Shown piece after piece: positions 1-64,000 of a stretch of DNA of 64,000 nucleotides (positions within the stretch are counted from its first letter, which is position 1; each line of letters opens with the position of its first letter). The translations under genes and the position numbers were made by a program. The DNA comes from an uncultured Clostridium sp. (lineage in GTDB: Bacteria > Bacillota > Clostridia > TANB77 > CAG-508). The stretch spans positions 85-64,084 of the forward strand of contig CAOKPI010000006.1 of assembly GCA_948470605.1 (NCBI GenBank). Reading direction: 5' to 3'. Below the pieces are notes generated by a model, which was not told where the DNA came from, did no database searches, and saw nothing but the letters and a program-made list of their open reading frames with translations.

Positions 1-278
1 AAGGAAATGCAATCGCATGGGGAAGTGCTGGAGAATTAGGATTTAAAGGTTCTAGAAAAAGCACACCATATGCAGCAGGTCAAGTTGCTGAAACAGCTGC
101 TAAAGCTGCTATGGAACATGGATTAAAATCAGTAGAAGTATTTGTAAAAGGACCTGGTTCAGGTAGAGAAGCAGCAATTCGTGCTCTTCAAACAGCAGGT
201 CTTGAATTAAGTAGCATTAAAGATGTAACACCAATACCACACAATGGTTGTAGACCACCAAAAAGAAGAAGAGTATAA
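1..278 (+). CDS. rpsK: 30S ribosomal protein S11, C-terminal part (5' end outside window)
   Basis: Reading frame ends ...[12 protein letters not shown] with TAA at 276-278; lies directly upstream of rpsD-rpoA-rplQ as in the conserved alpha operon. Confidence 0.9.
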
Positions 279-353
279 AATGGATAGAAAAAATAATTAA
301 GGGTTAACACTTTGTCGTGTATTCCCTTGTCATTAGAAGAAAGGAGTAAGAAA

Positions 354-980
354 ATGGCAAGATATAAAGACGAACAATGTCGTAGATGTCGTAGAGAAGG
401 ACAAAAATTGTTCTTAAAAGGTGAAAGATGCTATACTGATAAATGTAGTATTTCTAGAAGAAACTATGCACCAGGTCAACATGGACAAAAAAGAGCAAAA
501 CTTTCTGAATACGGAATGCAATTAAGAGAAAAACAAAAAACAAAAGCATATTACGGAGTAGGAGAAAAACAATTTAGAAAATATTTCGAGATGGCTTCTA
601 ATAAAAAAGGTGTAACAGGTGAAAACTTATTACAAATATTAGAAAGTAGATTAGATAATGTAGTTTATAGATTAGGATTTGGAACATCTAGAGCACAAGC
701 AAGACAATTTGTAAATCATGCACAATTTGAAGTAAATGGTAAAAGAGTAGATATTCCATCTTATCTAGTAAAGGTAGGAGATGTTATTACTGTAAGAGAA
801 AGTAAAAAAGATAATGCTACTATCAAAATAAATGTAGAAGAATCAAGTAAAAGACCAGTTCCAGAATGGCTAGAGAAAGATAGTGAAAAATTAAGTGGTA
901 AAGTCATTCGATTAGCAGCTAGAGAAGATGTTGACATTCCAATTGAAGAACATTTAATAGTAGAGCTTTACTCAAAATAA
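354..980 (+). CDS. rpsD: 30S ribosomal protein S4
   Basis: [26 protein letters not shown]... typical S4 N-terminus with zinc-ribbon cysteines; AAGGAG RBS before ATG 354 (the track ORF starts upstream at 312). Confidence 0.95.
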
Positions 981-1008
981 TAATTTTTTTAAATATTAGG
1001 AGGTAAAA

Positions 1009-1956
1009 ATGATAGAATTTGAAAAGCCAAATATTGAATGTCTAGAGGTGGATGACACAAATAACTATGCAAAATTTGTATGTGAACCATTAGAAAGAGG
1101 TTATGGAGTAACAATAGGAAATTCTTTAAGAAGAATTTTACTTTCATCACTTCCAGGATGTGCCATAACAAGTGTGAAGATAGATGGAGTATTACATGAA
1201 TTTTCTACCATTCCCAATATAGTAGAAGATGTACCAGAAATTATTATCAATTTAAAAAACGTTAGATTAAGATTTGATGAAAATGAAGAAAAAGTTTTGA
1301 GAATTGATGTTAAAGGTGAAGGAGAAGTTACAGCTGCAGACATCATTACAGATGGAACGGTTGAAGTTTTAAATCCAGAGTTACATATTGCTACTATTTC
1401 TGAAGGTGGAAGCTTAAAATTAGAAATGACAGCAGATAAAGGTCGAGGATATAATTCTGCTGATAAAAATAAAAAAGCAAATCAAGATATATCTGTACTT
1501 CCAATTGATTCTATTTATACACCAGTTAAGAAGGTTAACTATCAAGTAGAAAACACTAGAGTTGGACAAATGGTGGATTATGATAAGTTAGTGATTGAAG
1601 TATGGACAGATGGAAGCTTAAAAGCGCATGAAGCTCTAAGCTTGGCAGCTAAAGTAATGACAGGACATCTAGAATTATTTATTGATTTATCAGAAGCAAC
1701 TAAAAATACACAAGTTATGATTGAAAAAGAAGAATCTAAAAAAGAGAAAGTATTGGAAATGTCAATTGAAGAATTAGAATTATCTGTTCGATCCTTTAAC
1801 TGTTTAAAAAGAGCAGGAATTGCTACCGTTGAAGATTTAACGAATAAGTCTGAAACGGATATGATGAAGGTAAGAAATTTAGGTAAAAAATCATTTGATG
1901 AGGTAACAGCAAAATTACATTCATTAGGATTGGATTTTGCCTCAGAGGATGAATAG
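1009..1956 (+). CDS. rpoA: DNA-directed RNA polymerase subunit alpha
   Basis: 315 aa, MIEFEKP...[10 protein letters not shown]...[13 protein letters not shown] (alpha-CTD HhH); AGGAGG RBS. Confidence 0.95.
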
Positions 1957-1967
1957 TAAAAAGGAAG

Positions 1968-2504
1968 GTGAAAAAATTGGCTACAAATAGAAAATTAGGT
2001 AGAACAACAGACATCAGAATGGTAATGTTAAAAAACTTAACAACTGATTTAATTATGTATGGAAAAGTTGAAACAACATTAGCTAGAGCAAAAGAAGTAA
2101 AGTCTATTGCTGACAGTATTATATCACTTGCTATCAAAGAAAAAGATAATTTTGAAATGGTAGATGTTAAAGTTGTAAAAGCTAAATTGGATGAAAAAGG
2201 TAATAAAGAAACAGAATTAGTAAAAAGTAAAAATGGTAAAGAATATTTAAAAGTAGTAAAAGAAGAAACAACAGAACAAAGACAAAAAGATATGCCAACT
2301 AGATTGAATGCTAGAAGAAAAATGATGAGAAAATTAAACAAAGTGAAAGACAGCAAAGGAAATAATATTGATTTACCATCAAAATTATTCAATGAAATTG
2401 CTCCAAAATATGCTGGTAAGAATGTGGGAGGATATACACGTATTATTAAAGCAGGACCTAGAAGAGGTGACGGAGCAGAAGTTGCTATTTTACAACTTGT
2501 ATAA
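1968..2504 (+). CDS. rplQ: 50S ribosomal protein L17, long form with an internal ~55-60 aa Lys/Glu-rich insertion
   Basis: NRKLGRTTDIRMVMLKNLTTDL... and C-terminal GGYTRIIKAGPRRGDGAEVAILQLV are L17 signatures; start is GTG 1968 or TTG 1977. Confidence 0.9.
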   Translation: MKKLATNRKLGRTTDIRMVMLKNLTTDLIMYGKVETTLARAKEVKSIADSIISLAIKEKDNFEMVDVKVVKAKLDEKGNKETELVKSKNGKEYLKVVKEETTEQRQKDMPTRLNARRKMMRKLNKVKDSKGNNIDLPSKLFNEIAPKYAGKNVGGYTRIIKAGPRRGDGAEVAILQLV

Positions 2505-2519
2505 TTATTAAAAAAAGAA

Positions 2520-2548
2520 AATCCACCAATATGGTGGCTTTTTTTTTA
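2520..2548 (+). terminator. Rho-independent terminator after rplQ
   Basis: CCACC-AATAT-GGTGG stem-loop followed by a T9 run. Confidence 0.8.
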
Positions 2549-2583
2549 ATAAAACATATAATAAAACCATAGGAGGCTAAAAA

Positions 2584-2937
2584 ATGATGGAATTTATATT
2601 AAATACCATTTTTTGGACACTTGCCATTTATGGTTTTTTTGAGATTGTAAAAAATATAATAGACATATTTACCTATACTAAATTCCAATCAGACGGAATT
2701 TATTTGATTATAGCAGTCAAAAACCAAGAAGAGAAAATTGAAGGTTTTTTACGTTCGAGTTTATTTAAGATACTATATGGCAAAGAAGAATACTTAAAAA
2801 ATATTATTGTAGCAGATTTAAAATCAACAGATAAAACAAAAGAAATAGCACAAAAATTAGAGTTAGAATATGATTGTTTAAAGGTAAGTAGCTGGAAGGA
2901 TTGTAAAGATATGATTGACAATGTGGACGAAAGCTGA
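2584..2937 (+). CDS. Hypothetical small membrane-anchored protein
   Basis: 117 aa ORF with GGAGG RBS and an N-terminal hydrophobic helix (ILNTIFWTLAIYGFFEIV); no family recognised. Confidence 0.5.
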   Translation: MMEFILNTIFWTLAIYGFFEIVKNIIDIFTYTKFQSDGIYLIIAVKNQEEKIEGFLRSSLFKILYGKEEYLKNIIVADLKSTDKTKEIAQKLELEYDCLKVSSWKDCKDMIDNVDES

Positions 2938-3077
2938 TTAAAGGGATAAAAATAAGACCTGTCCCCCAAAACACCGTTAGGGATAATTGGTGCCTGTCCC
3001 AGAAGACATCAAAAAAAATACTACTTGAAAAGGAAAATGATTTATGATAGACTTGTATTTACAAAAAGGAGAGTTAA

Positions 3078-5301
3078 ATGGAAATTACGGGAGAAATACA
3101 AGATATTATCTATAAAAATGAAATTAATAGTTATACGATAGCGGAATTTGAGACGGAAGATGAAACTACTACAGTAGTAGGATATTTACCGTTTATTAAT
3201 AGTGGTGACACATTGAAGGTGATAGGAAAGTTTGTAGAGCATAAAGAATATGGAAGACAATTTAAGATAGATACTTTTGAAAAATTAATGCCACAAACAT
3301 TAGGGGCATTAGAGAGATATTTAGCAAATGGAAATATTAAAGGAATTGGAGAAGCTCTAGCCAAAAGGATTGTAAAGAGATTTGGTGAGGAAACGATTCC
3401 TATTTTTAAGTATGAACCAAAGAGATTGGCAGAGATAAAAGGTATTTCGGAAAGTAAGGCCATTCAGATGTCAGAAGATTTTATACAAAATTGGGAAGTG
3501 TGGCAGATTGTAGGATTCTTAGAGAGATTTGGAATCGGTGCAGAGCATGCGAAAAAAGTCTTTGATTTATTGGGCGCCAATGCGATTGAACAAATTGAGG
3601 CAAATCCGTATATTTTAATTGATATAGCAAGAGGCGTAGATTTTAAGCAGATTGATAAAATGGCTCTTGATTTAGGGATTAATTATGATAATGAAAAGAG
3701 AGTGGTGAGTGGGATTAAATATGGACTCATCAGGAGTACCTATAATGGACATGCTTGTGTATTAAAAAATAATTTGATTGAATTTGTGATTGACCTTTTA
3801 GATGTGTCAACAGAAAACGTGGAAGATGGGTTGATTCGCTTAAAGGTAAAAGACGAAATTATAACCGAACAAAGAGAAGGCGAAGAATATGTTTATTTGC
3901 AAGCTTTTTTCAATACAGAAGCAGAAATTGCCATTCGAATTAACAGATTGCAAAATGCCAAAAATGTTAAAAAAGTAGCTCATATGGAATCAGAACTAAA
4001 AAAAGTAGAGGCAAAATCAAGTATCGAGTTGTCAGAGAAACAAAAAGAAGCCATCAAATTAATCAATGATAATAATGTTGCTATTATTACTGGTGGGCCA
4101 GGTACGGGAAAGACTACCATTATAAAAACAATGATTGATATTTATGAAGAAAAAGGAAAGAAAGTAGTTCTTTGTGCACCAACAGGGAGAGCAGCCAAAA
4201 GAATGACTGAGACAACAGGAAAAGAGGCATCTACTTTACATCGCTTATTAGAAATTGGAAAAATTGACGAAGATAGTCTGTATAAAAATACGTCAGATTA
4301 TGAAGGGGCACCCATTGATGGCGATTTAATTGTGGTAGATGAAATGTCAATGGTGGATATGTTTTTGATGAATTATTTACTAAAATGCATCTATCAAGGC
4401 ACAAAACTAGTGTTAGTGGGAGATGAAGACCAGCTGGCATCTGTGGGACCAGGTTGTGTTTTAAAGGATTTAATTTATTCAGAGCAAATCGCAACCATTC
4501 ATCTAGATAAAATTTTTAGACAAGCAGCCAAAAGTAAAATTGTCTTAAATGCCCATAGAGTGAATCAAGGAGAAGGATTTTTGAAAAAGGGAGAGGATGA
4601 AATTTTAGAAGAAATGCTAGATGATTTCTTTTTTATAAAGGGAATGAGTCAAGAAAAGATGTTGGCAGAGGTAATTTCCCTATGTACAGGTAGATTGCAA
4701 AATTACGGAGATTATGATTTCTTTCAAAATATACAAGTTTTATCTCCTACCAAAAAAGGAATGCTTGGAACAAAGGAATTAAATAAGGCTTTACAACAAC
4801 AGTTAAATCCTAATATTGAGAATTTGCCAGAAAAGGCGAGTATGGGTGCTGTTTATCGAGCTGGCGACCGAGTCATGCAAATTAAAAATAATTATGACAT
4901 CTACTGGGAAAAGCAAGTTTCTGGTAAAAAAGAAATGGGAAGTGGCGTTTTTAATGGAGAAATAGGAACGATTACAGAAATTAACGAGAAGGAAAAAAAG
5001 GTGGAAATTCGATTTGATGATGAAAAAGTGGCTTGGTATGAATTTTCGAATTTAGACCAAATTGAACATAGTTATGCGATTACCATACATAAATCCCAAC
5101 GGAAGCGAGTTTGATGTAGTTATTATGGTAGTTCCACCAACTTCGCCAATGCTGATTACTAGGAATTTACTTTATACGGGTATTACGAGAGCGAAAAAGC
5201 TTATAGTAATTGTTGGTATGGAAAAGGTAGTGGATTTTATGATTCAAAATGTGGATGTGAAGAAGAGAAATACAGGTTTAGCGTATAAAATGAGACAATA
5301 A
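3078..5301 (+). pseudogene. recD2: RecD2-type ATP-dependent DNA helicase, interrupted by a +1 frameshift at about 5100
   Basis: ORFs 3078-5114 and 5062-5301 join into one RecD-like helicase (GGPGTGKTT Walker A, VVDEMSMVD). The conserved motif ITIHKSQGSEF is split as AAA TCC CAA [C] GGA AGC GAG TTT. Confidence 0.85.
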
Positions 5302-5329
5302 GGACAGGTTTCAATTGTCTCATTTTTTT
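5289..5329 (+). terminator. Terminator hairpin after recD2 (member of the TGAGACAA...GGACAGG...TTGTCTCA palindrome family)
   Basis: ATGAGACAAT-aaggacaggtttca-ATTGTCTCAT followed by T7. Confidence 0.75.
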
Positions 5330-5429
5330 GTCAAAATATGTCGAGAACTTTTTCGTATAAATTAGTAAAACATATTGACTTAGGATTAAAAATGAATTAA
5401 AATGTAAAAAACAGAAAAGAGGTGTAAAT

Positions 5430-5672
5430 ATGATAAAAACTGTTAAATTATTAGAAATAGGAAAAAGATTTTTTAGTAAAAAAATTAAAGTGATGGCTAG
5501 AGATGGTTGGGTGTATGATTTTGAATGGAGTTTAGCTTTTAGGTCAGAAAAATATAGACAAGAATTTTTGAAGTCTATATACAGAGCAGAAGAAGATATA
5601 AGAGAAGGAAGAGTATATACACAAAAGGAGATGGATGAATATTGTAGAACAGAATTTGGAATCAATATATGA
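5430..5672 (+). CDS. Putative type II antitoxin (partner of the downstream ParE/RelE toxin)
   Basis: 80 aa ORF with GAGGTG RBS that overlaps the toxin gene start; family assignment is from context only. Confidence 0.5.
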   Translation: MIKTVKLLEIGKRFFSKKIKVMARDGWVYDFEWSLAFRSEKYRQEFLKSIYRAEEDIREGRVYTQKEMDEYCRTEFGINI

Positions 5673-5967
5673 AATAATATATTCAACAGAATATAGGCAA
5701 GAATTAAAGGAAATTTATTATTATATAGCAATTCATTTGCAAGAAGAAGTGATAGCTAAGAAATTAGTACATAAAATACAAGAAGAAATCTTAGACTTGT
5801 CATATATGCCAAGAAAATACAAGCGACTCAAGAAAACAAGAAATATTGGAATACATCAGAGAAATGTCAAAAATTATAACATTATTTATCAAATTGATAT
5901 TAAAATCAAAAAAGTTTATATCTTACATATTTTTTATTCCAGGAGAAATTATTTAAAACTTATTTAA
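5635..5967 (+). CDS. Type II toxin-antitoxin system RelE/ParE family toxin
   Basis: IYEIIYSTEYRQELKEIYYYIA...VYILHIFYSRRNY matches the clostridial ParE/RelE pattern as I remember it (YxIxYS...L.EIy.YI...I.rIfYggRd); the start may be TTG 5656. Confidence 0.7.
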   Translation: MNIVEQNLESIYEIIYSTEYRQELKEIYYYIAIHLQEEVIAKKLVHKIQEEILDLSYMPRKYKRLKKTRNIGIHQRNVKNYNIIYQIDIKIKKVYILHIFYSRRNYLKLI

Positions 5968-6000
5968 TTCATAAAAATTTAATCAAAAGGAGAAAATCAA

Positions 6001-6648
6001 ATTTTAAATCAAATATTAAATTTAATTTATCCACCAACATGCGGAATTTGTGGAAAATTAAATCCAAACTTTTTATGCAATAAATGTCAAAAGCAATTAG
6101 AAATCCAAGCCAAATTTCAAATCGAAAAAAACCAAAATATTAGTTATTATTTTCAAGAACATTTATATATCTTTGAATATCAGGGAATGATAAGAAAGAT
6201 TATCTTAAATTATAAATTCAATGATAAATCCTATTTATACAAAACTTTTGTAAATTTTTTGTTAAAAAATGAAAAATTCTTTGAAATTTTAAAATCTTAT
6301 GATACAATAATACCAGTTCCAATCAGTCAAAAAAGAAGAAAAGAAAGAGGCTATAATCAAAGTGAATTAATAGCCAAAGAAATAGCAAAAGCAATAGGAA
6401 ATCATTATAACAATCAATGCCTTTATAAGACCAGAAATATTATAGAACAAAGCAAATTAAAAAAAGAAGAAAGACAAAAAAATATACGAGGTGTGTATGA
6501 ATTACGCAATCAAAAGTTATTACAAGATAAAAAAATATTATTGATAGATGATATTTATACAACAGGAAGCACCGTGAATGAATGTGCTAGAATGTTAGAA
6601 CAAGCACAGCCTAAATTTATTGGTGTGTTTACATTGGCAAAGGATTAA
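6001..6648 (+). CDS. comFC: ComF family protein (ComFC, phosphoribosyltransferase-like) with a probable non-canonical start
   Basis: C-terminal PRTase motif ILLIDDIYTTGSTVNE. The N-terminal zinc finger CGICG...CNKCQ is encoded in frame upstream of the first ATG (6187); the only start candidate behind AAAGGAG is ATT 6001. Confidence 0.75.
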   Translation: MLNQILNLIYPPTCGICGKLNPNFLCNKCQKQLEIQAKFQIEKNQNISYYFQEHLYIFEYQGMIRKIILNYKFNDKSYLYKTFVNFLLKNEKFFEILKSYDTIIPVPISQKRRKERGYNQSELIAKEIAKAIGNHYNNQCLYKTRNIIEQSKLKKEERQKNIRGVYELRNQKLLQDKKILLIDDIYTTGSTVNECARMLEQAQPKFIGVFTLAKD

Positions 6649-6653
6649 ATTAT

Positions 6654-6760
6654 GGACAAGGGACACGGGGACGTAGATAATGTCCCTATATAATAATAAA
6701 CAACACATTAAGTTGGGAATTTTAAATAAGGGACATTATCTACGTCCCCATGTCCCTTAG
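6654..6760. repeat. Palindromic GGGAC element, copy 1 (arms GGACAYGGGGACGTAGATAATGTCCCT / AGGGACATTATCTACGTCCCCATGTCC)
   Basis: 27 bp inverted arms at 6661-6687 and 6729-6755. Each arm is itself a GGGAC..GTCCC hairpin. A near-identical copy is at 55716-55795. Confidence 0.9.
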
Positions 6761-6775
6761 GGAGGAAAGTTTGAA

Positions 6776-8767
6776 ATGGAAGATTTAGTTGAAAGCATAT
6801 TAGACTATGTAAGGTCAGATTATACAGACTATGCCATTATGATTAATGGAGAGTGGGGCTCTGGAAAGACACATTTTTGGAACAACAAAATCAGAAAAAA
6901 AATTGAGTCTTTGCAATTAAATGGGAAAAGATATACAACCATTTACATGTCTTTATATGGAATTTCTAATTTAGAGGAAATTAGTAAAAAGATATTCATT
7001 GAAACGACCCAGTTAATGGATAAAAATTTAAGGAAATTTATGGATGATAATAGTCAAACTACTATTCCAGAGTATGCGAAAACAGGAATAGACATGGCTA
7101 ACTTTTTTGGGGTTACTCAAAATGGAGACAGAGTAGACTATGGCGAGTTCTTCTCAACAGATGACAAGGTTTTATGTTTTGATGACTTGGAAAGAGCCAA
7201 TGTAGATGTTATTGATATTCTAGGATATATCAACAATTTCGTAGAACATGACCATATCAAAACCATTATTATTTGTAACGAAAAAGAACTTTCTACCAAA
7301 TTAAAAAGCTCAAACCTTGAAATGAAAACTTTTATTGCCACCTATCTTTTAGACAAGCAAGATGAATTAAATAAATCAGACAAACCAATGGTGGAGAAAA
7401 TTCAAGATAAAATCGAGCATGTTTTTGATAAAGCCAATGATTATGAAAGAATTAAAGAAAAATTAATTGGTGAAACCTTTGAATATGCACCAAAATTTGA
7501 TTATATTATCAATGGCATTTTAATGAGATATGAAAATAATCCAGATCTAATTCGATTTTTAAGAGAAAATACAGGGCTTATTATATCTACTTTTAACAAA
7601 AGTGGAACGAGAAACTTAAGAATTTTGAAGCATGCTTTAAATGATTTTAAGAAAATCTATGAAATGGTTAATAAATCGTATCCTAATACCAATCATAGAG
7701 TGATGCAAACGATGTTGATATTTACTATAGCGATTTCATTTGAAATCAAAGCAGGTAAGATTACCAAAGATAAATTTGTTAATATTCAAGACAATGAAGA
7801 ATATAAGTCTATTTTAGTTTCTTCTAGAATATTAATGGATAACAGACAATTCTATATTAAAGAATTTGATAACAATTATTATTATAATTTCAAATCTGAA
7901 TATCGTTTCTTTAAATTTATCGAATATTATATCAGAACTCGTATTTTTGATATGAAATTATTTAAAGAAAACATGGAAACCATTAGAAATACCGTTGATA
8001 CTGAAAACCTACCAGGTTATAAAAGATTATTAACAGAAGAGTATTGGAAAATTTCAGATGACCAATTTGATACCGTTATTCGAGAAGTCATTCATGATGT
8101 GAAAGAAGGAAATTTGAGTTTAATTGATACGGTAAAATTATTTGCGTACTTTAGCTATTTTTCTAGAAAAGGACTGATTGAATACGATTTAAAAACTTTG
8201 AGAAGTGTATTTTTTAATGGTATGAATATAGCCTCTTTATCTTCGGAATATTGTCCAGACCCAAAAGAAGAGTTGGGAAAGATTGCGATAGAAGAAGTGG
8301 AAGAGGACATGGAAGACATTTTAAAACATTTCAATGCTTTAAATGACCAGTTACTAGATAAAATGTATAAAGAAAAAGCAGATGAGGTTATGAAATGCAT
8401 TCCAATGAAAATGGAGCAATTCTATGAAAAATTTGACCAAGAATGTATGGAAGTTCCTATTTTTAAATATTATGACCCATTCCAATTATTCCAAAGAATT
8501 TCATGTGCAAGTAATGAGGATATTGTCTTAATTAAAGAAAAATTAACCGATAGAGCGAATCGCTACACCAAACAAATTGAGCCAGAGATGAAAAATATTA
8601 AGCAACTAAAACAAGTCATTGATGATTACTTAAAGGGAAAAGAACCAACCATCAAGATTGTTATGTTGAAAGAATTTTCAAAAGATATGGGTTACATTTT
8701 GGATAAGTATAAAATGAGTTTTTTACCAAAGAAGGAAGATAAGGTTGTAGAAGTGGAGGAAGATTAA
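6776..8767 (+). CDS. KAP-like P-loop NTPase (no transmembrane insertion seen)
   Basis: 663 aa; Walker A INGEWGSGKTHFW and Walker B VLCFDDLER as in the KAP family; long helical C-terminal region. Confidence 0.65.
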   Translation: MEDLVESILDYVRSDYTDYAIMINGEWGSGKTHFWNNKIRKKIESLQLNGKRYTTIYMSLYGISNLEEISKKIFIETTQLMDKNLRKFMDDNSQTTIPEYAKTGIDMANFFGVTQNGDRVDYGEFFSTDDKVLCFDDLERANVDVIDILGYINNFVEHDHIKTIIICNEKELSTKLKSSNLEMKTFIATYLLDKQDELNKSDKPMVEKIQDKIEHVFDKANDYERIKEKLIGETFEYAPKFDYIINGILMRYENNPDLIRFLRENTGLIISTFNKSGTRNLRILKHALNDFKKIYEMVNKSYPNTNHRVMQTMLIFTIAISFEIKAGKITKDKFVNIQDNEEYKSILVSSRILMDNRQFYIKEFDNNYYYNFKSEYRFFKFIEYYIRTRIFDMKLFKENMETIRNTVDTENLPGYKRLLTEEYWKISDDQFDTVIREVIHDVKEGNLSLIDTVKLFAYFSYFSRKGLIEYDLKTLRSVFFNGMNIASLSSEYCPDPKEELGKIAIEEVEEDMEDILKHFNALNDQLLDKMYKEKADEVMKCIPMKMEQFYEKFDQECMEVPIFKYYDPFQLFQRISCASNEDIVLIKEKLTDRANRYTKQIEPEMKNIKQLKQVIDDYLKGKEPTIKIVMLKEFSKDMGYILDKYKMSFLPKKEDKVVEVEED

Positions 8768-8786
8768 AAGTAGTTACTGATTTTTT

Positions 8787-8909
8787 AAAAAAGTTTATTA
8801 TATTTTTTATTTGTAACTCCCAACATCACACAGTCTGTAACTACATAACAGACTGTAAGCTTGTTGGTTCCCCTGAATTGTTACTGCATAAAAAATATAA
8901 TAAACTTTT
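8787..8909. repeat. ~120 bp MITE-like palindromic element, copy A
   Basis: Terminal inverted repeats AAAAGTTTATTATATTTTTTAT / ATAAAAAATATAATAAACTTTT. Internal stems GTAACTCCCAAC..GTTGG..GTTAC and CAGTCTGT..ACAGACTG. Related copies at 10916-11035 and 42365-42482. Confidence 0.9.
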
Positions 8910-8938
8910 AAAGTAAAATATAAAAAAGGGGAAGTAAA

Positions 8939-10904
8939 ATGGAAAATAAGTACAACAAACAAAAGTATTTAGAATTATTAAGTAAAGAATACCGAAATAT
9001 TAATGAAGTAACAGAAGAAATTATTAATTTACAAGCGATTATCAACTTACCCAAAGGAACCGAAATGTTTTTAAGTGATATTCATGGAGAATATGAGCCA
9101 TTTGTCCACATTTTAAACAATGGAGGAGGAATCATTAAAAGCAAAATTGATTCTATTTTTGGAAATACTACCACAGAAAAAGAAAGAGCAACACTAGCTA
9201 CTTTGATTTACTATCCAGAAGAAAAATTAAAATTAGTCAAACAAAAAAAGCAAGATTTAAAAGAATGGTATACGATTACTTTGTATCGTTTAATTGAAGT
9301 TGCCCAAAAGATTAGTTCCAAATATACAAGGTCAAAAGTAAGAAAGGCCATTAACAGTGGGTTTGAGTATGTGATTGATGAATTATTGCATTCCCAAGCA
9401 GGAAATGAGAAAGATAAAGAAAAATACTATACAGCCATCATAAAAACGATTATTGATTTAGAGCAGGCTGAAAATTTTATTATTGCTATTTCGGATTTAA
9501 TCAAAAGAATGGCAATTGACCATTTGCATATTTTAGGAGACATCTTTGATAGAGGACAATCTCCAGATTTGGTAATTGAAAAGTTAAAGAAATTTCATAG
9601 TTTGGATATGCAATGGGGAAACCATGATATTTATTGGATGGGAGCAAGCTTGCGGTAATAAAGCTTGTATTGCAACTGTTATCAGAAATTGTGCCAGATA
9701 TAACAATATTGCAATTTTAGAAGATGGTTATGGCATTAATATTAGACCTCTTTCTACTTTTGCGATGGAAACTTATCGAGATGATGAATGTTTAAACTTT
9801 ATGCCAAAAGTTTATGATGATAATAAATATGATAGTAGTGATAAAGTGACTATTGCTAAAATCCACAAAGCTATTACAGTGATTCAGTTTAAGCTAGAGG
9901 GGCAATTGATTAAGAAGCATCCAGAATATCATTTAGATAATCGTCTTTTGCTGGATAAAATGAATTTAGAAGAAGGCTATGTGGTACTAGATGGTAAACA
10001 ATATGAATTAAACGATACGAATTTTCCAACCTTAAATCCAAAAGATGCTTATCAATTAAGTGATGAGGAAGAGGAAGTGGTGGAGAGACTTTGTGAATCC
10101 TTTAAACATAGTCAGAGATTAAATGAACATATCGAATTTATTTATCAAAAGGGAGAATTATATACGATATTTAATTCCAATTTATTATTCCATGCTTGTA
10201 TGCCAATGGATGAAAAAGGAAATTTCCAAACAGTTGAGTTTTTAGGAAATAAAGTAAGCGGAAGAAAATATTTTGATTTAGTGAATGAAACCATTCGAAA
10301 AGTGTATGTGAATAAAGAGGAACAAGATGAAGATTTATTAGATATTATGTGGTTTTTGTGGATTTCACCAGTTTCTCCGTTTTTTGGTAAGGATAAGATG
10401 GCAACTTTTGAGAGTTATTTTATAAATGATAAAGAGACACATAAAGAAGAAAAAAATCCGTATTATCATTTTTCTAACCAAGAGGAAATATGCGATAAGA
10501 TTTTAAAAGAGTTTGGATTAGAAGGCAAAGAAGCTCATATTGTCAACGGACATGTGCCAGTTAAAGCTAAAAATGGGGAAAGTCCACTTCATGCCAATGG
10601 AAAATTGTTAGTGATTGATGGGGGATTTGCTAAAAGTTATCAAGTGGCAACAGGAAATGCAGGTTACATATTAAGTTATAATTCAAATGGACTGTTATTA
10701 AGCCAAAATAAGCCATTTGAATCAGTCGAAAAAGCCATTAAAGAAGAGAAAGATATTATTTCTGAGATTGTCGTTAAAAAAACGGGTATTGTAAGAAAAA
10801 CAGTGGGAGATACGGATATTGGTAAAAGATTAAAACAAGAAATACAAGATTTATCAGAATTGTTGCAATTCTATGAATCTGGAAAGTTAAAACAAGTTAA
10901 TTAA
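8939..10904 (+). pseudogene. fbp: Class 3 fructose-1,6-bisphosphatase, frameshifted near 9645-9655
   Basis: ORFs 8939-9658 and 9624-10904 together give a ~650 aa Fbp class 3 protein. The conserved WGNHDIxWMGA / CGNKACIATVIRNCARYNN junction is broken by one extra base in GGAGCAAGCTTGCGG. Confidence 0.85.
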
Positions 10905-10915
10905 AAATGTTTTTT

Positions 10916-11035
10916 AAAGTTAATTCTATTTTTTATGCAGTAACAATTCAGAGGAACCAACAAGCTTACAGTATGTTATGTAGTTACAGACTGGCAGATA
11001 GTTGGGAGTTACATATAAAAAATAGAATTAACTTT
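10916..11035. repeat. ~120 bp MITE-like palindromic element, copy B (inverted relative to copy A)
   Basis: The reverse complement aligns with copy A over nearly its full length; TIRs AAAGTTAATTCTATTTTTTAT / ATAAAAAATAGAATTAACTTT. Confidence 0.9.
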
Positions 11036-11124
11036 TGAAATCATTTTTTTATTTTTCAATGCATAATTTTTTCCTTATTTGTCATAATAAGAATATAAAC
11101 AAAAAATTTACGAGGAGGAAAATT

Positions 11125-11679
11125 ATGAAAGCAACTGGAGTTGTAAGAAGAATAGATGATTTGGGAAGAGTCGTTATCCCAAAAGAAATAAGAAAAACTT
11201 TGAGAATCAAAGAAGGAGACCCATTAGAGATATTTACAGATAGGGAAGGGCAAGTCATATTAAAGAAATATTCTCCTATTGGTGAGCTTTCAGAATTTGC
11301 AGCTGGCTATGCAGAGACATTGTCAAAAACAACAGGACATATTGCTTGTATTACGGATAAAGATACTATTATTGCTGTATCAGGTGGTTCTAAGAAGGAA
11401 TTTCTAGAGCAAGATATTAGTAATGAATTGGAACAATTGATGGAAGATAAAGAAATTTATACCAGTAAAGAAAATAGTGATGTGGCTATGCCAATTACCA
11501 AAAATGATAATCAAGAAAGAAAAAATAATGCACAAGTGGTTTATCCAATTGTTTCCAATGGAGATACGATTGGTACGGTTATTTTAATGTCAAAAGAGCC
11601 AAATGGTAAAATGAATGATGTAGAAAAAAAGGTGGCTCAATCAGCAGCAACATTTTTGGGTAGTCAAATGGATATATAA
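11125..11679 (+). CDS. spoVT: Stage V sporulation protein T (AbrB-family regulator)
   Basis: MKATGVVRRIDDLGRVVIPKEIRKTLRIKEGDPLEIF is the SpoVT/AbrB swapped-hairpin N-terminus, followed by a GAF-like C-terminus; GAGGAGG RBS before ATG 11125. Confidence 0.85.
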   Translation: MKATGVVRRIDDLGRVVIPKEIRKTLRIKEGDPLEIFTDREGQVILKKYSPIGELSEFAAGYAETLSKTTGHIACITDKDTIIAVSGGSKKEFLEQDISNELEQLMEDKEIYTSKENSDVAMPITKNDNQERKNNAQVVYPIVSNGDTIGTVILMSKEPNGKMNDVEKKVAQSAATFLGSQMDI

Positions 11680-11686
11680 TCTTATG

Positions 11687-11722
11687 AAAATCAAGAAAGT
11701 GGTGAAGTTTTCTTGATTTTTT
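11687..11722 (+). terminator. Rho-independent terminator after spoVT
   Basis: AAAATCAAGAAA-gtggtgaag-TTTCTTGATTTT with a T-run. Confidence 0.8.
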
Positions 11723-11778
11723 CCTTATTTTGGAGTATAATTTGGAAAGCGAATCAAATTGAAAAAAGGAGAAATTTT

Positions 11779-13533
11779 ATGAAAGCAATTGAGATAAGGA
11801 ATAAATATTTGGAATTTTTCAAAAGACATGGACATGCTGTTATTCCATCTGCACCATTAATTCCAGAAAATGACCCATCTGTATTATTCAATACAGCTGG
11901 TATGCAACCATTAGTACCTTATTTATTGGGAGAAAAACATCCATCTGGAACACGTTTAACCGATTATCAAAAATGTGTCAGAACGGTTGATATAGACGAA
12001 GTAGGAGACAATCGTCATTTGACCTATTTCGAAATGCTTGGAAACTGGTCATTAGGAGATTATTTCAAAGAAGAATCCATTAGCATGAGTTTCGAATTTC
12101 TAACCAAAGAATTAGGAATTCCAGTAGAAAAATTATCGGTAACTTGTTTTGCAGGAGATGAAGATTGCCCAAGAGATACCGTTTCTGCCGATAACTGGAA
12201 AAAAGTTGGAATTCCAGAGGATAGAATTTATTTTTATGGCAAAGGAGACAACTGGTGGATTGCAGGAGAAGAAGGACCTTGTGGACCAGATACAGAGATG
12301 TTCTATGATACTGGAAAACCAGCTTGTGGACCAGATTGCCAGCCATCTTGTGATTGTGGCAAATATGTTGAAATTTGGAATAATGTATTTATGGAATATT
12401 TTAAAAGTCAAAATGGTTATTCCAAATTAGAGAAAAAGAATGTGGATACAGGTCTAGGCTTAGAGAGAATGGCAATGTTATTACAGGGAAAAGAAACGCC
12501 TTTTGATACGGAATTGTTCCAACCAGTTATGAACAAATTACAACAGCTTCAAAAAGTAGATTATGTGGAAAGTAGAAGAATTGTAGCAGAGCATTTACGT
12601 TCTAGTATGATGATTATTGCAGATGGTGGAAAACCAAGTAATTTAGATAGAGGCTATGTTTTAAGAAGATTAATTAGAAGAATGATAAGACATTTAAATA
12701 AATTACAAATTGATTTAAGTGAACTTTCTGAATTAATAGAAATCAATGTGAAAAACTTAAAAGAAATGTATCCCGATTTAGAAAAAAACAAAGAAATGAT
12801 ACAAAGTGTTATTTTAGAAGAAAAAGATAAATTTGTAAAAACTTTAGCACATGGGGAACGAGAATTTGAAAAAGAAATTAAGAAAATGCAAGAAATAGGA
12901 AAGAAAAAGATTTCGGGAGAAATTGTTTTTCGATTATATGATACCTATGGTTTTCCACCAGAAGTAACCAAAGAGTTAGCAACAGAGCATGGGTATGAGG
13001 TAGATTTAAAGCAATTTGATGAACTATTTAAAAAACATCAAGAGAAGTCAAGACAAGGTTCAGAGCAAAAGTTTAAAGGTGGATTAGCAGAGCAAACAGA
13101 AGAGACCATAGCTTATCACACAGCTACTCATTTATTAAATGCCGCATTAAAGCAAGTCATTGGAAAAGATGCTCATCAAAGAGGTTCTAATATTACGGTT
13201 GATAGAATGAGATTTGATTTTAATTGTGACCATAAATTGACAGACGAAGAAAAGAAGGCGGTAGAAGATTTAGTGAATCAATGGATACAAGAAGGGCTAG
13301 AAGTAACCAAGCAGGAGATGAAAAAAGAAGAAGCTATTCAGTCTGGAGCAGAGTGTATGTTTATTGAAAAATATCCAGATATTGTAACTGTATATAGTAT
13401 AGGGGAAGTGTCCAAAGAACTATGTGGAGGTCCTCATGTGAAAAATACGAAGGAATTGGGAACTTTTAAAATTAAAAAAGAAGAATCTAGTTCGTCAGGG
13501 GTGAGAAGAATTAAAGCAGTTTTAGTGAAATAA
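11779..13533 (+). CDS. alaS: Alanine--tRNA ligase, short form (584 aa; catalytic, tRNA-recognition and editing domains, no C-Ala domain)
   Basis: IRNKYLEFFKRHGH...FNTAGMQP...FEMLGNWSLGDYFK; editing-domain motifs HTATHLLNAAL and CGGPHV; the ORF stops right after the editing domain. Confidence 0.85.
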   Translation: MKAIEIRNKYLEFFKRHGHAVIPSAPLIPENDPSVLFNTAGMQPLVPYLLGEKHPSGTRLTDYQKCVRTVDIDEVGDNRHLTYFEMLGNWSLGDYFKEESISMSFEFLTKELGIPVEKLSVTCFAGDEDCPRDTVSADNWKKVGIPEDRIYFYGKGDNWWIAGEEGPCGPDTEMFYDTGKPACGPDCQPSCDCGKYVEIWNNVFMEYFKSQNGYSKLEKKNVDTGLGLERMAMLLQGKETPFDTELFQPVMNKLQQLQKVDYVESRRIVAEHLRSSMMIIADGGKPSNLDRGYVLRRLIRRMIRHLNKLQIDLSELSELIEINVKNLKEMYPDLEKNKEMIQSVILEEKDKFVKTLAHGEREFEKEIKKMQEIGKKKISGEIVFRLYDTYGFPPEVTKELATEHGYEVDLKQFDELFKKHQEKSRQGSEQKFKGGLAEQTEETIAYHTATHLLNAALKQVIGKDAHQRGSNITVDRMRFDFNCDHKLTDEEKKAVEDLVNQWIQEGLEVTKQEMKKEEAIQSGAECMFIEKYPDIVTVYSIGEVSKELCGGPHVKNTKELGTFKIKKEESSSSGVRRIKAVLVK

Positions 13534-13543
13534 ATTTTTAAGA

Positions 13544-13769
13544 TTGCCAAAGGAGACGGACCTTTTTGGTAATTTGTAAAAATAATAAGACGAATCCTTA
13601 AATATATAAATTTTTTCATTTGCCCCATTCTAAAAATCCTAACAAAAGTTTTCCAAACTTTTGAGGATTTTTGAACGGTCCCCCCGAATTCATTACAAAA
13701 TTTATATATTTAAGGATGGATAAAAATGATAAAACAGAAAAGTGCCAAAAAGGTCTGTCCCCTTTGGCA
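13544..13769. repeat. Nested palindromic intergenic element (three concentric inverted repeats)
   Basis: Outer: GCCAAAGGAGACGGACCTTTTTGG / GCCAAAAAGGTCTGTCCCCTTTGGC. Middle: TCCTTAAATATATAAATTTT / AAAATTTATATATTTAAGGA. Inner: AAAAATCCT..AGGATTTTT. Confidence 0.85.
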
Positions 13770-13794
13770 CTTTGGCAAAAAAGGAGGAGAGAAA

Positions 13795-14139
13795 ATGGAA
13801 GATTGTTTATTTTGTAAAATAATAAAAGGTGAAATACCTTGTAACAAAGTATATGAAGATGAGGAGATTTTAGCTTTTTACGATATTCATCCAGCAGCTC
13901 CTATTCATATTCTAGTAATACCTAAAAAACATATCGCTTCATTAGCACATTTAGAAAAAGAGGATGAAGCAATAGTGGGAAAAATATATAGTGTAATGAA
14001 TCAGATAGCTGAGGAGAAAGATTTTAAAAAGGATGGTTATCGTGTCATTGTAAATTGCGGAAAAAATGGAGGTCAAGAGGTAATGCATTTACATTTTCAT
14101 TTATTAGCTGGCAAACAATTAGGAGAAAAAATTGTCTAA
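13795..14139 (+). CDS. Histidine triad (HIT) family protein
   Basis: CLFCKII.GEIP...HLHFHLLAG histidine triad motif; AGGAGGAG RBS before ATG 13795. Confidence 0.9.
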   Translation: MEDCLFCKIIKGEIPCNKVYEDEEILAFYDIHPAAPIHILVIPKKHIASLAHLEKEDEAIVGKIYSVMNQIAEEKDFKKDGYRVIVNCGKNGGQEVMHLHFHLLAGKQLGEKIV

Positions 14140-14207
14140 AAGCTATACACTTTTGTCGATAGATATGATATAATGGATATAGTAGTAAAAATGTACGGAG
14201 GTAAAAA

Positions 14208-14867
14208 ATGTTTGATAGTAAATATAGTAAGGTATTAACTGTAATATTAGTAATTGTAATTATTGCTATTGTTGGATTATTGGGCTTTTTAGGTTATGAC
14301 TATTATCAAAACTTTGTTGTAACAAAAGATACTTCAGATTTTGTAGATAATTTTCAGGGGGATGTGACAGACGGAGAGGCGAAAGAAGAAGGAGATACAG
14401 CACAAGCGACTACTACTGATCCGTTTGATTTAAAAGATGCAGAGATAACCAATGGTACTACGAAACGAACTTATAAGGGATTTGGTGTATTAGGAACTAT
14501 GGAAATACCAGCTACTAATTTTAAATATCCTGTATTAGAAAAAGTAACCAAAAAATCAATTGAAACAGCTGTAGCATTTTTGTATGGGACAGGATTAAAT
14601 CAACCAGGAAATAGTGTTATTATTGGTCATAATTATAGAAATGGTTTGTTTTTTTCTAATAATAAGAAATTGAATATTGGAGATAAAATATACATAACAG
14701 ATGCAGAAGGAAATAAATTAACTTATACTATTTATAATAAATTTGAAACAACACCAGAAGATACCTCTTTTTATCAAAGAGATACAGGAGGTAAACCAGA
14801 GGTGACGTTATCAACTTGTACAGATGATAGTAAGGCAAGATTAATTATATGTGCGAAAACAGAATAA
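14208..14867 (+). CDS. Sortase family transpeptidase with N-terminal membrane anchor
   Basis: TM helix VLTVILVIVIIAIVGLLGFLGY; catalytic His in IIGHNYRNG, TLSTC catalytic Cys motif, conserved Arg near the C-terminus. Confidence 0.8.
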   Translation: MFDSKYSKVLTVILVIVIIAIVGLLGFLGYDYYQNFVVTKDTSDFVDNFQGDVTDGEAKEEGDTAQATTTDPFDLKDAEITNGTTKRTYKGFGVLGTMEIPATNFKYPVLEKVTKKSIETAVAFLYGTGLNQPGNSVIIGHNYRNGLFFSNNKKLNIGDKIYITDAEGNKLTYTIYNKFETTPEDTSFYQRDTGGKPEVTLSTCTDDSKARLIICAKTE

Positions 14868-14948
14868 AAGAAAAGTGAAAGGAATTTTAAAAATTCCTTT
14901 ATTTTTTTTGCTAAATTGTATATAATGAAGAAAAGTTATAATTTAGTT

Positions 14949-15109
14949 TTAAATATATAAATAATAAAATTTCGTTCTTTACTGGTCGGACGAATCATAT
15001 AAACAGATAAAATAGTATTTTATAGTAATATAAGTTAATTTAGCTTATCTGTATGAATAGGTGTCCTCCCAAACTGCGCATCACTGCATTTTATTATTTA
15101 TATATTTAA
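14949..15109. repeat. MITE-like element with 22 bp perfect terminal inverted repeats
   Basis: TTAAATATATAAATAATAAAAT (14949-14970) and ATTTTATTATTTATATATTTAA (15088-15109); shares the TTAAATATATAAAT core with the middle repeat at 13594-13717. Confidence 0.85.
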
Positions 15110-15125
15110 GACCTTTGAATAATAA

Positions 15126-17165
<2,040 letters not shown>

Positions 17166-17221
17166 TATATGTTTGGGTGTGTTTGGAGACAGGTTAAGAA
17201 GAGGAGAAAAGAGGAGAAATT

Positions 17222-17476
17222 ATGGAGAATTATACATTTGAAATGATGTGGGAAGATTTAAAAAATGGCTATCAGATTTATTATACTTATGTTGGAAATC
17301 GCTATTTACTTTTTAAAACAGCAGAAAATTGCTATACGCAAAAACTACTTTCTGACCATAAGAAAAATCCACAACCTAAAATGTTGATGCTAACTTTGAA
17401 GAGAGTGAAGGAAATGTTTCCTGATATGGAGGATATTGAGTATAAGATAGGAACATCAGAAATAGAAAACTTGTAA
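17222..17476 (+). CDS. Hypothetical protein (84 aa)
   Basis: ORF with GAGGAG RBS; no family recognised. Confidence 0.45.
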   Translation: MENYTFEMMWEDLKNGYQIYYTYVGNRYLLFKTAENCYTQKLLSDHKKNPQPKMLMLTLKRVKEMFPDMEDIEYKIGTSEIENL

Positions 17477-17972
17477 GTGTTGATATGAGCGAGTTTTATT
17501 AAAATGATAAAAATATAGAATTTTATAAAAAACTTGAAAAAACGACCGATTTTATAAAAATAGTAAAAAATAATAGCCTAACTGGTAGGTAGGGAATATG
17601 TCCATTGACATAGCTAAAATAAAAAATTTAATATGCCGATTACAGGAAATAGAGTGTTAGAATAGCACTTTATTTTTTTATTCTAAAAAAGTTTTGAATG
17701 TAAAAGCTAATAGATTTACAGATACAAATAAATGAACAAAAGAGATAAAGAAACGGATATAAAATTCAGGATTTTTCATAATAAAGATATGTCCGATTTG
17801 ATTAAATTTTATTAGCAAAAAGGCGGACAAAATAAAAGTATGCAAATGATTAAGAAATCTAAAAACAAAAGAAAATTACTGTATGGAGTTTAGGGTGTAC
17901 ATACAGGTAAGGGGTTCAAAAGAAAAAAAGATGATGTATATTAGTTTAATTAAGGAATGGAGGTTTAAGATT

Positions 17973-18902
17973 ATGAAAATAAGATTAAGTTCAAGGGATA
18001 TAGAGCTTATATGTTTTATAGGTAGATATAAGCAAATAAAATCAGTTGATTGTAAAAAGATTTATAAATCTAAAGATTATTATAGAAAAAGATTAAAAGT
18101 ATTAGAAAAGGCAGGATATGTAAAAAGAAAAAATACATATTATATAAAAATTGATATAGAGGGAAGAAGATTATTACAAGATTTTGGATATGAAAGTTAT
18201 AATCTTTGTAGAAATAAAGATTACAAAGACAGAATAAAAGATGTAGCAAAGATTGCAATGCTTGCATTTGAAGATGATATAAATTTTATACCTAGTTGGG
18301 AGCTAAAAGAAAATAATATTTATACAGATTTAGGTAGAAAATATATTGGTGAATTGCAGATTTTACAAGATAAATATATTGTGTATTATATTTCAAATAG
18401 AAATAACCCATTATATGTAAGACAAACTTTAACAGATATTAATAAAATGTTTTCAAATGATAAAGTAATCGTGTTTTTAGAAGATTTTGATAGAATCAAT
18501 AAAAGTAATAAGTATTTTACGATAAGTGGTAAATCTATACAGGTAATAAATCCAACAGAAGATAATTTAGAATTGATAAAGACTATTAAAGATATAGATA
18601 TTTATGACGTAGTAAAAGAAATCTACAAAGGAAAAGAAATACTGCTTTCTAACTGGAATAAAGCAGATTTTATAACAGAAGATAAAAGATATATTGTTTT
18701 TATGCCTTTTGTTGATACAGGAAAATTACATAAATTAAATGTAGCTTATGGAGATAATAAAGAAATTAAAAGAAATGTTGATATATTAACTTTAAAGGGA
18801 AATAGAAGTAAGATTAATGAAATGTTAGTTAAATCAACCAATATTATTGAAATTGATAAATGTTTAGATAAGATTAGAAACGAAAGCATGTTATGTGAAT
18901 AA
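17973..18902 (+). CDS. Replication-relaxation family-like protein (mobile element associated)
   Basis: N-terminal wHTH pattern RLSSRDIELICFIGRYKQIKSVDCKKIY resembles the LTxRDxxIL..L...R.LT motif of the Firmicutes replication-relaxation family; assignment from memory only. Confidence 0.45.
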   Translation: MKIRLSSRDIELICFIGRYKQIKSVDCKKIYKSKDYYRKRLKVLEKAGYVKRKNTYYIKIDIEGRRLLQDFGYESYNLCRNKDYKDRIKDVAKIAMLAFEDDINFIPSWELKENNIYTDLGRKYIGELQILQDKYIVYYISNRNNPLYVRQTLTDINKMFSNDKVIVFLEDFDRINKSNKYFTISGKSIQVINPTEDNLELIKTIKDIDIYDVVKEIYKGKEILLSNWNKADFITEDKRYIVFMPFVDTGKLHKLNVAYGDNKEIKRNVDILTLKGNRSKINEMLVKSTNIIEIDKCLDKIRNESMLCE

Positions 18903-18979
18903 TGAAATTTTTAATTTTAGATTTTATTGTAAAAATGGTCAACCTGTGATAAAATTACAGCATAATGGAGGAATGAAAA

Positions 18980-19378
18980 ATGTTTAATATTAATCATGTT
19001 GCAATAAGTGTAACAAATGCTGAAAATAGTATAGAATTTTATAAAAAGTTTGGATTTAAAAAGTTTAAATATTGGAAAGCAGAAGATGAAAGTATAAAAA
19101 TAAATATGCTAAAGTTAAATAATATAGTTTTAGAAATATTTTGCTATAAAGAATATACAAAATTGCCAGACACAGCAAAATCAACAGCAACAGATTTGCC
19201 AATATTAGGAACAAAACATTTTGCACTAGGTGTAGAAAATATTAAAAAAGCAAAAGAATTTGTATTACAGAATAATATTTGTCAAAGTGTAGATATAAAA
19301 ATAGGAAGATTAGGAAAACCATATTTCTTTATTAATGATCCAGATGGAATATTAGTAGAAATAATTGAGAATGATTAG
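18980..19378 (+). CDS. VOC (glyoxalase/bleomycin-resistance/dioxygenase) family protein
   Basis: 132 aa, INHVAISVTNAENSIEFYKK.GF...DPDGILVEIIE, the typical paired beta-alpha-beta-beta-beta module. Confidence 0.75.
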   Translation: MFNINHVAISVTNAENSIEFYKKFGFKKFKYWKAEDESIKINMLKLNNIVLEIFCYKEYTKLPDTAKSTATDLPILGTKHFALGVENIKKAKEFVLQNNICQSVDIKIGRLGKPYFFINDPDGILVEIIEND

Positions 19379-19387
19379 GGCATAAAA

Positions 19388-19756
19388 ATGTTAGTAAATG
19401 AAATAATAGAATATTGTCAAAAAAAGAATAAAGCATATATTGATTATCCATTTGGAGATATTCCAATATGCTTTAAAGTGAATAACAAAATTTTTGCAGA
19501 AATATATCCACTAGAGAATGATTATAAAATAACATTAAAATGTGATCCATTATTAGCAGAATTATATAGAAAACAGTATGAAGATGTAGTAATTAGAGGT
19601 TATCATTGCCCACCAGTTCAAGCAATTTACAGAAATACGGTTTATATAAATAAAACAGTTAGTGATGAGTTGATTTTTGAAATGATAGACCATTCTTACG
19701 ATGAAGTAATAAAAAGTTTTTCTAAAAAGATACAAAAACAATTACTAGAAAATTAG
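19388..19756 (+). CDS. MmcQ/YjbR family DNA-binding protein
   Basis: 122 aa, YPFGDIPICFKVNNKIFAEI pattern typical of YjbR/MmcQ. Confidence 0.65.
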   Translation: MLVNEIIEYCQKKNKAYIDYPFGDIPICFKVNNKIFAEIYPLENDYKITLKCDPLLAELYRKQYEDVVIRGYHCPPVQAIYRNTVYINKTVSDELIFEMIDHSYDEVIKSFSKKIQKQLLEN

Positions 19757-19770
19757 TAAAAAGAAAGGAA

Positions 19771-20694
19771 ATGTATATGTTATCAAATAAATTAAATATA
19801 GGAGACACAATAGGAATTATATCGCCATCAGCACCAATAACACAAGATTTAAAAGAACAATTTAATAGAGGACTACAAGTGTTTAAAGATATGGGATTTA
19901 AAATTGAGTTAAGTAAAAATGTATATGCAAATACATTAGGCTATTCATCTACAGTAAGTGAAAAAGTAGAAGATATAAATGAAATGTTTGCAAATAAAGA
20001 AGTAAAAGCAATAATATGCTCACAAGGTGGACAAAATTCAAATGCAATTCTTCCATACATAGATTATGAAATAATAAAAAATAATCCAAAAATAATAATG
20101 GGAATTAGTGATTCGACAGCGATACTAAATGCTATTTATGCAAAAACAGGAATTATAACATATCATCAAAACGATATTATTTGGGGATTAGGAAGAGAAG
20201 TATCAGAAAAAGAAGCTAATGATTTTAAATTAAGACTAATAGATGGAAAAAATGGAAAAGTAGAACATTTTACAAAATGGAGTTGTTTAAGAGATGGAAT
20301 AGCGGAAGAAGTTTTAGTTGGTGGTAATTTATCAACTCTTGTTAAATTATTAAAAACAGAATACTGTCCAGATTTTAATAATAAAATATTATTTTTAGAA
20401 GAGTATGCAGATGAATCTCCATTAGATGAGGTAGATAGCAAAATAAATATACTAAAACAACATAAAGTATTTGAAAAAATAAAAGGCTTATGGATAGGAT
20501 ATTATGAAAAAGATACAGAAATAGCAAAGTTTGAAGATGTAATAATGAACAATTTACAAGAATATGAATTTCCAATACTAAAATGTAATGATTTTGGACA
20601 TAATTGCGAAAATATAGTTATTCCAGTTGGTGCAAAAATAAAATTAGATGCTACAAATTGTGAAGTTGAAATAATAGAGAGAACATTGAATTAA
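19771..20694 (+). CDS. S66 family LD-carboxypeptidase / MccF-like serine peptidase
   Basis: GDTIGIISPSAP N-terminus, nucleophile motif GISDSTA, C-terminal FGHN histidine motif. Confidence 0.8.
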   Translation: MYMLSNKLNIGDTIGIISPSAPITQDLKEQFNRGLQVFKDMGFKIELSKNVYANTLGYSSTVSEKVEDINEMFANKEVKAIICSQGGQNSNAILPYIDYEIIKNNPKIIMGISDSTAILNAIYAKTGIITYHQNDIIWGLGREVSEKEANDFKLRLIDGKNGKVEHFTKWSCLRDGIAEEVLVGGNLSTLVKLLKTEYCPDFNNKILFLEEYADESPLDEVDSKINILKQHKVFEKIKGLWIGYYEKDTEIAKFEDVIMNNLQEYEFPILKCNDFGHNCENIVIPVGAKIKLDATNCEVEIIERTLN

Positions 20695-20794
20695 TATAAG
20701 ATAAAAGAGTAAATTATATTAAAAATGGATATAAAGATGTAAAAATTAAGTAAGAAAAAGTTGTAAAAGAAATAGAAAAATATTGCAAGATGAT

Positions 20795-20823
20795 TTGACA
20801 GAAACTTAAAATTATGTTAATAT
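20795..20823 (+). promoter_or_regulatory. SigA-type promoter of the His-leader / hisS-fusion operon
   Basis: TTGACA (20795-20800), 17 nt spacer, TGtTAATAT extended -10 (20815-20823). Confidence 0.65.
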
Positions 20824-20859
20824 ATAAACATATAAAAAATAGAAAAGAAGGAATTAATT

Positions 20860-20913
20860 ATGAAGTTAAGAATATTTTTAAACCAATTACATCATCATCG
20901 TAGGAGCTTGTAA
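20860..20913 (+). CDS. 17-aa leader peptide MKLRIFLNQLHHHRRSL with three consecutive His codons
   Basis: GAAGGA RBS 8 nt upstream; CAT CAT CAT at 20890-20898; followed by alternative hairpins and a terminator before the HisRS-fusion gene. Confidence 0.6.
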   Translation: MKLRIFLNQLHHHRRSL

Positions 20914-20927
20914 CTAGCATTTTTATG

Positions 20928-20957
20928 CGTAGGTACAGGCTAAAAACTGTACCTACG
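20928..20957 (+). promoter_or_regulatory. Leader hairpin (11 bp stem) with alternative pairing partners
   Basis: CGTAGGTACAG-gctaaaaa-CTGTACCTACG. The 3' arm CCTACGAT is also complementary to ATCGTAGG (20897-20904, overlapping the last His codon). It is also partly complementary to CTATTTGTAGG in the 5' arm of the terminator. Confidence 0.55.
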
Positions 20958-20989
20958 ATAGTTTAAAAATATTTAAGATAGATATACTT

Positions 20990-21037
20990 AAAAAGACTAT
21001 TTGTAGGAAATAAAATTTTTACAAATAGTCTTTTTTG
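20990..21037 (+). terminator. Leader (attenuator) terminator upstream of the HisRS-fusion gene
   Basis: AAAAGACTATTTGT-aggaaataaaattttt-ACAAATAGTCTTTT followed by TTTT, 65 nt before ATG 21102. Confidence 0.8.
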
Positions 21038-21101
21038 TGTATCTATTTTTGTTTAAAAATATTAAAACTTCATAATTAATAAAAAAAGAAAGGTGATTTA
21101 A

Positions 21102-23174
21102 ATGAAAAAGTTAGAATTAAAAAATGTAAAAGGTAGTTATGATTATGAAAGTAAAGATCAAATTATAAGAAATTATATCTCAGACACTTTAAGAGAAGTT
21201 TTTGAGAAATATGGGTACAAACCATTATCAACATCAATCTTATGTTATTATGATTTATTAGCTTTAAAATATGATGATGATAATGACATACTAAATGAAA
21301 TATATAAAGTAACAGACCAAGCCAAAAGAAATTTAGCATTAAGATATGATTTAACAGTATCATTTGCAAAATATATTGCAGTAAATAAAAACATAAATTT
21401 ACCATATAAAAGATATGAAATAGGAAAAGTATTTAGAGATGGTCCAGTAAAGCGAGGAAGAGTAAGAGAGTTTATTCAATGTGATGTAGATAGTGTAGGA
21501 ATAGAAGGGCAACTAATAGAAGCAGAACTAATTAGTTTATTTGTAGAAGGATATAGAAGATTAGGAATTGACATTATAATAAAATATAATAATAGAAAAA
21601 TTATGTCAGGGATAATTGAAATATGCAAAATTACAAAAGAAAAGATAAATCAAACAATAACAATAATTGATAAATTTGAAAAATTAACAAAAGAAGAAAT
21701 AAGATTAGAATTTGTAAAAATAGGGTTAGAAGAAGAACAAATAAATAATTTAATTAAATATTTAAATATGAACTTTGATGAAATTAAGGAAAAATTTGAA
21801 GGAATGCAAAATTTAGAATTACAAGAAGGAATAAAAGAAATAAATGAGTTAAATAAATATATAAAAAGTCTTAATTTAGATAACTATGTTCAATTTAAAG
21901 CAACACTTGCAAGAGGGCAAGAATATTATACAGGAACAGTATTTGAAGTTTATCAAACAAATGGAGATATAAAATCAAGCATTGGAGGTGGAGGAAGATA
22001 TGACAAAATGATAGGCAATTTTATAGGTGATGGCAAAAAATATCCAGCTGTTGGTATAAGTTTTGGACTAGATGTTATATTTGATATTTTGAAAGCAAAA
22101 GGAAATTTAAAAAATACAAATATAGATGTATATATAATTCCAATGCAAAACAAAATCCAAGCACTAAAAATTGCAACAGATTTAAGAAAACAAGATATAA
22201 ATGTAGATATTGAAATGAATAATAAAAAATTAAAAAAGGCATTAAATTATGCAAATATAGAAGAGATTCCATCTGTAATTATAATTGGAGATGATGAATT
22301 AAAAGAAGATAAAGTAATACTTAAAAATATGCAAACAGGTTCACAAATAAAAGTGAAAATCGAAGAAATAGCAAAAAATTTAAAAAATATAGATAAGAGT
22401 TTAAATTATAAAATATTAAATCCTGGAGGAAATAAAACAGCCATAGTTATAGGAAACGAGTATAGTAATGAAGATAAAAAGAAAATAAATGATAAAATTT
22501 TAAAAGAAAATCCAGATGTAGAACAAGTTGGATTTATAAGCAAAAAAGAAAACAAACTAGAAATGGCAGGAGGAGAATTTTGTATGAATGCAACAAGATG
22601 TGCAATATGGGAATATCTAAAAGGGGATTTAGGAGAAATAGAATTAAATGTTTCAGGTTGTAAAGAAAAAATAACAGGAGGAATAACAAAAGAAAAAGAG
22701 GTATATGTAAATATGCAAATAAACAAAAAAATGAGTGAAATTATAGAAAAAAACAACAAATTAAATTTTATAAAATTAGATGGAATATTATTAACTATAA
22801 TTGATGAAGAAAACTCAAAGAGATATATAGAAGAGTTAAAAAAAGATGAGGAAAAAGCGAAATTTAAATTAAAAGAAATAATGCAAACATTTGAAACATC
22901 TGAAAAAGCCTTAGGAATCATATTATTAGAAAAAGAAAAATCAAAAACTAAAATTAATCCTATAATTTGGGTAAAAACAATAGATACATTATATTATGAA
23001 ACAGCTTGTGGTAGTGGAAGTTTAGCAACAGCAATTTACAAGAATTATATAGAAGGAATAGAAAATTTAGAAATTATGCAACCATCAGGATATAGTATTA
23101 ATATAAACTTAAACCAAAAACAAGAATATATAGAAAATGCTATTATAACAGGAAAAGTAATCGAGGAGGAATAA
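21102..23174 (+). CDS. Histidine--tRNA ligase fused to a C-terminal CntK/HisR-like (DapF-fold) histidine racemase domain
   Basis: aa 1-~430: class II HisRS (FRDGPVKRGRVREFIQCD, LARGQEYYTG, GGGGRYD, anticodon-binding domain). aa ~433-690: NPGGNKTAIV, GGEFCMNATR (Cys codon 22581-22583), ETACGSGS (Cys codon 23007-23009). Confidence 0.75.
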   Translation: MKKLELKNVKGSYDYESKDQIIRNYISDTLREVFEKYGYKPLSTSILCYYDLLALKYDDDNDILNEIYKVTDQAKRNLALRYDLTVSFAKYIAVNKNINLPYKRYEIGKVFRDGPVKRGRVREFIQCDVDSVGIEGQLIEAELISLFVEGYRRLGIDIIIKYNNRKIMSGIIEICKITKEKINQTITIIDKFEKLTKEEIRLEFVKIGLEEEQINNLIKYLNMNFDEIKEKFEGMQNLELQEGIKEINELNKYIKSLNLDNYVQFKATLARGQEYYTGTVFEVYQTNGDIKSSIGGGGRYDKMIGNFIGDGKKYPAVGISFGLDVIFDILKAKGNLKNTNIDVYIIPMQNKIQALKIATDLRKQDINVDIEMNNKKLKKALNYANIEEIPSVIIIGDDELKEDKVILKNMQTGSQIKVKIEEIAKNLKNIDKSLNYKILNPGGNKTAIVIGNEYSNEDKKKINDKILKENPDVEQVGFISKKENKLEMAGGEFCMNATRCAIWEYLKGDLGEIELNVSGCKEKITGGITKEKEVYVNMQINKKMSEIIEKNNKLNFIKLDGILLTIIDEENSKRYIEELKKDEEKAKFKLKEIMQTFETSEKALGIILLEKEKSKTKINPIIWVKTIDTLYYETACGSGSLATAIYKNYIEGIENLEIMQPSGYSININLNQKQEYIENAIITGKVIEEE

Positions 23175-23178
23175 AAAT

Positions 23179-24198
23179 ATGAGTGCAAAAGATATTTTAA
23201 AAGATTTAGTAAAATTCAATACAGTAAAAGATAAAGACAATAAAGAAATAATTAGTTATATAGAGAAAATTTTAAAAAGTAAAGGATTTAAAACCGATTA
23301 TAAAAGCAAAGATTTAATAATGAGTATAAAAAATAAAAACACTTTAGGTTTTTTAGGTCATACAGACACAGTTGGGGCAGGTAACGACTGGAATACAAAT
23401 CCATTTGAACTAAAGGAAAGTAAAGGGAATTTATATGGACTAGGAACATGTGACATGAAAGGTGGAATTGCTGCTATTTTACAAGCAGTACTAGAAACAG
23501 ATTGGGAAAAATTAAAATATGGAATAAAATTATATTTTACTTATGATGAAGAAATCAATTTTTTAGGAATAAAAGAGATAATTCAAAAAAAAGAAAAATT
23601 TCCTGACAATATGATTATAGGAGAGCCAACAAATAATGCTATAATGAATGGAAGTAAAGGATTACTAGAACTAAAATTAGATTTTAATGGAATTTCAGCA
23701 CATTCAAGTATGCCATATGAAGGTGAAAATGCAATAGAAAAATGTATAGAATTTATAAATGAATTAAAAATCTTCTATAATCAATTAAAAGAAGATAAAA
23801 GTGATGTTTTTGAAATAGGATATACAACTATGAATATAGGAAAAATAGATGGAGGTAAAAGTATAAATATTGTTCCAAATAGTTGCAAAGTACTAATAGA
23901 TTTTAGAATTATAAAAGATGAGCATATAAATTTGATACTAAATAAAATTAACGAACTTACACAAAATTATAAGGGGAATTATGAAATAATAAACAATATA
24001 AAACCTTTTATAAATCAAGATGAAGATATTTATCCTACCAATTTTATAACAGAAGCTAGTTTTATAGATTCAAAAAATAGATATATTTTGGGTGGAGGAC
24101 CAATTAATCCACATGAAGCAAATGAATATATATCTAGAGATAGTTTAGAAAATTTAGTTAAGCAGTATAAAGAAATGATATGTAAATATTGCAATTAA
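23179..24198 (+). CDS. M20 family metallohydrolase (ArgE/DapE-like)
   Basis: GHTDTVGAG...NPF...LYGLGTCDMKGG metal-binding motifs; starts 4 nt after the fusion gene stop. Confidence 0.8.
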   Translation: MSAKDILKDLVKFNTVKDKDNKEIISYIEKILKSKGFKTDYKSKDLIMSIKNKNTLGFLGHTDTVGAGNDWNTNPFELKESKGNLYGLGTCDMKGGIAAILQAVLETDWEKLKYGIKLYFTYDEEINFLGIKEIIQKKEKFPDNMIIGEPTNNAIMNGSKGLLELKLDFNGISAHSSMPYEGENAIEKCIEFINELKIFYNQLKEDKSDVFEIGYTTMNIGKIDGGKSINIVPNSCKVLIDFRIIKDEHINLILNKINELTQNYKGNYEIINNIKPFINQDEDIYPTNFITEASFIDSKNRYILGGGPINPHEANEYISRDSLENLVKQYKEMICKYCN

Positions 24199-24284
24199 AA
24201 AATGTTTTGATACAAATTAAACTAATTATCCGCATTTGGTTGACAAGTGCGGGTAATTGGTTTAAAATAGATTTGGTGGTAAGT

Positions 24285-24827
24285 ATGATATATAATTATA
24301 AAGAAATTAAAGAGAAGTATAAAACTAATTATAAAATTAATAAAGCAATTAAAGATAAAGAGCTATATAAAATAGAAAAAAATATATATTCTGATACAAA
24401 AAATGTAAACTATTTAGAAATGATTTCAAAAAAATACCCAAATGCAATTTTCACAATGGATAGTGCATTCTATTTCCATAATCTAACGGATGTCATTCCA
24501 AGTAAAATAAATTTAGCTATTGAAAGAAATTCATCACGTATTAAAGATGAAAAAATAAATCAAGTTTTAACTATAAAAAAATTATTCGAAATTGGCAAGA
24601 TGCAAATGATTGTTGAAGGAGCTATTATTAATGTGTATGATAAAGAAAGAATGCTAATAGAATTAATCCGAAATAAAAATCAAATTGCTTTTGATTATTA
24701 TAAAGAAATTATTTCCAACTATAGAAAAATAATAAGTGACATAGATATAAGTAAAATTGAAGAATATATAGAGATATTCCCACATGAAGAGCATATATAT
24801 GAAACATTACAGAGAGAGGTGTTCTAA
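24285..24827 (+). CDS. Type IV TA system AbiEi family antitoxin-like protein
   Basis: ~180 aa, precedes the AbiEii gene and overlaps it (TAATG); LYKIEKNIYS / MDSAFYFHNLTD pattern typical of AbiEi. Confidence 0.65.
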   Translation: MIYNYKEIKEKYKTNYKINKAIKDKELYKIEKNIYSDTKNVNYLEMISKKYPNAIFTMDSAFYFHNLTDVIPSKINLAIERNSSRIKDEKINQVLTIKKLFEIGKMQMIVEGAIINVYDKERMLIELIRNKNQIAFDYYKEIISNYRKIISDIDISKIEEYIEIFPHEEHIYETLQREVF

Positions 24828-25648
24828 TGGATTTAAAAGAAATGAGACAAAGATACATAAATGAAGGATATGATTTTTTAGATGCATCAGCAAAAGTATG
24901 CCAAGATATACTTTTAGCTAAAATATCTAAAAGTGCATTAAATAGAAATATAACTATAAAAGGCGGAGTAGTAATGCACAATATTTCAAAAGATAGCAGA
25001 CGTGCTACCAGAGATTTAGACTTAGATTTTATCAAATATTCGTTAGATGATAAATCAATAAAAAATTTTATAGAAAAATTAAATTATCCCAAAACAGATA
25101 TAAGCATAAATATAATAGGTAAAATTGAAGAACTAAGTCATCAAGATTATAATGGAAAAAGAGTATATATTGAAGTTAAGGATAAAAAACATAATAAAAT
25201 TGAAACTAAATTAGACATAGGAGTACATAAAAACTTTGATATAGAACAAGATGAATGTTGTTTTGATTTAAACAATATAAATGAAAGTGTTACATTGTTA
25301 ATAAATTCAAAAGAACAAATTTTTACGGAAAAGTTAAAATCATTATTAAAATTTGGATTTGTTTCAACAAGGTATAAAGATATATTTGATTTCTATTATC
25401 TAATAAATAATGAAGATTTAAATAAAGATAAGTTACTTAAGTGCTTTCACACCTTTATATTTAGTGATGATACAATGAAAGAAGATAATTTAGAAGACAT
25501 ATTTAATAGACTAAAAAGAATATTACATAATAGAAATTACTTAAAAAATTTAAACACAGCTAAAAATAATTGGTTAGAACTACCAATAGAAGAAGTGATT
25601 AAAAGCGTATTAGATTATTTTGAGACATTGCAAGTTGCAGAAGTATAG
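24827..25648 (+). CDS. Nucleotidyltransferase AbiEii/AbiGii toxin family protein
   Basis: ITIKGGVVMHN...RATRDLDLDF matches the AbiEii NTase motif (LKGGTAL...R.S.DLDF). Confidence 0.75.
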   Translation: MDLKEMRQRYINEGYDFLDASAKVCQDILLAKISKSALNRNITIKGGVVMHNISKDSRRATRDLDLDFIKYSLDDKSIKNFIEKLNYPKTDISINIIGKIEELSHQDYNGKRVYIEVKDKKHNKIETKLDIGVHKNFDIEQDECCFDLNNINESVTLLINSKEQIFTEKLKSLLKFGFVSTRYKDIFDFYYLINNEDLNKDKLLKCFHTFIFSDDTMKEDNLEDIFNRLKRILHNRNYLKNLNTAKNNWLELPIEEVIKSVLDYFETLQVAEV

Positions 25649-25887
25649 GAGTATATTTTAAATATGTTCTTATTTTTTTGTTAAAATTAATTAGAATTTT
25701 TATAAGGATTTGAAACGAATATATATTTTTTACCATCAAATTAGATATAATAAACTTTTGGCAGATTTGTCAAAAAGTTCTAAGAAAATACAATATTTTT
25801 CTGAATGTAATTTGAAATAATTTACATAATTTGAACAAAATTCAAAAATATGGTAAAATATAAATATTAAAAAGGGGTGAGATAGTA

Positions 25888-28236
25888 GTGTTAGAGAATT
25901 TAGATAAAGAACAGCTAATACAAATTATTGAAAAATTAGAGAAAGAAAACAAAGAACTAAAAGAAAAAATATATGGAAAAGTAGAAGAAAAACAATCACC
26001 TAAAGAAAATAAAGTTATTTCTAATGAAGAAAAAGTAAAAATTTTTATGGAAGTATTTAAAGGAAGAACAGATTTATATGCAAAAAGATGGACAAGTAAT
26101 AAAACTGGAAAATCAGGATATTCACCAGTTTGTAAGAATGAATTTAGTGCATACAAATGTGATAAGCAAAGAGTAAAATGTAATGAATGTCCTTTTAGGG
26201 AACTAACACCATTAACAGAGGATATAATATTAAAGCATTTAAAAGGTAATATTACAATAGGGATATATCCATTATTACCAGGTGATTTATGCAATTTCTT
26301 AGCAATAGATTTTGATAAGAAAACCTATGAAAAAGATGTAACTGAATTTTGGAGTATATGTGATGAATTTGAGATTCCAGTTTATGTAGAAAGATCACAA
26401 TCAGGGAATGGAGTACATGTATGGATATTTTTTGAAAAAAGTATGCCAGCTAGAATTGCTAGAAAAATGGGGAATATATTATTAACTAAAACAATGGAAA
26501 AAGCAGCTTTAGATTTAGATTCGTACGACAGATTATTTCCAAATCAAGATATAATTCCAAAAGGAGGATTTGGAAATTTAATAGCATTGCCATTTCAAGG
26601 TGAAAGTAGTAAAAAAGGAAATACAGTTTTTGTAAATAAATATTTTGAAGTAGAGAAAAATCAAATAAATATTTTAAATAATATAAAAAGAATGAAAAGT
26701 GATGAAATATATTCATTTATTGATAAATACAAAGAAGATGATTATAAAGAACCTGATATAGAAGAAAGCTTAGAAGATGATGATGAAATACCTAAAAAGG
26801 AAAATATTAAAGATACAATATTTACTAACAATGTGGAGTGCATACTTGATAATCAAATATATATTAAGAAATTAAAATTATTACCAAATGAAATAACATA
26901 TTTAAAAAGACTAGCTAGTTTTACTAATCCAAAGTTTTATGAATTACAAAAACTAAGAATGCCGATATTTTATAAAACAACACCTAGAATAATAAGTTGT
27001 TTTGAAGAAGATGAAAGATTCTTAAAATTGCCAAGAGGACTAATAGATAAAGTTTTAGAAATATGTGAAAAAAGCAATGTTAAGTTAATAAAAAAAGACA
27101 CAAGAGAAAATGGAATTGAAACAAACTACAAGTTTAATGGAAAGTTAAATAATAAACAAGAAAAAGTAATGAAAGAATTACTAAAATATGATGTAGGAGT
27201 ATTGTGTGCTACAACAGGATTTGGAAAAACAGTGGTAGGAGCTAAAATTATTTCAGAATTAAAAACGAATACATTAGTTATAGTTAATAGAAACAATCTT
27301 TTAGAACAATGGAAAGAAAGATTATCATATTTTTTAGATATAAACAAAAAAGAAATAGGACAGATAGGAGCAAGTAAAGAAAAGCCAAATGGAAAATTAG
27401 ATGTAGCAAGTTTTCAATCTTTATTTAAAAAAGATAATCTAGAAGAATTAGTTAAAGATTATGGGTTAGTTATTGTAGATGAATGTCATCATGTTGCTGC
27501 ATATAGTTTCGAAAAAGTATTAAAAGCTGTAAGAAGTAAACATGTATATGGTTTAACTGCAACACCAACAAGAAAAGATGGATGGCATAAAATAATATAT
27601 ATGCAATGTGGTGATATAAGAGTTAGAGTATCTAATAAAGAATTAAAACAGAATAAAGAAATGGAACATACAGTAATTGTAAAAAAGACCAATTATAAAT
27701 ACATTCCAACTGAAGAAAAAGATAAAGTACAAATTTCAGAAATTCTTAATGACATGTGTCATAATCCTTTTAGAAATAGTATTATCATAGAGGATATAAA
27801 AATAGCTATAGAAGAAGGTAGAATTCCAATAGTTTTAACTGAAAGAGTAGAGCATCTAAAAATTTTAAAAGACAGTTTAGAAAGACTAGAAATACCAGTT
27901 GTTATATATAAAGGAAATATGGGAAAAAAGAAAACAAAAGAAATTCAAGATATTATAAAAGAAACAGATAAAAATAATAAATCAAGAATAATATTGGCGA
28001 CAAGTAGTTCTATAGGAGAAGGCTTTGATGATAGTAGGCTAGACACACTATTTTTAACAATGCCAGTTTCATGGAAAGGAAGAATTATACAATATGTAGG
28101 AAGATTGCATAGAGAACATGAAGATAAAGAGAAAGTAATAGTGTATGACTATTTAGATAATATGAAAGTTTTAGAAAAAATGTATAATAGAAGATTAAAA
28201 GGATATAAAATTGCAGGATATGAGATTATAGAGTAA
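25888..28236 (+). CDS. Archaeo-eukaryotic primase (prim-pol)-like domain fused to an SF2 DEAD/DEAH-type helicase
   Basis: N-terminal coiled coil; AEP motifs AIDFDKK (DxD) and SQSGNGVHVWIFF (sGxGxH), then GNLIALPFQG. Helicase motifs ATTGFGKT, VDECHH, GLTATPTRKDG, TSSSIGEGFD, QYVGRLHR. GTG start with GGGGTGAG RBS. Confidence 0.8.
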   Translation: MLENLDKEQLIQIIEKLEKENKELKEKIYGKVEEKQSPKENKVISNEEKVKIFMEVFKGRTDLYAKRWTSNKTGKSGYSPVCKNEFSAYKCDKQRVKCNECPFRELTPLTEDIILKHLKGNITIGIYPLLPGDLCNFLAIDFDKKTYEKDVTEFWSICDEFEIPVYVERSQSGNGVHVWIFFEKSMPARIARKMGNILLTKTMEKAALDLDSYDRLFPNQDIIPKGGFGNLIALPFQGESSKKGNTVFVNKYFEVEKNQINILNNIKRMKSDEIYSFIDKYKEDDYKEPDIEESLEDDDEIPKKENIKDTIFTNNVECILDNQIYIKKLKLLPNEITYLKRLASFTNPKFYELQKLRMPIFYKTTPRIISCFEEDERFLKLPRGLIDKVLEICEKSNVKLIKKDTRENGIETNYKFNGKLNNKQEKVMKELLKYDVGVLCATTGFGKTVVGAKIISELKTNTLVIVNRNNLLEQWKERLSYFLDINKKEIGQIGASKEKPNGKLDVASFQSLFKKDNLEELVKDYGLVIVDECHHVAAYSFEKVLKAVRSKHVYGLTATPTRKDGWHKIIYMQCGDIRVRVSNKELKQNKEMEHTVIVKKTNYKYIPTEEKDKVQISEILNDMCHNPFRNSIIIEDIKIAIEEGRIPIVLTERVEHLKILKDSLERLEIPVVIYKGNMGKKKTKEIQDIIKETDKNNKSRIILATSSSIGEGFDDSRLDTLFLTMPVSWKGRIIQYVGRLHREHEDKEKVIVYDYLDNMKVLEKMYNRRLKGYKIAGYEIIE

Positions 28237-28576
28237 AATATTTTTTTGGAATAAAGAGAAGTGGATATAAAAAAATCTTGAAAAGCTACAGCTATAAGCA
28301 AATAAAAAAATAGGGTGTTTATATTCCATTTTTAAAAAATATATAGTATAATATATCTGTGTTAAGAAATTGTCATTACATAGCATATGTAGTTGATACC
28401 ATCAAAATGGGTAAAGCTGATAAATCAGCAATTACTTTGTAAAAACAAAGGTAAAGTAGAAAACTTTGTGTTAGGACAAAGGTAAAAAGAGTAATATAAA
28501 AAAGCACAAAATTACTCCGCTTAAAAATATAACAAAGGGAGTATTGTGTCTAAAAGTAAATAATAGATGAATTACA

Positions 28577-28607
28577 ATAACAAGTAAAAATGCTTGTTAT
28601 TTTTTTC
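28577..28607 (+). terminator. Terminator separating the helicase region from the recombinase module
   Basis: ATAACAAG-taaaaatg-CTTGTTAT plus T6. Confidence 0.7.
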
Positions 28608-28640
28608 TACTTAAAAATAAAAGACAGGAGGTGTAAGAAA

Positions 28641-28784
28641 ATGATAGAAATTAAAAATAGTAATATTCAAAGAAATATAAGAAAAAGTGCATATATAGGA
28701 ATTTTAAACAAGCTAACAAAAGAAAATAAAATTACAAAAAATGAATATGAAAAAATCAAAAACAAAATCAACAAAAGATGCTAA
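28641..28784 (+). CDS. Small SHOCT-like protein (47 aa) preceding the recombinase
   Basis: AGGAGGTG RBS; C-terminal KITKNEYEKIKNKI resembles the SHOCT motif; weak assignment. Confidence 0.4.
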   Translation: MIEIKNSNIQRNIRKSAYIGILNKLTKENKITKNEYEKIKNKINKRC

Positions 28785-28858
28785 TAACTGTGAATTTGTA
28801 TTGAAAAAGAAATGTTTTTAATATATAATGAAACAGTAATCGGCAAGAAGGAGGTAAG

Positions 28859-30697
28859 ATGGCCGAAGTACAAATAATTGAAAAAGTAAATGGTCGAATA
28901 GACAGAAATAAAGGAACCATAATAAATGGACCAATTAAAGTAGCAGCCTATGCAAGAGTAAGCACAGACAAAGAAGACCAAAAAAATAGTTATGGATCAC
29001 AATTAAAATACTATATGGAAAAAATGAATGCAAACCCAAAATGGATAGCAACACAAGTGTATGCAGATGAGGCAATTTCAGGAACACAAGACTACAAAAG
29101 AAGTGACTTTATGAGAATGATACATGATGCATTAAATGGAAAGTTTGATTTATTACTAACAAAATCAATTTCAAGATTTGCAAGAAACACAGTTGATACA
29201 TTATCCTATGTAAGAAAGTTAAAAGAAAAAAATGTTGCGATACTCTTTGAAGAAGAAAACATCAATACACTTGAAATGAGTGGAGAATTATTACTAACTA
29301 TATTAAGTTCAGTAGCACAACAAGAAAGTGAAACAATATCATCACATGTAAAACTAGGACTAAAAATGAAAATGCAAAGAGGAGAATTAGTAGGATTTCA
29401 TGGATGTTATGGTTATGACTATGATAAATTGACAAAGACATTAACTGTAAATGAAGAAGAGAAAAAAGTGATTCAATACATTTTTGGCAGATATGCACAA
29501 GGTGCAGGAACAACAATGATTGCAAAAGAATTGACAGAAGCGGGGATACCAACAAGAAGAGGTAATCCAATATGGTGTGAAACAGTAATAAGAAAAATTA
29601 TCAAAAATGAAAAATACAAAGGAGACTTATTACAAGGCAAAACATTTACAGTAGATCCAATTACTCATAGAAGATTAGAAAACATGGGAGAAGAACAAAA
29701 ATACTTAATAGAGAAAAATCATGAAGCAATTATTGATGATGAAACTTGGGATAAAGTTCAAGAAATCTTGCAAAAAAGAAGCGAAAATTATAATAAAGGT
29801 ACAAGAAGTGGAACATTTAGGAGAATGTATGCTTTTAGTGGAATAACTTATTGTGCATTTTGTGGAAGGTTAGTTACTAGAAAAAATTGGGTAAGTTCAA
29901 CCAAAAATAAAAAAGCATGGTATTGTTCAACAGCAATAAAACAAGGCAGAAAATATTGTAGAGATAGCAAACCAATACCAGAAAAAGTAATAGAAAAATG
30001 TTTTTTAGATGCTTATAGAGTTTTATGTGCAGATAAAGCTACCATCATTAGAAACTTTATGGAAAAGGCAGAACCAATATTACAAGAAAATAATAGCAAA
30101 GAAGAAATTGAAAAATTAAATATACAAGAACATGACTTAAAAGAAAGACTAAAGAAATTATTAGATTTAAAGTTAGATAATACAATTACAGAAGAAGCTT
30201 TTAAAGAAAAAAATCATGAGATAGAAAGAAAAATAAGAAACATTCAAAAACAAATAGAAAACAAAGCTAGTACAGTAAATAAAGAAGATAACTTAAAATC
30301 TAAAGTGGAAGAAATTAAAAATCTTTTAAAAAGTCATAACATCATAACTGAATTTGACAGAGAAGTTTTTGATATATTAGTAGACAAAGTAATTATTGGA
30401 GAAATTGATGAAAAAGGAAATAAAAATCCATATGTAATTAGTTTTATCTTGAAAGGTAGCAAAAAGACTGATAGTTATGAATTATCAGAAGAACTAGAAA
30501 AGAAAGTAAAAAAGAAAAGCATAAAGCCAATAAGTATAGAAGATAAAAATGTGATATGTGAAATAAAAAGTTTTCAAAAATTAAAGATATTTGAAAAAGA
30601 TGAAGATTTGTTTAGAACTAAGAAACAACTTGAATATATCAAGGTAAAAGTAATAACAGATTATGATAAAGACATTTCTTCCAACATAGCAAATTAG
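28859..30697 (+). CDS. Large serine recombinase
   Basis: 612 aa; resolvase catalytic domain AAYARVSTDKEDQ...SISRFARNT, recombinase and zinc-ribbon domains (CAFCG...YYCS), C-terminal coiled coil. Confidence 0.9.
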   Translation: MAEVQIIEKVNGRIDRNKGTIINGPIKVAAYARVSTDKEDQKNSYGSQLKYYMEKMNANPKWIATQVYADEAISGTQDYKRSDFMRMIHDALNGKFDLLLTKSISRFARNTVDTLSYVRKLKEKNVAILFEEENINTLEMSGELLLTILSSVAQQESETISSHVKLGLKMKMQRGELVGFHGCYGYDYDKLTKTLTVNEEEKKVIQYIFGRYAQGAGTTMIAKELTEAGIPTRRGNPIWCETVIRKIIKNEKYKGDLLQGKTFTVDPITHRRLENMGEEQKYLIEKNHEAIIDDETWDKVQEILQKRSENYNKGTRSGTFRRMYAFSGITYCAFCGRLVTRKNWVSSTKNKKAWYCSTAIKQGRKYCRDSKPIPEKVIEKCFLDAYRVLCADKATIIRNFMEKAEPILQENNSKEEIEKLNIQEHDLKERLKKLLDLKLDNTITEEAFKEKNHEIERKIRNIQKQIENKASTVNKEDNLKSKVEEIKNLLKSHNIITEFDREVFDILVDKVIIGEIDEKGNKNPYVISFILKGSKKTDSYELSEELEKKVKKKSIKPISIEDKNVICEIKSFQKLKIFEKDEDLFRTKKQLEYIKVKVITDYDKDISSNIAN

Positions 30698-30790
30698 CAA
30701 AATTTAAGTGAATTTTCATATCTTTAAAATACATACCACAGATATTGAGTATAAAATGATGATGTAAAATTAGAAAGGAAGAATGTTACA

Positions 30791-31654
30791 ATGGCAACAA
30801 TTATGAATGGAAAAGATTTAGCAAAGAAAATAAGAAAAGATTTAAAAACAGAATGTGAAAAACTAAAGAAGCAGGGGATTAACCCTAAATTAGCGGTTAT
30901 CATGGTAGGAAATAATCCTGCATCAAAAGTGTATGTTAAAAATAAGAGTAAAGCATGCAATGAAATAGGAATTGAATACGAAGAGTATCTTTTAGAGGAA
31001 ACGACTACACAGCAAGAATTGAATGACCTAATTAAAAGGCTAAATCAAACAAAAGAAGTGAATGGTATTTTATTACAAAGTCCATTACCAGAACATTTAG
31101 ATATTAATCAAGCTTTTAAAGCTATTTCTTATCGAAAAGATGTGGATGGATTTACGCCTTCTAGTGTCGGAAAGTTAGTTATGGGAGGAGATACGTTTAT
31201 TTCTTGTACGCCTTATGGTGTAATGAAAATGTTTGAGGAATATAACATTGATTTGACAGGAAAAGATGTCGTTATTATTGGAAGAAGCAATATTGTTGGT
31301 AAACCGTTATCACAATGTTGTTTAGCTCAAAATGCAACTGTTACGATTTGTCATTCTAGAACAAAAGATTTAAAAACACATACGAAAAGAGCGGATATTG
31401 TCATTGCTGCAATTGGAAAGGCTAAGTTTGTGACAGCAGATATGATAAAAGAAGGAGCAGTTGTGATTGATGTAGGAATTAATCGAAATGAAGAAGGAAA
31501 GATAGTAGGAGATGTAGATTACGAAAAAGTAGAGAAAATAGCAAGTTATATTACACCAGTTCCAGGAGGAGTAGGACCAATGACAATTGCTATGTTGATG
31601 AACAATGTAATCAAGGCGGCAAAAGAACAAAATAACGAAAATTCAACTTTTTGA
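30791..31654 (+). CDS. folD: Bifunctional methylenetetrahydrofolate dehydrogenase/cyclohydrolase
   Basis: ILNGKDLAKKIR...YVKNKSKAC...GRSNIVGKP...PVPGGVGPMTIAML. Confidence 0.95.
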   Translation: MATIMNGKDLAKKIRKDLKTECEKLKKQGINPKLAVIMVGNNPASKVYVKNKSKACNEIGIEYEEYLLEETTTQQELNDLIKRLNQTKEVNGILLQSPLPEHLDINQAFKAISYRKDVDGFTPSSVGKLVMGGDTFISCTPYGVMKMFEEYNIDLTGKDVVIIGRSNIVGKPLSQCCLAQNATVTICHSRTKDLKTHTKRADIVIAAIGKAKFVTADMIKEGAVVIDVGINRNEEGKIVGDVDYEKVEKIASYITPVPGGVGPMTIAMLMNNVIKAAKEQNNENSTF

Positions 31655-31789
31655 ACAAGATTTGCATCATAGGATGTAACAATAAAAAAAGAATTTAGAA
31701 CAAGAATACAACTTTTAGACAAGATTTGGACATAATTCTTTGATACAATAAAATAAATGTGGGGCATTATTTGAATAATGTCCTTTTTT

Positions 31790-32000
31790 GTGAAATGAGA
31801 CAAGGGGGACAGGTATCATTTGTCTCATAAATTAGGTAGAAAAATGTCAAGGAAATGAAATGACAAAAAGCAAACAAAAATGACAAAAAGTTACTGTTCA
31901 GCGTTATTAATATCCTTTTTACATAAGAAAATAAATCATAAGTCTGAACAGTAAAGACAAAAAATATGAGACAAATCAAACCTGTCCCTGTTGTCTCAAG
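31790..32000. repeat. Nested palindromic intergenic element (TGAGACAA...GGACAGG...TTGTCTCA family)
   Basis: ATGAGACAAGGGGGACAGGTATCATTTGTCTCAT (about 31795-31828) and ATGAGACAAATCAAACCTGTCCCTGTTGTCTCA (about 31966-31998) flank the inner inverted repeat TACTGTTCAG/CTGAACAGTA. Confidence 0.8.
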
Positions 32001-32013
32001 AAAGGAGATAAAA

Positions 32014-33003
32014 ATGGCTGATTTAAAAGAAAAGAAATATTGGATTTGGTTATCGTTGATTCCTAATTTAGGAAGCAGAAAAAAGCAAGAGTTGTTAAAG
32101 CGATATGAAAGTCCAGAAGTAATTTATCATTTAGAAGAAAAACAATTGTTAGAGATAAAAGGAATAGGAGAGAAGACAATTCAAAATATTTTAGATAAAA
32201 ATATTAAAGATAATATACAAAAGCACATGGAATATATGGCGACAAATAATATTGACATCATTTCCATTCAAGAGAAAGAATATCCACAGATTTTAAAAGA
32301 GATTTATGATCCGCCAATTAGTTTATATTGTATGGGAGATAGTGGTATTTTAAATCAAAAGTCAATTGCAATTGTAGGATGTAGGGAGGCTACAGAATAT
32401 GGAAAAAGTGCAGCGAAATATTTTAGTTATCATTTAGCAAAACAAAATGTTAATATTGTGAGCGGATTAGCAAGAGGTGTGGATAGTTATGCACATATAG
32501 GAGCTACTTGTGCACAAATAAAGCAAGATAATCTACAAAAAAGGAGTAATAATCCACATAAAATGGTTAATCATCCACAAGTGAATAAAAATAATCCACA
32601 AATTGAAAGTAATCCACATGTGGATTGTTTTCAAAGCTCTGGAAAGACTATTGCTGTTCTTGGAAATGGTTTAGATAGGATATATCCAAAAGAAAATAAA
32701 TTTTTAGCTAAAACAATTTTGGAAAAAGGTGGTGCGATTCTATCAGAATATTCACTTGGAACCAAACCAGATAAGATGAATTTTCCAGCAAGGAACCGAA
32801 TTATTAGTGGCATGAGTCATGGCATTCTTGTGGTGGAAGCGAAGGAGAAAAGTGGAACTCTAATTACAGTGGATTTTGCTCTTGAACAGGGGAGAGATGT
32901 GTTTGTTGTTCCTGGAAATATTAATTCAGTTCATTCTGTGGGAACGAACCGATTGATTCAACAAGGGGCTAAGTTGGTTTGTCATTATAGTGAAATTTTT
33001 TGA
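32014..33003 (+). CDS. dprA: DNA processing protein DprA (Smf) with an internal ~45 aa low-complexity insertion
   Basis: VGCREATEYG...SGLARGVDSYAH...GKTIAVLGNGLD...FPARNRIISG...LVVEA.EKSG; the insertion is ...QKRSNNPHKMVNHPQVNKNNPQIESNPHVD... Confidence 0.9.
   Translation: MADLKEKKYWIWLSLIPNLGSRKKQELLKRYESPEVIYHLEEKQLLEIKGIGEKTIQNILDKNIKDNIQKHMEYMATNNIDIISIQEKEYPQILKEIYDPPISLYCMGDSGILNQKSIAIVGCREATEYGKSAAKYFSYHLAKQNVNIVSGLARGVDSYAHIGATCAQIKQDNLQKRSNNPHKMVNHPQVNKNNPQIESNPHVDCFQSSGKTIAVLGNGLDRIYPKENKFLAKTILEKGGAILSEYSLGTKPDKMNFPARNRIISGMSHGILVVEAKEKSGTLITVDFALEQGRDVFVVPGNINSVHSVGTNRLIQQGAKLVCHYSEIF
32550..32627. repeat. Cluster of five DnaA-box-like 9-mers (8/9 match to TTATCCACA) inside the dprA insertion
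   Basis: TAATCCACA at 32550, TCATCCACA at 32571, TAATCCACA at 32592, TAATCCACA at 32610, inverted CAATCCACA at 32619-32627. Confidence 0.6.
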
Positions 33004-33039
33004 GAAAATAAAAATAAAATACGACTTAAATCGTATTTT

Positions 33040-33095
33040 ATGGTGGGCAGGGAAGGATTCGAACCTTCGTACTCAAATGAGAACAGATTTACAGT
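33040..33095 (-). repeat. attL: displaced 3' fragment of tRNA-Tyr
   Basis: Identical to the 3' 56 nt (including CCA) of the tRNA-Tyr gene at 39803-39888; lacks the 5' half. Confidence 0.9.
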
Positions 33096-33418
33096 GCTTT
33101 ACACTATTTTACAGTTATTGTTACTTAATGATAGATAACACTATTTAATAAGCCTGTATTTCTAGTGTTTTCCAAGTTTATTATCAAGAATCTAATTAAT
33201 ATAAATAAAAATAAAAAATCAACATTTTTACACAGATTTTGTATTTTGGTTAGATGTTGGTTAGATATAACAGATAACCTTACTATTGATATTTTAGAAA
33301 CTTTTGTTTGCAAATATGTTGACTTTTCTATAAATAGATTATATAATTTGAAAAGAAAATAAGGAAAAGCAGAGTGTGGTATCATCTCCATTCTTAAAAA
33401 GAAAGCGAGGTGATGCAT

Positions 33419-33556
33419 ATGTTAGAAGAAGCATTATTACAATTATTGATTCTGTCAATAGTTGCAAATATAGCTCTTGCTATCATCTCTTTTGTTTTAA
33501 TTATAGCATTAGTTATAGTTACATATAAAGAGAATCACATCTCTGCTACCCATTAG
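33419..33556 (+). CDS. Type I toxin-like hydrophobic peptide (45 aa)
   Basis: MLEEALLQLLILSIVANIALAIISFVLIIALVIVTYKENHISATH: one TM helix plus a polar tail; GCGAGGTG RBS. The 5' UTR AGTGTGGTAtC is complementary to GgTACCACACT downstream (about 33585), and a terminator hairpin overlaps the stop. Confidence 0.5.
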   Translation: MLEEALLQLLILSIVANIALAIISFVLIIALVIVTYKENHISATH

Positions 33557-33730
33557 AGATGCGATTCTTAATCAAATTATTTAATGGTACCACACTTTGT
33601 GGCTCCTTGTTTTCTATATTTATTATACTCAAAATATGTTGAAAAGTCAAATAATTTACAAAAATTTTGAAAATAGTATTTAATTTTGTATTTATCAAAA
33701 GTTATGATATAGGTATAGGAGAATGAATTT

Positions 33731-34207
33731 ATGATAGCAGACAAAGATGAAATTATTTATAGCTTAAAAAAATTTGTAAATGAGTTAGAAAATACAATAA
33801 ATAGTTCTATAAAAAATAATAATACAGATGTAAAAGATATTTATAATAAATTAGGTATAGCTTTACTTTGGATAGGATGTTGCTTAGATAGATTAAGAGA
33901 AAATAAAGTTATATATAGTTCAGAAGAACATAACCTTGAAAAAGCATTTAGAGGAGCATATGATGCCCAAAAACATAGTATTTCATTAGTTACATTTAAT
34001 CATTTTAGACAAGGTGGTATAACTTCTCCTTTTCATTTTCCTTTAGTAATACCTGCACCAAATTATTATTTTAGCAAATTAGATGAAACTGTACTTGAAC
34101 ATAAAAAAGAAATAAAGATATATAATAAAATTTTAAGTAATAAACCTATAATGTTAGAAGTAAGAAATATTGAAAAGATTATACTTTCTAAATTACAGTG
34201 TGTTTAA
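33731..34207 (+). CDS. Hypothetical protein (158 aa) on the integrated element
   Basis: ORF with AGGAGAA RBS; no family recognised. Confidence 0.45.
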   Translation: MIADKDEIIYSLKKFVNELENTINSSIKNNNTDVKDIYNKLGIALLWIGCCLDRLRENKVIYSSEEHNLEKAFRGAYDAQKHSISLVTFNHFRQGGITSPFHFPLVIPAPNYYFSKLDETVLEHKKEIKIYNKILSNKPIMLEVRNIEKIILSKLQCV

Positions 34208-34406
34208 TATGTTCATATACATTTTTAATTTTAAAATTTGTAATTAATAGTTATTCTTTAATATTAAGAAAAGAGTAATAATTCTATAAAAAGTCTATAA
34301 GTGTTCATATATTAGCACTTATAGGCTTTTTACATACTTCACTACACTTTAGTATTCACTTTACTATAGTGTAGTGTTTTTATTTTAGATTTTGGAGGTT
34401 TTAACA

Positions 34407-34873
34407 ATGAAAAGAATTGAATATATAGAAAAAACAAATACTTTAATTAGTACAAAAAGAAAAGAATTAATAGATAAAGAAACTGGAGAAATAATTGAAG
34501 TAGATCAAATTACTAAAAAAGTTTATGGACAAAAGAATTTCTGGAAATTGTATTTGAGCGATTTTCTCCATGTTTTAGATGGTATCGAAAATAAGCAAGT
34601 CGCTATTTTAAAGTATATTTTAGATAATACTCACCCAAGTACAAATATGTTTATAGGTACTTATAAAACAATACAGAAAAATACACATAATCTGAAGCTA
34701 CTATTGCTAAAGTAATGAAAAAATTACAAAAGCAGAAATTTTTAGTAAAAATTCAAAATGGACTTTGGCAAGTTAGTCCAAATATTATGATGAAAGGCAA
34801 TGAAAATAAGAAAAGATTGTTATTAAGTTATTTTAATACTGATGAATCTGTTAATAAAACAAATGAAAATTGA
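34407..34873 (+). pseudogene. repL: RepL-family plasmid replication protein, frameshifted near 34690
   Basis: First part ...FWKLYLSDFLHVLDGIENKQVAILKYILDN...GTYKTIQKNT continues in another frame as SEATIAKVMKKLQKQKFLVKIQNGLWQVSPNIMMKGNENKK (stop 34871-34873). Confidence 0.7.
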
Positions 34874-35074
34874 TATTTTTATTTGTTTCTTAAACGGAAG
34901 TTTGAAACCGATATGGGTTTCAAATTCAAAAAATGTATATTGCATTTTTTGAAATAAAGGGTTGTAGGGAAAAGTATTTTCCATGCCATACTGACACTTT
35001 TATAAAAAGTGTTGTAGTATGTTATAACACTTCAAAGTGTTACCCAAAAAAGTTAATCAAGGAGGAATTTGAAA

Positions 35075-36041
35075 ATGAGTTATGCTATTATAAGAAATGA
35101 AAAATATAAAAGAGAAAATTTGAAAGGAATTTATAAACACAATGAGAGAAAAAATAAAAACTATTCTAATAAAAATATAGATAAAACAAAATCACATTTG
35201 AATTATAGTCTAAAAAAAGCCACAATGTCCTATGACAAGTTATTTGATAAGATAAGAGGCTCATATCATTTAAAAGGTCAAATAAAAACAGTAAGCAATA
35301 TAGCTTGTGAATATATTATAACTTCTGATAGAGAATTTTTTCAAGAAATTGGTACAGAGGAAACAAAAAGATATTTCAAAGAGGCTTACAATTTCGTTTG
35401 CAAAAGATAAAAACGGAAACAACATTGACAAAGTTGCTTGTAGTGAATTTTGGAAAGGTAAAGATAGTTACAGAGAATTACAAAATGCTTTTTATTCTCA
35501 CATGATAGAACATGGATTTAAACTAGAACGAGGACAAGCTAATAATTCTGAACATGTATCTATTGAAACACTAAAGAAATTAACAAGCTTTAATGAAATA
35601 GATAATTTCTTAAAGACAGATTTTCCAACACCTATTGAAATTGGAAATGTTCCAGATTTAATTGATTCTAAATATGCACAAAAACAAATTATAGAGCCTT
35701 TTAAAGAAGAAAATTTTAGACTTATTGAACAAAATATTTATCTTCGAAGAAATCTATCAATGATTACAGAACAAGTAAAATTATTAGATGATTGCGAAAA
35801 GAAAAATAAAAAACTAATAAAAGAAAATCGTAAATTGACCAAAGAAAATAAAGGATTGCTAAAAAATATTGATTTATTTGATAGATTATTATCTACTTTA
35901 CAAAATACTGTTAATAAATTAATCTCATGGATTAGTTCTGTATTTAAAGTTGCAGAAGAATCTTTTATTAATGCCTTTGAAGATGAAACCAACACTTTTA
36001 TAAATCCAATGGAGCAATTACTTACAGAAGATGAAAATTAA
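35075..36041 (+). pseudogene. mob: MobV/Pre-family relaxase remnant (frameshift plus loss of the HxDE...PHxH catalytic segment)
   Basis: The MSYAIIRNEKYKRENLKGIYKHNERK N-terminus is typical of Mob/Pre. The ORF breaks at about 35390 and resumes in another frame as ...ACSEFWKGKDSYRELQNAFYSHMIEHGFKLERG without the histidine motif. Confidence 0.7.
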
Positions 36042-36139
36042 AAAAAAGATTTAGAACAAGAATATCAAAAATAATATGAGGAAGAGCCACATTCGTACTG
36101 AATATGGCTCTAATATCTAAACATATGTCACACTTATTT

Positions 36140-37075
36140 TTACCAATGATTTTCAGCATATGCTCTCATGCCTACTTCATCATTTTTCTGAACAGCCTGA
36201 AGATACAGCTTTTCCGCCTCATCCGCATATATTTCAATATACGGATTTTCATACCACTTTGGATGTATTTTATATACAAAGTTTGGTATTAGTGTTAAGG
36301 CTTTATCCAAGACATTTCCTTCAGCGGCACGTTTCATAGCTGCCATTAATACATGGCTTATTACCATATACTCAAGTTCTGCCTCATTCTGTTCAAACAA
36401 ATCCTTTGCTTTTGCAAAGTCCTCAAGATCAGCTACCGCATCAAGTAACTCAAATTGTGAATCATCAGATGTTCCAACCAAAGATCCTGGTCTAACGAAA
36501 TAATGATATGTAGCCTTTGTAGTTAATGAATATTCTGGATACAAAAGCTGTGCTTTACCAGAAAGATTTAGGTCTTCTCCAATTTTGTAATTCCCAAAAA
36601 AGAGATTGTTTTCTTTAAGCCAATCCACATCAAATAATCTAAAACATGCAGATGGAGCTTTCATTATTTTAAGTCTCTCTTTGGTAATTACTTTTTCTTT
36701 CAATGGACCACCGTTAAAAGAAACACAATATCCACCAGCGACTGCATATGGCGCTTCATGAATGACATCCATATAGCTCTGAATAAAATCAGAATCTACT
36801 TTGTCATCACTATCCATAAAAGTAACATATCTGCCACTAGCAGCACTTATACCTGCATTTCTGGCAGCTCCAACGCCCTGATTTTCCTGAAAGATGCACT
36901 TTATACCATACACGTTTGCAAAATGTTGCATGATTTTTGCACTGCTGTCCTTTGAGCCATCGTCTACAAGGATAATCTCACGGTTTTTGTATGATTGTTT
37001 TAACAAAGACCGTACTGCTTGTTCTAAATAATTTCCAGCATTATAAACTGGTACTACAATTGAAACTTTTTCCAT
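36140..37075 (-). CDS. Family 2 glycosyltransferase (cargo of the integrated element)
   Basis: VSIVVPVYNAGNYLEQAVRSLLKQSY...ILVDDGSKD...FMDSDD (DxD); visibly higher G+C than its surroundings. Confidence 0.85.
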   Translation of the reverse strand: MEKVSIVVPVYNAGNYLEQAVRSLLKQSYKNREIILVDDGSKDSSAKIMQHFANVYGIKCIFQENQGVGAARNAGISAASGRYVTFMDSDDKVDSDFIQSYMDVIHEAPYAVAGGYCVSFNGGPLKEKVITKERLKIMKAPSACFRLFDVDWLKENNLFFGNYKIGEDLNLSGKAQLLYPEYSLTTKATYHYFVRPGSLVGTSDDSQFELLDAVADLEDFAKAKDLFEQNEAELEYMVISHVLMAAMKRAAEGNVLDKALTLIPNFVYKIHPKWYENPYIEIYADEAEKLYLQAVQKNDEVGMRAYAENHW

Positions 37076-37744
37076 TTCTTTGTCCTCCTTTTAGTGAAAT
37101 TGCTAACTTAACTATGTTTAGTCCCCTTTCTAAAAGTTATTAACTATTGCCTTTCCATGTTGCAAAAATTCTTAGAAATTTAATAGTTATGATACAGATA
37201 AATTTTACCATGCTTTACATAAAAAGTAAATAGATTTACTTAAATTACTTCCATTTTACTTGCAATTAAGATGCTTATCACTTACTGTGCTAACCACCTT
37301 TTTTATTATAAAAATTTCACTATATTGTCAATTACAGAAATGGCATAAAGTGGATATATCAAGGAGCATAATCATTTTATACATTTCTTTCATTGACAAT
37401 ATTACATTGAAGATATTTTTAGAAAAAAGGGAAAAAAAACGGAATTGTTTTTCTTGTTGTTTGATATTATACTTTTATTAATCTTTAATATTACTTTAGA
37501 ATTATTACTTTTCCTTAGTATTACTATGTCCAAAAGTTGTTAGTAAATTTTTGACTAGCTACAAGATGGTAGTTTAGTCATACATTGTCAATGAAGAAAA
37601 TTTATAAAATGAGTATGCTACAAAGTCTTGCTACTTTATGCAATTTTCGAAATTGTACAATGTGATTGCATTTTATAATGTATTATAGGTGTTTAGCAGA
37701 ATATCAGCTAAACACCTTAGTTGATAAAAAAGGAGAGATTTTTT

Positions 37745-38161
37745 ATGTGTAATTCAAACAAAGATAAGATAATTCAAATGTATTATAATGAACATTTACG
37801 ACCTACAGATATATCAAGAGCACTTAATATTGATAATGGCTATATTACAAGAATTATTAAACAAGATGAAAGATACCAAACGGAAAAAGAAAAAAGAAAA
37901 CAATTTAATAAACAAAAGAATAAAGAGCAAACTATTGCTTGAATAAAAGAAGTTAGACATTCACAAAAAGAAGAATATGAAATTTTACAATATCAATTAG
38001 CACTAGATTCAAAAATTGAATCAAAGAATTTTACTATTTCAAAAATTAATTTTAGAAAATACAACTCTAGTGCATATAACTATAATAGTAATAAAAAACA
38101 ATTTGAGTTAGATAAATCTATCAATGCTCCCTATTGTTTTTCTAAAGTAATAAAGTGTTAA
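37745..38161 (+). pseudogene. HTH-domain protein ORF interrupted by an in-frame TGA (37940-37942)
   Basis: 65 codons, then TGA, then 72 more in-frame sense codons in AT-rich DNA, then TAA and a terminator (AGACC..GGTCT T7). Reading TGA as Trp gives a natural ...TIAWIKEV... Confidence 0.6.
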
Positions 38162-38236
38162 TTTTTAGACCTCTTTTGGTCTTTTTTTAATGGAGGTGTT
38201 ACAAACAATGAACAATTTAAAAGAAATTATAATGTA

Positions 38237-38416
38237 ATGTTTACTAAATACCCAGATGTAGTAAACATTGTACAAATGAGAGAAATGCTTGGTGGTATTG
38301 GTATTAGTTTATCTTACAGACTACTAAGACAAGGCAAAATTCAAGCAATTAAAATTGGTAGAGAATATAAAATACCTAAAACTAGCATTATTTCATATCT
38401 AACAGAAAACAAATAA
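38237..38416 (+). CDS. xis: Excisionase-family HTH protein (59 aa)
   Basis: VVNIVQMREMLGGIGISLSYRLLRQGKIQAIKIGREYKIPKTSIISYL matches the MerR-like excisionase pattern; lies immediately upstream of int. Confidence 0.7.
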   Translation: MFTKYPDVVNIVQMREMLGGIGISLSYRLLRQGKIQAIKIGREYKIPKTSIISYLTENK

Positions 38417-38509
38417 AAGACTAGATTTTAAGCTAATAAAGTGATATTATAGTAAACAATATCAATAGTAGGTTAAATCTAGTCTGTTATATTTTAGAAA
38501 GGAGTCAAA

Positions 38510-39727
38510 ATGGTAACAGTAAGCCTACAAGAGAAAAACGGAGTTTATCAAGCCGTTTTAAATTATAAAGATGATAACGGAAAAAGAAAACAAAAATGGA
38601 AGTCTACTGGACTTACAGTAAGAGGAAATAAAAGGTTAGCCTTACAAAAAGCAGATGAACTACGAAAAGAATTTGAAGAAGAACTTGAATTACAGACTTT
38701 AGATAATTCTAATAGCAAAGTCATTCATGATATTTTATTTGTAGATTATATGAAAAATTGGTTAAAAATAGTCAAGCCTACAATTGCACTTAATACTTAT
38801 GGCTCTTATCAGCAAATGATAAATTATAGGATTGATGATTATTTTACTACTCATCAAATTAGACTAAAAGAATTACAACCTATACATATACAAGATTTTT
38901 ACACATCTATGTTAAATGATAATTTAAGTAGTAATACAGTCATTCATTATCATGCAGTTATTCGTAAGTCATTAGATTATGCTTTTAAAATGGACATGAT
39001 ACAGTCTAATCCTGCTGATAGAGTACAAAGACCTAAAATGCAACAATTTATTGGTAGCTTTTATAATGAAAGCGAATTAAATACATTATTTGAAAAATCA
39101 AAAGGAGATCCTTTGGAATTAATTATATTTATTACAGCTTTTTATGGACTTCGTAGAAGTGAAGTCGCTGGTTTAAAATGGAATGCTATTGATTTTGAAA
39201 ATAATACAATTACAATAAAACATACTCTAGTGCAAGTTAGTATCAAAGGTCAAAGACAAGTAGTAGGAAAAGACAAAACAAAAAATAAAACAAGTTATAG
39301 GACACTTCCTCTAGTTCCAGAAGTAACAGAAGTTTTAAAGAAATTTAAACAAATACAAAAGAACAATAAAAAATCATATAAAAAAAGTTATAACTCAAAA
39401 TATGAAGAATACTTATGTGTAGATAATTTAGGTAATATAATAGCACCTGATTTTATAACAAAGCATTTTAAAAGATTACTAAAAAATAGTGGCTTAAAAA
39501 TAATTAGATTTCATGATTTGAGACATAGTTGTGCTAGTTTATTATTAGCAAGAGGAATACCTTTAAAAGAGATACAAGCTTGGCTTGGACATTCTAATTT
39601 CAATACTACTGCTAATATATATGCTCATTTAGATACAAATGTAAAACAAAAATCTGCAAATGTATTATCTAATATTTTAAATAGCCAAAAAAATATACCT
39701 ACTTATGCAAAAGTAGATAATTTATAA
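38510..39727 (+). CDS. int: Tyrosine-type site-specific integrase
   Basis: 405 aa; GLRRSEVAGLKW (Arg I), HDLRHSCASLLL (HxxR), TANIYAHL (catalytic Tyr); N-terminal SAM-like and arm-binding region. Confidence 0.9.
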   Translation: MVTVSLQEKNGVYQAVLNYKDDNGKRKQKWKSTGLTVRGNKRLALQKADELRKEFEEELELQTLDNSNSKVIHDILFVDYMKNWLKIVKPTIALNTYGSYQQMINYRIDDYFTTHQIRLKELQPIHIQDFYTSMLNDNLSSNTVIHYHAVIRKSLDYAFKMDMIQSNPADRVQRPKMQQFIGSFYNESELNTLFEKSKGDPLELIIFITAFYGLRRSEVAGLKWNAIDFENNTITIKHTLVQVSIKGQRQVVGKDKTKNKTSYRTLPLVPEVTEVLKKFKQIQKNNKKSYKKSYNSKYEEYLCVDNLGNIIAPDFITKHFKRLLKNSGLKIIRFHDLRHSCASLLLARGIPLKEIQAWLGHSNFNTTANIYAHLDTNVKQKSANVLSNILNSQKNIPTYAKVDNL

Positions 39728-39802
39728 TTTGGTTAGATATTGGTTAGATATATCTTAAAAACAAAAATATTATCAAAACGATGAAAGCCTTGATAATACT
39801 AA

Positions 39803-39888
39803 TGGTGGGCAGGGAAGGATTCGAACCTTCGTACTCAAATGAGAACAGATTTACAGTCTGCCGCCTTTAGCCACTCGGCCACCTACCC
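39803..39888 (-). tRNA. tRNA-Tyr (GTA anticodon), long variable arm, CCA encoded; its 3' 56 nt form attR
   Basis: Reverse complement GGGTAGGTGGCCGAGTGGCTAAAGGCGGCAGACTGTAAATCTG...GGTTCGAATCCTTCCCTGCCCACCA folds as a class II cloverleaf. Confidence 0.9.
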
Positions 39889-39904
39889 AAATATAAAATT
39901 AATA

Positions 39905-39981
39905 TGGTGCTCCCTCAAGGATTCGAACCTTGGACCCACCGGTTATGAGCCGGTTGCTCTGACCAACTGAGCTAAGGGAGC
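39905..39981 (-). tRNA. tRNA with CAT anticodon (Met, or lysidine-modified Ile2)
   Basis: Reverse complement GCTCCCTTAGCTCAGTTGGTCAGAGCAACCGGCTCATAACCGGTGGGTCCAAGGTTCGAATCCTTGAGGGAGCACCA. It resembles Bacillus tRNA-Ile2(CAU) as I recall it, but its identity cannot be fixed by eye. Confidence 0.85.
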
Positions 39982-40230
39982 ATGCTCCTTGTGTTTAGCA
40001 CAAGTTAAAGTATAAACTATTTTAATATAAAAGTCAATACTTTTTTAAAAATTTAACATACAAAAGTAACTACTACCAAAACAAAATAACTTGCTTTCGT
40101 AGTAGTTACATACAAAAATACAAAGATAGCGTAATTTAAAATTAGAATATATTGAAAAGTAAAGAGTGATATGGTATTATGTTAAAAATAAAAAGATTGC
40201 AACAAAAACTGTCAAATTTAGGAGTAATAG

Positions 40231-41385
40231 ATGAAGGAATATTTCTATAAAAAAGAGTATAAATATATATATTTAGGGAAAATAGCTTATAGTTTTGGGA
40301 ATGCTCTAATGGAAACATTTGGAACGGTTATGTTATATAAAAATGGCATTCCTATTTGGTTTATTTTATTAATTTATGGATTGCGATTTGGAATAACAGG
40401 ACTTTGTACACCATTATTTGTGAGTTTATCGTCTAGAATAGGAATTGCAAAATGTGTTTTGGTATCTAATATTTTTAGTATGATAAGTGCTTATATGATG
40501 TTAGATGAGACTGATATGTATAAAAATATAGTTATATTTATCCTTGCGTTGGGATTTATGGGAATATCGAATCCATCAGGAGATGCTTTCTCGAGTAAAT
40601 ATGTAGATACAGAGCATAGAGGAAGGTATAATAGCTTTTTAGGGATTAGTAAAATAGCAGGAACAGCAATAGCAAGTTGCCTAGTTGCTTGGGGAGTAAT
40701 AACAGATAATAATATTGTTTTGTTTTCAATGATAGCCATATTCTTTTTATTAGAATATGTATTTTATAGAAAAATAGATTATAAGGTGGAAAATCACACA
40801 AGTGCATTTAAAGCAACGATGAAATATATAGTAAAAAGTAAAAGTAGATATAAAATTATATATGCTTTAAGAACGAGCCATATAATAGAAAGACAATTTG
40901 TACCACTTTATTTATATATCGCTTTAGAGGATTTTCAAATTTTTTCTTCTGTTATCATTGTTTCATTATTATTACAAATAATTACTGTGGCTTTAATAGG
41001 AAAATATTCTGACAGAAATATTGTAAAGGCAAATAATTTTGTTACAATTATAAAGGCTATTATAACAGGAATATTTCTATTTGCTAAAAATAAAATAGCC
41101 ATATCTTTTAATAAGACATTAAATGATAATTTTGAAAAAGTATATGAAACATCCATTCAAACCTCGATACAAAATATTATTAAAGAAGAAAAGGAAAATA
41201 ATGAACTTTTGTCAGCAGTTGGTCAAATGAGTTTGTGTTTTACGGAAGTGATTGTATTTGTTGTTCTAGCTTTTGTTGCGAAATTTATTGAGGAAAGGGT
41301 TTTTTATATGATTTTCGTATTATCAATTATTTCAACACTTACTATAAATTTTAATATTAAACAAGAAAGAAATCATATAAAATAA
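40231..41385 (+). CDS. Multi-pass membrane transporter (MFS-like)
   Basis: 384 aa with about 10-12 hydrophobic segments; no specific motif recognised. Confidence 0.5.
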   Translation: MKEYFYKKEYKYIYLGKIAYSFGNALMETFGTVMLYKNGIPIWFILLIYGLRFGITGLCTPLFVSLSSRIGIAKCVLVSNIFSMISAYMMLDETDMYKNIVIFILALGFMGISNPSGDAFSSKYVDTEHRGRYNSFLGISKIAGTAIASCLVAWGVITDNNIVLFSMIAIFFLLEYVFYRKIDYKVENHTSAFKATMKYIVKSKSRYKIIYALRTSHIIERQFVPLYLYIALEDFQIFSSVIIVSLLLQIITVALIGKYSDRNIVKANNFVTIIKAIITGIFLFAKNKIAISFNKTLNDNFEKVYETSIQTSIQNIIKEEKENNELLSAVGQMSLCFTEVIVFVVLAFVAKFIEERVFYMIFVLSIISTLTINFNIKQERNHIK

Positions 41386-41394
41386 AAACAGCAA

Positions 41395-42268
41395 TTATTT
41401 TGCTATTTTATTTGTAGGTAAAATAAAGCATCTACCATTTAAATCGTTTAAAATGCCACTATCTGATTTAAAATTAAATTTCAGAACAGAACTAGAAAGC
41501 ATTTGATACTTTTTACCAAATTTTTTATTAATCTCATTGATACCATATTTTCCGGTCACCAATAATAGGATAGCCCAAATGAGCAAGATGAGCTCTGATT
41601 TGATGTGTTTTACCAGTTTCGATTTCTACATCTAGCAAAGAGGTATTATTATCGTAGGTTTCCAAAACATGATAAGTGGTAATAATTTTTTGGTAACCTT
41701 TTTTGTAGCAATCAGAAATATACACAAGAGATTTCTTATGCTCCTTAAATAAATATGCCTCACATCTTTGAAAAGAATTTTTTGGAACACCATAGACCAT
41801 AGCCAAATAGTGTTTTTCAATTTCATGTTGTTTAAATTTGTTTAATAAAATTGTCAAAGCTTCTTCATTTTTAGCAAATAAAACCAGTCCCGTTGTATTT
41901 CGGTCGATTCGATGACAAGGCATTGGTTTGAAATTGTTATGTTTATAATTCTGATGAACCAAGCTAGTCAAGCTGTTTTCTCCAGTAACTTCTAAATTAT
42001 AGGGCTTATTCAAAATTAAAATATTTTCATCTTCAAACACAATGTCTAACTGGATATCACGTTCTAATAAATAATCTGCAATATAGAGCAAAATTTCATC
42101 GTTTTCATGAAGGATAATGTTTTCAGAAATTCTTTTTCCATTTACTTTTATGTCTTTTTTTCTTAGTGTCTTATAAAAAAGATTAGAGGATAAATTAGGC
42201 ATAGTTTTTAATAAAAATGTGTTTAGTTTTTTTCCATTATATTTTTGATTCACAATTAATTTTTTCAT
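41395..42268 (-). pseudogene. RluA-family pseudouridine synthase, frameshifted at about 41553
   Basis: S4-like N-terminus and the HRIDRNTTGLVLFAK catalytic motif. The conserved HQIRAHLAHLGYPIIGD-GKYG is broken as GGT GAC [C] GGA AAA TAT GGT and the C-terminus continues in ORF 41395-41586. Confidence 0.8.
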
Positions 42269-42364
42269 GCTTTTATTATAACTTGTTTATTAAGAAAAAG
42301 CAAGAAAATGTAATAGTTTGGCAATTCATGAATAGTATAGATATGGTTATTAATTTTTTGCGTC

Positions 42365-42482
42365 AAAGTTTATTATATTTTTTATGAAGTAACAATTTGT
42401 GGGGACCGACAAGCTACAGTCTGTTATGCAATTACGGACTGTGCGATGTTGGGAGTTAAAAATAAAAAATATAATAAACTTT
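42365..42482. repeat. ~120 bp MITE-like palindromic element, copy C (same orientation as copy B)
   Basis: TIRs AAAGTTTATTATATTTTTTAT / ATAAAAAATATAATAAACTTT are identical to copy A; the internal region aligns with copies A and B with scattered substitutions. Confidence 0.9.
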
Positions 42483-42542
42483 GTAAGTAAATCTATACAT
42501 TAGTAAGATATGTGAATTTTTTGTGAAAAAGAAAAAAAGGTA

Positions 42543-42571
42543 TTGACAAGTAAGAAAAAAGGGTATAAAGT
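42543..42571 (+). promoter_or_regulatory. SigA-type promoter of groES-groEL
   Basis: TTGACA at 42543-42548, 15-17 nt spacer, TATAAAGT -10 region; immediately followed by CIRCE. Confidence 0.7.
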
Positions 42572-42572
42572 A

Positions 42573-42599
42573 TTAGCAGTCACTTAATAAGAGTGCTAA
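42573..42599 (+). promoter_or_regulatory. CIRCE operator (HrcA binding site) of groESL
   Basis: TTAGCAGTC-N9-GAGTGCTAA versus consensus TTAGCACTC-N9-GAGTGCTAA. Confidence 0.9.
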
Positions 42600-42622
42600 T
42601 ACAAATCTTAAGGAGGTAATAG

Positions 42623-42907
<285 letters not shown>

Positions 42908-43050
42908 AAAAAATAGAACGGTAGAAAGAGGGAGATTTTTAAATCATCGTTAGTCAATAAAAAAGGAACGAGCTAACGCATAACTTATCTGTACGTATTA
43001 AAATACTACAGCTAAGAAATCCCTTAATCCCGATTTGAAAGGAAGGATAG

Positions 43051-44694
<1,644 letters not shown>

Positions 44695-44914
44695 AAAAAA
44701 GAAATAAAAGAATAAGTAAAGAAAAATCCCCGATTATTAGACTAAAAGTTTAATGATGGGGGTTTAATATTATTTTTTAAAAATCATTAAAAATAAAAAA
44801 ATTATAACATATAAACTTGCATTATGTAAAACAAAATGATAAAATAGATATGATAGGAAATAAAAATGGTATAAAATTCCAATAAAGTTTTAACCAAGAA
44901 TAAGGAGTGAAAAA

Positions 44915-45763
44915 TTGACTATGCTTCGAAATAGAAAAAAAGTGATTATTATATTCTGCACTATTATAATCTCATTAATTTTATGTATAACAACTATTGT
45001 AATCAATTTTTTCACAAAGGATAGAACAACGAAAGAAATAACAGTTGGTATCAATCCAGTTGTGGCGACCAAATCCATTATGACCTATCAGGAACCAATA
45101 ACATTAATATTGGAAGATGAAGAAAACAAAGAGGTATCACAAAGGCAAATTTCTGAAGAAAATTTGCAAGATAGAGAAGAATTGGAAGAGAAGCAAGTAA
45201 TAGAGGAGAAACTGCAAGAGTGCTTTAAGATAGAGACCAATATCACTCCAGAAGAACAGATGAAGGAGGATAAGAAAGAGATTAACGTAGAAGCAGTGCC
45301 AGAAGAAGCAAAGCAATTAGAGGAAACAAAGCAACCCAAAGAGATACAAAATGCTGTTATTACGGAGAATGAAATTTTCCCAACTGTTGGGAAAATAGAG
45401 ATACCACAAACAGGAGTTAATATTCCTATCTTGAATCAAGTAACAGTTGAAGGAATGAAAAATGCACCTTGTTTATTATATGCAACAGGAAAATTGAATG
45501 AAAATGGAAATAATCTAATTGTAGGACATAATTTTAGAAATGGAACGATTTTTTCAGATAATAAAAATTTGCAACTAGGGGATAAAATATTTGTTACTAC
45601 ATTAGATGGAAATAGAGTAGAATATACGATTTATAATAAATTTGTAACCACTGCTGAAGATGTGAGCTATATTAAAAGAGATACTCAAAATAAGCCAGAA
45701 ATAACTTTATCATGTTGTACAGATGATGATGAATATCGAATTATTATTTTAGCTAAAATATAA
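44915..45763 (+). CDS. Sortase family protein paralog with an acidic linker and an unusual TLSCC active-site motif
   Basis: TM anchor, Glu-rich linker (about aa 70-140); the catalytic domain is similar to ORF 14208 (VGHNFRNG, ...PEITLSCCTDD...YRIIILAK); TTG 44915 behind AAGGAG. Confidence 0.75.
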   Translation: MTMLRNRKKVIIIFCTIIISLILCITTIVINFFTKDRTTKEITVGINPVVATKSIMTYQEPITLILEDEENKEVSQRQISEENLQDREELEEKQVIEEKLQECFKIETNITPEEQMKEDKKEINVEAVPEEAKQLEETKQPKEIQNAVITENEIFPTVGKIEIPQTGVNIPILNQVTVEGMKNAPCLLYATGKLNENGNNLIVGHNFRNGTIFSDNKNLQLGDKIFVTTLDGNRVEYTIYNKFVTTAEDVSYIKRDTQNKPEITLSCCTDDDEYRIIILAKI

Positions 45764-45861
45764 GATGAGAATGTCCTATGAATAAAACCATGGGACATTT
45801 TTGTGCTTTTTTATGATTGACAAAAACATGAAAATGGTGTAATATATTTTCTAGTATAAAT

Positions 45862-45937
45862 GCCAATATAGCTTAGTTGGTAGAGCACTGGATTCGTAAC
45901 CCAGAGGTCGGCAGTTCGATTCTGCCTATTGGCTCCA
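45862..45937 (+). tRNA. tRNA-Thr (CGT anticodon), CCA encoded
   Basis: GCCAATATAGCTTAGTTGGTAGAGCACTGGATTCGTAACCCAGAGGTCGGCAGTTCGATTCTGCCTATTGGCTCCA; cloverleaf with one A31:C39 mismatch. Confidence 0.88.
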
Positions 45938-46030
45938 TTTGAAAACAACTTACGGACTGTAACAAGTTCGTAAGTTTTTATTTTATATAAAAGGCTTAAA
46001 GTTCTCTTTCTAGGAAGGAGGACTTTTTTA

Positions 46031-46315
46031 ATGTTGGATTTTAAAACTATGGAAACATTAAAGCCAAACAACGAAATCTTGGAAGTTATTAAAGATTATA
46101 ATTACAAAATTAGGAAAGGGACAATAAAACACTTATTACATACCAATTTACAAGTTATAGAGCCTACAGAGTATCTAATTACATATCCTACTACTCTAAC
46201 AATACTAGGGTATAAAATTAACGAAATATCTAACAAGCCATTTTTTATTAAAGAACATAATCAAAAATATTCATTATCAGAACTAATCCAAATTTTAAAG
46301 AAATTGAAATTTTAG
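46031..46315 (+). CDS. Hypothetical protein (94 aa)
   Basis: ORF with AGGAGGA RBS; no family recognised. Confidence 0.4.
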   Translation: MLDFKTMETLKPNNEILEVIKDYNYKIRKGTIKHLLHTNLQVIEPTEYLITYPTTLTILGYKINEISNKPFFIKEHNQKYSLSELIQILKKLKF

Positions 46316-46508
46316 ACTTTACTTTTTCTGTTTTTGTGAGGAAACAGATGGGAGGACTAATTTTTCAAATTAGACTTTGTAAAAGCCTTATTAAGTGAGA
46401 AAACTAATGAAAAAAGTGTAAAAAATGCGTAAAATTTTAACTTTTTTCATAATTGGGGTCTGTTTTTTGGCTTCTGAGTGAGGAAACAAGTGAGGAGATG
46501 ATTATTTT

Positions 46509-48299
46509 ATGAGATGTGCAGTATATGTAAGAGTTAGTACAGACGACCAAAGAGATAATGGTTATTCAATTGATTCACAACTTCGTATGATTAAGGAATA
46601 TTGTGAGAAAAACGATTATAGTATTGTTGATATTTATAATGATGCGGGTCATTCTGGAAAAGATTTAATGCGACCAGAAATGCAAAGATTACTTGCAGAT
46701 ATTAAATCTAAAAAGATCGATAAGTTAATTGCTATTAAAGTAGATAGACTTACCAGAAACAACTATGATGGCTTTTGGTTACTTAATTACTGTGAAGAAC
46801 ACGATGTTAAAATTGAGTTAATACTTGAGCCTTATGATTTATCTACCGCTAATGGTGAAATGATATTTGGTATGAATTTAGTATTCGGTCAAAGGGAAAG
46901 AAAAGAAATTGGAGCAAGAACAAAACGAGCAATGGAAGAAATGGCACTAGAGAAAGTTCACCCTAGTAAAGCGCCTTTCGGCTATGTTAGAAATAAAGAT
47001 ACAGGTCATTTAGAAATAGAGCCAATAGAAGCCCAAGTGGTAAAAGAAATCTTTAAATTATGCCAAGAAGGAAACTCTACTAGAGGTATTGCTACAATTA
47101 TGAAAGATAATAATGCTTATTTAAAAAGTGGTAAATGGAGGGCAGACAGAGTTTATAAAATACTTACTAATTCTATTTATATAGGTGTATTTGAATATGG
47201 TAAATATAAGCGAAAACAACAAGATATTTTAAGAGTGGAAGACTATTGTGAACCGATTATAGACGAAACAACTTGGAATGCTACAAGAAATGTATTAGTG
47301 AAAAATAAACACTCAAATTATGGCGAATTTATTCATTTATTTTCAGGATTAGTAAAATGTCCGATATGTGGCGAGATTATGGCTTCATCAGAATCTTTTA
47401 AATATCCAAATGGAAAACAAAAAGTTTATTATCATTTAAGATGTAAAAATCATAATTGTAGTGGCTATGGACTTCATTATAATACTGAGAAAATAGAAGT
47501 TAAATTAAGGCGAGTTTTAGAAGAATTAACTATCTTTATGATGGGAACAAATAATGAAATTATTACTTGTAATTCTACAAAAAGTAATGATGTAAAAGAG
47601 ATAGAAAAAGCCATTGAAAAATTAAAAGTACAAGAAAAAAGATTGGTCGATTTATATTTAAGTTCGACTCTAGATGTGGAAACGATTAACCATAAAAACG
47701 AAGTTATAAAAAAAGAAATTGAGAAACTGAACAAGAAGAAAATAACTCTTGATCCAGATAACGAATCAAAAGAATATACAACAGAACTAGTAAAAAAATT
47801 AGACTGTAAAAAGGAAAATGACAAATTAGTATTCAAAAATGCTAAGATGATGAACTTCACTTTTTTCTACAATTTACTATCAAGAGAAGCCAAACATGAT
47901 ATGATTCATAGACTTATATCTGGGATAGAAATTACTAGAGATGATAACTATAACATTGATATTAAATATATAAAATTTACTGATGAATTTATCACAAAAA
48001 GTAGTACAGAATTTATTAAATACTTATATATTGTTCTAAAAAATGATACTGTTGGCATTAAATATCTAAATGGAATAACTGAAAAAGAATTAGAAGTCAA
48101 GAAAAAAGATTATGACGTTTTATCCATTCTAAAAATGACAAGTAATGAATATCCGAGTGAGTTTGTAGATGAATTTTTTGCTAAAGCACACAGTCATTTT
48201 TATGTAGATGGTATAATTGGCAGTCCTTATTTTGAGGGAAATGTTTCTAAAGATTTTCTGTTATTAGTACCCAAAAAAGAAGTAGTCAAAGCAACCTAA
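46509..48299 (+). CDS. Large serine recombinase (TnpX-like)
   Basis: MRCAVYVRVSTDDQ...KVDRLTRN catalytic domain, recombinase domain, zinc ribbon CPICG...LRCKNHNC, coiled coil. Confidence 0.9.
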   Translation: MRCAVYVRVSTDDQRDNGYSIDSQLRMIKEYCEKNDYSIVDIYNDAGHSGKDLMRPEMQRLLADIKSKKIDKLIAIKVDRLTRNNYDGFWLLNYCEEHDVKIELILEPYDLSTANGEMIFGMNLVFGQRERKEIGARTKRAMEEMALEKVHPSKAPFGYVRNKDTGHLEIEPIEAQVVKEIFKLCQEGNSTRGIATIMKDNNAYLKSGKWRADRVYKILTNSIYIGVFEYGKYKRKQQDILRVEDYCEPIIDETTWNATRNVLVKNKHSNYGEFIHLFSGLVKCPICGEIMASSESFKYPNGKQKVYYHLRCKNHNCSGYGLHYNTEKIEVKLRRVLEELTIFMMGTNNEIITCNSTKSNDVKEIEKAIEKLKVQEKRLVDLYLSSTLDVETINHKNEVIKKEIEKLNKKKITLDPDNESKEYTTELVKKLDCKKENDKLVFKNAKMMNFTFFYNLLSREAKHDMIHRLISGIEITRDDNYNIDIKYIKFTDEFITKSSTEFIKYLYIVLKNDTVGIKYLNGITEKELEVKKKDYDVLSILKMTSNEYPSEFVDEFFAKAHSHFYVDGIIGSPYFEGNVSKDFLLLVPKKEVVKAT

Positions 48300-48317
48300 A
48301 TGTGAAAGGAGTTAGCA

Positions 48318-48560
48318 ATGAAACAATTAACAAAAGAAAATATTTTAAAGAATCAAATAGATACTATAGAACAATTTAAAGTTCTTGATTATCTAAAAAA
48401 GCAATTATCTATTCTTGAATTTGATTTATATTTAATAGATAGATTTACTATTAAAGTTATAGATAAAAACAATGAACAAGGTTATTTTAAATACAATAGC
48501 AAAACGAAATCGGTAGATTTTTACGAAAAAAATATTAAAAATAAAGAAATGGAGAGATAA
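48318..48560 (+). CDS. Hypothetical protein (80 aa)
   Basis: ORF with AAGGAG RBS between the recombinase and the TnpV-like gene. Confidence 0.4.
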   Translation: MKQLTKENILKNQIDTIEQFKVLDYLKKQLSILEFDLYLIDRFTIKVIDKNNEQGYFKYNSKTKSVDFYEKNIKNKEMER

Positions 48561-48564
48561 AAAA

Positions 48565-48918
48565 ATGAAATTAAATTATGCAAAAGTTGGCGATTATTTA
48601 TTACCAAATTTAACAATAGAAAAACAAAATAATGAGAAAATTAACAAGTATGGCTATTTAAGATTACACTATCTGAAAGAAAATAATAAGTCATTTTATA
48701 CAACGCTTTTAATGAAAAATGAATTAACAAATCATCTTGTTTCAGTTAGTATTGAAGTAGAAAATAGATTAAATATTTTAATGGAACAATACAAAAATTC
48801 TGATAAGTTACTATCCGAAAAAAGCAAAATGGATAACCAACTTGAATGGGTTAAACGAATGAATAATTATAAAAATATGGCAGAAGAAGTGATTTTAAAA
48901 GAACTAATTTATGTATGA
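48565..48918 (+). CDS. TnpV-like transposon protein
   Basis: GDYLLPNL...YGYLRLHYLKE...NQLEWVKRMNNYKNMAEEVILKELIY resembles clostridial TnpV as I recall it (GDYLIPDL...NQMLWVQKMNNIRNRAMEIV..EVIY). Confidence 0.6.
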   Translation: MKLNYAKVGDYLLPNLTIEKQNNEKINKYGYLRLHYLKENNKSFYTTLLMKNELTNHLVSVSIEVENRLNILMEQYKNSDKLLSEKSKMDNQLEWVKRMNNYKNMAEEVILKELIYV

Positions 48919-49053
48919 AAATAGGACTGCAAAGCAAGCAGTCCTTTAAAATTACCGTAAGTGCAAGCTTGTGCTTATGTCCTAGCCAGCACTGAAAACT
49001 TACTCCCGTACGTTTTCTATTTATGGGAAATCCCATACCCTTTAAACTCATAA

Positions 49054-50655
49054 TTATTTATTTAAATTCTTTAATTGATGATTTTCAAATGTATAAAACT
49101 TATTGCATATTTCATTTATTTTTTCATTATGTGTAGCAATTATTAAAGTTTTATTTTTAAAATATTTTAAAATAAAATTTACAACAATTTCTTCAGTATG
49201 TTTATCTAAATTAGAAGTCGGTTCATCTAAAATATAAATATTTTTATTCATTAAATAACTTCTTAAAATGTTGATTCTTCTTTTTTGACCAGTAGAGAGC
49301 TTTAAACCCTTTTCACCCACGATAGTATAAATATTATCTTCAAACATTAATACCTCATTTAATTCTAATTCTTCTAAATATTTTATGATTTCTTCATCTG
49401 ATATTTTTTTATCTAAACACAAATTATCTTTTATAGACATATTAAAGAGTTCAATTTCTTGACTTACTGTTCCAATATCTAATTTAACATCCTTTAAGTT
49501 TTTGCTATCAATAGAAACTTGCCCTTTGTAAGAATCAATATTACCTAAGATTAAATTTATAATTGATGTTTTGCCTTGACCAGATTGTCCTGTAATTGAT
49601 ATTTTATCGTTCTCATTGATTATAAGGTTATCAACTTTTATTTCTAAATTTGATTTAGGATACTGAATTACAATGTTAGATAATTTAATTTCTTTAAAAG
49701 ATTTAAGTTCCTTTCTATTATCTAAATTTTTAAATATAGATAATAGTTTGTTTTTAATTGCTTTAAGTTCATACCAACTTATTATAGTTCCAGATAATTC
49801 TTCAAATACAAACCCCATTTCTACTTGTAATGAAATATAGAAAGTAATTATTCCAAGTGTATCAATTCCATTTGATAAATCAATGGCAGCCTTTATAAGC
49901 CCCAAAAAGAAAGGTACAACTATCAATATATTGCGTAATGCTTCTTCAAAAGAATAATACTTAACATACTTTTTATTTTCGTTATAACACTTTTTACCTT
50001 CTCTGCTAATTTTATTAACAAAGTAATCATCATCATTTAGTAATTTTACAGTACGAATATTACTTATAAAATCATTGTATACTGATGAATACTCATATTC
50101 TTGATCATATAGTTTTTCTACTTGAGTATTCGCTTTTTTTAATATTCTAATACTTAAAAATATACAAATAGCACTTGTAATAAAAGAACTAACAAAAAGT
50201 ATTATGGATTGATTATATAGTGTATAAAACAAGAAGATAAAAGTTATGATTATACTTACATATTCCGCTTGCAATATTTTTTTTACTAATTCACTAATTT
50301 TCACAATTATGTTTTCAAAATACCCAGTTTGATATTTTGAAATTGTTTCAACTGGTAATTTACTTAATTTCTTATAATATTCTTGCCATTGAACGTTTGA
50401 ATATTCATATAAATAATTATCACTATATTTTCTTAATAAGTAATTTCCTACAACACGAAGCGTTTTAGAAATCATAAAAATAGCTATAACAATAATTGCT
50501 TTTTCAACTGTAAAAGGTAAAGTTAAAAACAAAGTAAACGCAAATGGAACAAAATAATAAATAAAATCCAAAAATGCTTCTATTAATAAACAGATTGTTA
50601 TTTTCTTCTTATCTAGACTCTTAAATATAAAATTAATATTATTATCCTTTTTCAT
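49054..50655 (-). CDS. ABC exporter, fused permease and ATP-binding protein
   Basis: 533 aa; N-terminal 5-6 TM helices; Walker A GQSGQGKTS, signature LSTGQKRR, Walker B IYILDEPTSNLD. Confidence 0.85.
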   Translation of the reverse strand: MKKDNNINFIFKSLDKKKITICLLIEAFLDFIYYFVPFAFTLFLTLPFTVEKAIIVIAIFMISKTLRVVGNYLLRKYSDNYLYEYSNVQWQEYYKKLSKLPVETISKYQTGYFENIIVKISELVKKILQAEYVSIIITFIFLFYTLYNQSIILFVSSFITSAICIFLSIRILKKANTQVEKLYDQEYEYSSVYNDFISNIRTVKLLNDDDYFVNKISREGKKCYNENKKYVKYYSFEEALRNILIVVPFFLGLIKAAIDLSNGIDTLGIITFYISLQVEMGFVFEELSGTIISWYELKAIKNKLLSIFKNLDNRKELKSFKEIKLSNIVIQYPKSNLEIKVDNLIINENDKISITGQSGQGKTSIINLILGNIDSYKGQVSIDSKNLKDVKLDIGTVSQEIELFNMSIKDNLCLDKKISDEEIIKYLEELELNEVLMFEDNIYTIVGEKGLKLSTGQKRRINILRSYLMNKNIYILDEPTSNLDKHTEEIVVNFILKYFKNKTLIIATHNEKINEICNKFYTFENHQLKNLNK

Positions 50656-51225
50656 TTTCTATACCACCTAAAGTTTTTATTCTACTAAATTATACTATAA
50701 ATGTTAAAAAATTCATATACTCCCATTGAAATTTAGTAACGATTCATTTATAATATTTATAGAAAGAGAAAATAGTTCGTAACTTGTATGTGATTCGCTC
50801 CATTAAGTAAAATCGTCGCACCAGACGAAAGTATTGAAAAATCAACTGTAAAGGTTGATTTTTTCTATTTTGTAGAAATTTTCAACTGTAAAGAAGAAAA
50901 GCTTTGTACAAAATAGTTATGCCAACGTTACAAATTCTTAGAGTTTTGCTTTTTAGAATTTGTTAGTCCGTTTTTTGTCTAGGGTAAAATAATTCTCTTC
51001 CATAAATTGCTAATTACATTAACAAAAATATTTTCTAACAAGCACTGAATTTTTCTTCCCTAGTCAAAATTCGAAATTTGGGACTAAGTCCCAAGCCCTT
51101 TATAAAATAGTTTAAGAAATATTATTTTTTATATTGTGAAATAAAAATATTTATGATATTATTTAGTCACATAAATATTACTTACATAAGAACATAAAAA
51201 TAGAAATTTAGAAGGGAATTTAAAA

Positions 51226-51660
51226 ATGAAAAACATTATAGTTGGTGTATGTATAAAAAAAGATGGAAAAATTTTGATGGTTCAAGAAGCAAGAAAAAAA
51301 GTATATAAAATGTGGAATTTTCCTATGGGACATTTAGATAATGCAGAAACAATTTTTGAAGGAGCAAAAAGAGAAGTAAAAGAAGAAACTGGTTATGAAG
51401 TGGAATTGACAAGTATAATTTCAATACAGAATTATCCTAATAAAGAGAATATAAAAATAACATTTAATGCTAATATAATAGATGGAGATATTTCGTATGA
51501 TAAGAATGAAGTATTAGATGTAAAATGGATTTCTATAGAAGAATTAGAGAATATGACTAGCAAAGAATTAAGAGCCTACAATTCAAGTAGAGATATAATA
51601 AAAGATGCAAAAGAAAATAAAGGATATCTTTTAGAAATTATTAAGAAATTGGTGTATTAA
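51226..51660 (+). CDS. NUDIX hydrolase
   Basis: Nudix box GHLDNAETIFEGAKREVKEETGYEV. Confidence 0.85.
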   Translation: MKNIIVGVCIKKDGKILMVQEARKKVYKMWNFPMGHLDNAETIFEGAKREVKEETGYEVELTSIISIQNYPNKENIKITFNANIIDGDISYDKNEVLDVKWISIEELENMTSKELRAYNSSRDIIKDAKENKGYLLEIIKKLVY

Positions 51661-51710
51661 TTATGTTTAACATATACAAACATTAACATTATATAATTTT
51701 GAAAAGGAGA

Positions 51711-52469
51711 ATGAAAAAAGTGGAGATTAGTAAAGACTATAATAAATATTATGAAAAGCTAGGCAATGAATATAATAATATTCGTTTAGATGTTAAAAAT
51801 GACAGAGAAAATGTTATTGGAATTATAAAAAAATATTCGAACTCTAAAAATGCAAAAATTCTAGACATTGGGTGTGGTACAGGAAAATATGGAGAAATGC
51901 TGCAAGAAAATGGATATAAAGTTGTTGGAATAGATAAATCTGAAACTCAAATTCATCAAGCAAAGCAATTAATTGAAGCCTATAAAGGAGATGCCATAAA
52001 CTTACCATTTAAAGATGAGTCATTTGATATTTGCACAATGATTATAATGATTCAACAATTATCAAAAAAAGATAGAATAAAGGCATTTGAAGAAGCACAT
52101 AGAGTTGTAAAAACAAATGGTATATTGCTTATAAAAACTTGTTCTCATGAAGATTTGCAATATAGATTTACAGCTAAATTTTTCCCAAAAACTCTTGAAA
52201 TAGATAAAACAAGATATCCAGATATAACTGAATTAAAAAACGAATTATCAATTTTTTCAAAAATAGAAATAGAAAATTCATCTATAATTGTTGAAAAAAG
52301 CAAAGAAAAATATTTAGACCAATATAAAAAAAGAGGTACTTCAAACTTTAGTTTTCTTACAGATAAAGAAATTTACGAAGGAATAAAAGAATTTGAAAAA
52401 ACTTATAAAGAACAAGACATGATTCAGAAAATTACAAAAAATACTTTTGTAATTGCAAGGAAGGATTAA
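51711..52469 (+). CDS. Class I SAM-dependent methyltransferase
   Basis: Motif I ILDIGCGTGKYG; start uncertain (TTG 51699, ATG 51711 or GTG 51720). Confidence 0.8.
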   Translation: MKKVEISKDYNKYYEKLGNEYNNIRLDVKNDRENVIGIIKKYSNSKNAKILDIGCGTGKYGEMLQENGYKVVGIDKSETQIHQAKQLIEAYKGDAINLPFKDESFDICTMIIMIQQLSKKDRIKAFEEAHRVVKTNGILLIKTCSHEDLQYRFTAKFFPKTLEIDKTRYPDITELKNELSIFSKIEIENSSIIVEKSKEKYLDQYKKRGTSNFSFLTDKEIYEGIKEFEKTYKEQDMIQKITKNTFVIARKD

Positions 52470-52473
52470 TTTT

Positions 52474-53005
52474 ATGAAAAAAGTTTTTATAATTACTGGT
52501 AGAACTGGAGCAGGAAAATCAACTTTATGTCAAAAACTAGAAAAACATTTTAATTATCCACTTCTTAGTTTTGCTTGTATGGGAAAGGAATTTGCTAATG
52601 CAAATGGTTATAACCGTATTAGAGAATGTCATTCAGAAATGGGGTTAAATGTATTTAAAACGAAAATATCTCGGGCATATTTTAAATATAATTAATAAAC
52701 AATTAAGTAATAGAGATGTTGTTATTGTTGATGGACTTTATATAGATGATGTGGTAAGAGTACTGAAAGAAAATTATAATTGTAAGATGATGTATTTAGA
52801 AACAGATAATAATATTCGTTATGAAAGAATATCTAAAAGATTAGGTATTACAATAGAACAGGCTAAAAAAGAAAATGAAATTAAAGAACGATTAAAAGAT
52901 GAGGTTGGAATAGATACATTAATTGAAAGTGCTGATTATGTTATTGATGGCAATAAATCAATAAATGAAATTTTTGAAATTGCAAAACAATTTATAGTAG
53001 AATAA
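52474..53005 (+). pseudogene. P-loop nucleoside/nucleotide kinase-like protein, frameshifted between 52649 and 52695
   Basis: MKKVFIITGRTGAGKSTL Walker A in ORF 52453-52695; the rest (VVIVDGLY Walker B-like ...) is in ORF 52649-53005, one base out of frame. Confidence 0.65.
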
Positions 53006-53047
53006 AATTTTCAAAAAGATTGTACTGAAAATCAAAAGACAATACTT

Positions 53048-53638
53048 CTACTTAGTAGTATTGTCTTTTGATTTTGCTTTATTGATTGCCTTTTGAAAAA
53101 TTTCGTAATAAGGTTCTAATTCTTCTTTTGCGAAATCCAAAGAAAGAATATTATGTTTTTCATTCAACTTAAAATTCAATTGTTCAAGTTCTTTATCAAA
53201 ATTATGAAATCTACGACCTAACATAGAAGAATAATAAAGAACACCTTTCGGATGAATAAATTTATAACAATCACTGTTTGCTACTACTTCGGCTTCTAAG
53301 CTAAAGAATCTTTCTGAACCATGATGTTGTTCTACACATTTTATAATATTTTCTTTAGTATTTGCATCTAAAACAGTTTCTTTAAGAATTTCCTTTGTTG
53401 CATCAGATGACATTGATATATGTTGTTTTGGAGTTCCTAAATATGAAGCTTCAGGAAGTTTACAATCCATTAATGATATACCAATTTTTACAATATTTTC
53501 ATCTGCACCATACTTTTTAGCTAATCTAACTCCTGCATCTAAAGAAATATCATATAAAAATTCCATATCAGGATTATATTTTTGTATTTCAGCTCTATTA
53601 AAATCATTAGCAGTTTTAACTAAATTTTCCATATTCAT
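53048..53638 (-). CDS. HD-domain-like hydrolase
   Basis: 196 aa, VEQHHGSE and SDCYKFIHP motifs; weak assignment. Confidence 0.5.
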   Translation of the reverse strand: MNMENLVKTANDFNRAEIQKYNPDMEFLYDISLDAGVRLAKKYGADENIVKIGISLMDCKLPEASYLGTPKQHISMSSDATKEILKETVLDANTKENIIKCVEQHHGSERFFSLEAEVVANSDCYKFIHPKGVLYYSSMLGRRFHNFDKELEQLNFKLNEKHNILSLDFAKEELEPYYEIFQKAINKAKSKDNTTK

Positions 53639-53836
53639 AACATATCACTCCACCTTATTAACTTTAATTGTATTATATACCATAACATTAATATTTTCAA
53701 CTGCATATTCAAAAAATGAGAATAAAGAGAATTGAAAATTAATATATACAAATTATAGAATGTATGCTATACTAATTTTAATAGTTGATAGGTCAATTAT
53801 TTTTTTGAGTAAAATCTGGGAGAAATACTATTAAAA

Positions 53837-54892
53837 ATGGATAAAGAATTAATAGCAGAAATAGAATTAATGAAAAAGATGAGACAACCAATCATTGATT
53901 GGTATCAAAAAAATAAAAGAGAATTGCCATGGAGAAAAGAAAAAAATCCTTATCACATATGGATTTCTGAAATCATGTTACAACAGACAAGAATAGAAGC
54001 GGTAAAACAATACTATGAGCGATTCTTAAAGGAAATTCCCACTATACAAGATTTAGCAGAAATAGAGGAAGAAAAATTATTAAAATTGTGGGAAGGATTA
54101 GGTTATTATAATCGTGCCAGAAATTTAAAAAAAGCAGCTCAAGTTATTCAAGAAAAATACAAAGGGCAAATGCCAAAACATAATAAAGAATTAGTGGAAT
54201 TGCCAGGAATTGGGGAATATACAGCAGGAGCCATTAGTTCGATTGCCTATGATGAACCAGTACCAGCAGTGGATGGAAATGTACTCCGTGTTGTAAGTAG
54301 AGTTGTAGGAAGTAAAAAAGACGTTTTAGAAAATAAAACAAAGAAGGAGTTTAGCGAGAAATTACAAGAAATTATGCCAAACCAAGCAGGAGATTTCAAT
54401 GAGGGACTAATGGAATTGGGAGAATTAATTTGTATTCCAAATGGAGAGCCATTGTGTGAAAAATGTCCTTTGCAAGAAATTTGTATTGCTAAAAAGAGAG
54501 ATTTAACAGATGTGATTCCTGTTCGTAATCAGAAAATTAAGAGAAGGAAAGAAGAAAAGACGGTATTCCTATTGGAGTTTGAAGGTAACATAGCGATTCG
54601 AAAAAGACACAAAATGGGTCTATTGGCTAATATGTATGAATTTCCTAATATTGATATAAAGATAAAGAAAAATGAAATAGCATCAGTCATACAAAGTTGG
54701 GGACTAATGGGTAATCAAATTGAAAAAATTGGAACACATCATCATATATTTTCTCATATTGAATGGGATATGATAGGGTATAAGATTAAAGTAAATACTA
54801 TGAATACAGAGTTTATATGGGTGGAAAAAGATGAGATTTTAGAGAAATATCCGATACCAGGTGCTTTTGTACCATTTCGTGATAAAATGTAA
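53837..54892 (+). CDS. mutY: A/G-specific adenine DNA glycosylase
   Basis: LPWRKEKNPYHIWISEIMLQQTR, GLGYYNRARNL, GIGEYTAGAI, Fe-S cluster CIPNGEPLCEKCPLQEIC, NUDIX-like C-terminus. Confidence 0.92.
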   Translation: MDKELIAEIELMKKMRQPIIDWYQKNKRELPWRKEKNPYHIWISEIMLQQTRIEAVKQYYERFLKEIPTIQDLAEIEEEKLLKLWEGLGYYNRARNLKKAAQVIQEKYKGQMPKHNKELVELPGIGEYTAGAISSIAYDEPVPAVDGNVLRVVSRVVGSKKDVLENKTKKEFSEKLQEIMPNQAGDFNEGLMELGELICIPNGEPLCEKCPLQEICIAKKRDLTDVIPVRNQKIKRRKEEKTVFLLEFEGNIAIRKRHKMGLLANMYEFPNIDIKIKKNEIASVIQSWGLMGNQIEKIGTHHHIFSHIEWDMIGYKIKVNTMNTEFIWVEKDEILEKYPIPGAFVPFRDKM

Positions 54893-54943
54893 AGAAATCA
54901 TATTGTATTTTGAAACAAATTATTGTATAATAACTATGGATAG

Positions 54944-55035
54944 GGAGTGGTATCGAAGTGGTCATAACGAGCTACACTGGAACTGTAGTAGTCGCGAATA
55001 GCGGCCCGTGGGTTCGAATCCCACTCACTCCGCCA
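54944..55035 (+). tRNA. tRNA-Ser (GGA anticodon), CCA encoded
   Basis: GGAGTGGTATCGAAGTGGTCATAACGAGCTACACTGGAACTGTAG...GTGGGTTCGAATCCCACTCACTCCGCCA; class II tRNA with a long variable arm. Confidence 0.88.
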
Positions 55036-55157
55036 TATTGAGTAGCTTTCGTGATTTTAGAAGGCTACTGTTTTTTATAAAAATGTTACCATACTAGCCA
55101 AAACTTGTCCCAATAATAAGGCGAGTTATGATTGAGAATGAAAAGAGGTTAAAAATA

Positions 55158-55616
55158 ATGAAAATAGGATTTACCATTGGCAAATTTGCACCATTACATA
55201 AAGGACATCAATATCTGATAGAAAAAGGTTTAAAAGAAATGGACAAGTTCTATGTCATTATTTATGAAACAAAAGTAACAGAAATCTCAATTGAAATTAG
55301 AGCCAATTGGATTAAGAAAATCTATCCAGATGTCAATATAATTTATGCCAAAAATCCACCGATTCAATATGGTTTAGATGAAGAAAGCGTAAAAATACAA
55401 ACGGATTACTTAAAAGAAATGGTTAAAGGAATACAAGTGACACATTTTTATAATAGTGAACCATATGGTAAATTTGTAGCGAGAGACTTAGGTGTGAAGG
55501 AAATACAAGTTGACCGAAAGAGAGAAAAGTTTCCAATTAGTGGTACAGAGATTCGTAAAGGATTAAAAAATAAGGAAAATTTTTTAGAGGAAATTGTGTA
55601 TAAGGATTTAAAATAA
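55158..55616 (+). CDS. NadR-type/cytidylyltransferase-family nucleotidyltransferase (NMN adenylyltransferase-like)
   Basis: GKFAPLHKGHQYLI matches the (T/H)xGH nucleotidyltransferase motif. Confidence 0.7.
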   Translation: MKIGFTIGKFAPLHKGHQYLIEKGLKEMDKFYVIIYETKVTEISIEIRANWIKKIYPDVNIIYAKNPPIQYGLDEESVKIQTDYLKEMVKGIQVTHFYNSEPYGKFVARDLGVKEIQVDRKREKFPISGTEIRKGLKNKENFLEEIVYKDLK

Positions 55617-55715
55617 TAAATTTTGTCTTAAGAAAAGTTTTTGATAAAATTAAGAAAAAATAAATAGAATTTTTAAAATTATTATGCTAGAATAAATCCA
55701 ACAGAATGGAACATA

Positions 55716-55795
55716 GGAGATAGGACATGGGGACGTAGATAATGTCCCTATCTATAATTAGAGGGACATTATCTACGTCCCCATGTCCTATCTCC
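55716..55795. repeat. Palindromic GGGAC element, copy 2
   Basis: GGAGATAGGACATGGGGACGTAGATAATGTCCCT-atctataattag-AGGGACATTATCTACGTCCCCATGTCCTATCTCC; the arms are near-identical to copy 1 at 6654-6760. Confidence 0.9.
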
Positions 55796-55854
55796 TAAAG
55801 AAATGTGACAAAAAGGGGCGCCCCTCTTGTCATAAGAGAAGAAAGGAGAACGGA

Positions 55855-56763
55855 ATGGAAAGAACCGTATTACAATGTGAAAATTTAAACAAGAAATTTG
55901 GCAAAAAGCAAATATTAAACAATGTTTCTTTTGCCATTGAAGAAGGAGACATTTTAGGTTTTATTGGACCAAATGGAGCTGGAAAAACAACCACCATCAA
56001 ATTGATATTAGGGTTGCAAAATATTACAGAGGGAAAGGTTAGTATTAATGGTTATGATATTGAAAGCCAATTTACAAAAGCAATCGAAAAAGTGGGAGCT
56101 ATTGTAGAAAATCCAGATTTATATATGTATTTATCTGGTTATGAAAATTTAAAATTAATTGCTAATTTGTATGCTAATATTAATCCGGCTAGAATTGATG
56201 AAGTAGTGAAGCTAGTTAAATTGGAGAATCGAATCCAAGATAAGGTTTCCAAATATTCTCTAGGTATGAGGCAAAGGTTAGGAATTGCACAAGCAATTTT
56301 GCATAAACCTAATTTGTTAATTCTAGATGAACCAACCAATGGATTAGATCCAGAAGGAATTAAGGAAATGAGAGAACTTCTCGTAGATTTAGCTCAAAAA
56401 GAGAAAATGGCAATTTTAATATCTAGTCATAATTTAGCTGAATTGGATAATTTGTGTAATAAAGTTTGTATTATTAAAAATGGAGAAATTATTGAAACAA
56501 GTGATATTTCTGGAATTAAAACTCAAGCAGGAAAGCAGTTCAAAATATTTGAGGTAGAGGATAGTAAAAAGATAAAAGCCTTGTTGCCAGAAGCAGTTGT
56601 TATGGGAGATAACAAATTTAAACTAGATATACCAAAAGAAGAAATACCAGAAATTATTATAAAATTAGTAGAAAATCAAATTAAAATTTATGGAGTGAAA
56701 GAGGAAGAAAAATCCTTAGAACAAGCATTTTTTGAAAAGACAGGAGGGAATGTAATTGAGTAG
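55855..56763 (+). CDS. ABC transporter ATP-binding protein (ABC-2 type)
   Basis: GPNGAGKTT Walker A, YSLGMRQRLGIA signature, LLILDEPTNGLD Walker B; AAGGAGAA RBS before ATG 55855. Confidence 0.9.
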   Translation: MERTVLQCENLNKKFGKKQILNNVSFAIEEGDILGFIGPNGAGKTTTIKLILGLQNITEGKVSINGYDIESQFTKAIEKVGAIVENPDLYMYLSGYENLKLIANLYANINPARIDEVVKLVKLENRIQDKVSKYSLGMRQRLGIAQAILHKPNLLILDEPTNGLDPEGIKEMRELLVDLAQKEKMAILISSHNLAELDNLCNKVCIIKNGEIIETSDISGIKTQAGKQFKIFEVEDSKKIKALLPEAVVMGDNKFKLDIPKEEIPEIIIKLVENQIKIYGVKEEEKSLEQAFFEKTGGNVIE

Positions 56764-58216
56764 ATTGATTAAGAATGAATTAATTAAAGTTTTCAAGAAG
56801 AAAAGTATTTATATTACGTTATTCGTTATTTTAGCTTTTGTTATTTTAACGAATTGTATTTATAAATTCTTTTACCATAGTGGCAGTTATCATGAATACA
56901 ATGATAATTATGTTCAATATTTGAAAGAGGATTTAGCCAAATTGGACCCCAATAAACCAAGTGATACCAAAATGTACATTGACCTAAAATCAGAGTTAGA
57001 CATCTATGAAATGAAGCAAAAATATGAAACAGGAACTTGGCAAAGAAATGTCTTATCAAGTCAAGTTAGCAGTTATGTGAGTGAGAAGAATACCTATTTA
57101 TATGGAGAAAGTAAAGATACAGAAAAAGTAGCAGAAATAGAAAAAACCATCAACAAAATTTTAGAAAAATTAGAACAAGACGATTGGAGATATTTTGCAC
57201 AAGAAGAGTTAAATCAAGCAAAAACAGCATTAACCACGTTAGAAAACCAAAAAGCAAATACAGAAGATAAGCAAGAATTACAGTCATTAGAAGAGGCTAT
57301 CAAAAGTGCTAACATCGACAAAGAAATAGCAGAAATTCGAGTGAACAAAGATATTAAATATGGAGAGGATTTTAGAAACGCAGCCTTAGGAATCTATCAA
57401 GAGGAAGCTAAAAATATCATCAACATAGAAAGTAATGCACAAGAATTAAAATATGAAGAAAAGCAAGACTATAATCAAAGTATCGAAAAACGAGAAATTA
57501 ACAAATACATTTTAGAAAACAATGTGGATATCAATAAACAAAACGATGTGAGAGGTATTTTGAAAAGCCTTTTTAATGAATATGGCTTGTTTATCATTGT
57601 TATGATTATTATGATTGCAGGAACCATCGTCAGTGAAGAATTCAACAAAGGAACCATCAAATTATTACTAGTTAAGCCATATAGAAGAAATAAAATATTA
57701 CTAGCCAAATTTATCACTGTTTTCCTTATGATTGCATTTTCCATCCTGGCAGTCGTTGTTATGGAACTACTAGTAGGTGGCATTATTTTTGGATATGATA
57801 GTTTATCTGTGCCGATTTTGGCATATGATTTTACAACACAGAGTCTGGAAAGCTTAAATATTTTCAGCTATTTGGGAATCGAAATTATGACACAATTACC
57901 AAAACTTATTTTATTGGCAACACTTGCTTTTGCTTGTAGTACATTATTTACCAATAGTGCGGTAGCAATTGCGATTCCGTTGTTGGGCTATATGTCAGCT
58001 GATATGATTAATATGTTAGTGATACAATTTAAAGTACAATTTATGAAATTTTTTGTTAGCTTGAATTGGAACTTTGAAGAGTACCTATTTGGAAATTTGC
58101 CGAAAATGGAAGGCATGACAGTAGGTTTTTCAATTGTAATTTGTATGCTATATTTTGTAGTTATGCTAATACCAACCTTTATTGTTTTCAAAAAGAAGAA
58201 TATTAAAAACATTTAA
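56756..58216 (+). CDS. ABC-2 type permease with a large extracytoplasmic coiled region
   Basis: 486 aa; one N-terminal TM helix, a ~230 aa hydrophilic segment, then 5 TM helices; overlaps the ATPase gene stop; TTG start behind AGGAGGGA. Confidence 0.75.
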   Translation: MSRLIKNELIKVFKKKSIYITLFVILAFVILTNCIYKFFYHSGSYHEYNDNYVQYLKEDLAKLDPNKPSDTKMYIDLKSELDIYEMKQKYETGTWQRNVLSSQVSSYVSEKNTYLYGESKDTEKVAEIEKTINKILEKLEQDDWRYFAQEELNQAKTALTTLENQKANTEDKQELQSLEEAIKSANIDKEIAEIRVNKDIKYGEDFRNAALGIYQEEAKNIINIESNAQELKYEEKQDYNQSIEKREINKYILENNVDINKQNDVRGILKSLFNEYGLFIIVMIIMIAGTIVSEEFNKGTIKLLLVKPYRRNKILLAKFITVFLMIAFSILAVVVMELLVGGIIFGYDSLSVPILAYDFTTQSLESLNIFSYLGIEIMTQLPKLILLATLAFACSTLFTNSAVAIAIPLLGYMSADMINMLVIQFKVQFMKFFVSLNWNFEEYLFGNLPKMEGMTVGFSIVICMLYFVVMLIPTFIVFKKKNIKNI

Positions 58217-58219
58217 GAT

Positions 58220-58254
58220 GGGATTAAGGGGGCGTTCTTTAAAATCCCTTTTTC
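58220..58254 (+). terminator. Terminator after the ABC-2 operon
   Basis: GGGATT-aagggggcgttctttaa-AATCCC followed by TTTTT. Confidence 0.7.
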
Positions 58255-58255
58255 T

Positions 58256-58323
58256 GGGACTGGGGGGACACCCCTTGCTTAGGTCAACTCGTAGTGCTAA
58301 GGAAGGGGTATCTCCCCAGTTCC
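58256..58323 (+). ncRNA. GC-rich long hairpin of unknown function (about 26 bp stem; the G:U pairs are valid only on the plus strand)
   Basis: GGGACTGGGGGGA-CACCCCTTGCTTAG...CTAAGGAAGGGGT-A-TCTCCCCAGTTCC. It lies between a terminator and the next promoter and is much more GC-rich than its surroundings. Confidence 0.35.
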
Positions 58324-58341
58324 ACCTTACTCGGTCTCCTC

Positions 58342-58370
58342 TTGTCGAATTTGAAAAAATGTTGTATAAT
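58342..58370 (+). promoter_or_regulatory. SigA-type promoter of the TIGR00266/AIM24-like gene
   Basis: TTGTCG, 17 nt spacer, TATAAT (58365-58370). Confidence 0.6.
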
Positions 58371-58401
58371 AAGCTCATAAAAATAAGAGGAGGAAAAAAA
58401 T

Positions 58402-59076
58402 ATGGATGCAAAAATTATTGGAGAAACATTGCCAGCAGTTATTTGTAAACTAAAGAAGGGAGAATCCATTTTAACAGAAAACGGCGGAATGAGTTGGATG
58501 GATAGTGGAATTGAAATGAAAACAACCACCAATGGTGGAATTATGAAAGGAATTGGAAGGGCTTTTGCAGGAGAATCTCTTTTTATGAATGTATATACAG
58601 CACAAGAAGATGATGTAGAAATAGGATTTTCATCTTGTTTTCCAGGACAAATTTTAGAGTATGATTTAAAAGAAGGAGAGACCATTATTGCTCAAAAACG
58701 TGCATTTCTTTGTTCTGAAAATACAGTCGATATTGCGATGCAATTTCGTAAAAAATTAGGTGCTGGATTCTTCGGAGGAGAAGGTTTCATTATGCAAAAA
58801 ATAACAGGACCTGGAAAAGTATTTTTAGAAATTGATGGTTCTGTTGTGAAAAAGGAATTACAAGCAGGTGAAAAATTAAAAGTTGATAATGGTTATGTAG
58901 CAGCTATGACAAAAGATGTGAAGCTAAATATTGAAACAGTAAAAGGGGTAAAGAATATTGTGTTTGGAGGAGAAGGTTTATTTTTAACAACATTAGAAGG
59001 TCCAGGAACTGTATGGCTACAAACCATGCCAATTTCAAAATTGTCTAGCTTATTATATGTGGGAACAGCAAGATAG
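58402..59076 (+). CDS. TIGR00266 (AIM24/DUF124) family protein
   Basis: 224 aa with GESLFMNVY, FFGGEGFIMQKITGPG and FGGEGLFLTTLEGPGTVWLQ motifs characteristic of the family. Confidence 0.8.
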   Translation: MDAKIIGETLPAVICKLKKGESILTENGGMSWMDSGIEMKTTTNGGIMKGIGRAFAGESLFMNVYTAQEDDVEIGFSSCFPGQILEYDLKEGETIIAQKRAFLCSENTVDIAMQFRKKLGAGFFGGEGFIMQKITGPGKVFLEIDGSVVKKELQAGEKLKVDNGYVAAMTKDVKLNIETVKGVKNIVFGGEGLFLTTLEGPGTVWLQTMPISKLSSLLYVGTAR

Positions 59077-59270
59077 AGAAGAAAGCAGTGTAGTACAAAA
59101 GCTATGCTGTTTTTTTGCATTTTGTACTATGATATGCCTCTTTTGTTCTAGATTTCTTGAAAATAGGAGTTTTTTATGATAATATATTGCTGGTAAAAAG
59201 TAAGTATATAATGTACTTAAAAAGTAATATAATGAATAATGAAAAACTATATAAAAGGAGAGAAATTAGA

Positions 59271-59891
59271 ATGAAAGTAATGTTAGTAAACGGAAGTCCC
59301 CATGAAAAAGGTTGTACTTATACAGCTTTAAGGGAAGTAGAAAGTAGCTTGCAGAAAAATGGAATTGAAACAGAAATTTTCTGGTTAGGCAATCAGCCAG
59401 TAGCTGGCTGTATTGGATGTGGAAGTTGTCTTAAAACAGGAGAGTGTTTTGTCGAAGATAAAGTAAATGAGTTTTTAGTCAAAGTGCCAGAAACAGACGG
59501 TTTTATCTTCGGTACACCAGTACATTTTGCAGCAAGTTCTGGTATGTTATCTTCTTTTATGGATAGAGCTTTTTATGGTAGAAGAAACTTGTTTAGTCAT
59601 AAACCAGCTTCAGCAGTGGCAAGTTGTAGAAGAGGAGGGGCAACGGCTACTTTAGACGAAATTAATAAATATTTTGGAATTAGCAATATGCCAATTGTAT
59701 CTTCACAATATTGGAATATGGTGCATGGGAGTAAGCCAGAAGACGTTATAAAAGATGAAGAAGGAATGCAAACTATGAGAACATTAGGTAATAATATGGC
59801 TTGGTTGTTAAAGTCAATCGAAGCAGGAAAAAGAGCAGGAATTGAGTCACCCAAAAACGAACCAATTGTAGCAACTAATTTTATAAGATGA
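59271..59891 (+). CDS. Flavodoxin-family / NADPH-dependent FMN reductase-like iron-sulfur flavoprotein
   Basis: MKVMLVNGSPHEKGCTY...GCIGCGSCLKTGEC...GFIFGTPVHF; AAGGAGAG RBS before ATG 59271. Confidence 0.8.
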   Translation: MKVMLVNGSPHEKGCTYTALREVESSLQKNGIETEIFWLGNQPVAGCIGCGSCLKTGECFVEDKVNEFLVKVPETDGFIFGTPVHFAASSGMLSSFMDRAFYGRRNLFSHKPASAVASCRRGGATATLDEINKYFGISNMPIVSSQYWNMVHGSKPEDVIKDEEGMQTMRTLGNNMAWLLKSIEAGKRAGIESPKNEPIVATNFIR

Positions 59892-60070
59892 TTTTTGGGA
59901 TGCCCTTAGTTGTGTGAATGTTAAGCGAGCTACAGATAAGTAATATCTTTAGCTACGGAGGAAAAAATCATCATAATTGTTATTGCTTTTTCAAAATAAT
60001 ATAGATTAATTTTGAAAGTAGTATATTAAAAACTATCTATCATGATTTTTTCCTCCGTCCCCAAAATCAT
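59888..60070. repeat. Nested inverted-repeat intergenic element
   Basis: Perfect 17 bp ACGGAGGAAAAAATCAT (from 59955) / ATGATTTTTTCCTCCGT (to 60058), flanked by ATGATTTTTGGG / CCCCAAAATCAT. Confidence 0.8.
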
Positions 60071-60137
60071 GAAAAATTTCTTGCTATTTATCAAAAACAA
60101 AGATATAATAATAAAAAATAAAGGAAAGGATAAAAAG

Positions 60138-60974
60138 ATGAAAACAGTAAAAAAACATAGTATAAGAATAGCAATCATAGTTATGACAATATTTTTAGTC
60201 AATCTATTTTATGGAGAAGTACAAGTTCAAGCCAATGAAGAGAAAAGTTTAATACAACAGCAACTAGAATATTATACAAGAAATATGGATGTCAATAATA
60301 TTTCAAAAGAAGACGTTTTAAAAGTTTATGACACTATTACAGAGGAATATACGAATGATGAAATAGCGAATATGATAAAAGATAACACAGAGGAAATGAA
60401 AAAGCAAGGAATTAGCGAAGAGATAATAGGAACCAGTGCTGATTTTATAAAAACAACTGATACAGAAAGTCTAAGAAAGATTATAGAAAATGATATTGAT
60501 GTCGAAGATATTAAAGAAAAAGTAAATCAAGGTTATACACCCAATCAAATATTAAAAAGTGTCATGCAAGAAATGCCGAACGAGAAAAAAGCTGAAATAG
60601 CAACCAAACTAATACTATCTAATTATGTTGTCAAAACAGGATTGACAATAGTTATGATTCTATTTATCTATGGAACCATTCTTAGATGGATTATCTATGC
60701 AAAAGCTGGAAAACATGGATGGGCAGCAATCATACCATTTTATAGACAAATAGTGATGTATCAAGTTTGTGGATTATCACCATGGTTGATATTACTTTGG
60801 TTTGTACCAATAGTAGGATGGATAGCCATGTTTATCATAGCTATCATGAAAAGATTTTGCTTAGCCAGTGAATTTGGAATGAATGGATTATTTGGATTGG
60901 GGCTATTGTTATTTCCACCAATTTTCCAAAGTATACTAGCTTTTAATTCCAATATAGAGAAAACAGAGAATTGA
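60138..60974 (+). CDS. Membrane protein with signal-anchored extracellular domain and a DUF5684-like C-terminal TM region
   Basis: The C-terminal YAKAGKHGWAAIIPFY...VPIVGWI...FGLGLLLFP pattern is typical of DUF5684-type proteins; ATG 60138 behind AAGGAAAGGA. Confidence 0.6.
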   Translation: MKTVKKHSIRIAIIVMTIFLVNLFYGEVQVQANEEKSLIQQQLEYYTRNMDVNNISKEDVLKVYDTITEEYTNDEIANMIKDNTEEMKKQGISEEIIGTSADFIKTTDTESLRKIIENDIDVEDIKEKVNQGYTPNQILKSVMQEMPNEKKAEIATKLILSNYVVKTGLTIVMILFIYGTILRWIIYAKAGKHGWAAIIPFYRQIVMYQVCGLSPWLILLWFVPIVGWIAMFIIAIMKRFCLASEFGMNGLFGLGLLLFPPIFQSILAFNSNIEKTEN

Positions 60975-61008
60975 TAGGAAAATAGAAAAAAAGAAAGAGT
61001 GAAACAAA

Positions 61009-61770
61009 GTGAACCAAAACGGAAAAATAGGAGTTTTTGATTCTGGAATTGGTGGCGTTACTGTATTACGTGAAATGATAAAAGTTTTACCAAAAGAAAA
61101 TTATAGGTATTATAGTGATTCCAAAAATAATCCCTATGGAGACAAAACAGATGAGGTAATACAACAGTTATGTGATAATATTGTTCAACACTTTATCCAA
61201 GAAAATTGTAAAGCCATTGTGATAGCTTGTAATACAGCCAGTAGTAAAGCAGCTAGTTTACTACGAAAAAAATATCCTCAGTTACCATTTATTGCTATCG
61301 AACCTGCATATAAGATGGTCTATGATTATGCATATGACAAACCAACTCTAGTTATGGCAACGAAAGGGACCATTCATAGTGAAAAATTCAACTTATTATT
61401 AAAAAAATATGATAATCATAAAACGTATCTGTTACCTTGTATTGGACTAGCTGATAGAATTGAACAAGGAAATAAGGAAGAAATTACAAAATATTTAAAA
61501 GAGCATATAGGTAGATATCAGGGAAGAGTAGAAAATGTCGTATTAGGTTGTACCCATTATCCTTTGGTTCAAAAAGAAATACAGGAAATATTAGGACAAG
61601 TTCAATTTTTTAATGGAGCTCCTAATTTAGCAAAACATTTAAAAGGCATATTAGAAGAAAGAAAGTTATTAAACCAAGGAGAAGGAAACATAGAATTTGA
61701 GGATTCTCAAGGAAGCAAAGAAAAAGAACAAAGATTTTTTGAAATATTAAAGGGAGAAATAAATAGATGA
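61009..61770 (+). CDS. murI: Glutamate racemase
   Basis: GVFDSGIGGVTVL, IACNTAS and LGCTHYP catalytic cysteine motifs; GTG start. Confidence 0.92.
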   Translation: MNQNGKIGVFDSGIGGVTVLREMIKVLPKENYRYYSDSKNNPYGDKTDEVIQQLCDNIVQHFIQENCKAIVIACNTASSKAASLLRKKYPQLPFIAIEPAYKMVYDYAYDKPTLVMATKGTIHSEKFNLLLKKYDNHKTYLLPCIGLADRIEQGNKEEITKYLKEHIGRYQGRVENVVLGCTHYPLVQKEIQEILGQVQFFNGAPNLAKHLKGILEERKLLNQGEGNIEFEDSQGSKEKEQRFFEILKGEINR

Positions 61771-62306
61771 AAATTTTAAAAAATAATTTAAAAAGTAATT
61801 TAAACATTAGAACAGAAAAAGATTATCCCATCAAAGGAATTGAATTTATTGATATAACCCCACTAATTCTACAAAAAGAAACGTTAAAAGAAATAGCAGA
61901 AGGATTTGCCCAAGAATTAAAAGATAAAAAAGTAGATTATATTGTAGCACCAGAAGCAAGAGGATTTTTACTAGGAACTATGGTAGCCAATTTATTAGGA
62001 ATTGGCTGTGTACCAGTTAGGAAAAAGGGAAAGTTACCACCTACAACGGTAGAGAAGACATTTGATTACATAAAAGAATATGGCAAAGACCAATTAGAAT
62101 TACCGAAATTGGTAAATACTACTTACCAAGATAAAAGTTTTTATATTATGGATGATATTTATGCAACAGGCAATACGGTAAAAGCAATCCAAAAAGCGAT
62201 AGAAGAAGAGGGAGGAAAAACGATAGGTAAAGGCGTTGTAATGAATATTGTAGGTTTAAATCAAGATAAAGATGTATTTTCTTTTATTGAGGTAGAAGAA
62301 GAATAG
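61767..62306 (+). CDS. apt: Adenine phosphoribosyltransferase
   Basis: IKGIEFIDITPL, EARGF, FYIMDDIYATGNT PRPP motif; overlaps the murI stop. Confidence 0.9.
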   Translation: MKILKNNLKSNLNIRTEKDYPIKGIEFIDITPLILQKETLKEIAEGFAQELKDKKVDYIVAPEARGFLLGTMVANLLGIGCVPVRKKGKLPPTTVEKTFDYIKEYGKDQLELPKLVNTTYQDKSFYIMDDIYATGNTVKAIQKAIEEEGGKTIGKGVVMNIVGLNQDKDVFSFIEVEEE

Positions 62307-62320
62307 GAGGGTACGGTAAG

Positions 62321-62524
62321 ATGAAAAATAAGGGAGAACGAGGAGCTGTTACTTTGTTTGTTGTGGTAATATGTGTGTTTATCACCATTATGCTTGTTAC
62401 CTTTACGATGAGATTAGAAAATCAGAAACAAATACAAAATAAAGAGATTGAACAAATAACAAAAAGTTACCAAGAGAATGAACAAGATATGGAGGAAATG
62501 TATTCTAGGATTGTTAATGAATAA
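62321..62524 (+). CDS. Small membrane protein (67 aa)
   Basis: One TM helix (AVTLFVVVICVFITIMLVTF) then a polar tail; GGAGGG RBS. Confidence 0.5.
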   Translation: MKNKGERGAVTLFVVVICVFITIMLVTFTMRLENQKQIQNKEIEQITKSYQENEQDMEEMYSRIVNE

Positions 62525-62578
62525 AATAAAGGTGATTTGGGTAAAATGCATATAAAATAGAAAAAAGGAGAATGAGAG

Positions 62579-63019
62579 ATGGAGAATATTATAAAAGACT
62601 TAAATACATTCTTATCTAATTTAAACGTATTTTATCGTAAATTACAAAATTATCATTGGAATGTGGTAGGAAAGGATTTTTTTGTTTTTCATAGTAAACT
62701 AGAAGAATATTATGATAAAATAAATGAACAAATTGATGAGATAGCAGAACACATTTTAATGATAAATGGGCAACCTTTAGGAACTATGAAAGATTATTTA
62801 GAAAATACTTCGATACAAGAAGCTAAAAATGAGAAGGTAAAAGATAATGTGGTTTTTGAAGCAATTATCAAAGATTATGGACAATTACTGGAAAATGTAA
62901 GCAATATAAAAAAAGAAGCAGATGAACAAACAGATTATATTACCTCTGCTTTGATGGATTCTTATATTTCGGATTATACAAAAATATTATGGATGTTAAA
63001 ACAGATGATGCAATCTTAA
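62579..63019 (+). CDS. dps: Dps family DNA-protection/ferritin-like protein
   Basis: NVFYRKLQNYHWNVVGKDFFVFHSKLEEYYD...IAEHI ferroxidase-site pattern. Confidence 0.88.
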   Translation: MENIIKDLNTFLSNLNVFYRKLQNYHWNVVGKDFFVFHSKLEEYYDKINEQIDEIAEHILMINGQPLGTMKDYLENTSIQEAKNEKVKDNVVFEAIIKDYGQLLENVSNIKKEADEQTDYITSALMDSYISDYTKILWMLKQMMQS

Positions 63020-63105
63020 TTGAATAGATGAGATTATAATAAAGCTATGGAAACATAGCTTTTTTGATGTTCACAAAGAATTCACAAAAAAATTAGCAGA
63101 AAGTA

Positions 63106-63134
63106 TTGACAAGTGCTAAAAAGGGGTATAATAT
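63106..63134 (+). promoter_or_regulatory. SigA-type promoter of hrcA
   Basis: TTGACA (63106-63111), then TATAATAT; the architecture is nearly identical to the groES promoter (GTATTGACAAGT...GGGTATAA). Confidence 0.7.
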
Positions 63135-63142
63135 ATAAACAG

Positions 63143-63169
63143 TTAGCAATCGGACCAAAAGAGTGCTAA
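63143..63169 (+). promoter_or_regulatory. CIRCE operator upstream of hrcA
   Basis: TTAGCAATC-N9-GAGTGCTAA. Confidence 0.9.
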
Positions 63170-63183
63170 AAGAGGTGAAAAAG

Positions 63184-64000
63184 TTGTTAGATGAGAGAAA
63201 AAAGAAAGTCTTACAAGCGATTGTAGAAGAATATATCAATACAGCAGAACCAGTAAGCTCCAATGCACTAACACAAAGTCATGGTCTAGCATGTAGTAGT
63301 GCGACCATTCGAAATGAAATGTCAGAACTAGAAAAAAGCGGATTTTTAGATAAAACGCATACCTCAAGTGGACGAATCCCATCCGCAAAAGGGTATCGAT
63401 ACTATGTAGATGAGCTTTTAAATGACAAAGACATTAGCTTAGAGGAAATCAAATATATTAGTTCAAAATTAGAAACAAAGGTAAACGAAATAGAAGATTT
63501 AACAAAAATAGCAGCTAACACCATATCAGAAGTAACGCATTATACAACGGTTTCCATTGGACCAAAAGCAACAACACAGTTAATCGAAGAAATCAAATTT
63601 GTTTTATTAGGAACTAGAATGATGATGGCAGTTATCTTAACCGATTCAGGATTGGTCAAAGAAACGATTATTAAATTTGATGAAGACATTAATGAAAAAC
63701 AAGTAGAAACCATGAATTACATGTTCAATAATAAATTGAAAAATCAACCAATTGAAACAATAGATAGGCCTTTAGAAGAATATTTATATGATGAAATGAC
63801 TTATAGCGTAAATGTAATTAAACCAATCATTGAACAGATAAAAAAAGTATTAGAAGAAGATAATAAAATTTATTTAGAAGGAACCAATAAATCTTTTGAC
63901 TTACCAGAATTTAATAGTTTAGAAGTAGCGAAAAATTTTGTTAATATATTAGATACCAAAGAATTGGTAGCCGATATGCTTAACTCGGGATTTGCCGAAG
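63184..64000 (+). CDS. hrcA: Heat-inducible transcription repressor HrcA (3' end outside window)
   Basis: LDERKKKVLQAIVEEYINTAEPVSSNAL...SSATIRNEMSELEKSGFLDKTHTSSGRIPSAKGYRYYVD; start is TTG 63184 or GTG 63175. Confidence 0.92.
   Translation, partial: MLDERKKKVLQAIVEEYINTAEPVSSNALTQSHGLACSSATIRNEMSELEKSGFLDKTHTSSGRIPSAKGYRYYVDELLNDKDISLEEIKYISSKLETKVNEIEDLTKIAANTISEVTHYTTVSIGPKATTQLIEEIKFVLLGTRMMMAVILTDSGLVKETIIKFDEDINEKQVETMNYMFNNKLKNQPIETIDRPLEEYLYDEMTYSVNVIKPIIEQIKKVLEEDNKIYLEGTNKSFDLPEFNSLEVAKNFVNILDTKELVADMLNSGFAE

Follow-up and report, generated by a model that had tools for sequence, protein, structure and literature searches.

Why should an enzyme that charges tRNA with histidine be covalently attached to one that is predicted to invert the stereochemistry of histidine? 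The question is raised by a locus in an uncultured Clostridium sp. (GCA_948470605.1, contig CAOKPI010000006.1), for which we analysed a window of 64,000 nt (positions 85-64,084, forward strand). The ORF at 21102-23174 (plus strand, ATG start, 690 aa) exists as initially annotated, and by its domain matches it is a complete PRK12420-type class II HisRS, followed, after some 5-10 linker residues, by a histidine racemase of the two-cysteine CntK/HisR-like type. We refer to this gene as hisS::rac. The M20 ArgE/DapE-like hydrolase gene described 4 nt downstream was found at that distance past the fusion stop codon, and judging from sequence the two genes form an operon, hisS::rac then M20, under a histidine leader-peptide attenuator. 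The initial annotation knew of no described pathway with such an architecture, and our literature search likewise found no published description of a HisRS-histidine racemase fusion. The arrangement is undescribed, and hints at a D-histidine branch of histidine metabolism.

Table 1. Coordinates of features at the hisS::rac locus, in window positions.
Feature	Position	Strand	Details
Putative integrative mobile element carrying the operon	17480..30755	.	~13 kb; left end approximate
Upstream three-gene unit, same element	18980..20694	+	Context; membership in the hisS::rac system not demonstrated
Promoter-like site	20795..20823	+	TTGACA, 17-nt spacer, TAATAT, TG upstream; weak alone
Leader peptide ORF	20860..20913	+	MKLRIFLNQLHHHRRSL; 17 codons; three consecutive His codons 20890-20898
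Attenuator RNA	20872..21051	+	Mutually exclusive pairings; fold z-score, consensus structure, covariation
Attenuator segment P1	20872-83 with 20961-72	+	
Attenuator segment A0	20899-904	+	CGTAGG
Attenuator segment A	20905-12	+	
Attenuator segment B	20928-41	+	
Attenuator segment C	20947-64	+	
Attenuator segment D	20990-21007	+	
Attenuator segment E	21020-36	+	
Attenuator outer helix	20977-87 with 21037-47	+	U-run next
Intrinsic terminator of attenuator	20990..21042	+	16-20 bp AU-rich stem, then U-run
HisRS catalytic core	21102..22091	+	aa 1-330; motif 2 FRDGPVKRGRVREFIQCD, LARGQEYYTG, GGGGRYD, GISFGLD
HGTP anticodon-binding domain of HisRS	22125..22388	+	aa 342-429; Pfam
Cofactor-independent DapF-fold two-Cys histidine racemase domain	22401..23159	+	aa 434-686; Cys494 codon 22581, Cys636 codon 23007
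M20 ArgE/DapE-family metallo-deacylase, second operon gene	23179-24198	+	339 aa; Peptidase_M20, M20_dimer
Variable defence slot of element	24342..28225	+	AbiEi/AbiEii 24189-25648; TOTE AEP-primase/helicase 25888-28236
Large serine recombinase gene	28859-30697		Element right end ~30755, just past gene

Anatomy of the fused protein

Profile searches of the two halves recovered the HisRS and His_racem_CntK families, respectively. In the first half, Pfam tRNA-synt_His was matched by aa 26-325 (E 1e-40) and HGTP_anticodon by aa 342-429 (E ~5e-17), while the scores were 343 bits against NCBIfam hisS TIGR00442 (cut-off 286.75) and 506.6 bits against PRK12420, below its cut-off of 540. This bears out the claim of a complete HisRS. 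In the second half, aa 434-686 matched the full length of the His_racem_CntK profile (E 1e-24) and the Fusobacterium HisR profile (E 1e-22), and DapF with 18.5 bits only. The two cysteine codons lie exactly where the initial annotation had placed them, and each is aligned with a catalytic cysteine in the solved structures of HisR (9CR1/9CR6) and CntK (6L4L/6JIS), in agreement with the proposed CntK-like racemase. The HisR residues proposed to bind histidine, N18, E49, E65, N69, E206 and S211 (PMC11602996), correspond to N444, E474, E492, N496, E633 and S638 of the fusion. An alignment of 22 full-length fusions shows no variation at these six residues, in any of the HisRS motifs or at either cysteine. 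An AlphaFold model of the fusion, in which the racemase domain has a pLDDT of ~90, matched human HisRS (E 3e-26) and CntK 6JIS (E 5e-18, TM 0.70) in Foldseek.

The fused racemase shares with Staphylococcus aureus CntK, the staphylopine enzyme, the DapF-like two-domain fold, the catalytic Cys pair, and the Glu, Asn and Ser residues proposed for histidine binding (sequence match E 5e-12). By contrast, identity is only ~22-25%, the score of 87 bits is far under the NCBIfam equivalog cut-off of 300, cntL, cntM and opine transporter genes do not accompany it, and it is joined to HisRS and subject to a His leader peptide instead of metal starvation. The earlier report that CntL and CntM are missing agrees with our Pfam scan, which found no NAS/CntL or Staph_opine_DH/CntM domain among the 29 larger window ORFs that it covered. 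The best sequence match among solved structures is Fusobacterium nucleatum HisR (FN1732; E 9e-15), whose C67, C209, N18, E49, E65, E206 and S211 are all kept and which also occurs without an opine pathway. However, HisR is an orphan stand-alone gene, whereas the fused racemase sits in a His-regulated operon and constitutes a separate subfamily (81 bits vs cut-off 400); the published sequence network was limited to proteins of 250-308 aa, so that fusions were left out (PMC11602996). An M20 deacylase followed by a DapF-fold epimerase is also found in the DapE/DapF (or DapL/DapF) route, with the same folds in the same logical order, but the fused racemase scores far lower on DapF than on CntK and carries Glu residues typical of histidine racemases. 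The His-codon regulation and the fusion partners HisRS and HisG connect it with histidine rather than with lysine or cell-wall synthesis.

Could two genes have been joined by a sequencing or assembly error? Some metagenome-assembled loci do carry frameshifted rac genes (L018, L053, L057, L075). However, full-length fusions of 685-708 aa were found in ENA, NCBI and Logan assemblies in at least 65 protein clusters (defined at 90% identity), with 59-99% identity and with linkers of varying length among independent fusions. Their carriers are uncultured gut Clostridia from independent assemblies, and more in-frame fusions occur in metagenome loci L094, L097, L112, L120, L122 and L124. Mis-assembly is ruled out by this recurrence, and we give an artefact of any kind practically no credence.

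Leader peptide, attenuator and regulon

The leader ORF has a Shine-Dalgarno sequence, AGAAGGA, 7-8 nt on its 5' side, and the same peptide, with HHH at the same place, lies upstream of 43 hisS, hisS-rac or rac operons in related loci. The promoter-like site is 37 nt 5' of the leader ORF, a position that fits; matches of this type occur at chance level in the AT-rich stretch (52 found vs 49 expected). Its first nucleotide happens to be the coordinate at which the initially annotated segment starts.

The leader region folds with a z-score of -9.9. In a consensus structure built from 30 sequences, helix B:C and terminator D:E were 96.7% paired, with seven double-compensated pairs, a result reached by none of 500 shuffles; terminator column pair 178/214, for example, is GC in 13 sequences, CG in eight, AU in six and UA in three. 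The antiterminator (A:B and C:D) is 97% pairable yet invariant, and thus without covariation support. Folds of truncated transcripts switch according to classical attenuation logic. A simple terminator scan missed the terminator because its stem contains few G-C pairs. A ribosome stalled at HHH would cover A0, A:B would form, and C would pair with D, leading to read-through. A ribosome reaching the leader stop codon would instead cover A, B:C would form, and terminator D:E would follow. This logic implies expression when charged tRNA-His is scarce, and predicts that the operon is induced under such shortage.

The initial annotation had proposed a search for a T-box-controlled hisS elsewhere in the genome. 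No T-box was detected in the operon leader, which matched no known Rfam leader, Rfam His_leader included; a His leader-peptide attenuator appears to be in its place. In the Bacillus cereus group, too, a His leader peptide governs an accessory hisS of the PRK12420 type (PMC2965389), and His leader attenuators have been described in Firmicutes (PMC2965389; PMC9413887). The likeness to the Bacillus cereus group hisS* and Firmicutes systems extends to the HisRS type, the short leader ORF with tandem His codons, and the terminator/antiterminator in place of a T-box. The leader of the present clade is different in sequence and additionally governs genes for a racemase, M20 and GNAT; the word racemase is absent from both papers.

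In related uncultured gut Clostridia, leader-controlled genes include hisS of two types, hisZ/hisG/hisIE and the gene for an amino-acid ABC binding protein, and the same leader also precedes rac-M20, GNAT-M20 and M20 alone. The sharing of one leader across histidine genes points to a histidine-starvation regulon.

Gene arrangements, the HisRS half and the mobile element

The fused state is labile. Among 79 genome loci, 12 carry the HisRS-Rac fusion, ~34 have a HisRS gene within 10 kb of rac, and in ~28 an M20 gene is immediately 3' of rac. The reverse order, Rac-HisRS, is found in L082, a HisG-Rac fusion in P0123, and the racemase is also fused to M20 (L077), to a VanX-like M15 dipeptidase and to GNAT. 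In L003 the operon's two ORFs overlap. Separate adjacent hisS and rac genes occur in L020, L064, L083 and L074; close relatives have, behind the same leader, either such a separate pair or rac-M20 without hisS. In the tree of racemases, fused and free forms are intermingled, and L091 (fused) and L020 (separate) share upstream synteny. A database survey recovered the fusion widely, and the anatomy given in the initial annotation stands, but the idea of a unique, dedicated HisRS-racemase pathway needs revision. The coupling is covalent as stated; the conserved core, as far as gene neighbourhoods indicate, is instead racemase plus M20 (plus GNAT elsewhere) within the His-starvation regulon.

What, then, does the HisRS half do? 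One possibility, suggested in the initial annotation and reminiscent of aaRS paralogues that perform such alternative chemistry elsewhere, is that a neofunctionalised HisRS either activates the D-isomer or hands histidine over from its adenylate or its tRNA to an acceptor other than tRNA, giving a His-containing metabolite trimmed by M20. A comparison of 64 fused with 48 stand-alone HisRS homologues yielded 108 invariant columns and no group-specific position, and the fused half is 75-80% identical to stand-alone leader-controlled hisS products. This lack of fusion-specific substitutions disfavours novel reactions, for instance activation of D-His or syntheses that depend on the adenylate. The anticodon-binding domain is intact, fused and free states interchange as described above, and a carrier protein, condensation enzyme or ligase is absent nearby. 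We consider a neofunctionalised synthetase very improbable, and tRNA- or adenylate-dependent synthesis the least plausible of the roles put forward initially.

In the present genome the operon is putatively cargo of a serine-recombinase mobile element. The recombinase matches the phrog_95 integrase, and GC content is 0.23-0.26 in the element, whereas ligA and folD, core genes on its flanks, have 0.30-0.35. A contig from mouse gut (L089) matches it at 95-97% identity over 18280-24341 and 28226-30755 and is unrelated beyond; its defence slot holds ToxN instead of AbiEi/AbiEii and TOTE. This location makes hisS::rac probably an accessory hisS and not the sole one. The upstream unit, whose order is repeated in L089, encodes members of the glyoxalase/bleomycin-resistance and YjbR families and an S66 LD-carboxypeptidase/MccF-like peptidase, and several distant loci likewise have an S66 gene within 10 kb of rac.

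Such resistance-like cargo would suit a system that protects histidine enzymes from an antimetabolite (D-His, a His analogue or a histidyl-adenylate mimic). A competitor at HisRS and HisG, precisely the two free-His-binding enzymes to which the racemase is fused, would mimic His starvation and be sensed by the leader, which would induce extra HisRS, a racemase beside the sensitive enzymes, and GNAT, M20 and S66 enzymes that modify or hydrolyse the compound; the element would spread the operon as a resistance-like module. A classical route to resistance is an extra aaRS copy carried by a mobile element, and the proteins that confer immunity to microcin C, MccE and MccF, belong to the GNAT and S66 classes. 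However, we know of no HisRS-targeting natural product, the fused HisRS shows no insensitivity-like substitutions relative to stand-alone homologues, and in low-GC lineages the hisS-rac pair has a conserved chromosomal context with no mobile element. Moreover, a racemase also converts L-His to D-His, and cannot alone clear the D-isomer. Protection from an antimetabolite is an unlikely explanation.

Racemase, M20 and the direction of histidine flux

The closest solved relative of the M20 protein is E. coli ArgE, with which its metal/catalytic motifs GHTDTV, DMKGG, DEE and GEPT align. We suggest that the most likely function of the operon is histidine scavenging that feeds tRNA charging. M20 would hydrolyse an N-acyl or dipeptide conjugate to release its histidine, the racemase would equilibrate D- and L-His, and the attached HisRS would draw the L-isomer irreversibly into His-tRNA; this pull would impose a net flux from D to L. 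Confinement of expression to starvation would avoid wasteful L to D racemisation. Fusion and operon gene orders fit such a pipeline, M20/M15 to Rac to HisRS. That the leader-attenuated operon widens the histidine supply for translation in this way is our leading, still tentative, interpretation, and among the roles listed in the initial annotation D-His consumption and D/L protection are the most plausible. Several observations count against salvage. The racemase by itself has no intrinsic direction, and there is no transporter for D-His or His conjugates in the operon. The M20 protein, for which a His conjugate is the predicted substrate, scores under every NCBIfam equivalog cut-off. The invariance of the antiterminator helix also weighs here. 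Simple salvage leaves the tie to GNAT (Rac-GNAT fusions, GNAT-M20 operons) unexplained, and acetylation of His during starvation looks counter-productive.

Alternatively, the racemase would work from L to D, supplying D-His, or N-acetyl-D-His via GNAT, for a metallophore, envelope component or signal, with M20, M15 and S66 peptidases remodelling or recycling D-His-containing compounds. HisRS would share the regulation for no other reason than the joint induction of all histidine consumers. CntK makes D-His for staphylopine, and a Fusobacterium hisR mutant grows clumpy, the role of HisR being non-salvage (PMC11602996). Rac-GNAT fusions would draw L-His via D-His to an acetylated product, and the VanX-like M15 fused to Rac and the S66 neighbours are suitable partners for D-amino-acid substrates. 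Nevertheless, L-His would be diverted just when histidine is short, fusions to HisRS (in both orders) and to HisG are hard to explain, the scanned ORFs include no CntL or CntM, and the operon has no candidate downstream ligase or exporter. D-His production seems to us unlikely, to the same degree as protection from an antimetabolite.

GNAT, racemase and M20 hydrolase are reportedly also the triad of a Geobacillus pathway described by Sakai and colleagues in 2006 (Biochemistry 45:4455, cited in PMC12006748), in which the racemase, NSAR, is said to belong to the enolase superfamily and to act on N-succinyl amino acids. By analogy, GNAT would acylate D-His, the racemase would invert N-acyl-His, and an L-specific M20 would release L-His for HisRS, making D-to-L conversion irreversible. 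All pairings of the triad occur behind His leaders (Rac-GNAT fusion, Rac-M20 operon and fusion, GNAT-M20 operon), and free and fused GNAT are homologous (43% identity). Unlike NSAR, the racemase here is of the CntK/HisR type and is expected to need free His: its DapF fold keeps the residues that bind the free alpha-amino group, and HisR rejected all backbone-modified histidines (PMC11602996). The window operon lacks a GNAT, the aaRS link is new, and HisRS would sit beside an enzyme whose product stays acylated. An NSAR-like route is improbable, somewhat more so than D-His production.

For the fusion itself, a partial parallel is offered by mycobacterial LysX (LysRS-MprF), in which a complete aaRS likewise carries an enzyme for its own amino acid as a covalent partner. 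In LysX the partner domain consumes the aminoacyl-tRNA product, whereas the racemase partner would act before the synthetase, on the amino acid in its free form.

A synthetase and a racemase in one reading frame

The initial annotation had described a histidyl-tRNA synthetase (HisRS) covalently fused to a CntK-like histidine racemase, and a direct reading of the ORF together with alignments to HisR and CntK confirmed its coordinates, motifs and Cys codons; the frame runs through both halves uninterrupted by a stop. The N-terminal ~430 residues contain the Pfam domains tRNA-synt_His (aa 26-325) and HGTP_anticodon (aa 342-429), and the fusion scored 343.2 bits against the NCBIfam hisS model TIGR00442, above the cut-off of 286.75. 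The top-scoring model was the PRK12420 equivalog NF009085, with an end-to-end alignment (2-425 of 426) and a score of 506.6 bits, below its cut-off of 540. Motifs 2 and 3 and the His-specific HisA and HisB motifs are intact: FRDGPVKRGRVREFIQCD of motif 2, LARGQEYYTG, GGGGRYD and GISFGLD show no variation among the 22 fusions that were aligned. The closest solved structures are the HisRS of Elizabethkingia, human and Nostoc, of the archaeal/eukaryote-like lineage. To judge by its domains and motifs, this half is a complete class II histidyl-tRNA synthetase, as had been claimed.

An adenylate-dependent or tRNA-dependent new chemistry had been suggested for the synthetase. A protein search found stand-alone HisRS of 425-457 aa with 74-80% identity to the N-terminal half of the fusion, and when 64 fused and 48 stand-alone sequences were compared, 108 columns were invariant across all 112 and no position separated the two groups. 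A fusion-specific change in HisRS was thus ruled out, which argues strongly against new chemistry in this half and makes a neofunctionalised HisRS unlikely.

In the C-terminal half, aa 434-686 align with the full length of CntK (E 1e-24) and of HisR (E 1e-22). Pairwise alignment with the solved chains places C494 (GGEFCMNATR) and C636 (ETACGSGS) on HisR C67 and C209 and on the CntK catalytic pair; both cysteines lie at the N-termini of active-site helices and are invariant across the racemase family. Six HisR residues, N18, E49, E65, N69, E206 and S211, were proposed to contact histidine through its amino, carboxylate and imidazole groups (PMC11602996). They correspond here to N444, E474, E492, N496, E633 and S638, all six invariant in the 22 aligned fusions, while the equivalent of HisR G68, which makes its contact via the backbone, is Met, Val, Ala or Ile. 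The AlphaFold model of the fusion has a mean pLDDT of 74, with the racemase half at about 90 and the synthetase core poorly modelled. In Foldseek it matched CntK 6JIS over 271 columns (E 5.4e-18, TM 0.70), indicating a DapF-like fold, and, despite the poor synthetase core, human HisRS (E 3e-26). The domain is predicted on this evidence to be a cofactor-independent histidine racemase of the CntK/HisR type. Its scores lie below the NCBIfam equivalog cut-offs of both relatives (87 versus 300 bits for CntK, 81 versus 400 for HisR), placing it in a subfamily separate from either equivalog. A role as a degenerate, histidine-binding regulatory module was rejected: the catalytic motifs are present in every fusion type examined, which points to an enzyme and not to a degenerate sensor.

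The M20 gene immediately downstream of the fusion, also noted at the outset, carries Peptidase_M20 (E 7e-24) and M20_dimer (E 3e-23) domains, and its motifs GHTDTV, DMKGG, DEE and GEPT align with those of E. coli ArgE 7RSF. It falls below the cut-off of every NCBIfam equivalog model (for example 211.6 versus 297.7 bits for TIGR01892 and 199.6 versus 217.6 for TIGR01910), and is by these matches an ArgE/DapE-type hydrolase. A DapF/DapE function of the pair was ruled out by the model scores, among them a barely detectable match of the racemase domain to DapF TIGR00652 (18.5 bits, cut-off 114.65), and by the histidine-specific context. In agreement with the initial annotation, neither CntL (nicotianamine-synthase-like) nor CntM (opine dehydrogenase) was found in the 29 window ORFs scanned, nor among the called genes of related loci, which rules out a staphylopine-like cntKLM cluster.

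Coordinates of the features discussed, in the window and in related loci (L) and database proteins (P)
Feature	Source	Position	Content
Fusion ORF hisS::rac	window	21102-23174 (+)	690 aa
M20 ORF	window	23179-24198	begins 4 nt past the stop of the fusion
Leader peptide ORF	window	20860-20913	17 codons, MKLRIFLNQLHHHRRSL
IFLN leader codons	window	20872-20883	one strand of helix P1
P1 partner strand	window	20961-20972	GTTTAAAAATAT, 80 nt downstream
Transcript, 5' end past ribosome stalled at His codons	window	20906-21008	folds A:B and C:D antiterminator
Transcript, 5' end past ribosome at stop codon	window	20927-21008	folds B:C; GUAGG of D free for terminator
Genes of GC 0.23-0.28	window	17883-30697	
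First gene of the element	window	17883-18902	339 aa
Tight three-gene unit directly 5' of operon	window	18980-20694	glyoxalase/bleomycin-resistance family, YjbR, S66 (LdcA/MccF-like)
Spans shared with mouse-gut contig L089	window	18280-24341, 28226-30755	95-97% identical
Variable slot	window	24189-28236	AbiEi/AbiEii toxin-antitoxin and TOTE archaeo-eukaryotic primase-helicase; ToxN in L089
GNAT, then M20, behind the leader	L099	4736-6342	
GNAT, then M20, behind the leader	L104	6957-8573	
GNAT, then M20, behind the leader	L111	736-2350	
GNAT, then M20, behind the leader	L119		
Compact operon of the distant clade	L081	6215-14147	His leader, hisZ, hisG, Rac-GNAT, hisIE, canonical hisS, VanX-like M15 dipeptidase
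Rac-HisRS	L082	9953-12121	racemase N-terminal; different, canonical-type HisRS
HisG-Rac	P0123		
Rac-M20	L077	2596-4434	
M15-Rac, Rac-M15	P0131, P0143		VanX-like dipeptidase, both orders
Rac-GNAT, GNAT-Rac	L081, P0137, P0261		both orders
Class 3 (Firmicute) fructose-1,6-bisphosphatase	window	8939-10904	two overlapping ORFs, FBPase_2 1-228 and 228-638
Alanyl-tRNA synthetase	window	11713-13533	606 aa
Tyrosine integrase	window	38510-39981	beside tRNA-Tyr and tRNA-Met
Second large serine recombinase	window	46509-48299	

Recurrence of the fusion and its relatives

Among about 5.8 billion proteins searched, full-length fusions make up 65 clusters at the 90% identity level. Their lengths are 685-708 aa and their identities 59-99%, and the assemblies behind them (ENA, NCBI and Logan) are independent of one another. 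The initial annotation had named mis-assembly of two genes as a way in which the fusion might prove spurious; the independent clusters rule this out, and an artefact is unlikely. The survey also showed that the fusion is not unique to this locus. When the racemase family was clustered at 50%, giving 1,809 clusters, the HisRS-racemase architecture collapsed into just one representative, which indicates that the fusion is common inside one narrow clade. The ten clusters looked up carried no source-database names for the homologues.

A scan for the racemase domain with one genome per species gave 151 relatives, of which the best 79 loci were analysed; nearly all of these belong to uncultured Clostridia MAGs from rabbit, mouse, ruminant, chicken and human guts. 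No relatives occurred in the phage contigs of IMG/VR, and GenBank phages and PLSDB plasmids gave only distant CntK/DapF-like matches, so phage or plasmid carriage was ruled out. The racemase lies C-terminal to HisRS in 12 of the 79 loci, and a HisRS gene is fused to it, adjacent to it or within 10 kb in about 34. The M20 gene directly adjoins the racemase in about 28. Across the loci and database representatives, this racemase family has further fusion partners (see the table for Rac-HisRS, HisG-Rac, Rac-M20 and the M15 and GNAT fusions).

Neighbour joining of the racemase domains gave a tree on which fused proteins are interspersed with free ones: for example, the window fusion is sister to a free racemase (L006), two fused ones (L010 and L012) are sister to a free one (L013), and another free one (L027) falls inside a fused group. 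In the free cases on the tree the leader lies immediately 5' of the racemase gene. One fused locus (L091) and one with a separate hisS followed by the racemase (L020, a closed 1.8 Mb MAG chromosome) have the same GDSL lipase and Ser_hydrolase genes upstream, which indicates that the fusion arose when two neighbours were joined. In several MAGs (L018/L019, L053, L057, L075) a frameshift cuts the racemase gene in two, through gene decay or assembly error.

A His-codon leader and the genes behind it

The 407-nt gap 5' of the fusion ORF contains a Shine-Dalgarno sequence and a short leader ORF. Beyond the ORF the RNA is structured and very stable (z = -9.9), closing in a long hairpin and a U-run. 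The same leader peptide, with three tandem His codons, precedes 43 related operons. An alignment of 30 leaders gave a consensus with a long-range helix P1, helices A0:C and A:B, and the terminator D:E. The terminator covaries strongly: one pair is GC in 13 sequences, CG in 8, AU in 6 and UA in 3, and its seven doubly changed pairs were equalled in none of 500 shuffles. Segments A, B, C and D, which have several alternative partners, are invariant, which is what multi-partner segments should show, and the antiterminator is conserved without covariation support. The strand of P1 formed by the IFLN codons and its downstream partner are kept in all 30 leaders, and the RRSL codons, CGTAGGAGCTTG, constitute segments A0 and A; since these codons double as RNA pairing segments, the conservation of the peptide largely reflects constraint on the RNA.

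A short ORF with tandem His codons thus overlaps mutually exclusive terminator and antiterminator helices followed by a U-run, as expected of an attenuator. The folds of truncated transcripts match classical attenuation logic, from which we infer induction of the operon under a shortage of charged tRNA-His. Regulation by leader-peptide attenuation appears well supported by these predicted structures. T-box control was ruled out: Rfam searches found neither the T-box (RF00230) nor His_leader (RF00514) at gathering threshold in the window and seven loci, nor in 20700-21110 even at E up to 10, and the leader element matched no Rfam family. His leader-peptide attenuators are already known in Firmicutes, upstream of the accessory PRK12420-type hisS* and hisZ in the Bacillus cereus group (PMC2965389) and of his operons in Peptostreptococcaceae and Erysipelotrichales (PMC9413887), and the present leader is a further case.

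Scanning metagenome contigs with the invariant leader core revealed 33 additional loci. The genes behind the leader include hisS::rac-M20, PRK12420-type hisS, canonical-type hisS, hisZ-hisG, hisG-hisIE, an SBP_bac_3 ABC binding protein, rac-M20, M20 alone and GNAT alone; stand-alone hisS 75-79% identical to the fused half has it too (L085-L088). At four loci it is followed by a GNAT of 194-209 aa and then M20, so that an acetyltransferase and a deacylase would be co-induced, which fits no simple model. Identity between the free GNAT and its fused counterpart is 43%. Another His leader, MK..KNINKVHHHF, serves a clade further removed, to which Clostridium sp. CAG:440 (L081) belongs; in L081 a PRK12420-type hisS lies just upstream of the operon, and of histidine biosynthesis only hisZ, hisG and hisIE were seen within 10 kb. 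The shared leaders indicate that a histidine-starvation regulon includes the racemase, the M20 hydrolase and one specific GNAT.

Full-text literature searches found no description of a HisRS-racemase fusion, another circumstance that the initial annotation had said would count against it, or of a racemase in a His regulon, and nothing relevant on D-His with HisRS or on bacterial N-acetyl-His deacetylases. The sequence network of the HisR paper left out proteins longer than 308 aa (PMC11602996). Each part, HisRS, CntK/HisR racemase, M20 deacylase and leader-peptide attenuator, was already known; what is new is how they are combined, together with the regulon and the network of fusions. As far as we found, no aminoacyl-tRNA synthetase had previously been described as joined to a racemase for its cognate amino acid, and with this leader the known range of leader-peptide attenuation in Firmicutes gains a clade and a set of genes.

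Possible roles of the regulon and its mobile carrier

Histidine racemases were recognised only recently, and their role outside staphylopine synthesis was left open by the 2024 HisR paper (PMC11602996). The locus and its relatives offer a first strong contextual handle on that role: a racemase under a tRNA-His charging sensor, with repeated fusions both to the two binders of free histidine, HisRS and HisG, and to enzymes that process acyl groups or peptides. They suggest the concrete hypothesis that D-His and acyl-His are used, or guarded against, in histidine limitation. As a tentative model, which we put at somewhat less than an even chance, the regulon may serve salvage. The M20 (or M15) hydrolase would release histidine bound in an N-acyl or dipeptide conjugate, D- and L-His would be equilibrated by the racemase, and the attached HisRS would act as an irreversible, L-specific sink; with the racemase made only under L-His limitation, no L-His would be lost to the D form. 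Salvage is the simplest model: it agrees with control by starvation, with the succession M20 or M15, Rac, HisRS in genes and fusions, and with a synthetase left unmodified. The chief difficulty for salvage in this plain form is the GNAT.

Within the regulon, pairwise links join GNAT, racemase and M20, which are the enzyme classes of the NSAR pathway. That pathway, described by Sakai in 2006, is said to combine a GNAT acyltransferase, an N-acyl-amino-acid racemase and an M20 deacylase for D-to-L conversion, the racemase reportedly acting on N-succinyl amino acids. For an NSAR-like conversion of histidine, however, the racemase here is of a different fold, the window operon is without a GNAT, and HisR refuses backbone-modified histidines (PMC11602996). 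Alternatively, the regulon may make D-His or N-acetyl-D-His.

The surroundings of the operon bear on a further alternative. The low-GC genes around it contrast with the flanking core genes ligA and folD (~0.33-0.35), and the sequence shared with L089 comprises the 339-aa protein, glyoxalase, YjbR, S66 peptidase, leader, fusion, M20 and a large serine recombinase, the two contigs being unrelated beyond 30755. From this comparison we conclude that the operon is, by all appearances, carried as cargo on a ~13 kb integrative element whose defence slot can be exchanged. Only chance-level repeats were found in a search for att-like direct repeats flanking the element. With the element being an insertion, one would expect the host to possess, or once to have possessed, a separate hisS, and the present copy is therefore probably accessory; no second hisS lies within the window. 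The cassette sits among integrases and a Mob_Pre relaxase in L003, and looks chromosomal in the low-GC lineages L020 and L091. At the present locus a metabolic module that contains an aminoacyl-tRNA synthetase is seen to travel on a mobile element, among gut bacteria that are abundant and uncultured.

S66 genes also occur within 10 kb of the racemase in the distant loci L017, L058, L066, L076, L079, L081 and L082. The microcin C immunity proteins MccE and MccF belong to the GNAT and S66 enzyme classes. By analogy with them, both classes and the resistance-like cargo of the element fit a regulon that may shield HisRS and HisG against D-His or an antimetabolite resembling histidine.

All of these elements could be joined in one reading, which we regard as unlikely when taken whole: that uncultured gut Clostridia possess an unrecognised D-histidine/N-acyl-histidine branch of histidine metabolism wired into a His-tRNA-sensing starvation regulon. 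In such a branch GNAT, the CntK-like racemase, M20 and M15 would interconvert L-His, D-His and acylated or dipeptide forms, the fusions to HisRS and HisG would channel or shield the free-His site, and mobile elements would spread the module between species. If true, the branch could keep histidine in private reserve, act as a cross-fed currency or guard HisRS and HisG on the basis of chirality.

The first gene of the element, conserved in L089, had no Pfam, NCBIfam or PHROG match. Elsewhere the window is rich in integrated elements, with a tyrosine integrase and a second large serine recombinase. The split of the fructose-1,6-bisphosphatase reflects a frameshift, a pseudogene or a sequencing error, and the alanyl-tRNA synthetase ORF stops after tRNA_SAD, without the usual C-Ala part.

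Follow-up and report, generated by a model that had tools for sequence, protein, structure and literature searches.

A translated histidine leader as a probable transcription attenuator of a HisRS-racemase operon in uncultured gut Clostridia

In E. coli, the pheST operon encodes an aminoacyl-tRNA synthetase and is placed under a leader peptide (pheM) that is rich in the cognate amino acid. The enterobacterial hisL leader works through a cascade of multiple hairpins: a ribosome stalled at the His codons leads to the antiterminator, whereas the terminator results when the ribosome has reached the stop codon or is absent (PMC9413887). His attenuators have in addition been predicted upstream of the his operons of the B. 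cereus group, Peptostreptococcaceae/Lutispora and Erysipelotrichales (Ashniev et al. 2022, BMC Genomics, PMC9413887). An earlier note on the DNA studied here described His leader peptides as best known from proteobacterial his operons; the predictions in Firmicutes (PMC9413887) show that they are not confined to Proteobacteria. Each of the candidates of Ashniev et al. has a short leader in which 3-5 His codons follow one another, together with a hairpin named attenuator, a terminator and an antiterminator as the alternative fold. For another amino acid, Kaiser et al. (2018, PMC5794164) describe a leucine-rich attenuator peptide by way of which branched-chain amino-acid synthesis is repressed in S. 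aureus (ilv-leu operon).

Here we analyse a locus in a 64-kb window, by which we mean the whole stretch of DNA under study, where a short open reading frame with three consecutive His codons, a set of alternative hairpins and a terminator precede a gene for HisRS fused to a histidine racemase. The element is very probably a transcription attenuator of the ribosome-mediated (leader-peptide) kind, sensing charged tRNA-His and controlling the HisRS-racemase / M20 operon. The Rfam model of the enterobacterial leader (His_leader, RF00514) found no match when 20600-21250 was searched with cmscan at E<=10, and it is likewise unmatched in Firmicutes (Ashniev et al. 2022, PMC9413887).

Promoter, leader reading frame and their conservation

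The earlier note placed a TTGACA-17-TGtTAATAT promoter upstream of the fusion gene, followed by a 17-codon ORF with a ribosome-binding site and CAT CAT CAT at 20890-98. All of these were found where it had put them, and the unit is arranged as follows.

20795-20823, plus strand: promoter of the sigma-70 type, with TTGACA at 20795-20800, a 17-nt spacer, TG at 20815-16 and TAATAT at 20818-23 (extended -10, TGtTAATAT)
20847-20852, plus strand: Shine-Dalgarno sequence GAAGGA of the leader ORF, 7 nt 5' of its ATG
20860-20913, plus strand: leader ORF of 17 codons, MKLRIFLNQLHHHRRSL, with ATG at 20860 and the stop codon TAA at 20911-13
20890-20898, plus strand: CAT CAT CAT, a run of three His codons and the proposed sensor
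21089-21104, plus strand: RBS (AAAGGUG) and ATG (21102) of the regulated gene
21102-23174, plus strand: regulated gene 1, HisRS in aa 1-430 and, fused to it, a CntK/HisR-like histidine racemase in aa 433-690
23179-24198, plus strand: regulated gene 2, a deacylase/peptidase of the M20 ArgE/DapE family

The promoter ranks top among the promoter-like sites of 20400-21400, with 10 of 12 matches plus the TG. Because the total of such sites in this interval (11) is not above that expected by chance (9.8), the weight of the promoter rests on its conservation, and TTGAY-N16-18-TAnnnT was found at the equivalent position in 48 of 53 related loci. The three CAT codons of the leader are the only His codons on the transcript upstream of the M20 gene, and a scan of the 64-kb window detected no HHH mini-ORF beyond the leader ORF at 20860-20913.

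Related loci were collected through racemase homologs (30) and through a DNA pattern scan (34). Promoter, 17-codon ORF, hairpins and terminator recur together in ~70 loci of uncultured low-GC gut Clostridia, with the leader consensus M-x3-IFLNQLHHHRRSL, and the proteins encoded downstream are only 52-76% identical. The earlier note had made its reading depend on the mini-ORF and the alternative pairings being shared by related genomes; the mini-ORF, the His run and the pairings are all conserved in these loci. When 66 complete elements were gathered through the hairpin alone, independently of the ORF, 65 of them contained a Shine-Dalgarno sequence and an ATG followed by an ORF of 13-19 codons with HH. 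The variable codons 2-4 are free of stops in all 41 distinct versions, where 14.3 stops would be expected (P about 2.5e-7), and the indels seen among relatives, +3 and -3, stay in frame. The absence of stops and the in-frame indels show that the reading frame of the leader is under selection.

Nearly all leaders carry HHH, and the run is also kept in divergent leader subtypes. Only two His remain in a few related loci, as HH in L035 and as HHY, HHN or YHH forms in L021, L036 and L058, and a synonymous CAC was seen once (L031).

Alternative helices around a shared hub segment

For the region 20830-21101 the predicted folding energy is -84.5 kcal/mol (z = -11.9 relative to shuffles), and folding it with and without the ribosome-covered nucleotides masked, as the earlier note had suggested, gave the expected logic in the masked folds. 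The segments that take part in the alternative structures are listed below.

20872-20883, plus strand: S1 (AUAUUUUUAAAC, codons IFLN), partner of S1' at 20961-72 or alternatively of 21051-62 within the long-range helix P0; 96% of cells paired
20897-20904, plus strand: segment A (AUCGUAGG; third His codon and the Arg-Arg codons), pairing with C (20952-59) when free of the ribosome
20905-20941, plus strand: protector hairpin, an 8-bp stem of A' (AGCUUGUA, 20905-12) with B3' (UACAGGCU, 20934-41), the last A of the stop codon bulged, and a variable stem X at 20914-32
20928-20957, plus strand: B:C hairpin (CGUAGGUACAG with CUGUACCUACG), the anti-antiterminator, with arms CGTAGGTACAG/CTGTACCTACG at 20928-38 and 20947-57
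20952-20961, plus strand: hub segment C3' (CCUACGAUAG), with A, B and D as alternative partners
20961-20972, plus strand: S1' (GUUUAAAAAUAU), partner of S1
20977-20987, plus strand: 5' arm of the terminator extension (T-ext), pairing with 21037-47; 6 pairs changed on both sides
20990-21036, plus strand: intrinsic terminator, with D arm 20990-21006, E arm 21019-21035 and U-tract U6 at 21031-36
20997-21007, plus strand: 3' strand of the putative antiterminator, the D sub-segment CUAUUUGUAGG, pairing with C
21037-21050, plus strand: 3' arm of T-ext (GUGUAUCUAUU) and, after it, a second U-run at 21046-50; terminator plus extension, -34.5 kcal/mol
21051-21081, plus strand: 3' arm of P0, complementary to 20853-20883 (the start codon of the leader with the bases directly upstream, and codons 2-8)

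The 11-bp hairpin at 20928-20957 that the earlier note described is present at -19.5 kcal/mol, is 97.8% paired among the relatives, and covaries between columns 98 and 132. It is the MFE structure when the ribosome is placed at the stop codon. That note had also regarded ATCGTAGG (20897-904) and CTATTTGTAGG (20997-21007) as complementary to one and the same stretch, CCTACGAT(AG) at 20952-61, and both complementarities are present. The A:C duplex has an energy of -13.1 kcal/mol and is 96.6% paired, one of its pairs being compensatory (CG to UA, 4 sequences), and one hub column covaries with both A and B. The putative C:D antiterminator of 10 bp is 97.9% paired and invariant within the family, and hence has no covariation of its own; by eye, subtypes with CCUAU/AUAGG keep the C:D complementarity.

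Since a simple terminator scan flagged nothing at 20990-21036, the terminator was judged by folding and covariation. RNAfold gives a hairpin of 20 bp at -20.4 kcal/mol, followed by U6, and 7 pairs covary, in agreement with the stem plus U-tract terminator that had been proposed for 20990-21037. The D arm of the terminator is invariant and the E arm varies, which is the signature of an arm with two partners.

As a whole, the no-ribosome structure shows 95.4% pairing, and 15 of its pairs have changes in both strands; none of 500 shuffles reached it, and RNAalifold recovered it independently, as it did the S1:S1' helix. The arrangement of leader, hairpins and terminator is not due to chance.

Three helices that are absent from the earlier note were observed here: the protector hairpin at 20905-20941, a helix of the IFLN codons (20872-83 with 20961-72) and a long-range one that joins 20853-83 to 21051-81. 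In the folds, the protector hairpin sequesters segment B. It takes the same shape in 54 of 56 distinct sequences, the other two (L036 and L053) having an interior mismatch in the basal stem, and its energy lies between -14 and -19 kcal/mol save in L036 (-7.2). Its A':B3' stem is 99.6% paired, and the top of stem X is hypervariable with compensating changes (mean z of X about -2 against shuffles). The distance from the His codons to the protector hairpin is fixed at 15 nt even in divergent subtypes.

Nucleotide conservation of the leader exceeds that of the flanking proteins, its third codon positions are almost invariant, and its conserved segments hold several UAG triplets. This is as expected of an RNA element, and one possible interpretation is that the small ORF is incidental to a riboswitch-like antiterminator that binds a protein or a tRNA, T-box-like or HutP-like on the UAG motifs. 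We consider this improbable, as the ORF with its Shine-Dalgarno sequence and ATG is kept with stop-free hypervariable codons and in-frame indels, and the spacing between His codons and protector hairpin is constant. HutP sites have a regular UAG spacing, which the UAG triplets of the leader lack. No T-box (RF00230) was matched in the whole window at the Rfam gathering thresholds, and neither a T-box nor any other cis-regulatory Rfam family at E<=10 in 20600-21250, so that the absence of a T-box motif, noted earlier by inspection, is confirmed. The HutP-like and T-box readings were rejected on account of the kept ORF and the lack of an Rfam match.

The peptide IFLNQLHHHRRSL is conserved to a degree unusual for a leader, as if it were a nascent-chain arrest peptide that senses a small molecule (e.g., free L- or D-histidine) instead of, or besides, stalling at hungry codons. 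In one relative (L014), Arg-Arg is kept through a switch of codon family (CGU AGG to AGA AGA) despite the lost A:C pairing, and in three others (L001, L002, L004) S1' is missing, yet the IFLN codons change only synonymously or conservatively. However, nearly every conserved codon sits in a helix with a conserved or covarying partner, and RNA constraints therefore suffice to explain the conservation of the peptide. Leader position 14 is variable (R, C, S, Y), and divergent subtypes of the same architecture carry unrelated peptides with the HHH run alone in common. Peptide-specific arrest thus seems as poor a candidate as the riboswitch-like antiterminator.

Proposed attenuation mechanism and ribosome-position simulations

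In the attenuation mechanism that we favour, transcription would start at the promoter 20795-20823 and the 17-codon leader would be translated while it emerges. The hub CCUACGAUAG (20952-61) would find three possible GUAGG-containing partners. With no ribosome, the hub would pair with segment A (20897-904), stabilised by the IFLN-codon helix and the protector hairpin, and the terminator at 20990-21036 would form. When histidine is scarce, the ribosome would wait with His codon 1 or 2 in the A site, covering A, and would halt just before the protector hairpin, whose start lies 15 nt after the first His codon. The intact protector would keep segment B sequestered and the hub free to pair with the 5' arm of the terminator once this is transcribed; this pairing is the putative antiterminator, and RNA polymerase would read into the operon. 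When histidine is plentiful, the ribosome would reach the stop codon inside the protector hairpin and melt it, and the released segment B would capture the hub in the 11-bp hairpin, so that the terminator forms and transcription stops. In this model, the protector hairpin appears to be the piece that makes the logic of the switch work.

The dependence on ribosome position comes from thermodynamic simulation. Nascent transcripts of 30 sequences were folded with the ribosome footprint masked and the transcript cut after the D arm. With His 1 or 2 in the A site, the mean simulated probability of the antiterminator was about 0.85-0.96; it dropped sharply at His 3, and was 0.00 with the ribosome at the stop codon in 29 of the 30 sequences. 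The layout for translation-coupled attenuation that the earlier note had recognised is thus supported by conservation, by the histidine regulon described below and by footprint-masked folding, in which a stall at His is predicted to give the antiterminator and arrival at the stop the terminator. A response of the operon to histidine would follow from the same model. In the simulation, any stall between codon 2 and His 2, and not one at His alone, favours the antiterminator, and the no-ribosome state is predicted to be 'on' in some relatives.

When the full terminator was included in equilibrium folds, it won in most sequences and in nearly all ribosome states. Because such folds do not separate the ribosome states, transcripts cut before the 3' arm were used, and because the full terminator wins at equilibrium, antitermination must be kinetic. 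A generic simulation of the state 'terminator 5' arm paired' gave small and inconsistent differences when applied to the divergent subtypes. In the metatranscriptome, two assembled contigs span the leader and cross the terminator; they carry neither 3' ends nor usable depth and are uninformative on regulation. Transcription-translation coupling is reported to be poor in some Firmicutes, which would count against a ribosome-mediated mechanism.

The histidine regulon, a long-range helix and known systems

The same leader precedes hisS (with or without the racemase fusion), racemase-M20, GNAT-M20 (also as GNAT-M20-NUDIX), hisZ-hisG, hisG-hisIE, and an amino-acid ABC transporter (SBP_bac_3/ABC permease), and in most related loci the M20 gene is linked to the racemase. 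Together, the genes behind the leader form a histidine regulon. The HisRS-racemase fusion contains no His among its 690 residues, and the first genes of the regulated loci have 9 His in 10,119 residues against a background of 1.39%. This near-complete absence of histidine is a clean case of avoidance of the cognate amino acid in regulated proteins, and the shared regulation would tie the uncharacterised racemase, M20 deacylase and GNAT enzymes, a putative salvage module, to histidine.

The distance from the U-tract to the RBS is 55 nt in the window, and AT-rich promoter-like hexamers are common, as many as by chance, which would allow the promoter, small ORF and terminator to be an independent small gene or sRNA and the HisRS fusion to be constitutive from its own promoter 3' of the terminator. 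Such an arrangement is highly improbable. The terminator abuts the RBS in several relatives; with only about 12-18 nt between the U-tract and the main RBS, L002, L003 and L078 have no room for a separate promoter. Moreover, the leader unit always lies 5' of histidine-related genes in the same orientation, and the 5' arm of the terminator is constrained beyond the needs of its hairpin.

Helix P0 has an energy of -26.2 kcal/mol (z = -8.0), was found in about 22 of 66 loci, and covaries at the variable codon 2 (GC 9, AU 5, UA 5). Transcription reaches the second arm of P0 only when it has read through the terminator, and this arm stops about 10 nt short of the main RBS. It is conceivable, if rather doubtful, that the attenuator is the first layer of a two-layer switch, in which P0 would shut off leader translation on the full-length mRNA and prevent its 3' arm from blocking the translation start of the main gene, making translation of the leader and of HisRS-racemase mutually exclusive. 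If this were true, the two layers together with an almost His-codon-free regulon would make the element a master histidine-starvation sensor of this clade of uncultured gut Clostridia. The nested inverted repeats, with the outer 31-nt pair at 20853-83 / 21051-81 enclosing the region like terminal inverted repeats about 230 bp apart, could also be taken for a MITE-like mobile palindromic element with no regulatory role, but this was rejected as very improbable, because the element is single copy in the 64-kb window (a regex search for further copies returned only the palindromic image of the same hairpin), its arms covary between loci rather than being identical, and it always sits 3' of a promoter and 5' of a histidine-related gene, in one orientation.

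With leader-peptide attenuation as the preferred reading, this clade of uncultured gut Clostridia would control hisS, histidine biosynthesis, uptake and the putative salvage module by a translated His leader, not by a T-box or a HisR repressor. The T-box(His) leaders known in front of hisS and his genes, in Bacilli as in other Firmicutes, answer the same signal, uncharged versus charged tRNA-His, by terminator read-through and have overlapping targets (hisS, the his operon, His transporters). In contrast, the present leader has neither a specifier loop nor a T-box sequence, and sensing would go through the translating ribosome rather than direct tRNA binding. With pheST it differs in amino acid, phylum and sequence. 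The S. aureus ilv-leu system is Leu-specific, concerns a biosynthetic operon and is unrelated in sequence.

The present leader shares the ribosome-stall cascade with hisL (RF00514), but it has three His codons where hisL has seven, and the two match in neither sequence nor structure. In addition, the stalled ribosome would spare a protector hairpin that holds the stop codon, whereas in hisL it merely masks segment 1.

Closest are the candidates of Ashniev et al. In Terrisporobacter and Lutispora (Additional file 6, PMC9413887), the stop codon is immediately followed by a small hairpin leading into ...AUAG(A/G)UACAAGCCC, which mirrors UAA-CUA...GUAGGUACAGGCU here; this likeness to the Peptostreptococcaceae/Lutispora candidates in architecture and short motifs was judged by eye. 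Those candidates are predictions from cultured species and concern his biosynthesis operons only, whereas the present family belongs to uncultured low-GC gut Clostridia, differs in primary sequence, and has further targets that it precedes and would control, namely hisS, the genes of a histidine racemase and of M20 and GNAT enzymes, and an ABC transporter. It appears to be a new family in a new clade with new targets, not a new principle; the mechanism would be of the classical his/trp type already predicted in related taxa. The gain is in breadth and annotation, with one more probable and well-conserved example of ribosome-coupled attenuation from Firmicutes, a group in which such control is regarded as uncommon.

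Leader features and genomic surroundings

Every item that the earlier note had listed for 20795-21040 was found in the sequence. The observation is confirmed, and its interpretation as translation-coupled attenuation is supported. The features, in window positions, are as follows.

end at 20694: S66 LD-carboxypeptidase-like gene, upstream of the leader
20795-20823: extended -10 promoter (TTGACA 20795-800, 17-nt spacer, TG 20815-16, TAATAT 20818-23), the top promoter-like site in a local scan
20847-52: SD of the leader ORF (GAAGGA), 7 nt 5' of it
20853-83 with 21051-81: covarying long-range helix P0; the first arm spans the start codon of the leader with the bases immediately 5', plus codons 2-8, and the second (21051-81) is located 3' of the terminator and 5' of the main RBS
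20860-20913: 17-codon leader ORF (MKLRIFLNQLHHHRRSL), with CAT CAT CAT at 20890-98
20872-83 with 20961-72: S1:S1', formed by the IFLN codons and their partner
20897-904: segment A (ATCGTAGG), pairing with 20952-59 (A:C)
20905-12 with 20934-41: A':B3', the basal part of a "protector" hairpin (20905-20941)
20928-38 with 20947-57: perfect 11-bp hairpin (B:C), -19.5 kcal/mol; segment B includes CGTAGG (20928-33)
20952-61: segment C, the hub (CCTACGAT(AG)), complementary to A, B and D
20990-21036: terminator, a long AU-rich hairpin plus U6, -20.4 kcal/mol; segment D (TTTGTAGG, 21000-07) lies in its 5' arm
20977-87 with 21037-47: terminator extension
21102-23174: fusion gene, 690 aa (HisRS part: TIGR00442, 343 bits, PRK12420 type)
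22390-23174: racemase domain of the fusion (aa 433-690), CntK/HisR-like cofactor-independent histidine racemase
23179-24198: M20 ArgE/DapE-type deacylase gene, next after the fusion gene

The whole leader folds at -84.5 kcal/mol (z = -11.9 against shuffles). The earlier note had reported no T-box motif, and the Rfam search likewise gave no T-box match in the leader region, nor a match to His_leader or any other cis-regulatory family at the leader. Two mouse-gut metatranscriptome contigs span 20500-21228 and 20887-21500, together reaching from the upstream gene, through leader and terminator, into the fusion gene; the locus is represented in RNA libraries, with DNA carry-over as a possible source.

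In the racemase domain, Cys64, Cys70 and Cys206 (EFCxNATRC, ETACGSGS) do not vary among 14 diverse homologs, which we take to be consistent with a two-cysteine DapF-type mechanism. Directly downstream of the M20 gene (region 24189-25648) there is an AbiEii-type nucleotidyltransferase toxin gene (24827-25648); an overlapping 212-aa ORF without a Pfam match sits between the two, and ORFs still further downstream include 782-aa and 612-aa proteins. The operon in this genome may lie within accessory DNA.

Conservation of the leader and its regulon

Using an alignment of the racemase domain, 79 loci were fetched from GTDB species genomes, almost all from uncultured Clostridia MAGs of animal guts. 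The 17-codon ORF recurs among them with the consensus M-x-x-x-IFLNQLHHHRRSL and precedes two kinds of operon, fused hisS-racemase and stand-alone racemase-M20. From codon 5 through the terminator the leader DNA is near-invariant, whereas the proteins are merely 52-76% identical. A DNA pattern derived from the leader added 34 metagenome loci, where it stands before hisZ-hisG (L083, L096, L111), hisG-hisIE (L101), hisS alone, hisS-racemase fusions, racemase-M20, M20 alone, a GNAT-M20-NUDIX string (GNAT is the first gene in 8 loci), an SBP_bac_3/ABC permease pair (L089), or a small ORF with PRTase-like and SLOG genes behind it. This gene set matches the expected histidine regulon, and no other line of evidence argues as strongly for histidine as the signal.

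The proteins themselves give independent support for the attenuator reading, because the cognate amino acid is avoided across the whole regulon. The fusion protein has no His in 690 residues (window background, 1.39%; P = 6.5e-5 for zero His); 60/64 homologs of the fusion and each of the 48 stand-alone HisRS homologs likewise lack it. Behind 31 metagenomic leaders (within L080-L113), the first genes together encode 9 His in 10,119 residues; the M20 enzymes retain 3-5 His each. In the transcript, no His codon other than the three of the leader occurs upstream of the M20 gene. Such avoidance fits proteins that are needed while His-tRNA is scarce.

The GNAT acetyltransferase (L080, L084, L087, L090, L099, L104, L105, L107) is ~195 aa and His-free. 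Where enough downstream sequence exists (L087, L090, L099, L104, L107) an M20-sized ORF (~295-343 aa) follows; in L087 alone Pfam confirmed an M20 deacylase, and a NUDIX gene comes next. GNAT and M20 would form an acetylase-deacylase pair, putatively under histidine-starvation control. In L091, L093 and L097 the leader is followed by a gene for a small conserved protein of 88-103 aa, which has no Pfam match, and in L091 (7852-9360) PRTase-like and SLOG (LDcluster4) genes come next; in L085 (1476-2010) a protein whose N-terminus closely resembles that SLOG protein follows a leader-controlled hisS.

The leader ORF appears to be translated, or at least kept open. When elements were ascertained by the B:C hairpin alone, independently of the ORF, 65 of the 66 complete elements contained an SD and ATG with an ORF of 13-19 codons including HH. 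Codons 2-4 are hypervariable (41 distinct versions), and yet they contain no stop against 14.3 expected from base composition (P ~2.5e-7, an approximate value, since the sequences are related). Where the length differs, the frame is kept: L001 and L004 are 3 nt longer, and L035 is shorter by 3 nt (one His codon). The sole +1 insertion (L016) results in HHHF-stop, a form found in other subtypes.

RNA structure and the proposed switch

RNAalifold on 30 aligned leaders gave one long irregular hairpin, comprising S1:S1', A:C, A':B3' and the base of a small stem X, together with the terminator. In this structure 95.4% of cells are paired and 15 pairs are changed on both sides, a count reached in 0/500 shuffles and approached by no slid control. 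Seven covarying pairs fall in the terminator and six in its extension, and hub column 132 (G to A) covaries with segment B as well as with segment A, where C becomes U in 4 sequences. The proposed antiterminator, C:D, shows 97.9% pairing and no variation. Variation in the terminator stem is confined to the 3' arm and CUAUUUGUAGG never varies, as expected if the 5' arm must fit two partners. The extension encloses the first U-tract and a second U-run (21046-50) follows it; this may be a two-tier or back-up terminator.

The protector, built from A':B3', stem X and the last A of the UAA stop codon as a bulge, has the same shape in 54/56 distinct sequences (in L036 and L053 the basal stem contains an interior mismatch) and an energy of -14 to -19 kcal/mol, except in L036 (-7.2). 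Its upper stem X differs at nearly every locus and is self-complementary throughout.

The 30 leaders were then folded one by one, with the nucleotides under a ribosome footprint kept unpaired. When the terminator is complete, it wins at equilibrium in nearly all states, so any antitermination must be kinetic. Antitermination in classical attenuators is likewise kinetic. When the transcript was cut directly after the terminator 5' arm, P(C:D) in the window was 0.00 without a ribosome or with one at the stop codon, 0.99 with His 1 in the A site, and 0.91-0.99 with His 2 there. Over the 30 sequences it was 0.00 at the stop codon in 29 and averaged 0.85-0.96 at His 1-2, with the caveats that stalls 5' of the His run also favour the antiterminator and that some relatives are predicted to be on without a ribosome. 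Codon by codon, the antiterminator drops sharply from His 2 to His 3 onward.

This behaviour follows from geometry: counting from the first base of His codon 1, the protector begins 15 nt downstream, so that a ribosome at His 1-2 covers A and leaves the protector intact. In the proposed mechanism, a ribosome waiting there for His-tRNA would cover A while B stays sequestered, leaving the hub free to pair with the terminator arm. One that has reached the stop codon, inside the protector, would melt this hairpin, and the released B would capture the hub in the 11-bp hairpin. Without a ribosome the hub would be held by A and the IFLN helix.

P0 (-26.2 kcal/mol, z = -8.0) is present in ~22/66 loci, extends to the SD in several relatives, and covaries in the free-varying codon 2 (GC 9, AU 5, UA 5). 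It can form only after read-through. An exploratory, uncontrolled fold, in which an occupied leader start made the main translation start less accessible in 11/13 P0-bearing loci, suggests that P0 may affect accessibility of the main start.

More distant relatives carry other subtypes before racemase, M20 or his genes, such as ...NKHHVWSEYHPYILV..., WHHHIRACV and HHHF. Divergent subtypes with HHHF-stop or HHHFYTCV (L071, L074-76) keep the 15-nt spacing, and their stop codon lies elsewhere. These two and WHHHIRACV precede hisZ or racemase (L071 189-400; L074 3723-3900; L075 2008-2200; L076 2070-2260; L068 3803-4000), and show CCUAU/AUAGG in place of CCUAC/GUAGG, again with 15 nt from His codon 1 to the protector. 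A second leader type (...N-K/L-HHVWSEYHPYILV...) stands before a racemase or M20 gene at about L006 1008-1260, L009 3724-3900, L024 3496-3650 and L034 2770-2950; its GUAUGGAGUGA / UCACCCAUAC / GAUGUAUGAGUGA make a classical 1:2, 2:3, 3:4 alternative hairpin set.

Comparison with known systems

The proposed mechanism would be the one at work in the his and trp leaders of enterobacteria, and the element lies outside the Rfam His_leader and T-box families. For B. cereus and C. difficile, comparable His leader-peptide attenuators were reportedly predicted by Vitreschak et al. (2004). A search of Firmicutes by Ashniev et al. 2022 (PMC9413887) gave no RF00514, and these authors predicted His leader-peptide attenuators ahead of his operons in three groups: the B. 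cereus group, Peptostreptococcaceae together with Lutispora, and Erysipelotrichales. In Additional file 6 of that paper, sequences from Terrisporobacter and Lutispora appear by eye to have the present layout: HHH, a few codons, a stop, and directly after it a small hairpin leading into ...AUAGAUACAAGCCC. Given these predictions, this kind of attenuator is already known, as a prediction. What is new is the family and clade, with the usual T-box before hisS replaced, and also a regulon widened to racemase, M20, GNAT and transporter, target proteins free of His, and helix P0.
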